Shown here: piece by piece, positions 1 through 18,360 of the stretch
How positions within the stretch are numbered: the first letter of the stretch is position 1
Layout: every line of letters starts with the position of its first letter
UHGV virus genome: UHGV-0159119
From: a virus
Length of the DNA: 18,360 nucleotides
Strand: one strand, 5' to 3'
Notes under the pieces: model-generated
Database searches by the model: none
Seen by the model: the letters and a program-made list of their open reading frames with translations, nothing else
Told to the model about the DNA's origin: nothing
Program-made: the position numbers and the translations under genes

Positions 1-1
1 C

Positions 2-406
2 TTTTTGACCTTGGAGATAATCAAGCGGCAACTCTTCATGATTACTTGCAGGTTCGGCACTATGAAGCATGGCAGCGCGGCAGGCGTTCCAGCCTCTTAC
101 CTCTGCAATAGCGGCAACCGCATCAACCGCGTACATGCTAAGAGGATTAGGAATTGGTTTTTCTTCCGGTACTACTGGCGCTGGAGGGGTGGCGTAGAGT
201 GGAACTCCTCCCCCTCCACCAGAAAATTCATTGCGAGCGTTATACTCACGACCATCTGCGTCATCACGCATCCACGCCACCGGCTCTGCTTCCAGCGATG
301 CCAGAGCAATTTCATAAGCACGGCGCTCAATATTGTCTCGCACGTCCAGGCTGCCGATTCGCTCTTTGATTTCTTTAATCAGTTCTTTGTCGGTAAAAGT
401 GGTCAT
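2..406 (-). CDS. Hypothetical prophage protein, 5' part only; the gene runs off the window start
   Basis: Minus-strand ATG at 406..404 (MTTFTDKELIKEIKERIGSL...) with no stop before the window edge. It is missing from the ORF track only because it is truncated. It abuts the stop of the upstream gene at 410..408. Confidence 0.5.
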   Translation of the reverse strand, partial: MTTFTDKELIKEIKERIGSLDVRDNIERRAYEIALASLEAEPVAWMRDDADGREYNARNEFSGGGGGVPLYATPPAPVVPEEKPIPNPLSMYAVDAVAAIAEVRGWNACRAAMLHSAEPASNHEELPLDYLQGQK

Positions 407-407
407 G

Positions 408-1226
408 TCACTCTCCTTTGATGCGAATGCCAGCGTCAGACATCATATGCAGATACTCAACTGCATCCTGAACCCATTGACCGCCAATCCCGTAATAGCG
501 ATGCGTAATGATGTCGATAGTTACTAACGGGTCTTGTTCGATTAACTTCCGCAGAAACTCTTCCAGGTCACCAGTGCAGTGCTTGATGACAGGAGTTTTC
601 CCAGGATGGCGAACAACAAGAAACTGATTTCCGACTTCACGGACTTCGTTGCTTTTCAGTTCTGCAATGCGCTTCTCTGAGGCTTCCAGCTTCTCTCGCA
701 TATCGTCAACGTACTCGACCAGAGAACCGCCAGCAGGAATTTCGCACTCCTCGACCAGTTGGAAGTAGATATCAGCTGCGGCCCGTGTGTTGCTATGCCT
801 AGCGTCGCCCATCTCACCTTCACGAAGAGCATCGCGTTCGGCGGTAAGATTGGCTATTTTGCTGTCTTTGCCTTCCAGCTCAACGCGCAGCTTCCCTACC
901 GTTAGCGCAATATCCTCGTTCTCCTGGTCGCGGCGTTTGATGTATTGCTGGTTTCTTTCCCGTTCATCCAGTAATGCCAAGACGGTAGCCGGATTAGCTG
1001 CGGCGATGAATTCAGCATTGGCCTGCTGTTCCATTTGGAAATCTTCATCGAAACCGCTTTCAGGATGCGCTCCTTCAATTCTGCAAATGGGAAGATATCC
1101 AACAACGTCACGATGAATTAGCGCATCATCACAATCAAATCGGCTCTCTCCATATTCGAGCGACCATACACCACACGTTGCTTTTTCTGCCTTGGCACGC
1201 AGTGCCTGATAGTCAATCTTGCTCAC
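408..1226 (-). CDS. Ead/Ea22-like prophage early protein
   Basis: 272 aa ORF with the [20 protein letters not shown]-terminus and central coiled-coil that I recall as typical of Ea22-like proteins. GTG start preceded by AGGAGG at 6 nt spacing. Confidence 0.55.
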   Translation of the reverse strand: MSKIDYQALRAKAEKATCGVWSLEYGESRFDCDDALIHRDVVGYLPICRIEGAHPESGFDEDFQMEQQANAEFIAAANPATVLALLDERERNQQYIKRRDQENEDIALTVGKLRVELEGKDSKIANLTAERDALREGEMGDARHSNTRAAADIYFQLVEECEIPAGGSLVEYVDDMREKLEASEKRIAELKSNEVREVGNQFLVVRHPGKTPVIKHCTGDLEEFLRKLIEQDPLVTIDIITHRYYGIGGQWVQDAVEYLHMMSDAGIRIKGE

Positions 1227-1467
1227 TGGTTGCCTCCTGCTTTTCTGCCTTCAACACCATGCGAGAACCATCATCCAGCTCCCACGCGATCTCACCACCT
1301 TCAGCCATGACCAGTCGCCACACCAATTGAGCAGCCTCATTGGTAACATCACGACCTGGATCATTGCCAACGCGCATACGTCCACCTTCAACATCGCGCA
1401 TTTTTGCCAGCATGATAGTTTTTGATAGCGGTGAAAAACCAAGCTGTAGTCGTGCTGAATTACTCAC
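1213..1467 (-). CDS. Hypothetical small early protein
   Basis: Track ORF 1213..1488. The likely start is the GTG at 1467, which has AGGAGG 6 nt upstream and overlaps the upstream stop as GTGA. Confidence 0.45.
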
Positions 1468-1649
1468 TGGTTGCCTCCTTTGCGCCACGTCGCATTCAGA
1501 TATCTGTTGTCGTTAACAGAACCGAAACTCTTTCTCTTAAGCAATTCCTCTCTCGATGGCATTGGCTTTACGCGTTGGCGAATAATCATTTCTGCCGGAA
1601 GAATGCCGGGATTGTATGCAAGTCCTCTCATGGTAAATTCCTCAGTCAT
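1464..1649 (-). CDS. Hypothetical small early protein (start uncertain: ATG 1649 or ATG 1631)
   Basis: In-frame part of track ORF 1464..1784. ATG 1649 sits next to the upstream stop; ATG 1631 has a GAGGAA RBS. Confidence 0.4.
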
Positions 1650-1938
1650 TACTGATAGCGCCATAGCGTGAGCGGTAATTACGCAGGCGCGGGTCGATAT
1701 ATTCAGGGAAGTTGGTATATGTGGCTTTGCGGAATGGTCGGATTGATGTCTGGTAAATTCGCTCGCGTTCTTCTTTCTCTGCAAGCCATATACAATGGCG
1801 AAATTCCTTTTCCTCTTTCGTTTCCTGCGGTAGCGACATTATCCGGTCGTAGTTTTTCCTGAATTTATCCAGCACCTCCGATACGGAATTACCGGAACAG
1901 CGGCGCGGGTCATCCGCACCATACTGAGGCGCTGGCAT
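1642..1938 (-). CDS. Hypothetical early protein
   Basis: 98 aa ORF with AGGAG 7 nt upstream of the ATG; tightly packed between neighbouring genes. Confidence 0.5.
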
Positions 1939-1951
1939 GATTTTCTCCTGA

Positions 1952-2458
1952 TTAAATTGCGTGAATAGCGTGACGAGGGAAGGGGAGAGTTACTGGTGCA
2001 AAGGGTATATCGTCGTCAAAATCCATCGGAGGTTCGTTGTGTTGTGCTGGTGATGATTGCTGCTGTGGCTTCTGTGATTGCCTGCTGGCTGCTTGTTGTT
2101 TGCTGTCGCCAATGCTGCCAAGCATTTGCATCACGCCATTAATTCCGACATGAACCTCGGTTGTGTAACGGTCTTGCCCTGACTGGTCTTTCCACTTTCT
2201 GGTTCTCAGCATTCCCTCGAAATAAATCTGATCACCTTTTTTCACATACTGCCCCACGACCTCAGCCAGTTTCCCGGATACAGCAACACGATGCCATTCA
2301 GTCAATTCCTTTTGCTCGCCAGTATTTTTATCTCGCCATTGTTCTGACGTGGCTATTGTCAGGTTAGCGAACGCTGTTCCTGATGGTGAGTATCGAACTT
2401 CCGGGTCTTGTCCTACCCGACCAAGGATAATCACCTTATTTACGCCTCTGCTTGCCAT
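1952..2458 (-). CDS. ssb: Single-stranded DNA-binding protein with a 15-aa extension after the DFDDDIPF tip
   Basis: N-terminal OB-fold region is close to E. coli SSB ([38 protein letters not shown]). The acidic tail [11 protein letters not shown] is present but followed by [15 protein letters not shown] before the TAA. Confidence 0.9.
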
Positions 2459-3166
2459 CTATGCCGCCTGTTTTAGTTCGTTAACTCTGATGTTCATTAC
2501 CTGAACGCATTTAGCCTGCGCCTCCTCGTTGCCAGCCATTAATTGCCAGTCACGCTGATAACGCTCGATGAGTTTTTTCTTGTCAGTTTCTGTTGACGCA
2601 TAATCGCTGAAGTCTTTCAGGATTTGTTCGCAGTCAACCGATGGAGATTTCTGGTTGGTATTTTCTGGTGATGGTTTGTTATCTGATGCTGGGATTGCCC
2701 ATCCCGGCAGCGATGGAGGGGACCAGTAAAATCCTGTTCCATCCTTCAGTTTTGCCCTGTGCCACCCCTGCTTTTTATCGAGAGATGTTTGTGCGAAACC
2801 TTCCTCAAGGTTATACAGATACCGACCGATTCCCCACTGAACGGCAGCACGCTTCATTGCACCGGAACGACCACCTTTGACGGCTTCTACCTGCGTGTTT
2901 TCAGCAGCATCCCATTTGGTTACCCATTCGGAATCAATCTTGATTGATATGCCGCATTCAACTCCGCCGTTGTTGGGAATATCGCGGTATTCATTGCGCC
3001 ATCCTGCTTTGCCGCAAACATCGTCCAGGCGTTTCATGATTGCCCGGTTCGTGACATAAGCCAGCACCATAGCCCACACCTTGCCATCGCGTGTTTTACC
3101 GCTTTGCTGTATTCGCCATTCGATATCTTCAGGGCTGAATGGCTCATCGAATTTGTTCAAATCCAT
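2459..3166 (-). CDS. Phage single-strand annealing recombinase (Rad52/Sak-type core; C-terminal tail resembles P22 Erf)
   Basis: 235 aa with GISIKIDSEW..KGGRSGAMKRAAVQWGIGRYLYN core. C-terminal TETDKKKLIERYQRDWQ..KCVQVMNIRVNELKQ matches my recollection of the Erf tail. GAGGTG RBS. Confidence 0.8.
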   Translation of the reverse strand: MDLNKFDEPFSPEDIEWRIQQSGKTRDGKVWAMVLAYVTNRAIMKRLDDVCGKAGWRNEYRDIPNNGGVECGISIKIDSEWVTKWDAAENTQVEAVKGGRSGAMKRAAVQWGIGRYLYNLEEGFAQTSLDKKQGWHRAKLKDGTGFYWSPPSLPGWAIPASDNKPSPENTNQKSPSVDCEQILKDFSDYASTETDKKKLIERYQRDWQLMAGNEEAQAKCVQVMNIRVNELKQAA

Positions 3167-3174
3167 AATTCACC

Positions 3175-3345
3175 TCAGAATGGACACGGCCCAAGGAAAT
3201 AACGCTGATTTAATACTTCGACTCGGGACAAATTAAGGCATACCCGCATTCCTTCGCGGTCACCATTATGGCGATACCAGAGAGCTTTCTGCGTGTACAT
3301 GCGTCTCTGTAACTTGCTCTCCTTCACTGTGGTTGCAAGTGACAT
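3175..3345 (-). CDS. Small hypothetical protein (56 aa) in the gam/abc slot
   Basis: Below the track threshold. ATG at 3345 with AAGGAG 7 nt upstream. Overlaps the next ORF by 80 nt in another frame. Confidence 0.3.
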   Translation of the reverse strand: MSLATTVKESKLQRRMYTQKALWYRHNGDREGMRVCLNLSRVEVLNQRYFLGPCPF

Positions 3346-3424
3346 GAATATCTCCTTCGTTACCGATTAATTCTTTCATCTGACGAATGAATTCTTCGTC
3401 TGACCAGTTATCTGTAAAACTCAT
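3266..3424 (-). CDS. Small hypothetical protein (52 aa) in the gam/abc slot
   Basis: ATG at 3424 overlaps the kil stop as ATGA (translational coupling). Translation MSFTDNWSDEEFIRQMKELIG... Confidence 0.3.
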   Translation of the reverse strand: MSFTDNWSDEEFIRQMKELIGNEGDIHVTCNHSEGEQVTETHVHAESSLVSP

Positions 3425-3573
3425 TTCCTGCGATACCACGGAAGGTTGATAGCTGATTTCATCGCTTTATTTGCTTCAAGCCACATTTTTGAATCACCAA
3501 TAAATCTGGCTATTACTGCTTTGTTCTGTGCAGCACGAAGCATCTGGTGATTGATGGCTATTTCATTGCGCAT
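3421..3573 (-). CDS. kil: Kil-like host cell-division inhibitor
   Basis: 50 aa, MRNEIAINHQMLRAAQNKAVIARFIGDSKMW..., resembling lambda Kil (IATFIGDEKMF) as I recall it. Lies directly downstream of cIII as in lambda. GAGG RBS. Confidence 0.55.
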   Translation of the reverse strand: MRNEIAINHQMLRAAQNKAVIARFIGDSKMWLEANKAMKSAINLPWYRRK

Positions 3574-3689
3574 AATAAGACCTCAACTCTTTTCCATCCG
3601 TCACGTAATTTACGGGTGATTCGTTCAAGTAAAGATTCATTTAGTTGGAAGGCACCCATGCGAGCGCCTCCCGCGATTGCGTAAATCAT
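3558..3689 (-). CDS. cIII: CIII (FtsH inhibitor that stabilises CII)
   Basis: 43 aa, MIYAIAGGARMGAFQLNESLLERITRKLRDGWKR..., containing the conserved lambda CIII core ESLLERITRKLRDGWKR. AAGGAA RBS. Confidence 0.75.
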   Translation of the reverse strand: MIYAIAGGARMGAFQLNESLLERITRKLRDGWKRVEVLLCAMK

Positions 3690-3713
3690 GGGTGGTTCCT
3701 TATGTTGGTTTTA

Positions 3714-4682
3714 TTAGTAGGTTATTTTTGTTGCGAATACTTCGCCTTTTACGATGGCTGTTATGATATTTTTAGCAACATCTTCTGATGCGCCAACCTT
3801 GATAAGGTCAGCAAGTATTTTGTTATTTACTTCTTTCCGGTGATCTTTATCCTTTGCTCTACGCTCTTCTTCGTCCTTGATTCTTTTTTCTTCTGCTATT
3901 CTGGCTTGCTCTTTTGCTTCAGCATCGCGACGGATTTGTTCAGCCTCCTCCTGTGCTTTTCTGCGTTCTGCTTCAATTGCTGCCTGCTTTTCTCTTTCAG
4001 CTCGTTCTGCTGCCTCTTTTGCTTCGCGCTGTGCTCGTTGCTCGGCTTCAATGCGTTCACGCTCTGCACGTTCTGCTGCGGCCTTAGCTTCTGCTTCTCG
4101 CCTTGCTGCTGCTTCAATTTCGGCTTTTGCCTTTGCTTCGGCTTCTGCTCTGGCTTTCTCTTCAGCTTCTCTTTTTAATCGTTCTTCATGCTCTCGCTTT
4201 TCCTGCTCCGCTTTGAGTCTTGCCTCTTCTCTTTGGCGGTCAAATTCGCGATCCATCAAAATCGCTATTTCATGGTCAGACTCAATTTGCTTTGCGAGAG
4301 CTTCAGCTGCTGCCTTAGCTTCTTCTTCGGCTTTAATCCGCGCCTGTTCTTCCTCATAATCAGTAAGAGGCTGGCGTGCCTTGGCTTTCAGCTCATCAAG
4401 GCGATCACGCACTGTCTTGCGGTTGGCATCAATTAGCTTTGGAATTTCCTTCAGTTCAGCAACAAGGTCTTTGCCAAGACCATCGAGATATGTTTTCGTC
4501 TGCGCAACTTTATACGCCAGAGAAGCGATCTCCTTTCTGCCCTTTGCCGTTGTGATATCAGGCACAAAGGACATAACTTCACGTTCAACCTTTTGAAGGA
4601 TTTCTTCAATCTGGTCGGAAGACTGAAATACAGTCATTGCATTTGCTTTTTCAATAACAACTAAATCTGTTACTTCACTCAT
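3714..4682 (-). CDS. Highly charged coiled-coil protein, function unknown
   Basis: 322 aa. The central ~200 residues are E/A/K/R repeats (EAKAKAEIEAAARREAEAKAAAERAERER...). AGGAGG RBS. Confidence 0.7.
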   Translation of the reverse strand: MSEVTDLVVIEKANAMTVFQSSDQIEEILQKVEREVMSFVPDITTAKGRKEIASLAYKVAQTKTYLDGLGKDLVAELKEIPKLIDANRKTVRDRLDELKAKARQPLTDYEEEQARIKAEEEAKAAAEALAKQIESDHEIAILMDREFDRQREEARLKAEQEKREHEERLKREAEEKARAEAEAKAKAEIEAAARREAEAKAAAERAERERIEAEQRAQREAKEAAERAEREKQAAIEAERRKAQEEAEQIRRDAEAKEQARIAEEKRIKDEEERRAKDKDHRKEVNNKILADLIKVGASEDVAKNIITAIVKGEVFATKITY

Positions 4683-4716
4683 ATATCCTCCTTCGTTGTA
4701 TTCTTTAAAAACGCTC

Positions 4717-5085
4717 TCAGGCGGCTTTGATAGTCATATCATCTGAATCAAATATTCCTGATGTGTCGATATCGGTAATTCTTATTCCTTCGCTACCATC
4801 CATTGGAGGCCATCCTTCCTGACCATTTCCATCATCCCAGTCGAACTCACACACAACACCATATGCATTTAAGTCTTTCGAAATTGCTATAAGCAGAGCA
4901 TGTTGCGCCAGCATGATTAATACAGCATTTAATACAGCGCCGTGTTTATTGAGTCGGTATTCAGAGTCTGACCAGAAATTATTAATCTGGTGAAGTTTTT
5001 CCTCTGTCATTACGTCATGGTCGATTTCAATTTCTATTGATGCTTTCCAGTCGTAATCAATGATGTATTTTTTGATGTTTGACAT
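4717..5085 (-). CDS. Hypothetical early protein (acidic C-terminus)
   Basis: 122 aa ORF with a GAGGA RBS; first gene downstream of the terminator at 5104..5131. Confidence 0.6.
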   Translation of the reverse strand: MSNIKKYIIDYDWKASIEIEIDHDVMTEEKLHQINNFWSDSEYRLNKHGAVLNAVLIMLAQHALLIAISKDLNAYGVVCEFDWDDGNGQEGWPPMDGSEGIRITDIDTSGIFDSDDMTIKAA

Positions 5086-5103
5086 CTGTTCATATCCTCA
5101 CAG

Positions 5104-5131
5104 ATAAAAAATCGCCCTCACATTGGAGGGC
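5104..5131 (-). terminator. Intrinsic terminator inside the pL operon (tL-like)
   Basis: Minus-strand RNA GCCCUC-CAAUGU-GAGGGC followed by GAUUUUUUAU. Confidence 0.55.
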
Positions 5132-5224
5132 AAAGAAGATTTCCAATAATCAGAACAAGTCGGCTCCTGTTTAGTTACGAGCGACATTGCTCACATAGCA
5201 GACTCGTAAATCTGCTATAGGCGC

Positions 5225-5386
5225 TTATTCGCATCGCATGACAACATCAAATTTTTCGAGATTACTTTGTCGCAACAATCCTTCTTCTACGCGGTCAGCT
5301 TTTCTATAATTATCAAATTCGAAATGTTTGATTACTTCTTTCGTTTCTCGCTCTATAACTTCAACAATGTATTTCTTATTCATCAT
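5225..5386 (-). CDS. Small hypothetical protein (53 aa)
   Basis: ATG overlaps the stop of the upstream gene (ATGA). Translation MMNKKYIVEVIERETKEVIKHFEF... Below the track threshold. Confidence 0.35.
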   Translation of the reverse strand: MMNKKYIVEVIERETKEVIKHFEFDNYRKADRVEEGLLRQSNLEKFDVVMRCE

Positions 5387-5679
5387 TCTTCCCCAAGAGC
5401 TTTTCTGATTGCTGCAAGACCTTTATTAACAGCTCCATACCATTCTGGATATGTTGTCGTTGTTCTATTTTTGGTTTGCTTAAGTAATAACTGAAGTGCT
5501 TCGAGAAGGTCAGGTGCTGCCGCTATTAGATTGGCATCTTCAATGCATTGAACTTCCTCACAGATTGCAATATACGAACGCCAGCCTGCGCCATTTTCAA
5601 GTGAGTCTGCCTGGATGATTTTAATCTCATCGCCATCCATCATTATTTCCCACTTACCTTCAGTACCTTTAAATTCCAT
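5383..5679 (-). CDS. Hypothetical early protein
   Basis: 98 aa ORF with a GAGG RBS. Confidence 0.6.
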   Translation of the reverse strand: MEFKGTEGKWEIMMDGDEIKIIQADSLENGAGWRSYIAICEEVQCIEDANLIAAAPDLLEALQLLLKQTKNRTTTTYPEWYGAVNKGLAAIRKALGEE

Positions 5680-5718
5680 GTTAGCCTCTGTTGTTTATGC
5701 CAAAAATAAAGGCCACCA

Positions 5719-5970
5719 TCAGGCAGCCTTGTTGTAAATGTTGCAGGTATCAAGTAAGTAATTAGATGGAGCGCCATAAATTATGAATTCATCGTTTGTC
5801 GGGTCCATCTCCATCTCTTGGCCTATTGCCATTCTTGCATCAGTGTCATCAGCGGCGAAGCATAAAACAGCCCACGCACCCATTGTTTTAAAAAGAACTG
5901 CAATTGGCTGTGGTTTTACTGAATTTGCGTTAGCGCGAAAATCATAAATCGCACTTTCATGAAATTCCAT
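5719..5970 (-). CDS. Hypothetical early protein
   Basis: 83 aa ORF with a GAGGTG RBS; first gene downstream of N. Confidence 0.6.
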   Translation of the reverse strand: MEFHESAIYDFRANANSVKPQPIAVLFKTMGAWAVLCFAADDTDARMAIGQEMEMDPTNDEFIIYGAPSNYLLDTCNIYNKAA

Positions 5971-6028
5971 ATATCACCTCAAATAAGTGGTTTGCTGCCT
6001 AATTTCATTTTCTGGCGACCAACACAAG

Positions 6029-6301
6029 TCATCTTGCTGTCAGTTGTTTGGATTTCCGGTAGCCTGCCGCGTAAAGAGCTACGTTTGGAAGACAAGTTGA
6101 ACCTTCATATTTTCTGGTCAACGTTGTCAGAGTTATCACTTCTGCTCTCATTGCTGGTTTGCGCTTGCATTGCAAGACCACTCGTGAAGGGGTTGGCCTG
6201 TGTAGCTTGTCGGAGCTGATCGCCTCCTGACTTTGCAGATTTGCACGACGAGCTCTACGGCGAGAAGCTGCGGTTCCTTTAAATTCTGTTTTTCTGGACA
6301 T
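6029..6301 (-). CDS. N: N-type transcription antiterminator (P22 gene 24-like)
   Basis: Start at ATG 6301 with GGAGG RBS. Arginine-rich motif GTAASRRRARRA near the N-terminus. C-terminus LPNVALYAAGYRKSKQLTAR matches my recollection of P22 N. The longer track ORF 6029..6373 is an upstream in-frame extension. Confidence 0.8.
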   Translation of the reverse strand: MSRKTEFKGTAASRRRARRANLQSQEAISSDKLHRPTPSRVVLQCKRKPAMRAEVITLTTLTRKYEGSTCLPNVALYAAGYRKSKQLTAR

Positions 6302-6399
6302 AGATTCCTCCCGAATAAACTTTGGCGATGCAATCTCGAAGCCCCTCCTGAGACGGTTGCTTCGGCATTGCATCCCACAGCTTATGTGGTTGGGTGATC

Positions 6400-6445
6400 T
6401 GGCTTTTCAGCCACGTAGTCGAGTGTTCGACGTTGTTTAAAGAGC
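6400..6445 (-). promoter_or_regulatory. nutL (boxA plus boxB)
   Basis: Minus-strand boxA GCTCTTTAAACAA, then a boxB hairpin UGGCU-GAAA-AGCCA (5-bp stem, GAAA loop), located between pL and N. Confidence 0.55.
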
Positions 6446-6491
6446 CTGCCAGTCTGTTCCGTTTGGCTTCCAGCTTCCTGCTGATGGCTAA

Positions 6492-6520
6492 ATAGTACGA
6501 TGTGTACTTTACTGAGTCAA
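6492..6520 (-). promoter_or_regulatory. pL promoter with operator OL1 in the spacer
   Basis: Minus strand TTGACT, 17 nt spacer, TACTAT. The 15-bp operator AGTACACATCGTACT (an AGTAC/GTACT dyad) covers the spacer and the start of the -10, in the same register as at pR. Confidence 0.6.
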
Positions 6521-6582
6521 TACAAAATGTTCTAAATATGGTTTAGTTTTTTATAACGCTTTGTATTTAATGGGTTTATATT

Positions 6583-6616
6583 TTGGAAAAAGAAAACCCG
6601 ACGCTAAGGTCGGGTT
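6583..6616 (-). terminator. Intrinsic terminator downstream of cI
   Basis: Minus-strand hairpin AACCCGAC-CUUAGC-GUCGGGUU followed by UUCUUUUUCC. Confidence 0.55.
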
Positions 6617-6646
6617 ATTGTTGTGTGTTTTAGAGTGGTGAGGCTG

Positions 6647-7306
6647 TTAACTAAATGTCTCTTCAGGCCACTGGCTAGCGATAACTTTCCCTACTACGGA
6701 ACAGCTATCATTGCATGGAATCATTGGATATTGCGGGTTTAGTGGTTGTAGGAACACCTGACCGCTATCCCTGATCAGTTTCTTGAAGGTAAACTCGTCA
6801 CCACCAAGTCTGGCTATGCAGAAATCACCTGGCTCAACAGCCTGCTCAGGGTCAACGAGAATTAACATCCCGTCAGGAAAGCTTGGCTTGGATCCTGTTG
6901 GCGCGGTCATGGAATTACCTTCAACTTCAAGCCAAAACGCACAATCACTGGCTTTTTTGGTTGTGCTGACCCATCTCTCCGCATCACCTTTGGTAAAGGT
7001 TCTAAGCTCAGGCGAGAACATCCCGGCCTGAACATGAGAAAAAACAGGGTACTCATATTGTTTTTTAACGGGGGCAGATGAGTATTCGCCAACAGGTGAA
7101 AATGTACCGTCGTGGTTGAATGAGACGTTATCAATACCAAGGTATTTAAACACCACACCAATCTCGTCAAGAGATGGATGACGAGATCCGCGCAACCAGT
7201 GACCAATTCCACCCTGCGTCATACCAAGCTCTTCGGCTAACTTCTCTTGAGTTATGCCGAGCTCTTTCATTCTGGATCTAGCCAGTTCATACCATTTCAT
7301 TTTCAT
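6647..7306 (-). CDS. cI: CI prophage repressor (HTH N-domain, LexA-like autocleaving C-domain)
   Basis: C-terminal domain is almost identical to lambda CI, including the AG cleavage site in HVQAGMF. The N-terminal HTH domain is not lambda's. Alternative starts at ATG 7300, 7342 and 7348. Confidence 0.9.
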
Positions 7307-7315
7307 ACCCTTATT

Positions 7316-7330
7316 ATTACGCTCTGTACT
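7316..7330. promoter_or_regulatory. Operator-like site (OR3-like) overlapping the presumed pRM
   Basis: ATTACGCTCTGTACT matches the operator consensus at 13 of 15 positions, just upstream of the cI start. Confidence 0.35.
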
Positions 7331-7362
7331 AAAATCATCCATGCACAAGATGTATTTTTTGT

Positions 7363-7391
7363 TTGCATTCTAAAAGTACATATCGTATTAT
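7363..7391 (+). promoter_or_regulatory. pR promoter with operator OR1 in the spacer
   Basis: TTGCAT, 17 nt spacer, TATTAT. Operator AGTACATATCGTATT at 7375..7389 differs from OL1 at two positions. Confidence 0.6.
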
Positions 7392-7417
7392 TGCGTTATG
7401 GTTACTATGGAGGGCAT

Positions 7418-7633
7418 ATGAGCAACCTACGAAAATATCGAGAGTCACTGAATATCTCTCAAACAACACTTGCTAAGGCAGTTGGATGCACACAGGGAGC
7501 TATCGGACATTGGGAATCTGGTCGTCGCTTCCCAGACCTTAAAACATGCCGTGCTCTTGTTGCGTGCCTAAACAAGTTAGGCGCAAAAGTCAGTCTTGAT
7601 GACGTGTTCCCGCCGGAACACAAAGCCGCTTAA
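7418..7633 (+). CDS. cro: Cro-like repressor (XRE-family HTH)
   Basis: 71 aa, MSNLRKYRESLNISQTTLAKAVGCTQGAIGHWESGRR... The HTH resembles the cI recognition helix (TQGGIGHW). GGAGGG RBS. Track ORF 7247..7633 is an in-frame upstream extension. Confidence 0.85.
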   Translation: MSNLRKYRESLNISQTTLAKAVGCTQGAIGHWESGRRFPDLKTCRALVACLNKLGAKVSLDDVFPPEHKAA

Positions 7634-7643
7634 TAAGCGGATC

Positions 7644-7689
7644 CGCTCTTTGTAACAACGGACATTCGTCCTACGTCGCTGAAAAGCGA
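7644..7689 (+). promoter_or_regulatory. nutR (boxA plus boxB)
   Basis: boxA CGCTCTTTGTAACAA, then a boxB hairpin UCGCU-GAAA-AGCGA of the same architecture as nutL. The GCGGATCCGC palindrome sits immediately upstream. Confidence 0.55.
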
Positions 7690-7774
7690 GTTCCAAGATA
7701 TCTGACCAACTAAGGCCATATGCGTTTCCACGCATACCTTTCAACTAACTATTCACTACTGGAAATCTTAAGAA

Positions 7775-8074
7775 ATGGAACAAACAAGTTACAGCAAACT
7801 ATCACAGCGCGACGTTGATCGCGCAGAAACAGATTTACTCATCAACCTGTCAACGCTTACCCAGCGCGGTCTGGCAAAGATGATTGGCTGTCATGAATCG
7901 AAGATAAGCAGAACGGACTGGAGATTTATTGCTTCGGTCTTGTGTGCTTTCGGAATGGCATCAGACATCAGTCCGATTAGCAGGGCTTTTAAGTATGCGC
8001 TTGATGAAATCACCAATAAAAAACGCCCGGTGTGCAAGACCGAGCGTTCTGAACAAATCCAGATGGATTTTTAA
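7775..8074 (+). CDS. cII: CII transcriptional activator
   Basis: 99 aa. C-terminus ITNKKRPVCKTERSEQIQMDF closely matches lambda CII (ILTNKKRPAATERSEQIQMEF). Confidence 0.85.
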   Translation: MEQTSYSKLSQRDVDRAETDLLINLSTLTQRGLAKMIGCHESKISRTDWRFIASVLCAFGMASDISPISRAFKYALDEITNKKRPVCKTERSEQIQMDF

Positions 8075-8092
8075 CAACATCCAACGAGGTAA
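8015..8092 (-). ncRNA. oop-like antisense RNA overlapping the 3' end of cII
   Basis: Minus strand ...CCAUCUGGAUUUGUUCAGAACGCUCGG-UCUUGCACA-CCGGGCG-UUUUUUAUU, strongly resembling the lambda oop 3' end and terminator. A TATAAT lies on the minus strand near 8093..8100. The 5' end is approximate. Confidence 0.45.
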
Positions 8093-8096
8093 TTAT

Positions 8097-8369
8097 ATGC
8101 GAAACAAAGGCTTTAATCCACCTGATACACACAAAGAAGCTAAGCGTTTGCGCTTCCTTCGTTCCATTGATGAAAGAACTCAAATCTCTTTTGTGAAAGT
8201 TGCCAGAACTGAGCTTCTGAAGGCTGAGGCGAGGGCGTTGCTCCAGTCTCTACCAAAAGAGGAGGGATATACGTTCATTCCAAACGCATTTCTGGAAAAG
8301 CTTCTCAAAGAAGACATATCCGTAAGTCAGTTTAACGATGTTCTTAAGGTCTTTCGTCAAGGCAGGTAG
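8097..8369 (+). CDS. Hypothetical protein between cII and the replication initiator
   Basis: 90 aa from ATG 8097 with GAGGT RBS. Track ORF 7929..8369 is an in-frame extension that overlaps cII. Confidence 0.55.
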   Translation: MRNKGFNPPDTHKEAKRLRFLRSIDERTQISFVKVARTELLKAEARALLQSLPKEEGYTFIPNAFLEKLLKEDISVSQFNDVLKVFRQGR

Positions 8370-8371
8370 TT

Positions 8372-9319
8372 ATGAGCAATACAGCAAAAATCTACGATTT
8401 CAGCGCCGCACACGAGCGCAGGAGCAACAGGATGGAGAACCAGAAAACTGGTTACATTCCGTTGTACCGGAGCATTCTGAAACAGTCATGGGCGAAAGAT
8501 GTTTATCTTCGCACCCTGTGGGAAAACCTTCTCCTGAATGCCGCCAGAAAGCCATACAAAGCGAATTTCAAAGGTAATGAATGGCATCTGCAACCCGGTC
8601 AACTGGTTGTGACAGCAGCTGATTTAGGTCTTCAGTTATGCGACAGACATGGCAAGCCAGCAAGCCGTGATCAGGTTGAGCGGATGCTTCAGGTTTTTGT
8701 GAAAGAGGGGATGATCTCCATTGATGGAGAGAAGCAAAAAGGTCGTGTGATAACCATCACAAATTACCATGAATATGCTCAAAAAATGGACGATTTACCC
8801 GCACATGAAGCCGCACAAACAACCGCACATGATTCCGCACATGATGAAGCCAGCAATGGCGCGGCTTTCAGCGTACATGCCGCACATGAAAGCGCACATG
8901 AAGCCGCACAAACAACCGCACATCATGAACAAGAAGGTATTAACAAGAATATAAATAATACCCCCCTCCCCCCCAATGGGGGAGGCGATGGGCAGGTTAA
9001 ACCTGAACGTCGCAAGGCAGAACGAATCGACTACGAATCCTTCCTGAACGCCTACAACACCGAAGTCGGTGACAGACTGCCACACGCTGTTGCGGTCAAC
9101 GAGAAACGCAAACGCCGCCTGAAGAAAATCATCCCGCAACTGAAAACGCCAAACGTGGACGGTTTCAGGGCGTATGTCAGGGCGTTTGTGCATCAGGCCA
9201 AGCCGTTTTACTTCGGAGACAACGACACGGGCTGGACGGCTGATTTTGATTACCTGCTGAGAGAAGACTCGTTAACGGGAGTTCGGGAAGGGAAGTTTGC
9301 AGACAGGGGGATTGCATGA
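8372..9319 (+). CDS. Replication initiator (lambda O / P22 gene 18 analogue) with origin iterons inside the gene
   Basis: N-terminus [10 protein letters not shown] resembles lambda O (MTNTAKILNF). Repetitive HEAAQTTAH linker is encoded by the iterons. Coupled to the downstream helicase. Confidence 0.7.
8799..8985. repeat. Origin-like iteron array, AT-rich stretch and G/C palindrome
   Basis: About eight CCGCACA(T/A) repeats, including the exact 24-bp duplicate GAAGCCGCACAAACAACCGCACAT at 8808 and 8901. Followed by AT-rich sequence and the hairpin CCTCCCCC-CCAAT-GGGGGAGG at 8965..8985. Confidence 0.6.
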
Positions 9320-10692
9320 AACAGGATATCGAAGCGAGCGTTATCGGTGGCCTGCTGATTGGTGGATTAACACCAACCGCCAGCGACGTTCTGGCAACGC
9401 TGGAGCCGGAAGCGTTTTCAATTCCGCTCTACCGGAAAGCCTTCGAGGTTATCCGCAAGCAGGCGCGAAACAGAAACCTAATCGACGCGCTGATGGTTGC
9501 CGAGGCGTGCGGAGAGGAGCATTTCACGTCAATCCTGATGACCAGCAAAAACTGCCCGAGTGCCGCAAACCTGAAGGGATATGCCGGAATGGTCGCGGAT
9601 AACTATCACCGCCGTCTGGTGCTGGAAATCATGGATGAAATGCGTGAACCAATTCAGAGCGGAACCATCGATACATCGAGTCAGGCGATGGACGAGCTCG
9701 TAAAGCGTCTTTCAGCTATCAGAAAGCCCCGTGACGAGGTTAAACCTGTACGGTTAGGGGAAATCATCACCGACTACACTGACACGCTTGACAGGCGTCT
9801 GAGGAACGGAGAAGAGTCCGATACCCTGAAGACCGGAATCGAAGAGCTTGACGCTATCACCGGAGGGATGAACGCAGAAGACCTGGTGATAATCGCTGCT
9901 CGTCCTGGTATGGGGAAAACCGAACTGGCGCTGAAGATTGCCGAAGGCGTTGCAAGCCGCGTTATTCCTGGTTCTGACGTCCGGCGCGGAGTATTGATTT
10001 TCTCAATGGAAATGAGCGCATTGCAGATTGCAGAGCGAAGCATTGCCAACGCCGGGAGAATGTCGGTTAGCGTACTGCGAAATCCTGCATCGATGGATGA
10101 CGAAGGCTGGGCGCGTGTTGCTAACGGCATGAGTCAGCTTGCAGATTTGGATGTATGGGTAGTCGATGCCTCGCGGTTATCGGTCGAAGAAATTCGCTCA
10201 ATCGCAGAAAGGCACAAACAGGAAAATCCAAACCTGTCACTCATCATGGCGGATTATCTTGGCCTGATTGAGAAGCCGAAAGCAGACCGCAACGACCTCG
10301 CAATTGCTCACATCTCCGGAAGCATGAAGGCGATGGCGAAAGACCTGAAAACACCGGTTATTTCCCTGAGTCAGCTTTCACGCGATGTTGAGAAGCGACC
10401 AAACAAGCGCCCGACAAACGCAGATTTGCGTGATTCAGGAAGCATTGAACAGGACGCAGACTCAATCATCATGCTCTATCGGGAAGCTGTATATGACGAG
10501 AACAGTAGCGCCGCGCCATTTGCTGAAATCATCGTGACGAAAAACCGTTTTGGCTCACTTGGTACGGTTTACCAGCGGTTCTGCAACGGACACTTTGTTG
10601 CGTGTGACCAGGATGAAGCCAGACAGATTTGCACAGCATCAAATGCACCTGCTGCGCGTGGCAGACGATATGCACAAGGGGCTGACGTATGA
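9316..10692 (+). CDS. DnaB-family replicative helicase (P22 gene 12-like)
   Basis: 458 aa. Walker [16 protein letters not shown] and DnaB-like C-terminal motifs. ATGA overlap with the initiator gene. Confidence 0.9.
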
Positions 10693-10717
10693 CCATCTAC
10701 ATCACTGAGCTAATAAC

Positions 10718-10750
10718 AGGCCTGCTGGTAATCGCAGGCCTTTTTATTTG
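10718..10750 (+). terminator. Intrinsic terminator (tR2-like) between the replication and nin genes
   Basis: AGGCCTGC-tggtaatc-GCAGGCCT followed by TTTTTATTTG. Confidence 0.65.
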
Positions 10751-10777
10751 GGGGAGAGTAATTGGAGGCTTTAAGAA

Positions 10778-11005
10778 ATGAGTTCGATGACTGAGCTTGT
10801 CCGCGCCGACTTTCAGGAGAACATTGGTCGTGCAAATCGGTACTGGTCTGCTTCCAGACTTCCGACTGGCGAGAGACAGAAAAACGCCCCTAAGCCACGT
10901 ATCTATCCGCGTGACCGCGTTCTTCGCCGGTTGGTTAAAATCGATAATGATTTTCAGTGTGACAGAATTATCCAGCAATTAGATTTGATGACTGATGATG
11001 AATGA
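10778..11005 (+). CDS. Hypothetical nin-region protein
   Basis: 75 aa ORF with GGAGG RBS; overlaps the ninB start. Confidence 0.5.
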   Translation: MSSMTELVRADFQENIGRANRYWSASRLPTGERQKNAPKPRIYPRDRVLRRLVKIDNDFQCDRIIQQLDLMTDDE

Positions 11006-11420
11006 TTTCATTCTGCACGAAACCAATAAATCACAATTCTGGTTAGTTCTGAAACAAATCCTCTCTACCGGCAAACGCTGGCGAATCAAAATATCTGAGT
11101 ACCGTGAGAAGCGTACATTGTCACAAAACAATCTGATGTGGGTGTGGAATGCAGAAATAGCCGCACAGTTATCTGCTGCTTCTGCTGAAAACTTCACGCC
11201 TGAAGAGGTTCATGAGTGGCTGAAAGATATGTTTTGTCCGGCTAAAAGGGTGACGATTTTTAATATTACACGATGCGTTAAATCAACACGTCAGCTTGAT
11301 ATTGGAGATATGCACAAATATCTGACCGATATTGACCAGTGGGCGCATCAGAAGGGATTACGACTAACCATTCCTGATAATTGCGAGTACCTGGATCTAA
11401 AGGAGAGGCAAGTAGAGTGA
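10995..11420 (+). CDS. ninB: NinB-family recombination protein
   Basis: 141 aa with an RTLSQNNLMWVW motif resembling the NinB RSLDQN..LW motif; nin-region position. Confidence 0.65.
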   Translation: MMNDFILHETNKSQFWLVLKQILSTGKRWRIKISEYREKRTLSQNNLMWVWNAEIAAQLSAASAENFTPEEVHEWLKDMFCPAKRVTIFNITRCVKSTRQLDIGDMHKYLTDIDQWAHQKGLRLTIPDNCEYLDLKERQVE

Positions 11421-11944
11421 CTATCAAATCAAATACGCCGGCACACGACAAGGACTGCTGGCAAACGCCGCTTTGGCTTTTTGATGCACTGGATATTGAG
11501 TTTGGATTCTGGCTGGATTCGGCAGCGAGCGACAAAAATGCTCTGTGCGCTCACTGGCTAACTGAGGCCGACGACGCGCTCAATTCTGAGTGGGTAAGCC
11601 ACGGTGCAATCTGGAATAACCCACCGTACAGCAATATCAGGCCGTGGGTGGAAAAAGCTGCTGAGCAGTGCATACAACAGCGACAGACGGTAGTGATGCT
11701 TGTGCCAGAGGATATGTCAGTCGGATGGTTCAGCAAGGCTCTGGAGAGCGTTGACGAAGTTCGCATCATCACTGATGGACGGATTAATTTTATCGAACCA
11801 TCGACGGGGCTGGAGAAGAAGGGAAACAGCAAAGGCTCCATGCTGCTGATTTGGCGACCGTTCATCAGTCCTCGACGGATGTTTACTACCGTATCCAAAG
11901 CGGCATTGATGGCGATCGGGCAGGGCGTCAGGAGGGCGACATGA
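11417..11944 (+). CDS. Phage Dam-type DNA N6-adenine methyltransferase
   Basis: NPPY catalytic motif ([10 protein letters not shown]). GTG start overlaps the ninB stop (GTGA), with AAGGAGAGG upstream. Track ORF 11381..11944 is an in-frame extension. Confidence 0.8.
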
Positions 11945-12123
11945 GACGACAGCGACGAAGTTTCACCGACATCATCTGCGAAAACTGCAAATACCTTCCA
12001 ACGAAACGCTCCAGAAATAAACGCAAGCCAATTCCAAAAGAATCTGACGTAAAAACCTTCAACTACACGGCTCACTTGTGGGATATCCGGTGGCTAAGAA
12101 ATCGTGCGAGGAATACAAGGTGA
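11941..12123 (+). CDS. ninE: NinE
   Basis: 60 aa, [32 protein letters not shown]..., lambda NinE-like. ATGA overlap with the methyltransferase; GGAGGG RBS. Confidence 0.7.
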
Positions 12124-12290
12124 TTGACCCAAATCGAAGTTACGAACAAGAAAGCGTCGAGCGGGCTTTAACGTGCGCTAATTGCGGTCAGAAGCTGCAT
12201 GTGCTGGAAGTTCACGTATGTGAGCACTGCTGCGCAGAACTGATGAGCGATCCGAATAGCTCAATGTTCGAGGAAGAAGACGATGAATGA
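12120..12290 (+). CDS. ninF: NinF
   Basis: GTG start overlapping the ninE stop. Cysteine-rich [38 protein letters not shown], as in lambda NinF. Confidence 0.7.
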
Positions 12291-13008
12291 GTTAATAAAT
12301 GGCAATGCCATCAAAATGACAAGCATTGAAATCGCTGAGTTGGTAGAAAGCCGCCATAGCAATGTAAAAGTATCCATAGATAGATTGGTGAAACGTGGCG
12401 TTATCAAGCCTCCTGCATTGCAGCACACTAACATAATCAATGATTTAGGTGTTATTACCGGGAAGCGTGATTTCTACGTCTTCGAGGGCGAACAAGGAAA
12501 GCGAGACAGCATTATTGTCGTCGCCCAGTTGTCGCCAGAGTTCACCGCTCGCCTTGTTGACCGTTGGCGAGAGCTTGAAGAAGCTGCGGTTAATATCCCC
12601 AAAACGCTACCAGAAGCGTTGCGCCTTGCTGCTAACCTTGCTGAGCAGAAAATGCAACTGGAAAACCAGCTCGCAATTGCCGCACCTAAAGTTGAGTTTG
12701 CCGATCGCGTTGGCGAGGCCAGCGGAATTTTGATTGGAAACTTTGCAAAGGTTGTTGGAATTGGTCCAAACAAACTGTTTGCGTGGATGCGCGATCACAA
12801 AATCCTTATTGCTTCAGGTTCCCGGCGCAATGTGCCAATGCAGGAATATATGGATCGCGGCTATTTCACAGTGAAAGAAACAGCGGTCAACACAAATCAC
12901 GGAATACAGATATCGTTCACTACAAAAATCACCGGACGTGGCCAACAGTGGCTGACCAGAAAGCTGCTCGATAACGGAATGCTGAAAGTAACAGGAGAGG
13001 CTGCTTAA
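12283..13008 (+). CDS. Phage regulatory protein Rha / KilAC-domain antirepressor
   Basis: N-terminal Rha-like segment MTSIEIAELVESRHSNVKVSIDRL and a C-terminal antirepressor-like region. Translationally coupled to both neighbours. Confidence 0.7.
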   Translation: MNELINGNAIKMTSIEIAELVESRHSNVKVSIDRLVKRGVIKPPALQHTNIINDLGVITGKRDFYVFEGEQGKRDSIIVVAQLSPEFTARLVDRWRELEEAAVNIPKTLPEALRLAANLAEQKMQLENQLAIAAPKVEFADRVGEASGILIGNFAKVVGIGPNKLFAWMRDHKILIASGSRRNVPMQEYMDRGYFTVKETAVNTNHGIQISFTTKITGRGQQWLTRKLLDNGMLKVTGEAA

Positions 13009-13298
13009 TGGCTAACCTACGCAAAGAAGCGCGCAACAGAGAATGCCAGGTACGTATTTACGGCGTATGCAATGGCAATCCTGAAACTACAGTTCTGGCA
13101 CATTACCGGATGGCTGGAATTTGCGGAACGGGAATGAAGCCTGACGACCTGATCGGTGCATGGGCTTGTAGTGACTGCCACGCGGAGATCGACCGACGCA
13201 CCCATAATATCGACAACAAAGACGCCAGACTTTACCACCTCGAAGGCGTGATCAGGACGCAGGCGATACTGCTGAGGGAGGGGAAGATTAAGTCATGA
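13008..13298 (+). CDS. YbcO-like nin-region protein (DUF1364-type, Cys/His-rich)
   Basis: 96 aa, MANLRKEARNRECQVRIYGVCNGNPETTVLAHYR...CSDCHAEIDRRTH, resembling DLP12 YbcO as I recall it. Confidence 0.6.
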   Translation: MANLRKEARNRECQVRIYGVCNGNPETTVLAHYRMAGICGTGMKPDDLIGAWACSDCHAEIDRRTHNIDNKDARLYHLEGVIRTQAILLREGKIKS

Positions 13299-13657
13299 AC
13301 GAATATCAGTTTGTGCTTCCATACCCGCCGTCGGTGAATACCTACTGGCGAAGACGGGGAAGCCAATATTACATAAGCGATAAAGGCCAGAAATACCGAA
13401 AAGACGTTCAGCAAATCATCCGCCAACTTAAGTTAGACATTTTCACCAAATCACGACTCCGCATCAAAGTCATCGCAGACGTTCCAGACTCCCGCCGCCG
13501 CGACCTCGACAACATCCTGAAAGGTTTACTCGATTCCCTTATCCACGCCGGATTTGCGGAAGACGACGAGCAATTCGATGACATTCGCGTAATTCGTGGT
13601 GTGAAAGTACCAGGCGGACGGCTTGGAATAAAAATCACCGAACTGGAGAACGCATGA
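13295..13657 (+). CDS. rusA: RusA Holliday-junction resolvase
   Basis: 120 aa with LPYPPSVNTYWRRRG and RRRDLDNILKGLLDSLIHAGF motifs. ATGA overlap with the upstream gene. Confidence 0.85.
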   Translation: MNEYQFVLPYPPSVNTYWRRRGSQYYISDKGQKYRKDVQQIIRQLKLDIFTKSRLRIKVIADVPDSRRRDLDNILKGLLDSLIHAGFAEDDEQFDDIRVIRGVKVPGGRLGIKITELENA

Positions 13658-13842
13658 ACGCCACAATTCAAACGATACCAGAGCTTCTTATCCAGACACG
13701 AGACAATCAGACCGAAGTGGCGAGGATGCTTTCCTGCGCAAGAGGAACAGTGCTCAAGTACAACCGAGACAGCAAAGGTGAGCGTCACGTAATAGTTAAC
13801 GGCGTCCTGATGGTCAAACAGGGCAAGAGGGGAAGACGATGA
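13654..13842 (+). CDS. ninH: NinH
   Basis: 62 aa. NQTEVARMLSCARGTVLKY matches lambda NinH (NQTEVARRLKCSRGTVRKY). Confidence 0.65.
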   Translation: MNATIQTIPELLIQTRDNQTEVARMLSCARGTVLKYNRDSKGERHVIVNGVLMVKQGKRGRR

Positions 13843-14462
13843 GACTCGAAAGCGTAGCTAAATTTCATTCGCCAAAAAGCCCAATGATGAGCGACTCACC
13901 ACGGGCTACGGCTTCTGACTCTCTTTCCGGTACTGATGTGATGGCTGCTATGGGGATGGCGCAATCACAAGCCGGATTCGGTATGGCTGCATTCTGCGGT
14001 AAGCACGAACTCAGCCAGAACGACAAACAAAAGGCTATCAACTATCTGATGCAATTTGCACACAAGGTATCGGGGAAATACCGTGGTGTGGCAAAGCTTG
14101 AAGGAAATACTAAGGCAAAGGTACTGCAAGTGCTCGCAACATTCGCTTATGCGGATTATTGCCGTAGTGCCGCGACGCCGGGCGCAAGATGCAGAGATTG
14201 CCACGGTACAGGTCGTGCGGTTGATATAGCAAAAACAGAGCAGTGGGGGAGAGTTGTTGAGAAAGAGTGCGGAAGATGCAAAGGCGTCGGCTATTCCAGG
14301 ATGCCAGCAAGCGCCGCATATCGCGCTGTAACGATGCTAATCCCAAACCTTACCCAACCCACCTGGTCACGCACTGTTAAGCCGCTGTATGACGCTCTGG
14401 TGGTGCAATGCCACAAGGAAGAGTCAATCGCAGACAACATTTTGAATGCGGTCACACGTTAG
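13839..14462 (+). CDS. Q: Q late-gene antiterminator
   Basis: 207 aa, essentially lambda Q (MRLESVAKFHSPKSPMMSDSPRATASD...), including the CxxC zinc-binding segment. Confidence 0.9.
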   Translation: MRLESVAKFHSPKSPMMSDSPRATASDSLSGTDVMAAMGMAQSQAGFGMAAFCGKHELSQNDKQKAINYLMQFAHKVSGKYRGVAKLEGNTKAKVLQVLATFAYADYCRSAATPGARCRDCHGTGRAVDIAKTEQWGRVVEKECGRCKGVGYSRMPASAAYRAVTMLIPNLTQPTWSRTVKPLYDALVVQCHKEESIADNILNAVTR

Positions 14463-14504
14463 CAGCATGATTTCCACGGATGGCAACATATTAACGGCAT
14501 GATA

Positions 14505-14533
14505 TTGACTTTTTGAATAAACTTGGGTAAATT
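14505..14533 (+). promoter_or_regulatory. pR' late promoter (with the qut region)
   Basis: TTGACT, 17 nt spacer, TAAATT, as in lambda pR', directly downstream of Q. Confidence 0.7.
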
Positions 14534-14540
14534 TGACCCA

Positions 14541-14733
14541 ACGATGGGTTAATTCGCTCGTTGTGGTAGTGAGATGAAAAGAGGCGGCGCTTACTACCGA
14601 TTCCGCCTAGTTGGTCACTTCGACGTATCGTCTGGAACTCCAACCATCGCAGGCTGAGAGGTCTGTAAAATGCAATCCCGAAACAGTTCGCAGGCAATAG
14701 TTAGAGCCTGCATAACGGTTTCGGGATTTTTTA
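14541..14733 (+). ncRNA. 6S-type short late transcript from pR' to tR'
   Basis: About 190 nt from the predicted start to the tR' hairpin, matching the lambda arrangement. The 5' end is approximate. Confidence 0.5.
14674..14733 (+). terminator. tR' intrinsic terminator
   Basis: Long hairpin AATCCCGAAAC...GTTTCGGGATT followed by TTTTTTAT. Confidence 0.7.
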
Positions 14734-15130
14734 TATCTGTGTAACAGGTAAGAGCATTCTCCCTTATGGAGCTTGTCTTAAATGCACCGAGTGCTCTTTC
14801 CGTTGTGCTGAATTAAGCGAATGCCGGAAGCAGAACCGGATCACCAAATGCGTACAGGCGTCATCGCCGCCCAGCAACAGCACAACCCAAACTGAGCCGT
14901 AGCCACTGGCTATCCTGAATTCATCAGTGATAGTTACGCTGCGGCCTTCTACACATGACCTTCGTGAAAGCGGGTGGCAAGAGGCTGCGCTAACAACCTC
15001 ATGCCGCTTTGCCCGTGCATATCGGTCACGAACAAATCTGATTACTAAACACAGTAGCCTGGATTTGTTCTATCAGTAATCGACCTTATTCCTAATTAAA
15101 TAGAGCAAATCCCCTTATTGGGGGTAAGAC

Positions 15131-15454
15131 ATGAAGATGCCAGAAAAACATGACCTGTTAGCCGCCATTCTCGCGGCAAAGGAACAAGGCATCGGGGCAA
15201 TCCTTGCGTTTGCAATGGCGTACCTTCGCGGCAGATATAATGGCGGTGCGTTTACAAAAACAGTAATCGACGCAACGATGTGCGCCATTATCGCCTGGTT
15301 CATTCGTGACCTTCTCGACTTCGCCGGACTAAGTAGCAATCTCGCTTATATAACGAGCGTGTTCATCGGCTACATCGGTACTGACTCGATTGGTTCGCTT
15401 ATCAAACGCTTCGCTGCTAAAAAAGCCGGAGTAGAAGATGGTGGAAATCAATAA
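15131..15454 (+). CDS. S: Holin S (dual start S107/S105)
   Basis: [34 protein letters not shown]... is essentially lambda S. Confidence 0.9.
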
Positions 15455-15914
15455 TCAACGTAAGGCGTTCCTCGATATGCTGGCGTGGTCAGAGGGAACT
15501 GATAACGGACGACAGAAAACCAGAAATCATGGTTATGACGTCATTGTAGGAGGAGAGCTATTCACTGATTACTCCGATCACCCTCGCAAACTTGTCACGC
15601 TAAACCCAAAACTCAAATCAACAGCCGCCGGGCGTTACCAGCTTCTTTCCCGTTGGTGGGATGCCTATTGTAAGCAGCTTGGCCTGAAAGACTTCTCTCC
15701 GAAAAGCCAGGACGCTGTGGCACTGCAACAGATTAAAGAACGTGGCGCTTTACCGATGATTGATCGCGGTGATATTCGTCAGGCAATTGACCGTTGCAGC
15801 AATATCTGGGCTTCACTTCCGGGCGCTGGTTATGGTCAGTTCGAGCATAAGGCTGATAGCCTGATTGCAAAATTCAAAGAAGCGGGCGGAACGGTCAGAG
15901 AGATTGAGGTATGA
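15438..15914 (+). CDS. R: Endolysin R (lytic transglycosylase)
   Basis: 158 aa, essentially lambda R ([24 protein letters not shown]...). Confidence 0.9.
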
Positions 15915-16375
15915 GCAGAGTCACCGCGATTATCTCCGCTCTGGTTATCTGCATCATCGTCTGCCTGTCATGGGCTGTTAATCATTACCGTGATAACGCC
16001 ATGACCTACAAAGAGCAGCGCGATAAAAAAGTCAGTGAGCTGAAGCAGGCGACCGCCACCATTACTGACATGCAGCAGCGCCAGCGTTCTGCTGATGCAC
16101 TCGATGCTAAATACACGAAGGAATTGTCCGATGCGAAAAAGACCATTAACGATTTGCGTCGTGATGTCGATTCTGGCGCTAAACGGCTGCGCATCGCCGC
16201 AACCTGCCCTGGAGTGCCAAAAGCCACCTCCTCCACCGGCGTGGATGATGCAGGAGCCCCCGAACTTACTCCAGACGCTCGACGGAATTATTTCGATCAC
16301 CGGGACGGAATCGCAACCGCTGACAAGATGATTCGCGGCATGCAGGACTACATCAAAGAGCAGTGTCTTAAGTGA
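15911..16375 (+). CDS. Rz: Rz inner-membrane spanin
   Basis: N-terminus [30 protein letters not shown] matches lambda Rz. Confidence 0.85.
16131..16331 (+). CDS. Rz1: Rz1 outer-membrane lipoprotein spanin, embedded in Rz in the +1 frame
   Basis: Lipobox LALNGC and proline-rich [22 protein letters not shown]. Start is an internal ATG of track ORF 16095..16331. Confidence 0.75.
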
Positions 16376-16394
16376 TTCGTCACCCAAATAACAG

Positions 16395-16422
16395 AGCCTG
16401 ACTTCGGTCGGGCTTTTTTATT
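16395..16422 (+). terminator. Intrinsic terminator after the lysis cassette
   Basis: AGCCUGAC-UUCG-GUCGGGCU (one G-U wobble, UUCG loop) followed by UUUUUUAUU. Confidence 0.7.
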
Positions 16423-16446
16423 CCCAGAAGAAGCAGGAGAAGAAGC

Positions 16447-16647
16447 ATGTTAACAGTAAAAGTAATGTCGCCAGGTGGCGGTGAAGAGATTCATTGCGGG
16501 TTGAGTGTAGGGTTCAATCCGGGGCAGCAGAGCATCGCGGTATCGGGAATGGACAAAAATGTATTCCTGAAACCTGGCGAGGTCGCCTACGTGATGAACC
16601 AGAACGGGAAGACGGTATCTCGTTACGAGCATAATGACCGCCAGTAG
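16447..16647 (+). CDS. Small hypothetical protein (66 aa), first gene of a post-lysis cargo module
   Basis: Own strong RBS (AGGAG 7 nt upstream of ATG), immediately after the terminator. Glycine-rich; not lambda bor, which is on the opposite strand. Confidence 0.6.
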   Translation: MLTVKVMSPGGGEEIHCGLSVGFNPGQQSIAVSGMDKNVFLKPGEVAYVMNQNGKTVSRYEHNDRQ

Positions 16648-16731
16648 CCATTCCAAAGCTCACCTGCTGGTGGGCTTGATAATGGATATCCGCCTGAGCG
16701 GATAAATCAAAAATAACCCCTGCAACGGATA

Positions 16732-17118
16732 ATGACGGAGCAGCAGATGACAAAGGCCAAATGGCACAGACTTCCGGCATTCACCATTCCGCTGTTTCAA
16801 AGTGCGCACGTCTACCTTGCCATAACCAGAGAGCAGTATCAGAACGCGGATAAGTTCCTTGGCGGCAGTGGAGAGGAAAGGCCGTTTAACACTGGTCTGG
16901 CAAGTAACTATGAAAACACCGATACAGGAGAGCGAGTCTACCTAATTGGGGTATTCGACCAGCAGATTTCTACGCTTGTTCACGAGTGCGCTCACGTCAG
17001 CTTTTACGTTTGCTCTGATGTAGGCGTGACAACTAAGCCAGAGGATGCCAATGAAACTTACTGTTACCTTCTGGACAGAATGTTTAGCGCATTCCTGCCA
17101 CATATCAAACAGGATTAA
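16732..17118 (+). CDS. Hypothetical protein with an HExxH zincin-like motif (start at ATG 16732 or, more likely, ATG 16747)
   Basis: LVHECAHVSF is a candidate metallopeptidase motif, with downstream Glu and Asp residues. GGAG lies 7 nt before ATG 16747. Confidence 0.6.
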   Translation: MTEQQMTKAKWHRLPAFTIPLFQSAHVYLAITREQYQNADKFLGGSGEERPFNTGLASNYENTDTGERVYLIGVFDQQISTLVHECAHVSFYVCSDVGVTTKPEDANETYCYLLDRMFSAFLPHIKQD

Positions 17119-17121
17119 CCC

Positions 17122-17772
17122 ATGGCAAAACCGGACTGGGAGGCTATCGAATCGGCTTACCGGGCTGGAGTGCTATCGGTAAGGGAGTTAGCCGGAAAAT
17201 ATGGCATCTCTCACCAGGCCATCAGCAAGAGAGCCAAAAAGGATGGATGGGAGCGAGATCTAAAAGCCAAAGTCCAGGCAAAGGCAGATGCGCTGGTTGC
17301 CAAACGTGAGGTTGCCAGGCAGGTTGCCACCGAAAGCACTATTTCAGAGCGGCAACTAATCGAGGCGACCGCTGAGGTGATTGCCACGGTACGCATGGAG
17401 CACCGGGGAGACATCCGCAGGGCTCGTGAACTGACAAACATGCTATTCGATGAGCTGGCCGGGGAGTGTGGCGATGTGGCCGCTCTTGAGATGCTCGGCG
17501 ACCTGATGCGCCGTGAGGATGACAAAGGGCAGGATAAACTCAACGATCTGTACCACAAAATAATCAGCCTGCCTTCCCGCGTTAAATCCATGAAAGACCT
17601 GAGCGACAGCCTGAAGACGCTGATCGGCCTCGAACGTGAGGCGTACAGCATCGAGAATAAAGCTGAAACGAAAGAGGTTACGCATAACGTCATGCTGGTG
17701 CCAACCAGTGACAGCGTGGACGACTGGGAAGCGGCAGCGCAGAAACAACAGGGCGGGGTGCTCGGTGGATGA
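17122..17772 (+). CDS. Terminase small subunit (HTH-containing)
   Basis: 216 aa with N-terminal HTH-like VRELAGKYGISHQAISKRAKKDGW. ATGA-coupled to the downstream large subunit. Confidence 0.7.
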   Translation: MAKPDWEAIESAYRAGVLSVRELAGKYGISHQAISKRAKKDGWERDLKAKVQAKADALVAKREVARQVATESTISERQLIEATAEVIATVRMEHRGDIRRARELTNMLFDELAGECGDVAALEMLGDLMRREDDKGQDKLNDLYHKIISLPSRVKSMKDLSDSLKTLIGLEREAYSIENKAETKEVTHNVMLVPTSDSVDDWEAAAQKQQGGVLGG

Positions 17773-18360
17773 ATTACAAAGCTGTATGGAAGCCACTGCC
17801 TGGATCTCAGTCTCTGGCGCTGAGCTGCCCGTGTAACGAAATCCTGTTCGAGGGTACTCGTGGTCCGGGCAAGACCGCTGCGCAGTTAGCCAGGTTCCGG
17901 CGCAATGTCGGCGTGGGCTATGGTTCGTTCTGGCGCGGCGTCATCTTCGACACCGAATATAAGAACCTTGCCGACATCATCACTCAGTCGAAGCGTATGT
18001 TTCGCCTGTTCAACGACGGTGCGCGCTATCTGTCATCTGCGAGCGAATTGCGATGGGTATGGCCAACAGGCGAGGAACTGCTCTTCCGATTTGGCAAAGA
18101 GGCGGACGACTACTGGGATTTCCACGGGCAGGAATTCCCGTTCATTGGCTTTAACGAACTGACTAAACAGCAGTCCCCGGAATTCTACGAAATGATGTTC
18201 TCCTGCCGACGTTCATCGTTCAGGCCGGAAAACTACCCGCTGGAGAATGGCAAGTTACTGAGGCCGATCCCGCTGGAGACGTTCAGCACAACCAACCCGT
18301 TTGGTATCGGGCACACCTGGGTGAAGAAACGCTTCATTGAGCCAGCGCCACGCGGAACCG
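17769..18360 (+). CDS. Terminase large subunit, N-terminal part; continues past the window end
   Basis: Frame from ATG 17769 is open to the window edge with Walker A GTRGPGKT. Not in the ORF track because no stop is reached. Not the lambda A type. Confidence 0.8.
   Translation, partial: MNYKAVWKPLPGSQSLALSCPCNEILFEGTRGPGKTAAQLARFRRNVGVGYGSFWRGVIFDTEYKNLADIITQSKRMFRLFNDGARYLSSASELRWVWPTGEELLFRFGKEADDYWDFHGQEFPFIGFNELTKQQSPEFYEMMFSCRRSSFRPENYPLENGKLLRPIPLETFSTTNPFGIGHTWVKKRFIEPAPRGT

What the first reader, a model, noticed from the sequence alone, without database searches (positions are those of the whole stretch)
1952..2458. SSB whose conserved C-terminal tip is followed by a 15-residue extension
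In bacterial and phage SSBs the C-terminus is the acidic tip ...DFDDDIPF, and the free terminal Phe is what partner proteins bind. Here the tip is intact but the frame continues through [15 protein letters not shown] before the stop. That would mask the partner-binding tip while keeping ssDNA binding, so the protein could be an altered or even dominant-interfering SSB.
Basis: partly seen in the sequence, partly recalled or inferred. Interest (0 to 1): 0.5.

Follow-up and report, generated by a model that had tools for sequence, protein, structure and literature searches.

The report
Conserved cap on phage SSB tip
The 15 extra residues after this prophage SSB's partner-binding tip are not a lost stop codon but a conserved, selected cap found on many unrelated phage ssDNA-binding proteins, which is unexpected because partners are thought to need that tip's free end.

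Summary
ORF 1952..2458(-) encodes a 168-aa OB-fold SSB ending ...[26 protein letters not shown]. It lies in the early-left operon of a lambdoid prophage, between a Rad52-like annealase and abc2.

It is not a recent stop-codon loss. The identical tail occurs in the plaque-forming phages HK75, mEp235, epsilon34 and ECP1, and 297 of 5426 complete E. coli genomes carry the junction. Of the 120 closest homologues, 111 have a 15-residue tail.

The tail is nearly as conserved as the OB fold. It is under purifying selection (dN/dS about 0.25; one haplotype has 7 synonymous and 0 nonsynonymous changes).

It is a variant of a broader module, [10 protein letters not shown]-phi-G-L-Q-Y-x4-phi-H-x-phi. That module caps the tip on at least five unrelated phage protein families, in temperate and virulent phages.

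It is gained or lost as a discrete unit, for example a clean 48-nt indel between PVP-SE1 and SPLA5a. In lambdoid phages, HNH endonuclease genes insert exactly at the tip/tail joint. The SSB then ends canonically and the HNH ORF reads into the tail.

Function is untested. Most likely the cap alters or redirects tip-mediated partner docking. No paper in the library searched contains these sequences.

The parts
1952..2458 (-). ssb CDS: 168-aa prophage single-stranded DNA-binding protein, including stop TAA at 1952..1954
   Evidence: ORF list; Pfam SSB 1.5e-36; phrog_44 6.3e-67; PGAP annotation of the same CDS
2147..2443 (-). OB-fold ssDNA-binding/tetramerisation domain (residues 6-104)
   Evidence: Pfam match. 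About 70% identity to solved enterobacterial SSBs, with the Trp41, Trp55, His56 and Trp89 equivalents kept and E. coli Phe60 replaced by Ser (alignment). AF2 pLDDT is 82-89 over most of the domain.
2033..2119 (-). Gln/Pro-rich disordered linker (residues 114-142)
   Evidence: AF2 pLDDT <50; highest column entropy of the protein, 1.78 bits
2000..2032 (-). SSB-Ct tip [11 protein letters not shown] (residues 143-153), identical to the last 11 residues of E. coli SSB but internal here
   Evidence: Sequence; alignment to solved SSB; entropy 0.22 bits; dN/dS 0.02
1955..1999 (-). 15-residue cap [15 protein letters not shown] (residues 154-168): a discrete 45-nt mosaic unit, the enterobacterial variant of the AP-phi-[GT]-L-x-[YF]...phi-[HY]-x-phi module
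   Evidence: Identical in HK75, mEp235, epsilon34 and ECP1. The same DNA closes HNH ORFs in Sf6 and Huey. 111 of 120 homologues are tailed. Entropy 0.57 bits; dN/dS 0.25. Related caps occur on other protein bodies.
1955..1972 (-). Imperfect 9-nt tandem repeat CACGCTATT/CACGCAATT encoding HAI-HAI at the end of the cap
   Evidence: Read. A Salmonella cluster of 588 members (P0001) ends ...PRHAI, one repeat shorter.
1642..1938 (-). abc2 (anti-RecBCD protein 2), the next gene downstream; its RBS AGGAG lies just after the ssb stop
   Evidence: Pfam Anti-RecBCD_p2 3.8e-61; phrog_656
2459..3166 (-). Rad52/Rad22-family single-strand annealing protein; its stop abuts the ssb start
   Evidence: Pfam Rad52_Rad22 5e-26; phrog_1097 6.3e-130

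Best explanation
The extension is a functional, phage-specific C-terminal cap on the SSB partner-binding tip. It is not a lost stop codon. The protein is an otherwise ordinary OB-fold SSB expressed from the prophage early-left operon together with a Rad52-like annealase and the anti-RecBCD protein Abc2.

Its last 26 residues form a composite linear motif. A tip identical to the host SSB tip ([11 protein letters not shown]) is followed without any spacer by [AS]-P-phi-[GT]-L-x-[YF]-x-[RK]-H-x-phi-[HY]-x-phi.

Shown here: the cap is translated in frame. Its length and sequence are conserved, and it is under purifying selection. It occurs on at least five unrelated families of phage proteins that carry an SSB-type tip, in temperate and virulent phages. 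It is gained and lost as a discrete unit placed exactly after the Phe codon.

Inferred: the Phe is no longer C-terminal, so the alpha-carboxylate that host SSB-interacting proteins anchor on their basic lip is absent. The canonical docking mode should therefore be weakened or changed. The tip stays as strongly constrained as in ordinary SSBs, and the best-conserved cap residues are the ones next to it (F-A-P-x-[GT]-L-x-[YF]). For that reason I think tip and cap act together as one extended docking or regulatory element that changes which partner the phage SSB engages, or when. The partner is probably a host protein conserved across Proteobacteria, because the neighbouring phage recombinases differ between tailed loci.

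Separately, in lambdoid phages the tip/cap joint is an insertion site for HNH endonuclease genes. The window carries the endonuclease-free allele.
For: - **Viable phages carry it.** The identical cap is in HK75, mEp235, epsilon34 and ECP1 on SSB bodies of differing sequence.
- **It is the majority form among close relatives.** 111 of 120 closest homologues have a 15-residue cap, with 28 conservative variants across 8 or more enterobacterial genera. In a viral sample chosen through the OB fold, not the tail, 61 of 80 SSBs are capped.
- **It is conserved at the protein level.** Column entropy: cap 0.57 bits, OB fold 0.42, tip 0.22, linker 1.78.
- **It is under purifying selection.** dN/dS: cap 0.25, OB 0.09, tip 0.02. 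One haplotype has 7 synonymous and 0 nonsynonymous changes.
- **Related caps occur far outside Enterobacteriaceae.** A tip-anchored scan of one genome per species found them in Proteus, Sodalis, Tatumella, Trabulsiella, Rheinheimera, Chromobacterium and beta- and alphaproteobacterial MAGs, next to different recombinases.
- **The composite sits on unrelated bodies.** A tip+cap profile against 1.84 billion representatives found it on phrog_44, 3284, 4477, 2544 and 9002/DUF669. The 4477 and 2544 profiles end at IPF.
- **Virulent phages have it too.** 90 phage genome records carry it, including PVP-SE1, KB57, Mydo, a phapecoctavirus, ABPH49 and about 40 Vibrio phages.
- **It behaves as a discrete unit.** There is a clean 48-nt indel (cap plus its own TAA) between PVP-SE1 and SPLA5a.
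- **The premise is supported in the literature.** Alpha-carboxylate anchoring and loss of binding on removing the last Phe (PMC10164576). An appended C-terminal GFP abolishes ExoI binding and is dominant negative (PMC7293020).
Against: - There are no functional data on any capped protein.
- The cap is dispensable in nature. Sf6, Huey and other phages with an HNH insertion have a free tip, and close tail-less relatives exist in the Vequintavirinae family (SPLA5a, Av-05, Bas52_0087).
- Synonymous divergence in the cap (pS 0.39) is about half that of the rest of ssb (0.69-0.75). Part of its uniformity among enterobacterial phages therefore reflects recent recombinational spread.
- AF2 gives no confident structure or docking for the cap (residues 114-163 have pLDDT <50).
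- No partner was identified.
- The dN/dS values are pooled pairwise counts from related sequences, not an independent-events test.
Confidence: 0.5

Rival explanations
1. Passenger sequence at a mosaic joint. The 45 nt is a boundary or linker segment shared by recombining lambdoid phages and by HNH endonuclease cassettes. It is translated onto SSB only because the stop lies at its far end, and it does nothing for SSB.
For: The same DNA closes either ssb or an HNH ORF and is followed by either abc2 or an exonuclease gene. Synonymous divergence is half that of the rest of the gene. Phages whose SSB ends at IPF are viable. A second, unrelated HNH_3 endonuclease occupies the same slot.
Against: dN/dS is 0.25, with a 7-synonymous/0-nonsynonymous haplotype. 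Length is fixed at 15 in 111 of 120 homologues. Most HNH relatives lack the tail, so it is not an HNH feature. Related caps with very different DNA occur on unrelated proteins in virulent phages that have no HNH gene nearby.
Confidence: 0.15
2. Portable C-terminal degradation or instability tag. The non-polar end with upstream basic or His residues (…RHAIHAI, …IYAL, …LYALA) targets whatever protein carries it (SSB or HNH nuclease) to a host AAA+ protease, limiting its lifetime.
For: It works at an extreme C-terminus on different protein bodies, including a potentially toxic nuclease. The last residues are always small-then-hydrophobic. The Salmonella variant that lost one HAI repeat still ends in HAI. 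From memory only, it resembles the ssrA tag (…YALAA), the MuA ClpX signal (…RRKKAI) and the SulA Lon degron.
Against: The most conserved cap positions are the N-terminal ones next to the tip (P2, L5, aromatic 7), not the terminal ones. Apart from the HNH case, the cap was found only directly after an SSB tip with invariant spacing. It does not end in LAA or AA. No stability data exist.
Confidence: 0.15
3. Removable pro-peptide. The cap keeps the tip inactive until cleavage at Phe153|Ala154 releases a C-terminus identical to host SSB.
For: The tip is identical to the host tip right up to the Phe, and it is always followed by [AS]-P. The tip remains under very strong selection in capped proteins. 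Nature makes the same cut genetically: indels and HNH insertions fall exactly after the Phe codon.
Against: No protease is known or predicted for this site. Fifteen well-conserved residues are more than a cleavage signal needs. Nothing in the data shows processing.
Confidence: 0.1
4. Recent stop-codon loss or sequencing error producing an aberrant, possibly defective SSB.
For: None beyond the fact that canonical relatives ending IPF* exist.
Against: The same sequence is in 297 complete E. coli genomes, in several independently sequenced phages, and in hundreds of homologues from other genera that carry conservative substitutions.
Confidence: 0.01

Closest known systems
E. coli SSB and its C-terminal tip (SSB-Ct, ...[15 protein letters not shown])
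   Same: OB-fold domain about 70% identical, Gln/Pro-rich disordered linker, and an identical 11-residue tip.
   Different: In E. coli SSB the Phe is the last residue, and its alpha-carboxyl is a key contact for partners (PMC10164576). Here 15 conserved residues follow it. E. coli Phe60 is Ser here.
Engineered SSB with a C-terminal GFP fusion (Dubiel et al. 2020, PMC7293020)
   Same: Residues are appended after the terminal Phe. That construct lost ExoI binding and was dominant negative from a plasmid.
   Different: It is artificial and carries a bulky folded domain. The natural cap is a short, conserved linear peptide under selection in phages.
Phage HK620 SSB with Sak4 (Hutinet et al. 2018, PMC5928155)
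   Same: A lambdoid-phage SSB encoded beside its annealase and abc2. Its C-terminal six residues recruit and stimulate the cognate annealase.
   Different: HK620 SSB is a distant SSB ending in a free NDYPPF, with no cap. However, the HK620-type long SSBs next to Sak4-like ATPases in Trabulsiella and a Dongiaceae MAG do carry DDDIPF plus a cap.
Bas52_0087 (phage RudolfGeigy), a two-OB-fold SSB-like trigger of DRT10 (bioRxiv 10.64898/2026.04.29.721553)
   Same: Its length, N-terminus and gene position match those of PVP-SE1 gp038, which is capped; the capped relative P0193 matches phrog_4477. Family membership of Bas52_0087 and gp038 themselves is inferred, not scanned. The tip motif is linked experimentally to ExoI dosage.
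   Different: Bas52_0087 ends ...FDDDIPF* with a free tip. The passages I read from the preprint do not mention capped relatives.
Sf6 gp26 / Huey endonuclease (RefSeq label 'HNH endonuclease', phrog_2340)
   Same: Ends in the same 14 residues, [14 protein letters not shown], encoded by the same DNA. The Sf6 GenBank note already records '14 contiguous amino acids identical to ... E. coli SSB'.
   Different: It is a different protein with no SSB tip. Most of its homologues lack the tail, so it acquired the tail by inserting between the SSB tip and the cap.
Naturally tip-less SSB paralogues (for example SsbB of competent Gram-positive bacteria; from my own knowledge, not checked here)
   Same: SSB variants whose partner interface differs from that of the housekeeping SSB.
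   Different: Those lack the tip altogether. Here the tip is retained, strongly conserved and extended.

Membership tests
OB-fold homotetrameric SSB (Pfam PF00436) | OB-fold ssDNA-binding domain | tested here: met
   PF00436 at 1.5e-36. Solved enterobacterial SSBs match at E 1e-57 to 1e-59. AF2 gives a confident beta-barrel plus helix 63-71.
OB-fold homotetrameric SSB (Pfam PF00436) | Conserved ssDNA-contact aromatics and the tetramer-interface His (E. coli W40, W54, F60, W88, H55) | tested here: inconclusive
   By the alignment, the W41, W55, H56 and W89 equivalents are present, and the F60 equivalent is Ser. Residue roles are from my own knowledge.
OB-fold homotetrameric SSB (Pfam PF00436) | Disordered linker followed by the acidic tip D-F-D-D-D-I-P-F | tested here: met
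   Sequence; pLDDT <50 for residues 114-163.
OB-fold homotetrameric SSB (Pfam PF00436) | The tip Phe is the C-terminal residue, with a free alpha-carboxyl used by partners | tested here: not met
   Fifteen residues follow Phe153. The requirement is described in PMC10164576.
OB-fold homotetrameric SSB (Pfam PF00436) | ssDNA binding, tetramer formation, partner recruitment | not testable with these tools
   Needs biochemistry.
Capped SSB tip (tip + AP-phi-[GT]-L-x-[YF]... module, defined here) | I-P-F followed immediately by [AS]-P, Leu at cap position 5 and an aromatic at position 7 | tested here: met
   The window has F-A-P-V-T-L-P-F. Position statistics are, and distant members.
Capped SSB tip (tip + AP-phi-[GT]-L-x-[YF]... 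module, defined here) | Cap of about 12-17 residues ending small-then-hydrophobic, with the stop directly after | tested here: met
   15 residues ending H-A-I.
Target site of a free-standing HNH homing endonuclease | Presence/absence of the endonuclease gene at one nucleotide position between otherwise near-identical flanks | tested here: met
   Window and HK75 versus Huey: identity up to ...GAACCTCC and again from CCAGTAACT.... In the viral sample, 10 or more canonical-SSB plus HNH loci stand against 61 capped loci.
Target site of a free-standing HNH homing endonuclease | The inserted ORF is an HNH-type nuclease | tested here: inconclusive
   The Sf6/Huey type has no Pfam hit, matches phrog_2340 'endonuclease' and is labelled 'HNH endonuclease' by PGAP. 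The L276 type matches HNH_3 PF13392 at 1.6e-13.
Target site of a free-standing HNH homing endonuclease | The endonuclease cleaves the empty allele and is copied into it | not testable with these tools
   Needs cleavage and co-infection assays.
Beta-clamp-binding motif (QL[SD]LF / QLxLxL; recalled from memory) | Gln at position 1 | tested here: not met
   The cap has Pro (PVTLPF, PIGLQY).
Beta-clamp-binding motif (QL[SD]LF / QLxLxL; recalled from memory) | Hydrophobic residues at positions 2, 4 and 6 | tested here: met
   V-x-L-x-F and I-x-L-x-Y by inspection. This is a resemblance only.
Beta-clamp-binding motif (QL[SD]LF / QLxLxL; recalled from memory) | Binding to the clamp | not testable with these tools
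   No multimer prediction or assay was available.
C-terminal degron (ssrA-like LAA, MuA-like RRKKAI; recalled from memory) | Terminal L-A-A or A-A | tested here: not met
   Ends H-A-I. Variants end YAL, HVI, HCI or YALA.
C-terminal degron (ssrA-like LAA, MuA-like RRKKAI; recalled from memory) | Protease-dependent instability | not testable with these tools
   Needs half-life measurements.

The most novel reading that the evidence does not exclude
The tip-plus-cap is a previously unrecognised bipartite short linear motif used by many phages of Proteobacteria. The host-identical SSB tip brings the phage protein to SSB-interacting proteins. The cap then converts that contact into something host SSB cannot do. 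Possibilities are tight, selective capture or inhibition of one host factor (for example an ssDNA exonuclease, a helicase, the sliding clamp or a protease), or hiding the tip from host proteins and from defence systems that respond to phage SSB-like proteins. This would be a natural counter-example to the rule that the SSB tip must be C-terminal.
Probability: 0.25. Interest if true: 0.8.

Novelty: new variant of a known kind. Interest (0 to 1): 0.6.

Why it matters
The free C-terminal Phe of bacterial SSB is treated as indispensable for recruiting the roughly 17 or more genome-maintenance partners, and it is being pursued as an antibacterial target. Here a cap hides that terminus. The cap is conserved and selected, and it sits on classical SSBs, two-OB-fold SSB-like proteins and other phage ssDNA-binding families in both temperate and virulent phages.

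If confirmed, this would mean one of two things. Either some partner reads the tip as an internal motif, or phages deliberately gate or redirect tip interactions.

Either outcome would add a new layer to how phages take over host DNA metabolism. It could also matter for recombineering systems that depend on SSB-annealase compatibility, and for defence systems triggered by phage SSB-like proteins.

It is cheaply testable with peptides. The HNH result also gives a natural pair of capped and uncapped alleles in otherwise near-identical phages (HK75 versus Huey).

Tried and rejected
- **Recent stop-codon loss or assembly error:** rejected.
- **Tail as an intrinsic part of the HNH endonuclease:** rejected, because most HNH homologues end differently.
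- **Tail always linked to HNH traffic:** rejected, because PVP-SE1 and SPLA5a differ by a clean indel with no endonuclease nearby.
- **HK620 SSB paper as prior description:** it concerns a different SSB ending NDYPPF.
- **ETfinder paper:** its 'C-terminal extension' refers to RecT, not SSB.
- **DRT10 preprint protein Bas52_0087:** I expected it to be capped, but it ends at IPF.
- **Full-text searches for the peptide strings:** 0 papers.
- **AF2 of the SSB with a 39-sequence alignment:** no confident cap structure or docking, so no fold search was run.
- **First viral-contig pattern scan:** it allowed only synonymous variants, so it was unusable for selection tests. I replaced it with an OB-fold-anchored sample.
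- **Genome contigs pattern:** it let a stop codon match the NNN position, so 63 of 121 hits were ordinary SSBs.
- **Third protein-database search (tip+cap profile):** returned mostly gene fragments and gives no usable count.
- **Promoter/terminator scan of 1500..3300:** nothing at the ssb 3' end.
- **Clamp-binding and degron resemblances:** these are from memory and were not testable.

Full report
**1. Observation**

On the minus strand, ORF 1952..2458 encodes a 168-aa protein. Residues 6-104 match the Pfam SSB family at E=1.5e-36, and the whole protein matches phrog_44. After a Gln/Pro-rich linker come [11 protein letters not shown] (residues 143-153, nt 2000..2032), then [15 protein letters not shown] (residues 154-168, nt 1955..1999), then TAA (1952..1954).

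The OB domain is about 70% identical to solved enterobacterial SSBs. The equivalents of E. coli Trp40, Trp54, His55 and Trp88 are kept, and Phe60 is Ser. AlphaFold2 with a 39-sequence alignment models the OB fold well (pLDDT 82-89). Residues 114-163 stay below 50, with only a weak hairpin inside the tail.

**2. Context**

The window is 99.9% identical to a lambdoid (P22-like) prophage in the E. coli STEFF_1 chromosome. ssb lies in the early-left operon in the order cIII, kil, Rad52/Rad22-family annealase (2459..3166), ssb, abc2 anti-RecBCD (1642..1938), then ea genes. No promoter-like or terminator-like site lies at the ssb 3' end. The RBS of abc2 follows the ssb stop directly.

**3. Not a local accident**

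The same 168-aa SSB with the identical tail is annotated in the plaque-forming phages HK75, mEp235, mEpX2, epsilon34 and g341c. In ECP1 the SSB body is clearly diverged, yet the tail differs only by two synonymous changes.

The 75-nt tip-tail-stop sequence is present at >=80% coverage in 297 of 5426 complete E. coli genomes, inside annotated ssb genes.

Among the 120 closest proteins in a 5.8-billion-protein collection, the C-termini are as follows:

| C-terminus | Count |
|---|---|
| 15-residue tail | 111 |
| 12-residue tail | 1 |
| Ends at IPF | 7 |
| Frameshifted | 1 |

There are 28 distinct tails, from Escherichia, Salmonella, Klebsiella, Citrobacter, Enterobacter, Kluyvera, Pluralibacter and Phytobacter. 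They differ by conservative changes, for example RHAIYAI, RHTIHVI, APITLPF and APATLPFPSHAVYAI.

**4. Constraint**

| Region | Column entropy, bits | dN/dS |
|---|---|---|
| OB fold | 0.42 | 0.09 |
| Linker | 1.78 | 0.17 |
| Tip | 0.22 | 0.02 |
| Tail | 0.57 | 0.25 |

The dN/dS values are pooled Nei-Gojobori counts on 47 unique ssb genes. Those genes were sampled through OB-fold peptide patterns, not through the tail. One tail haplotype carries seven synonymous and no nonsynonymous differences from the window's tail. The tail is therefore translated and selected as a peptide.

Its synonymous divergence (pS 0.39) is about half that of the rest of the gene (0.69-0.75). So among enterobacterial phages the segment has also been spread recently by recombination. 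These are pooled pairwise counts on related sequences, not an independent-events test.

**5. A mosaic joint and an endonuclease insertion site**

Phages Sf6 and Huey have an SSB that stops right after a recoded tip (MNFDDSDIPF*, MNFDDEIPF*). An endonuclease gene follows, and its own C-terminus is ...[19 protein letters not shown]. That C-terminus is encoded by DNA identical to the window's tail, and abc2 follows as in the window. The Sf6 GenBank record already notes the 14 residues shared with 'E. coli SSB'.

In 120 viral contigs found with a tail-only pattern, the tail closes an SSB 94 times, an HNH ORF 24 times and a degenerate ORF twice. It is followed by either abc2 or a 3'-5' exonuclease gene, in all four combinations.

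Most homologues of this endonuclease end differently (YPEDLKAA, YPENTNA, GEGKNAK), so the tail is not an endonuclease feature. A second, unrelated HNH_3 endonuclease (PF13392, 1.6e-13) occupies the same slot in L276 and L296.

The simplest reading is that the capped ssb is the empty allele and that endonuclease cassettes insert at the tip/tail joint. Insertion supplies a recoded tip and a stop for ssb, and the cassette borrows the tail to finish its own ORF. That these nucleases home is inferred, not shown.

**6. The tail belongs to a much wider module**

A scan of one genome per species anchored on DDDIPF, not on the tail, found related continuations:

| Source | Continuation after DDDIPF |
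|---|---|
| Proteus | APIGLPYPHIAIHII |
| Sodalis | APLGLQYGRNFIYAIS |
| Tatumella | APIGLQHPAHFIYSI |
| Trabulsiella | APIGLPFPSHSIYAL |
| Rheinheimera | APIGLQCKRILHCM; APMGLECRRMLHCI |
| Chromobacterium | APLGLQRRFSTYSM |

Betaproteobacterial and alphaproteobacterial MAGs also gave related continuations. These loci sit in prophage-like neighbourhoods next to different recombinases (Sak4-like ATPases and others) and on different SSB bodies.

A tip+tail profile searched against 1.84 billion representative proteins found the composite on proteins of 128-406 aa. These belong to phrog_44, phrog_3284, phrog_4477, phrog_2544 and phrog_9002/DUF669. The 4477 and 2544 family profiles end exactly at IPF, so the tail is an add-on in a subset of members.

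By tblastn, 90 phage genome records carry tip+tail. They include virulent phages:

| Phage protein | Length | C-terminus |
|---|---|---|
| PVP-SE1 gp038 | 409 aa | ...[27 protein letters not shown] |
| Acinetobacter phage ABPH49 | 413 aa | ...APIGLQYARHAIHAI (same last seven residues as the window) |
| Phapecoctavirus SSB | 310 aa | ...APIGLQYGRNFLHCF |
| Vibrio phage K433 SSB | 178 aa | ...APVGLQFGKKFMHVI |
| Cronobacter phage JK004 | 179 aa | ...[15 protein letters not shown] |

The general consensus is D-F-D-D-D-I-P-F-[AS]-P-phi-[GT]-L-x-[YF]-x-[RK]-x-x-phi-[HY]-x-phi. The window's [15 protein letters not shown] is the enterobacterial lambdoid variant.

**7. Gain and loss as a unit**

Within the PVP-SE1 family, relatives match either residues 1-409 or exactly 1-394, and residue 394 is the Phe of IPF. 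SPLA5a (84% identical) and Av-05 stop at IPF, directly before the terminator, with no endonuclease nearby.

The PVP-SE1/SPLA5a alignment shows a clean 48-nt difference. It consists of the 45-nt tail plus its own TAA, placed between the Phe codon and the original TAA.

Bas52_0087 is a phage SSB-like protein with two predicted OB folds. A 2026 preprint identifies it as the trigger of the DRT10 defence system and links it to ExoI dosage. Its length, N-terminus and gene position match those of PVP-SE1 gp038, and it ends ...FDDDIPF* without a cap.

**8. What it most likely does**

Established knowledge:
- SSB partners bury the terminal Phe and anchor its alpha-carboxyl, and removing the Phe abolishes binding (PMC10164576).
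- Appending GFP to the C-terminus abolishes ExoI binding and is dominant negative from a plasmid (PMC7293020).

With 15 residues after the Phe, the canonical docking mode cannot be the same.

Three observations argue that the tip is not simply switched off:
- It remains the most constrained part of capped proteins.
- It remains identical to the host tip on unrelated bodies.
- The best-conserved cap positions are those adjacent to it, with invariant spacing.

I therefore favour a composite docking or regulatory element that changes which partner is engaged, or when. The partner is probably a conserved host protein, because the flanking phage genes vary. Confidence is about 0.5 for this class of mechanism.

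The rivals are a passenger sequence at a recombination joint (0.15), a portable degradation tag (0.15) and a cleavable pro-peptide (0.1). None could be excluded computationally.

The cap is dispensable in nature, because both forms occur in viable phages. It is therefore a modulator, not a requirement.

**9. Comparison and novelty**

The protein is a member of the OB-fold SSB family on every sequence criterion except one that was tested and not met: the tip is not C-terminal.

Databases annotate it simply as SSB. The only trace of the tail that I found is the Sf6 GenBank note about 14 shared residues. Two full-text searches for the peptide strings returned no papers. The library lacks most subscription-journal papers, so absence there is not proof of absence.

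I rate it a new variant of a known kind: a naturally capped SSB tip that forms a conserved, mobile module across phage ssDNA-binding proteins.

Noticed in passing
L129, L130, L133, L140, L146, L152, L155, L161 and about 20 more genome-contig loci: Bacteroidota genomes encode proteins of about 150-190 aa ending ...DRWGLFNPPGV..D(K/H)DP-DDDIPF-NPDDFFE. They carry an internal DDDIPF in what does not look like an SSB by eye; no domain scan was run. This could be an SSB-tip mimic or a different partner-binding motif.
   Followed up: no
P0136 (178 aa) and P0137 (139 aa), E. coli: In-frame chimeras in which the SSB OB domain is joined to the C-terminal half of the Sf6-type HNH endonuclease, still ending in [14 protein letters not shown]. 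They are probably deletion products within the ssb-HNH cassette.
   Followed up: no
P0001; window 1955..1972: A Salmonella SSB cluster with 588 member sequences ends ...PRHAI. It lacks one copy of the 9-nt tandem repeat CACGCTATT/CACGCAATT that encodes HAI-HAI, and its C-terminus is still HAI.
   Followed up: partly
L227 (Rheinheimera MAG), reverse-complement coordinates 5191..6726: A tandem duplication: the ssb 3' end (tip plus cap) and the following 129-aa ORF occur twice in a row, with slightly diverged caps (APMGLECRRMLHCI and APMGLECWRMLHCV).
   Followed up: no
L167 (Sodalis sp.), L167:6829-7392 minus strand: A 188-aa ORF with a Cys-rich N-terminus like the Sf6/Huey endonucleases starts inside the end of a capped ssb (overlapping the cap codons), so here the SSB keeps its cap. 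It has no Pfam hit.
   Followed up: partly
L333 (Klebsiella phage K23PH08C2), locus about 2370..2540: The two-OB SSB-like gene ends ...DFDDQIPF, followed by three consecutive stop codons and then an annotated HNH endonuclease. This is another endonuclease lying directly after an SSB-type tip, in a virulent phage.
   Followed up: no
window 3714..4682 (-): A 322-aa ORF that is extremely rich in E/A/K/R (long REAE/KAEA repeats) has no Pfam match. PGAP labels it 'cell envelope biogenesis protein TolA'. Sf6 and Huey also have a 969-nt CDS at the corresponding position; sequence similarity was not checked.
   Followed up: no
window 1955..1999 compared with the rest of ssb: Synonymous divergence in the cap codons (pS 0.39) is about half that of the OB, linker and tip codons (0.69-0.75). 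This may reflect recombinational homogenisation or an extra DNA/RNA-level constraint at the ssb/abc2 joint.
   Followed up: partly
P0160 (120 aa): A protein whose N-terminal part looks, by eye, like an Ead/Ea22-type protein is fused to the last 38 residues or so of this SSB (linker end, tip and cap). This suggests the C-terminal module can be moved by recombination onto other ORFs.
   Followed up: no

Follow-up and report, generated by a model that had tools for sequence, protein, structure and literature searches.

Early-left operons of lambda and its relatives

In phage lambda the early-left operon runs from pL through nutL and N to cIII and kil, and N-modified RNA polymerase overrides its tL terminators, as established in the lambda literature. 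Within the ral–ea10 interval (lambda 33,536–34,287), ea10 and ral are dispensable, ral being conditionally needed on hosts with type I restriction–modification; Ea10 is an abundant, non-essential protein whose function is not known. Silverman et al. (preprint, bioRxiv 10.1101/2024.10.31.621285) found that an Hfq-bound small RNA of lambda, LPR1, renamed PreS, has its 3′ end at tL2a. This RNA is ~88 nt long (the northern-blot size), is processed to ~68 nt and appears in lytic growth only; it pairs with the leader of dnaN (the host sliding clamp) and activates its translation, represses alaS and promotes lambda DNA replication (bioRxiv 10.1101/2024.10.31.621285; later review). The PreS matches reported in that preprint were all of at least 92% identity.

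We analysed the four-gene interval at 4,717–5,970 of an 18,360-nucleotide stretch of virus genome UHGV-0159119, the whole of which we call the window. With a probability of about 0.85, we read the interval as the ral-to-ea10 accessory segment of an N-antiterminated pL operon in a lambdoid E. coli prophage, assembled from interchangeable cassettes between RNA hairpins, with an internal terminator that is tL2a, the 3′ end of PreS. The elements follow the order pL, nutL, N, p83, hp1, p98, p53, hp2, PreS ending in tL2a, ea10, coiled-coil gene, cIII, kil:

6492–6520, minus strand: pL-like promoter, TTGACT and TACTAT with a 17 nt spacer, from a promoter scan
6401–6445, minus strand: nutL, with boxA GCTCTTTAA (6437–6445), spacer hairpin (6418–6431) and boxB GGCTGAAAAGCC (6401–6412)
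6029–6301, minus strand: N antiterminator, 90 aa from an ATG with a GGGAGGA ribosome-binding site (Pfam N_peptide, 2.4e-32)
5719–5970, minus strand: p83, acidic 83-aa protein of the VT2-Sakai H0090/phrog_2471 family (PHROG match 1.2e-60; Sakai annotation)
5699–5730, minus strand: hp1, terminator-like hairpin AAGGCUGCC-UGAU-GGUGGCCUU (5709–5730) followed by UAUUUUU, overlapping the p83 stop codon
5383–5679, minus strand: p98, 98-aa protein of phrog_1273, probable member of the XkdD/Y8K6 family (PF27050)
5225–5386, minus strand: p53, 53-aa protein of phrog_6949, coupled to p98 by an ATGA overlap
5194–5219, minus strand: hp2 (type B), 11-bp hairpin with a UACG loop, directly 5′ of PreS
5104–5192, minus strand: predicted PreS (LPR1) small RNA gene, by near-identity to lambda; 5′ end placed from the published ~88-nt size in lambda
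5131–5155, minus strand: single-stranded seed/linker of PreS, complementary to the E. coli dnaN leader (−47 to −17)
5104–5133, minus strand: tL2a intrinsic terminator, stem 5112–5133 and U-run (U6) 5106–5111
4717–5085, minus strand: ea10, 122 aa, orthologue of lambda Ea10 (DUF2528), 98% identical
3714–4682, minus strand: coiled-coil gene, 322 aa, Sf6 gp33-like, the next cassette after ea10
3558–3689: cIII, after the coiled-coil gene
3421–3573: kil, after the coiled-coil gene

The initial annotation, made from the sequence alone, had placed four small genes with good ribosome-binding sites between N and the coiled-coil gene, in the slot where lambda carries ral, sieB and the ea genes. Its coordinates and sizes for the four minus-strand ORFs (83, 98, 53 and 122 aa) are correct, a plausible Shine–Dalgarno sequence stands in front of each, and the slot is borne out by the flanking machinery of an N-antiterminated pL operon. 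The pL-like promoter differs from the annotated pL of VT2-Sakai at four positions; nutL was identified in the sequence itself and set against the nutL annotated in Sakai, placing boxA GCUCUUUAA and boxB GGCUGAAAAGCC between pL and an N gene whose product matches the N peptide family (PF25694, 2.4e-32), as expected for lambda-type N/nut antitermination. The longest ORF for N extends to 6373. The promoter scan gave no support for an internal promoter in the interval, promoter-like matches there being no better than those in shuffled sequence. Plus-strand ORFs in the interval were dismissed, having no PHROG match, and the same arrangement is found in E. coli genomes at 99.6% identity.

Compared with lambda, the window shares ea10 (98% identical) and its ribosome-binding site, PreS/tL2a at 106 of 107 nt, an hp1 that ends the upstream gene, and the operon logic of pL, nutL and N leading to cIII and kil. 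It differs in having p83 where lambda has ral, orf28 and sieB, in an inserted 494-bp p98–p53 cassette, in a coiled-coil gene between ea10 and cIII, and in a hairpin 5′ of PreS unrelated to that of lambda. The Stx phages VT2-Sakai and 933W (N, H0090, ea10, cIII) match the window at ~98% DNA identity over N, p83 (H0090), hp1, PreS and ea10; Sakai lacks the p98–p53 cassette and the coiled-coil gene and retains the lambda-type hairpin before PreS, with 43 nt between hp1 and PreS where the window has the cassette (5193–5686). Phage mEp043 (Aguilavirus) carries a 99% identical p98 and a 98% identical PreS in the same order—p98, p53, type-B hairpin, PreS, coiled-coil gene, cIII, kil—but has a 51-aa gene after N in place of p83, and no ea10. 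The region is an ordinary, textbook mosaic segment; of its five elements, ea10 and tL2a/PreS are lambda's own. Ea10, tL2a/PreS and N/nut were already known, and phrog_2471, phrog_1273/PF27050 and phrog_6949 are catalogued families of unknown function.

The 322-aa coiled-coil protein matches phrog_1376 and phrog_21365. Some records label it 'cell envelope biogenesis protein TolA' or 'Smchd1', apparently through low-complexity similarity.

PreS, its terminator and two hairpins

The intrinsic terminator that the initial annotation had marked at 5104–5131 is real: the hairpin and T-run fold at −12.9 kcal/mol (z = −3.85), with none of 200 shuffles folding as well, and it corresponds to lambda tL2a. 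That annotation missed two elements, hp1 (5709–5730) and the PreS within the stretch 5086–5224. Window positions 5086–5192 equal lambda 33905–34011 at 106 of 107 positions, the lone mismatch lying in the terminator loop, and the PreS part itself is identical at 88 of 89 nt (fold z = −2.8). Its linker (PreS nt 38–62, window 5131–5155) pairs with the dnaN leader at −23.7 kcal/mol in RNAduplex, a value reached by one of 500 shuffled linkers; we judged the pairing by this linker-only test in place of the uninformative whole-length RNAduplex, where PreS and dnaN did no better than shuffles. The PreS seed is intact in the window. Given the identity to the lambda PreS/tL2a segment and the complementarity of the seed, the 'internal terminator' would be part of an RNA gene, and the 'intergenic' stretch 5086–5224 is predicted to contain it.

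This assignment rests on near-identity to lambda together with the preprint (bioRxiv 10.1101/2024.10.31.621285) and one review. An Rfam 15 scan of 3000–8500 gave no match at E ≤ 1; PreS is absent from that release and the family is apparently not curated, so the absence was not counted against membership. Hfq binding, lytic expression and an effect on dnaN and replication would apply to the PreS of this prophage by analogy with lambda.

We searched for exact matches to the PreS core, which gave 120 IMG/VR loci, or 127 once annotated records were added. All of these have the same PreS body, down to the last base of the terminator stem, and both flanks vary; the sequence right after the stem falls into several unrelated classes, each with a U-run. 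Where enough downstream flank was available (114 loci), the gene after PreS was ea10 in 45, the coiled-coil gene in ten, cIII in eight and another gene in 51. Since fewer than half of these loci (45 of 114) have ea10 after PreS, the 5104–5133 terminator is best assigned, by this comparison of sequences, to the RNA gene PreS and not to ea10. In this comparison of the slot, a check that the initial annotation had suggested, PreS is constant while its flanking protein cassettes vary, which indicates that the terminator travels with PreS and that the proteins are interchangeable. A 'terminator between genes' in a lambdoid pL operon can therefore be an sRNA gene, with PreS as the conserved anchor around which protein cassettes are swapped.

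Between the first and second genes of the interval lies hp1, which folds at −13.9 kcal/mol and carries a T-run. The same element stands after ral in lambda and after H0090 in VT2-Sakai, and it is kept after 72%-identical p83 homologues in Citrobacter prophages, where one G·U pair has become G–C. The predictions place neither a hairpin nor an intrinsic terminator in the stretch from N to p83. Polymerase coming from pL therefore meets its first intrinsic stop signal after one gene, not three.

These observations bear on the expression scheme of the initial annotation, in which three N-proximal genes could be transcribed without antitermination and the 122-aa gene could not, the two groups being expressed at different times. 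To treat the terminator as an N-sensitive barrier is reasonable. For it to be mainly a timing device, with three immediate-early genes made without N and a delayed-early 122-aa gene, one can cite that tL2a is a real lambda terminator, that the N/nutL machinery is present and that nothing resembling an intrinsic terminator is predicted between N and p83. Against this stand hp1, a terminator-like hairpin of similar strength already after the first gene and conserved across genera, the co-variation of the terminator with PreS in preference to ea10, and the accumulation in lambda of an RNA ending at tL2a during lytic growth, when N is active (bioRxiv 10.1101/2024.10.31.621285). We consider such a timing role unlikely, and the 'three plus one' split is unsupported.

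In the absence of N protein, most pL transcripts would stop at hp1, after the N and p83 genes. Once the protein is made, polymerase would continue past hp1 and tL2a into ea10, cIII, kil and the recombination genes, as inferred from lambda. The G+C stem and U-tail of tL2a would serve PreS, a trans-acting sRNA of ~88 nt, as its 3′ end and Hfq-binding module; this 3′ end may be released by partial termination or by 3′ trimming at tL2a, and the 5′ end may arise from a cut near 5192, just after hp2.

Directly 5′ of PreS, loci carry one of two hairpins that are unrelated in sequence. The lambda counterpart of hp2 (lambda 34,013–34,045; about 1513–1545 in our lambda-type locus L004) is a 14-bp stem with a CAAC loop. 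The UACG-loop type was found in 12 loci, window included, and in all 12 the 3′ end of p53 lies directly upstream. That two different sequences fill one position suggests that a hairpin is needed there, and it may act as a signal in processing or stabilizing PreS or the mRNA upstream. As hp2 is unlike the lambda hairpin, PreS processing could differ from that in lambda.

Three further observations concern PreS. In a genome-wide pattern scan, prophages of nine other enterobacterial genera proved to carry a PreS-like class of divergent sequence, the genera including Enterobacter, Kosakonia, Atlantibacter, Citrobacter, Phytobacter, Pluralibacter, Leclercia and Cronobacter (loci L134, L136, L141, L143, L147, L148, L151, L165, L166 and L170). 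It keeps the A/U-rich linker (UUGGAAAAGUUCUCUUUGCCC), has changed 5′ hairpin and terminator stems, is followed by a different gene (MSANELALRFS...) and does not figure in the PreS preprint (bioRxiv 10.1101/2024.10.31.621285). We compared the two classes by per-sequence folds; the MAFFT/RNAalifold alignment mis-registered the 5′ hairpin, so that its covariation counts are not meaningful. Two IMG/VR loci, one of them L057, have another variant, which retains the 5′ half and the beginning of the seed and differs in its 3′ half and terminator (GCCGC...GCGGC). Lambda-identical ral–PreS–ea10 segments also occur in assemblies of unrelated taxa, namely Pseudoxanthomonas, Bradyrhizobium, Arthrobacter and Lacrimispora (L138, L140, L142, L153, L167 and similar), mostly on ~1-kb contigs, several of low coverage; these are probably lambda DNA contamination.

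Protein cassettes around PreS

The initial annotation recognized no family for the four proteins. This no longer holds: all four have PHROG family matches, and the 122-aa protein is lambda Ea10, with 98% identity over its full 122 aa and a DUF2528 match (PF10800) of 156.2 bits against a cutoff of 22 (4e-46, profile positions 1–104 of 104). Its gene keeps the lambda ribosome-binding site upstream and lies downstream of tL2a, as in lambda. Stx-phage records label the gene 'Ea10; Ssb'.

For p83 and p53, one might suppose chance ORFs in a non-coding spacer, both being short and without a Pfam or NCBIfam model; the initial annotation had itself named lack of conservation as a possible pointer to non-coding sequence. 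Both proteins have full-length homologues of equal length at 70–75% identity, and they match PHROG families at 1e-40 to 1e-60. Counted by codon position (1/2/3), p83 differs from a 72% identical Citrobacter homologue at 15/11/43 sites, and p53 from a 75% identical Cronobacter one at 10/7/35. This third-position bias refutes a chance origin, which we regard as exceedingly improbable, and a non-coding reading fares no better for p98, whose family has 7,596 representatives.

At E ≤ 1e-3 the p98 family counts at least 7,596 cluster representatives; in RefSeq, a protein near-identical to p98 bears the name 'XkdD/Y8K6 family phage-associated protein'. PF27050 is a precomputed match on p98 homologues of 90–98% identity; p98 itself has no match in the Pfam and NCBIfam scans. 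The family alignment shows invariant KGTxGxW, (E/N)DAxLIAAAPDLLEAL (LIAAAPDLLEAL) and AIxKALG motifs, present in distant representatives too, and a hypervariable, length-variable segment (alignment columns 64–105) between two highly conserved helices. AlphaFold2 predicts a confident helical hairpin over residues 45–95 with the variable segment at its tip (mean pLDDT 73), the N-terminal β region being poorly predicted. XkdD/Y8K6 is thus a large uncharacterized phage family with a hypervariable segment and more than 7,000 cluster representatives. A relationship of p98 to an Ead/Ea22-like protein was considered and rejected, hhalign finding none.

This gene has been shuffled among temperate and lytic phages, its N-terminal half alone occurring in ~145-kb lytic phages of Klebsiella, Cronobacter and Salmonella. 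It is found with or without p53, and placed after p83, after ral or after other genes; the p98–p53 cassette follows ral in one locus (L006) and in phage mEp043 stands without ea10.

A 44-aa ORF (5643–5777, minus strand) spans hp1 and the start of p98 and matches phrog_31828 at 1e-22. It most likely belongs to a family of over-annotated ORFs that overlie the conserved hairpin region.

The ral slot and a possible role in counter-defence

Homologues of p83 fall into 19 clusters, confined to Enterobacteriaceae, and in Sakai, Citrobacter and E. coli prophages N is followed directly by p83. Upstream of PreS in the 127-locus set, ral occurs in 48 loci, p83 in ten and both together in none. The two genes share their position, their last codons (..NKAA*) and the 3′ hairpin hp1, but no protein similarity between them is detectable (hhalign probability 0.2%). 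On this evidence p83 is an alternative occupant of the ral slot, and a candidate substitute for Ral. SieB was found by tblastn at lambda-like loci only and is absent from the window.

Of the HMM and structure-prediction searches proposed in the initial annotation, the HMM searches identified Ea10 as PF10800 and placed all four proteins in PHROG families. A Pfam scan returned nothing for p83, p98 or p53, and NCBIfam and PADLOC scans, sequence and profile searches of the PDB and fold comparisons gave no match for p83, p98, p53 or Ea10; the AlphaFold2 model of p83 is unusable (pLDDT 56). A literature search on DUF2528, XkdD and Ea10 in connection with defence found no functional data.

The four are probably non-essential accessory proteins. 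Taking together the ral slot, acidity, dispensability and hypervariability, their likeliest role would be in host takeover or counter-defence by protein binding. A narrower proposal is compatible with this explanation: that the segment is an anti-defence islet whose products, p83 in place of Ral together with p98, p53 and Ea10, inhibit host restriction or abortive-infection systems or serve them as decoys, the target of p98 being set by its hypervariable tip. It would account for the occupation of the same slot as ral, the mutual exclusion of p83 and ral (10 against 48 loci) with a 3′ hairpin common to both, the small size and acidity of p83, p98 and Ea10 (pI 4.2–4.6; net charge −14 for Ea10), the dispensability of ea10 and ral in lambda with the conditional need for ral on type I R-M hosts, and the conserved helices around a hypervariable segment in a p98 that has moved among temperate and lytic phages. 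Weighing against it, the proteins resemble neither Ral nor any solved or annotated anti-defence protein in sequence or fold, the p83 model offers no structure to compare, and position alone is weak evidence. We hold it to be possible, at somewhat worse than even odds.

More tentative again, and on balance doubtful, is a two-part conjecture. In its first part, at least one of p83, p98 (with p53) and Ea10 would be an unrecognized counter-defence protein, with p83 as a non-homologous replacement for Ral and the helical tip of XkdD/Y8K6 setting specificity. Separately, PreS would be the founder of a broader, structurally covarying sRNA family in many enterobacterial prophages, with exchangeable flanking processing hairpins.

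Endings in ..KAA* recur in several unrelated early genes: Ea10 (TIKAA), p83 (YNKAA), Ral (NNKAA) and a cro-side ORF at 7247–7633 (EHKAA), located at 4717–4730, 5719–5733 and 7619–7633 in the window and at the ral 3′ end in lambda. For p83 and ral the shared ending arises because the shared DNA continues into hp1. The 3′ end of ea10 (AAAGCCGCCUGAGAGCGUUUUU) looks like a degenerate copy of this p83/ral boundary element.

Follow-up and report, generated by a model that had tools for sequence, protein, structure and literature searches.

A VT2-Sakai-group immunity region with three predicted operators at each control region in a mosaic lambdoid genome

Closest described systems and the immunity group

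The early control regions most like the one analysed here are those of VT2-Sakai (Sp5), the Stx1-converting phage, Stx2 phage II (AP005153, AP005154), Nil2, 2851, 1717, YYZ-2008 and the PA-series, which share the order N-nutL-pL/OL-cI-OR/pR-cro-nutR-cII. The annotation of AP005154 lists three plus three putative 17-bp operators and a putative maintenance promoter, and the same six sites have been tabulated for Sakai-type phages in papers. The sole EMSAs on Sakai-type sites used lambda cI at micromolar concentrations, and a search of the searchable literature returned neither footprints nor gel shifts made with the cognate proteins, repressor or Cro; within that literature, the cognate repressor-operator interactions appear to rest on prediction. 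Fattah et al. 2000 is reportedly the primary source for the Sakai operators.

The window, an 18,360-nucleotide stretch of DNA from virus genome UHGV-0159119, contains at 6029-8074 the early control (immunity) region of a lambdoid prophage or phage of E. coli with a mosaic genome (Table 1), and its gene order is that of the Stx phages above. cI and cro diverge around a multipartite OR, the repressor joins an N-terminal HTH to a C-terminal LexA/S24 autocleavage domain, and OL lies over pL (6492-6568), upstream of N, with nutL and nutR in place. Such a layout, a lambdoid immunity region with N/nut and putative operators overlapping pL and pR, had been proposed in the initial annotation and is borne out by the sequence. 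N is 100% identical to that of Stx2 phage II, 2851 and the PA phages, cI and cro DNA are about 93% identical to those of the Stx phage group, and the DNA-binding domain and Cro are common to the window and the VT2-Sakai/Stx2 phage II group. The six predicted 17-bp operators align one to one with the VT2-Sakai set at homologous positions, each with 1-2 substitutions that are mostly central or terminal. Sequence comparison places the window in this group, which also includes many non-Stx coliphages. The immunity type had initially been presented as unrecognised, with a comparison against the operators of sequenced lambdoid phages as the check; that comparison matched all six sites to the VT2-Sakai set, hence the type is not new. 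It is already known, with putative operators in GenBank and in papers and identical DNA in sequenced E. coli genomes.

The block OL-cI-OR was found in 776 of 5,426 complete E. coli genomes (~14%), four of them at 100% identity. The phages vB_EcoP-683R2, Dewey and Louie and the prophages of E. coli 14EC047, 14EC017 and XH992 are 98-100% identical over OL-cI-OR-cro and, like the window, have a compact cI-OL gap without cargo; their left arm is unlike the window's, homology in the phage records stopping near 6473 and the N region of 14EC047 being annotated as a frameshifted hypothetical gene. The Stx phages differ in that additional ORFs, about 1.4 kb in all and absent from the window, separate OL3 from cI, and, because these genomes are mosaic, in their rightward replication and nin modules. 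Identification of the window with one known phage was ruled out, as no single record covers more than 47% of it.

Other immunity types were considered and set aside. The footprinted operators of BAA2326 are unrelated in sequence to the window's sites, and 933W, whose CI is only 19.1% identical to that of Sp5, likewise represents a different type. Membership of imm-lambda was rejected: of the repressor only the C-domain is lambda's, its N-domain has no more than remote similarity (1lli, E=0.0033), and the operators bear no relation to lambda's. An Avibacterium locus (L088) was rejected as a footprinting partner, its recognition helix and palindromes being different.

Table 1. Features of the early control region, in window coordinates; operators and PRM are predictions
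Feature	Position	Strand	Sequence or composition	Basis
N antiterminator gene	6029..6301	-	90 aa (MSRKTEFKGTAASRRRARR...)	Pfam N_peptide E=3.4e-32
nutL	6400..6446	-	boxA GGCTCTTTAAACAA 6433-6446	sequence; putative function
nutL hairpins		-	spacer GTCGA-ACAC-TCGAC 6418-6431; boxB TGGCT-GAAA-AGCCA 6400-6413	
pL	6492..6520	-	-35 TTGACT (6520-6515), 17-nt spacer, -10 TACTAT (6497-6492)	consensus scan, 9/12 matches
OL1	6493..6509		TAGTACGATGTGTACTT; holds 15-mer 6494-6508	top matrix score 18.8; annotated (AP005154) and published VT2-Sakai equivalent
OL2	6518..6534		CAATACAAAATGTTCTA; overlaps pL -35	matrix rank 4; annotated and published equivalent
OL3	6552..6568		TATAACGCTTTGTATTT	matrix rank 5, score 11.6; annotated and published equivalent
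Intrinsic terminator after cI	6595..6616	-	AACCCGAC-CTTAGC-GTCGGGTT, then T-rich tail	terminator scan
cI repressor	6647..7306	-	219 aa; HTH_3 N-domain and lambda-type S24 autocleaving C-domain	Pfam
PRM (putative)	7313..7341	-	-35 TGGATG (7341-7336), -10 AATAAT (7318-7313)	sequence geometry
OR3	7315..7331		TATTACGCTCTGTACTA	matrix rank 3; kept in L086 and L087; annotated and published equivalent
OR2	7341..7357		ATGCACAAGATGTATTT	matrix rank 6, score 11.2; position kept in L086 and L087; annotated and published equivalent
pR	7363..7391	+	-35 TTGCAT (7363-7368), 17-nt spacer, -10 TATTAT (7386-7391)	register read from sequence
OR1	7374..7390		AAGTACATATCGTATTA; holds 15-mer 7375-7389	score 17.6; annotated and published equivalent
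cro	7418..7633	+	71 aa; HTH_3 (434/P22-Cro-like all-helical type)	Pfam HTH_3 E=4.2e-12
nutR	7644..7689	+	boxA CGCTCTTTGTAACAA 7644-7658	sequence
nutR hairpins		+	spacer GGAC-ATTC-GTCC 7660-7671; boxB TCGCT-GAAA-AGCGA 7676-7689	
cII	7775..8074	+	99 aa	Pfam Phage_CII E=6e-34

Repressor, Cro and the predicted operators

The repressor had been described as a hybrid, with a lambda-type autocleaving C-domain and a different DNA-binding domain, and this description holds: Pfam assigns HTH_3 (E=8e-11) and Peptidase_S24 (E=9e-29), and residues 84-218 are nearly identical to the lambda cI structures 3bdn and 8gmu, with the AG hinge aligned. Against the lambda sequence, cross-checked on the structure alignment, the C-domain shows three differences in 136 residues (C122, D200 and S219), whereas the N-terminal domain is unrelated in detail to lambda's (E=0.003), the lambda Cro fold differs from the window's HTH_3 Cro, and lambda operators are of the TATCACCGC type as against AGTACA..TGTACT in the window. 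Over 79 loci the HTH segment does not vary and the N-domain differs by at most 3 residues, and 80 IMG/VR loci carry a 100% identical Cro. Cro and the repressor N-domain are 35% identical and, in keeping with the initial claim of similar recognition helices, have the helix TQG(G/A)IGHW in common. The best PDB sequence match of Cro is 28tn_A (E=4.5e-17), and weak PDB matches to P22 c2 and 434 repressor were obtained. In 434 and P22, too, the repressor N-domain and Cro form a paralogous HTH_3 pair whose near-identical recognition helices read the same operators, although sequence identity to the window's pair is low and the operator sequences and C-domain are other ones.

The operator-like 15-mers noted initially at the two promoters, AGTACACATCGTACT at 6494-6508(-) and AGTACATATCGTATT at 7375-7389(+), are both exact and lie in the same register, each covering the spacer's final 11 nt and running 4 nt into the -10. 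With up to three mismatches allowed, the 15-mer has four matches in the window versus 0.81 expected, the other two (6519-6533 and 7316-7330) both being further predicted operators. A half-site matrix trained on OL1 and OR1 only was used to score about 18,300 window positions; ranks 3-6 went to OR3, OL2, OL3 and OR2 at scores of 13.7-11.2, with the next best at 9.3, and the probability that chance alone would put all four extra sites no more than 80 bp from the training sites is about 1e-7. The scores of OR2 and OL3 are about 2 bits, no more, over the best background 17-mers. These observations were complemented by an unbiased repeat search, which recovered OL1/OR1 (inverted-repeat pair I2), OL2/OL3 and OL3/OR3.

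Conservation was examined in close and distant relatives. Among 34-37 distinct variants, 26 of 87 operator columns are variable versus 49 of 86 spacer columns (Fisher p=4e-4), a test of limited power since the close relatives are shallow, and one in which the conservation of OL1 is partly forced by the anchor used. In an Erwinia locus (L087, 7.2 kb), where Cro is 76% identical with the same recognition helix, the C-domain is different and the spacers have diverged, the six best matrix matches divide equally between OL and OR, and the OR sites have the window's spacing of 26 and 33 bp; the L086 locus has three OR and two OL sites. On the sequence, then, the predicted sites form the classical three-plus-three layout (OL1-3, OR1-3), spaced by 25 and 34 bp at OL and by 26 and 33 bp at OR. 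The single operator per promoter of the initial annotation, presented as a clean model, was an undercount because each control region has three predicted operators, OL1 and OR1 being merely the strongest two of six.

At pR the promoter scan called TTTGCA-18-TATTAT with 9/12 matches, a register other than TTGCAT-17. PRM, with a weak -35 (3/6), was not called by the scan, and the maintenance promoter annotated in AP005154 lies at the same place; a start at ~7306, the A of the cI ATG, would give a leaderless transcript. The distance of 6 nt from its -10 to the ATG is the same in L086 and L087 despite sequence differences. The window and lambda are alike in three plus three operators, divergent pR/PRM, a likely leaderless cI and an OR2 some 42-43 bp upstream of the PRM start; unlike lambda, the window has the pR -35 in the OR1-OR2 gap, where OR2 does not overlap it, has no rexAB, and departs in its operator spacings from lambda's 23-24 bp.

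Taken as a whole, the region is with high probability a VT2-Sakai-group immunity region working as a lambda-type bistable switch with three OL and three OR sites. It may be, though we hold this to be a tentative and rather improbable suggestion, that the group's switch, for all that it employs lambda's own C-domain, differs in logic from lambda's. The 26/33-bp OR spacing is kept in the Erwinia relative with its different C-domain, and given the asymmetric spacing and the position of the pR -35, cooperative pairing could be OR2-OR3 and OL1-OL2, or could span three helical turns.

It is unlikely that the switch is a reduced one, in which at most five sites function (OL3 or OR2, for example, being too weak to be filled in vivo) or binding is non-cooperative as in 933W, which is reported with two OL sites (no OL3) and no cooperativity. 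OL3 and OR2 do score lowest, no third OL site is among the ten best matches of the L086 locus, and the 33- and 34-bp spacings do not resemble lambda's; against this, OL3 is the least variable of the unanchored sites (3 of 17 columns, versus 13 of 17 in the adjoining spacer) and is present in the Erwinia locus, and the repressor has lambda's own C-domain, to which the literature attributes cooperative binding. Still less credit can be given to one operator per early promoter, OL1 at pL and OR1 at pR, with the other GTAC-like sequences unbound. OL1 and OR1 do stand far above the other matches (18.8 and 17.6 bits versus at most 13.7) and no other site covers a -10, but the next four matches in the 18 kb all adjoin them, reappear in L086 and L087 with position and spacing unchanged although the spacers have diverged, and are less variable than the spacers; OR2 and OR3, moreover, lie where lambda-type PRM control requires them, and earlier annotators arrived at the same six sites. 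That the palindromes are chance or compositional features of AT-rich intergenic DNA can be dismissed almost entirely, for while the sites are short and 1 of 200 shuffles also reached four matches, two exact 15-mers occupy an identical register on two promoters, the clustering statistics and the conservation in distant relatives speak against it, and the recognition helices of repressor and Cro match.

Antitermination module and the cI-OL gap

The initial description of N as P22-like is correct for its last 24 residues (67-90, 79% to gp24) and fails for the rest, the nearest characterised full-length homologue being H-19B N at 41%. A P22-type N/boxB pair was rejected, given this restricted similarity and boxB loops of GAAA where the P22 type has GACAA, and the RNA-binding part of N, judged from its sequence, is not P22-type. 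H-19B N has the same MxRxTxFKG...RRR ARM region and an identical stretch of 22 residues at the C-terminus, and it acts with a nut site that has, as the window's do, a second hairpin in the boxA-boxB spacer; it differs in being 127 aa long, 37 residues more than the window's N, in its GACAA boxB loop as against the 4-nt GAAA, and in unrelated cI and cro.

The two nut sites were recovered by the repeat search as inverted-repeat pair I1, and the 5-bp boxB stems with GAAA loops reported initially are present in both. The stem of the nutL spacer hairpin is kept in relatives while its loop varies, the centroid fold of nutR has two hairpins, and the boxB of nutR differs from that of nutL by a compensatory G:C-to-C:G exchange. 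It is conceivable, although again improbable, that the short 90-aa N recognises a true GNRA (GAAA) tetraloop boxB in place of the 5-nt loops of lambda and P22. Literature searches returned nothing relevant on a GAAA-tetraloop boxB class in Stx phages and no biochemical work on the group's operator pairing or on GAAA-boxB recognition by N, and no RNA family of Rfam, nut included, matched anywhere in the window at the gathering threshold. N and nut are not counted in the immunity type because the same cI/cro pair occurs with a P22/H-19B-type nutL (12 loci) and with another nutR (9).

Between cI and OL3 there is no ORF of at least 40 aa and the gap holds the intrinsic terminator, as had been stated; the claimed lack of rex-like cargo is true, yet the slot is variable, this state of it is common, and the window is not set apart by it. 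For PRE, the cII-type motif TTGC-N6-TTGC had no exact match near cro/cII, its sole window match, at 14126, being at chance level.

Proposed working of the switch and its relevance

Beyond the sequence anatomy, domain identities, site enrichment and conservation, and identity with annotated relatives described above, we infer a scheme of binding, cooperativity, PRM initiation and antitermination. Dimers of the 219-aa repressor would bind, through the HTH_3 N-domain, the 17-bp pseudo-palindromic operators with a half-site of approximately A-A/T-G-T-A-C-A/G, three at OL (6493-6568) and three at OR (7315-7390). OL1 and OR1 overlap the spacer and the -10 of their promoters, pL and pR, which their occupation would repress; the position of OR2, whose centre is 43 bp upstream of the cI ATG, would suit activation of a leaderless PRM transcript, and OR3, overlapping the PRM -10, could provide negative autoregulation. 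From a C-domain that is essentially lambda cI's one would expect dimerisation, pairwise cooperativity and, at the Ala-Gly hinge, RecA-stimulated self-cleavage, and possibly also a loop joining OL to OR over 881 bp. Cooperativity between OR1 and OR2 in the lambda style is an assumption, since these sites are 33 bp apart as against 24 bp in lambda and OR2 lies off the pR -35. Cro, with nearly the same recognition helix, would bind the same sites and favour lytic growth, and N would act at nutL and nutR (boxA, spacer hairpin and GAAA-loop boxB) to allow read-through of terminators.

As a discovery the region carries little weight, the type, the hybrid repressor and six putative operators being already on record. 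The cI-OL gap is a handy natural cargo slot for a survey of accessory and defence genes. The practical relevance is that this switch governs the Stx2 prophage of the Sakai type together with many further E. coli prophages, and as the cognate interactions in the searchable literature are predictions, research on Stx phage induction would gain from footprinting and cooperativity measurements.

Predicted operators at pL and pR

The 15-bp operator proposed in the initial annotation is present exactly at 6494-6508 on the minus strand (AGTACACATCGTACT) and at 7375-7389 on the plus strand (AGTACATATCGTATT). A promoter scan placed pL on the minus strand (TTGACT-17-TACTAT, 6520..6492) and pR on the plus strand (-10 TATTAT, 7386-7391), for which the scan gives TTTGCA with an 18-nt spacer and TTGCAT with 17 nt is equally readable. 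At pL and pR alike, the 15-mer occupies the final 11 nt of the spacer and extends over the first 4 nt of the -10, which bears out the proposal of a common register.

The accompanying proposal of one operator per promoter was an undercount, and the operator model is thus incomplete: three sites are predicted at each of OL and OR (see table). The first sign came from searching the consensus at up to three mismatches, which returned four matches in the 18,360-bp window, where 0.81 were expected (four were reached in 1 of 200 shuffles), with the two further matches, 6519-6533 and 7316-7330, adjoining the exact 15-mers. By training a half-site weight matrix on the two original sites only and scoring all 17-mers in the window as palindromes, we recovered the training sites at ranks 1-2, followed at ranks 3-6 by OR3 (13.7), OL2 (12.1), OL3 (11.6), and OR2 (11.2), while the best match elsewhere in the window scored 9.3; the probability of all four falling within 80 bp of the training sites by chance is about 1e-7. 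An unbiased repeat search likewise recovered OL1/OR1, OL2/OL3, and an OL3/OR3 family.

Genes and predicted repressor sites of the immunity region
Feature	Coordinates	Strand	Sequence	Basis
N	6029-6301	minus		Pfam N_peptide, E=3e-32
OL1	6493-6509		TAGTACGATGTGTACTT	aligned to AP005154 putative operator
OL2	6518-6534		CAATACAAAATGTTCTA	aligned to AP005154 putative operator
OL3	6552-6568		TATAACGCTTTGTATTT	aligned to AP005154 putative operator
cI	6647-7306	minus		Pfam HTH_3 and Peptidase_S24
OR3	7315-7331		TATTACGCTCTGTACTA	aligned to AP005154 putative operator
OR2	7341-7357		ATGCACAAGATGTATTT	aligned to AP005154 putative operator
OR1	7374-7390		AAGTACATATCGTATTA	aligned to AP005154 putative operator
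cro	7418-7633	plus		Pfam HTH_3
cII	7775-8074	plus		Pfam Phage_CII

A Cro search yielded 80 IMG/VR loci with identical Cro and three divergent genomic relatives. [quoted passage not shown] Among 34-37 distinct E. coli-lineage variants, 26 of 87 operator columns were variable compared with 49 of 86 spacer columns (Fisher p=4e-4; OL1, having served as the anchor, was left out).

These sites have been annotated before. AP005154 annotates putative 17-bp operators in two sets of three, one separating N from the cargo ORFs and the other lying between cI and cro, and also marks pR and a maintenance promoter as putative. The same six were tabulated for Sakai-type (PST1) phages by Yin et al. 2015 (PMC4587872, Table S5), who credit Fattah et al. 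2000, and served as oligonucleotides in EMSAs with lambda cI (Table S1, PMC10742460); the window operators differ from the published ones by 1-2 substitutions per site. Table S5 (Additional file 6 of PMC4587872) applies the labels OR1-3 to the sites near N and OL1-3 to those near cro, which is swapped relative to gene order, AP005154, and PMC10742460.

Repressor, Cro, and switch geometry

The suggestion of a hybrid repressor with a recognition helix similar to that of Cro is upheld, because the C-domain is lambda-like, the N-domain is remote, and the helix is common to both proteins. Specifically, the lambda cI structures 3bdn and 8gmu are near-identical to cI residues 84-218 (three differences in 136 residues, counted against a lambda sequence cross-checked on the 3bdn/8gmu alignment), the N-domain matches that of lambda at E=0.003 only, and Cro is 35% identical to the cI N-domain, sharing the helix TQG(G/A)IGHW. 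The L087 repressor (about 2690-3430, minus strand) pairs the same helix, TQGAIGHW, and the same operator layout with a different, non-lambda S24 C-domain, unrelated in detail to lambda's, which suggests that domains were exchanged at the hinge separating DNA binding from cleavage.

OL1 and OR1 lie over the spacer and -10 of pL and pR, and OL2 overlaps the pL -35. Upstream of cI on the minus strand, AATAAT (7318-7313), overlapped by OR3, is the predicted PRM -10; exactly six bases separate it from the cI start codon (ATG, 7306). A weak -35, TGGATG (7341-7336), abuts OR2. The distance from -10 to ATG is kept in L086 and L087, while the six intervening bases differ. The OR2 center lies 43 bp upstream of the inferred leaderless start, matching the geometry of lambda PRM. 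Repressor at the predicted operators would repress pL and pR, OR2 would activate PRM, OR3 would provide autorepression, Cro would compete for the same predicted sites, and the lambda-type C-domain would allow SOS induction. We conclude that the switch probably works like that of lambda, with all binding steps predicted from sequence. It differs from lambda in its asymmetric center-to-center spacing (OL1-OL2 25, OL2-OL3 34, OR3-OR2 26, and OR2-OR1 33 bp), in the position of the pR -35, which lies not under OR2 but in the gap between it and OR1, and in an OL1-OR1 distance of only 881 bp.

The literature searched contained no binding work with the cognate repressor. Footprinted Stx-phage repressors were rejected as a match, being of other immunity types, and the BAA2326 operators are unrelated to the window sites; Sp5 and 933W CI share 19.1% identity.

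Modules flanking the switch

N is 100% identical to that of Stx2 phage II, 2851, and PA phages. The description of N as P22-like holds for residues 67-90, the only part matched by P22 gp24; over the full length, the nearest characterized relative is H-19B N (41%), a protein 37 residues longer whose C-terminal tail is identical and whose N-terminal ARM region is shared. Both nutL and nutR consist of boxA, a short spacer hairpin, and boxB, whose 5-bp stem and 4-nt GAAA loop are as initially described, with a compensatory G:C to C:G exchange between the two. Two hairpins have been reported in H-19B nutR (PMC3526286), where the boxB loop is GACAA instead. In the minimum-energy folds of 6400-6446 and 7644-7689, boxA (GCUCUUU) pairs with the boxB loop and 3' arm (AAAAGC), which may represent an alternative NUT structure competing with the two-hairpin form.

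Among identical-Cro loci, a P22/H-19B-type nutL occurs in 12 and a different nutR in 9; in different phages, an identical cI/cro module is accompanied by at least two types of N/nutL and two of nutR (loci L003-L085). N/nut is therefore a separate mosaic module outside the immunity type, with mosaic junctions immediately outside OL and immediately downstream of cro. After cII, the ORFs and Pfam show O-like and DnaB-like replication genes. An ORF of 322 aa on the minus strand (3714-4682) contains a long, low-complexity central region extremely rich in E/A/K/R.

The cI-pL gap indeed contains only a terminator and no rex-like cargo: the 78 bp from OL3 to the cI stop (6569-6646) hold an intrinsic terminator on the minus strand (6595-6616), and no ORF there reaches 40 aa. 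Across loci, OL1-to-cro distances form discrete classes from ~0.9 kb, the empty state seen in about 22 loci (the window among them), to ~2.5 kb, and occupied gaps carry unrelated genes (described for L001, L005, L013, L015, L022, L041, L043, and L061), namely DUF1828 and DUF6978 proteins, a Bro-N protein, a DUF2335 membrane protein, a HicA toxin accompanied by a small partner, or ORFs of 126-324 aa lacking Pfam matches. The gap is thus a variable slot for accessory genes, with the empty form as one common allele.

Distribution of the immunity type

By megablast, 6000-8100 is ~94% identical to a large coliphage set that includes the Stx1-converting phage and Stx2 phage II of strain Morioka V526 (AP005153, AP005154), 2851, 1717, YYZ-2008, Nil2, PA-series Sakai-type Stx2a phages, and the non-Stx phages 2B8, ev017, and ev207. 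VT2-Sakai is 92% identical over the OR region, and vB_EcoP-683R2, Dewey, and Louie are 98-98.5% identical over the cI-cro block. The VT2-Sakai reference record NC_000902 (locus L090, 2648-3343) splits cI into a 510-nt cI annotation and a second, separate feature named "c1 repressor protein fragment," which suggests a frameshift or sequencing error there.

Four complete E. coli chromosomes carry the OL-cI-OR block (6470-7430) at 100% identity, and 776 of 5,426 complete genomes contain it at ≥80% coverage. In one of the four, 14EC047, the prophage is P22-like and adjoins torI/dsdC, and the annotation gives the gene left of pL (locus L002, 19809-20032) as a hypothetical protein with a frameshift.

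Judged by these coliphage identities and genome counts, the immunity type, initially considered unrecognized, is one of the commonest in E. coli. The one gap identified is that biochemical studies of the cognate repressor seem to be missing for so common a switch. The immunity type and its six putative operators are already public; the underlying observation is real and its general reading right.

Follow-up and report, generated by a model that had tools for sequence, protein, structure and literature searches.

A gene for an orphan, probably GATC-specific methyltransferase and roi in an HK97-like nin module of a lambdoid phage

The segment from position 11417, the first base of a methyltransferase gene, to position 13008, where the stop codon of roi ends, encodes a 175-aa N6-adenine methyltransferase with an NPPY motif, NinE, NinF, and a 241-aa Rha-like/KilAC protein. 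It lies in an 18.4-kb stretch of viral DNA (18,360 nucleotides), which as a whole is called the window here; all features described below are on its plus strand. The segment is part of a longer run of genes that begins past an 85-nt gap, the sole non-overlapping junction, which separates the nin block from a DnaB-type P gene. The gap holds a tR2-like intrinsic terminator (10718-10751), found by a terminator scan and consisting of an 8-bp G+C-rich stem followed by TTTTATTT. The first gene of the run, orf75 (10778-11005), encodes a small conserved phage protein (DUF7301/phrog_1785). The gene in the NinB position (10995-11420) is of the YbcN/PRK09741 type (NF007281, 182 bits; phrog_72, NinB/Orf, E 1e-34). 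Its product scores only 18.8 bits with Pfam NinB, under the cut-off, and the allele has diverged, with about 20% identity to HK97 gp61. Then follow the methyltransferase gene (11417-11944), which has a GTG start within a GTGA overlap with ninB, ninE (11941-12123; PF05322, 141.6 bits), which overlaps the methyltransferase gene by ATGA, ninF (12120-12290; PF05810, 47.4 bits), which has a GTG start and overlaps ninE by GTGA, and roi (12283-13008). A ybcO-type (DUF1364) gene for a putative nuclease (13008-13298; PF07102, 141 bits) overlaps roi by TAATG and is followed by rusA, for a Holliday-junction resolvase (13295-13657; PF05866), ninH (13654-13842; PF06322), and, as the last gene of the run, that for the late-gene antiterminator Q (13839-14462; PF03589, 192 bits). 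No RNA gene was found in the window by Rfam or by a tRNA scan.

By their ORF coordinates, all nine consecutive junctions from orf75/ninB through Q overlap, the lengths from orf75 to Q being 11, 4, 4, 4, 8, 1, 4, 4, and 4 nt in that order. The junctions are of the GTGA, ATGA, or TAATG type, with overlaps of 1-11 nt, and the overlapping run is confined to the nin block. A Shine-Dalgarno-like purine-rich stretch precedes every start codon, within the 3' end of the preceding gene. The overlapping stop and start codons would permit coupled or re-initiated translation across the block. Small genes between P and Q, a position downstream of tR2, and overlapping stop and start codons are what is found in a lambdoid nin region. 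The nin regions of lambda and P22, which are not known to carry a methyltransferase or a roi cassette and have other nin genes instead, share with the present block homologues of NinE, NinF, NinH, and Q. In those regions too, the genes from P to Q, past tR2, are joined by ATGA stop/start overlaps (PMC8022706). The original prediction that the junctions overlap almost end to end from ninB to Q thus holds at nine junctions out of nine, but the feature is a textbook one: ATGA overlaps are documented as a general property of lambdoid nin regions, whose genes are tightly packed from P to Q downstream of tR2 (PMC8022706).

The closest match to the segment is found in HK97, where the gene order is the same (gp61-gp62-NinE-NinF-Roi-gp66-RusA-NinH-Q). 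Nucleotide identity to HK97 is 96.4% across the whole of 11417-13008, the protein identities are 93-99%, and Q is identical to HK97 Q at 205 of 207 residues. The segment is therefore the dam-ninE-ninF-roi part of an ordinary HK97/HK022-like nin module, and the E. coli phage or prophage that carries it is a lambdoid mosaic. The module is already known from annotated sequences of HK97, HK022, 933W, VT2-Sakai, and hundreds of further phages. Among complete E. coli genomes, 1566 of 5426 (29%) have the methyltransferase gene and 18% have roi. Both were originally described as cargo genes embedded in the operon, and both are indeed optional cassettes; in HK022, ninB runs straight into ninE without a methyltransferase gene. 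In VT2-Sakai, a different ninB allele lies upstream and the junction is ATGA, whereas here the upstream allele is of the YbcN type and the junction is therefore GTGA. The mosaic boundary coincides exactly with this (A/G)TGA junction, and overlapping junctions of this kind would double as recombination joints of the mosaic.

The block from orf75 to Q probably forms a single polycistronic unit. Because it lies downstream of the tR2-like terminator, it is expected to be read from pR only after loss of the repressor and N-dependent antitermination, as in the lambda paradigm. The only sigma-70-like match in positions 10500-15200 (one found against 5.5 expected) is a pR'-like late promoter at 14505-14533. 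This sole promoter-like site of the region falls after Q, and there is none for roi. LexA boxes, sought with at most one mismatch, gave six matches against 5.8 expected, and none of them is near roi.

The methyltransferase matches PF05869 at 218.4 bits (cut-off 28.1) over profile positions 1-167 of 169, and the equivalog model TIGR01712, 'phage N-6-adenine-methyltransferase', at 265.9 bits against a cut-off of 97.05. The catalytic motif IV, NPPY, is at residues 68-71 (11618-11629), where N68, P69, P70, and Y71 are invariant. These matches, both above their cut-offs, bear out the original assignment as an N6-adenine methyltransferase of the NPPY type. Asp34 (11516-11518), in the sequence LDxAA, is an invariant column among six diverse phage homologues, and LDxAA is presumed to be the AdoMet-binding motif I. 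In an alignment with five homologues of 31-48% identity, the protein keeps all 17 family-invariant columns, and the motifs come in the order I then IV. No target-recognition domain is recognisable in the 175 residues. The protein would thus be a minimal AdoMet-dependent N6-adenine enzyme, with LDxAA as motif I and NPPY as motif IV. A sequence search of solved structures with the methyltransferase returned nothing below E 0.2, and there is no structure for the family.

Judged by its sequence, the enzyme is the orthologue of M.EcoVT2Dam (H0105 'dam' of VT2-Sakai, BAA94133), HK97 gp62, and 933W L0094, with which it shares the length of 175 aa, the position between ninB and ninE, and the overlapping junctions. 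It is identical to HK97 gp62 at 171 of 175 residues and to the VT2-Sakai Dam at 173 of 175 as scored; only its GTG start codon and its last residue set it apart from the latter. In the VT2-Sakai record, H0105 is the one gene annotated dam, and no other ORF of 100 aa or more has a (D/N/S)PP(Y/F/W/H) motif. A second VT2-Sakai gene was considered as the real M.EcoVT2Dam and rejected: H0075 is a DUF551 protein, and no MT-A70 homologue occurs in the record. The record notes similarity of dam to HP1 Orf13 and to M.T1 of phage T1, both of which we take to be GATC methylases. The T1 Dam and the Dam of Haemophilus phage HP1 belong to the same PF05869-type family of small phage methyltransferases. The homologues of T1-like phages are 30-37% identical to the present enzyme and share with it the invariant D-x-W-x-T, LD, NPPY, and GR-x-x-F columns, but at about 230-245 aa they are longer, having an insertion and being extended at the N-terminus, and they are found in virulent phages, outside a nin operon.

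The term 'Dam-type', used in the original prediction, fits the enzyme by reported function and by Pfam name but not by sequence. PF02086, the D12 class to which E. coli Dam belongs, was not matched at E<0.01, and PF05869 alone was reported. The phage enzyme and E. coli Dam have in common the reported GATC target, N6-adenine chemistry, and a (D/N)PPY motif; however, their families are unrelated in sequence, and the phage enzyme, a much smaller protein, is without a target-recognition domain. As an orthologue of M.EcoVT2Dam, it most likely methylates GATC. The target site had been thought still to be discovered, but the near-identical VT2-Sakai Dam is already cited as GATC-specific: PMC6602927 calls M.EcoVT2Dam 'known' to target 5'-GATC-3', citing Radlinska and Bujnicki (2001).

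The protein predicted to be an antirepressor is identified, on its near-identity to HK022 and HK97 Roi, as Roi, a known DNA-binding protein. It is identical to HK022 Roi at 240 of 241 residues (N118 here for D118), the genes being identical at 712 of 726 nt, and to HK97 Roi at 237 of 241. In HK022, too, roi lies between ninF and ybcO and contains an IHF consensus; HK022 differs by D118 and by a neighbouring module that is without the methyltransferase gene. The 120 best database homologues of Roi are all 83-98% identical to it. The predicted Rha-N/KilAC architecture was recovered, with unequal strength for its two parts. The Rha-like N-terminal domain (residues 12-100; 12316-12582), presumably of the winged-helix DNA-binding kind, matches PF09669 (Phage_pRha) at E 2.5e-5 over all 91 profile positions, at 25.2 bits, below the cut-off of 29.9. 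Of 25 close homologues, 22 also match pRha (best E 3.5e-9), and full-length homologues in Vibrio phages are annotated 'Rha family'. The C-terminal KilAC/ANT domain (residues 127-229; 12661-12969) matches PF03374 strongly (113.2 bits against a cut-off of 25.3, E 1e-32), as do all 25 homologues. Roi would thus be a two-domain regulator, a Rha-type DNA-binding domain followed by KilAC. A sequence search of solved structures with Roi found nothing below E 0.2, and an AlphaFold model from a shallow alignment of 25 sequences (mean pLDDT 41, pTM 0.35) was of no use in judging the domain folds.

Clerget and Boccard (1996) reportedly found that Roi binds a site in its own gene adjoining an IHF site, and that it blocks lytic growth where IHF is absent. 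The sequence AATCAATGATTTA at 12435-12447, inside roi, matches the IHF consensus WATCAANNNNTTR exactly. It is the sole exact match in the window, for the whole of which 0.92 is expected, so the single match is at chance level. The roi genes of HK022 and HK97 carry this consensus unchanged, and the diverged allele of VT2-Sakai retains the core. A search of roi for direct or inverted repeats that might make up a Roi operator found short, unconvincing pairs only.

Where the methyltransferase is concerned, the original prediction of no adjacent restriction partner was upheld, the neighbours being NinB-like, NinE, NinF, Roi, YbcO, RusA, and NinH. If the enzyme were one half of a cryptic restriction-modification system, or of another kind of defence system, in the nin region, its partner could be YbcO, which the RefSeq record of HK97 annotates as 'HNH endonuclease', or RusA; both are nucleases encoded 1-1.4 kb downstream. 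However, RusA belongs to the Holliday-junction resolvase family, the neighbouring proteins matched no PADLOC defence model and no restriction enzyme, and the best PADLOC matches of the methyltransferase itself are to 'orphan methyltransferase' (oMTase) models. The cassette also varies independently of ybcO and rusA, HK022 having both nucleases and no methyltransferase, and a defence system at this locus is extremely improbable. The enzyme might also act in vivo mainly on something other than double-stranded GATC, by relaxed or non-specific methylation, on single-stranded DNA, or on RNA with a partner. A precedent is M.EcoPA8orf6770P/M.EcoGV, which was annotated and assayed as a GATC enzyme and methylates 16S rRNA with its partner PNB-2; the same paper cautions against off-target methylation by Dam-like enzymes that are over-produced (PMC10810198). 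The small size of the present enzyme, its want of a recognisable target-recognition domain, and a family with no solved structure would leave room for such activity. The assay of M.EcoVT2Dam by Radlinska and Bujnicki reportedly used over-expression from a plasmid. Against these points, the rRNA enzyme is of another family, MT-A70, and has no sequence similarity to the present one: PA8 gp5, the MT-A70 methyltransferase of Stx phages, matches PF05063 (81 bits) and gave a BLASTP E of 1.9 with the methyltransferase of the window. M.EcoGII and M.EcoGIX, which we take to be non-specific adenine methyltransferases, were likewise considered and set apart by their published descriptions, M.EcoGII as a class-beta enzyme and M.EcoGIX as plasmid-borne. 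The citation of M.EcoVT2Dam as GATC-specific and the noted similarity to HP1 Orf13 and M.T1 also argue against a target other than GATC, which we consider very unlikely.

The label 'antirepressor' for the second protein comes from a domain name. According to the title of Clerget and Boccard (1996), Roi inhibits lytic growth in hosts deficient in IHF, a phenotype other than antirepression. A true antirepressor would bind and inactivate a CI-type repressor of its own or of co-resident prophages, and so reinforce or spread induction. The CI gene of the present phage is at 6647-7348. In favor of it are the strong KilAC/ANT domain, the 'anti-repressor' label of PHROG families 63, 9438, and 130, and the association of KilAC with the known antirepressors Ant1 and Ant2 of P1 and P7 (PMC9043618). 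However, the same paper holds the exact function of KilAC-type domains to be still unclear, Roi has no reported antirepressor activity, and the phenotype published for IHF mutants, as titled, is of the opposite sign. P1 Ant1/KilA and Listeria AriS resemble Roi in having a C-terminal KilAC/ANT domain after a variable N-terminal domain. P1 Ant itself is presumably an immunity-region antirepressor under its own control. An antirepressor would be expressed under separate control (LexA, Mnt/Arc, or antisense) while its prophage is repressed, but near roi there is no promoter-like site and no LexA box. Because the gene has neither of these and belongs to the repressor-controlled pR operon, past a terminator, Roi cannot trigger induction of its own prophage, and its position does not fit that of a prophage inducer. 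Cross-induction of other prophages would not require roi to be expressed ahead of its own derepression. A phage deposited as Vibrio phage ICP1 and the Salmonella phages S119 and templet (Jersey-type) encode homologues of full length; these phages are presumably virulent and so would have no repressor. On balance, antirepression by Roi appears unlikely. Another reading takes AriS of a Listeria phage as its model: KilAC of Roi would damp host RecA/SOS, and the Rha-like domain would regulate phage genes, so that Roi would tune lytic timing and co-resident prophages. The AriS-type layout is a variable N-terminal domain (AntA/B, Bro-N, or pRha) with a C-terminal KilAC, and the KilAC of AriS alone inhibits SOS induction, as it does in two homologues (PMC9043618). 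The KilAC domain of Roi aligns with proteins of Firmicute phages at 37-42% identity over residues 92-235. However, AriS has an AntA/B N-terminal domain where that of Roi is Rha-like, the activity was seen in Listeria proteins only and upon over-expression only, and at native level AriS left SOS transcription unchanged (PMC9043618). The extension to Roi and its enterobacterial homologues would be by analogy, and such a role is doubtful. An IHF-gated lytic checkpoint would combine these elements. The Rha-like domain together with IHF at the site in roi could modulate read-through towards Q, KilAC would damp RecA/SOS and sway co-resident prophages, and methylation-sensitive binding at GATC in roi-ybcO might feed in. 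The six GATC sites within 551 bp at 12703-13253 do not form a significant cluster under random placement (P = 0.08). The checkpoint in this combined form is quite unlikely.

The explanation that we prefer, and in which we have considerable confidence as a whole, is an HK97-type nin module in which the methyltransferase is likely to be specific for GATC and Roi is a delayed-early modulator of lytic development and not an antirepressor that inactivates a repressor as an inducer would. Since the methyltransferase would be made during lytic growth only, its likeliest role is full GATC methylation of replicating phage DNA. It would keep fast-replicating phage DNA fully methylated whether or not host Dam is limiting; host Dam leaves the virion DNA of lambda and P22 under-methylated (PMC8022706). 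Full methylation would shield progeny DNA from methylation-sensitive restriction enzymes that cleave GATC, and perhaps also protect against MutH or SeqA acting on hemimethylated DNA. GATC is depleted 2-2.6-fold in the window (35 observed against 72-92 expected), so there is less for a GATC methyltransferase to protect. As a discovery, the module carries little weight; its practical value is in correcting the annotation of the Roi and Dam labels. The label 'antirepressor' on Roi-type proteins is without experimental support and conflicts with the regulatory position of the gene, and the label 'Dam' on the phage enzyme masks its unrelatedness to host Dam.

The segment 11417-13008 begins and ends exactly where the original prediction placed it, since base 11417 is the first of a GTG-initiated gene of 175 codons and base 13008 the last of the stop codon of a gene of 241 codons. 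It comprises a methyltransferase gene (11417-11944), ninE, ninF and roi (12283-13008), and lies in a nin block of ten genes that starts with orf75 (at 10778) and closes with Q (ending at 14462). The overlapping starts and stops predicted from ninB to Q are present at all nine junctions of the block (11, 4, 4, 4, 8, 1, 4, 4 and 4 nt, in order), taking the forms ATGA, GTGA or TAATG, and every start codon is preceded, within the upstream gene, by a purine-rich ribosome-binding stretch. The overlaps suggest translational coupling across the block; a passage of PMC8022706 (citing Kroger and Hobom, 1982, and also Cheng et al., 1995) documents stop/start overlaps for all lambdoid nin regions. The run of overlaps starts directly after the sole real gap, 85 nt separating the DnaB-type P gene from orf75, which contains a tR2-like intrinsic terminator (10718-10751). 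The only sigma-70-like promoter match within 10500-15200 comes after Q (14505-14533). Promoter-less, terminator-preceded and overlap-joined, the block reads at the DNA level as one operon, and the terminator implies that all of it, Q included, would depend on antitermination.

The window spans the early and middle regions of a lambdoid phage or prophage of mosaic make-up. On the left arm are an Ea22-like gene, abc2, ssb, N, cI and a recombinase gene of Rad52/Erf type; on the right arm are cro, cII, an O-like gene and a DnaB-type P gene, followed by the nin block, then Q, lysis genes and the first packaging genes. The recombination module (1642-3166, minus strand) is P22-like, not lambda-like, with Exo/Bet/Gam replaced by Abc2 anti-RecBCD (PF11043), SSB and a Rad52/Erf-type annealing protein. 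A 322-aa ORF of the left operon (3714-4682, minus strand) has no Pfam match and sits where the A/T composition is strongly skewed (AT skew down to -0.48); at the homologous position a P22-type prophage of E. coli strain EC19 has a gene annotated 'cell envelope biogenesis protein TolA'.

The 1592-nt segment is 96.4% identical to phage HK97. Matches to it occur in 416 phage records, and in 94 of these they cover 80% or more of the segment. The gene order is that of HK97, namely, gp61 (NinB), gp62 (methyltransferase), gp63 (NinE), gp64 (NinF), Roi, gp66, gp67 (RusA), gp68 (NinH) and Q, and except at the ninB position the nin proteins are 93-99% identical to those of HK97. In the EC19 prophage the nin block is 99.9% identical to that of the window but its flanks differ: a toprim-type replication gene stands in place of the O and DnaB-type P genes (8372-10692 here), and Q is another. 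The block therefore moves as a module, and the pair illustrates clearly how modules are shuffled about a near-invariant nin cassette. Exchange also occurs within the block. In module-edge alignments the exchange points fall exactly on start/stop overlaps, at 11414-11420 and 11941-11944; among the three phages compared, the ninB alleles upstream of the (A/G)TGA junction are unrelated, whereas the methyltransferase gene downstream of it is nearly identical. The new joint gives a GTG start here (GTGA), as against ATGA in HK97 and VT2-Sakai. The product at the ninB position (10995-11420) is a YbcN/PRK09741-type protein (NF007281, 182 bits) that shares only about 20% identity with HK97 gp61 and scores under Pfam's cut-off for NinB. 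The gene is a distant NinB/Orf recombination-mediator allele, exchanged exactly at the start/stop overlaps. In HK022, ninB is linked straight to ninE via the same ...GGGCGnCATGAG... junction and the methyltransferase gene is absent, which makes that gene an optional cassette.

The methyltransferase scores 218 bits against Pfam PF05869 and 266 bits against TIGR01712, the equivalog model for 'phage N-6-adenine-methyltransferase'. It was aligned with five phage homologues of 31-48% identity, from phages of Proteus and Klebsiella, a T1-like coliphage, a 936-group phage of Lactococcus and a phage of Gordonia. All 17 invariant columns are retained, among them D13 and T17 (D-x-W-x-T-P), D34 of LDxAA, presumed to be motif I, N68-P69-P70-Y71, which is motif IV, and G121-R122-x-x-F125. 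Together with the family membership, this bears out the prediction of an NPPY-motif N6-adenine methyltransferase. The six-sequence alignment contains no separate target-recognition domain. 'Dam-type' holds as a functional label and fails as a statement of ancestry, because a profile search gave no match to the E. coli Dam family. The expected lack of an adjacent restriction partner was also found: defence and restriction models had no match among the neighbouring proteins, and the enzyme itself matches 'orphan methyltransferase' models. Among 50,697 phage records, 2134 contain a homologue (244 at 95% amino-acid identity or more). At the nucleotide level the gene is found in 1566 of the 5426 complete E. 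coli genomes, never below 95% identity, with as many as five copies in one genome. A 174-codon ORF with a GTG start (11551-12075, minus strand) lies opposite the methyltransferase gene and ninE, and this we treat as a mechanical ORF within conserved coding sequence.

The likely specificity comes from VT2-Sakai. GTG start codon aside, its 'dam' product differs from the window protein by one residue, the last. That orthologue is the only gene annotated dam and, over the whole record, the sole ORF of at least 100 aa with a (D/N/S)PP(Y/F/W/H) motif, so it must be M.EcoVT2Dam, which in a passage of PMC6602927 (citing Radlinska and Bujnicki, 2001) 'is known to target 5'-GATC-3''. On its sequence, the enzyme here is thus an intact PF05869 protein nearly identical to a GATC enzyme. 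A caution comes from a second 'Dam-like' enzyme of Stx phages, M.EcoPA8orf6770P/M.EcoGV, which was annotated as a GATC methyltransferase and, with a partner protein, methylates 16S rRNA (PMC10810198). Its gene in phage PA8 encodes an MT-A70 protein (PF05063) without detectable similarity to the window enzyme, so the rRNA precedent is not transferable by homology. An in vivo target other than GATC, after that precedent, has a low probability, and is retained because the GATC assignment of M.EcoVT2Dam reportedly came from plasmid over-expression.

The 241-aa product of the last gene is Roi: it agrees with HK022 Roi at 240 of 241 residues (N118 in place of D118) and with HK97 Roi at 237 of 241. 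The predicted Rha-N/KilAC architecture is upheld by a strong KilAC/ANT domain at residues 127-229 (E 1e-32) and a full-length Rha match (residues 12-100, E 2.5e-5) that at 25.2 bits is below the curated threshold of 29.9; of 25 close homologues, 22 hit the Rha model, the best at E 3.5e-9. Roi-type genes occur in 986 of the 5426 E. coli genomes and in 1655 phage records. A few homologues in the database (P0004, P0005, P0097) are longer: two of 304 aa with an additional N-terminal PF25212 domain and one of 331 aa with a YbcO (PF07102) domain besides the Roi domains. This last may be an artefact, of read-through or of gene calling, at the TAATG overlap of one base.

In later genomics papers Roi is presented as a protein that binds DNA and affects lytic growth. 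The original 1996 study of Roi reportedly found that it binds within its own gene beside an IHF site, that IHF stabilises the binding, and that roi point mutants grow on IHF- hosts. A candidate IHF site (WATCAANNNNTTR, 12435-12447) does lie inside roi, is identical in HK022 and HK97, and keeps its core in the VT2-Sakai allele, where the flanks have diverged strongly. It is the sole exact consensus match in the 18.4-kb window, where one is expected by chance, and its agreement with the reported binding is supportive rather than decisive. The match falls within a small palindrome (AATCA-A-TGATT) with TAACA...TGTTA on either side.

The original prediction called this protein an antirepressor, a label that derives from the domain name. 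KilAC has been linked to P1/P7 Ant, yet the paper that says so calls its 'exact function' still unclear; its N-terminal partner varies (AntA/B, Bro-N or pRha), and in the Listeria phage protein AriS it inhibits the SOS response (PMC9043618). A comparable role for Roi is unlikely. As for antirepression, roi lacks both a promoter-like site and a LexA box of its own and is preceded by a terminator within the pR operon, which the repressor controls, so that Roi would be made only once its own prophage is derepressed. In the only published phenotype, Roi inhibits lytic growth rather than promoting it. Salmonella phages S119 and templet and Vibrio phage ICP1 have homologues over the full length; we take these phages to be virulent, with no repressor to counteract. 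These points argue against antirepression as a primary role, and it is likewise unlikely.

The observation is thus confirmed and its interpretation partly right; the genes, their order and their overlaps, as well as the methyltransferase's reported specificity and the identity of Roi, are already in the literature and databases. GATC is depleted 2-2.6-fold across the window (1-18360; 35 observed, 72-92 expected, ratio 0.38-0.49), second among 4-mer palindromes to CTAG, in keeping with a depletion general among enterobacterial phages; a six-site cluster at 12703-13253 is not significant (P = 0.08). With a GATC methyltransferase encoded, the phage would both avoid and methylate GATC. The methyltransferase gene and roi would be N-dependent delayed-early genes, silent in the lysogen. 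Host Dam leaves lambda and P22 phage DNA under-methylated at GATC (PMC8022706). The phage enzyme may top up this methylation on fast-replicating phage DNA, which would shield the progeny from methylation-sensitive GATC restriction, MutH and SeqA, while Roi and IHF, bound inside roi, would modulate the progress of the lytic programme.
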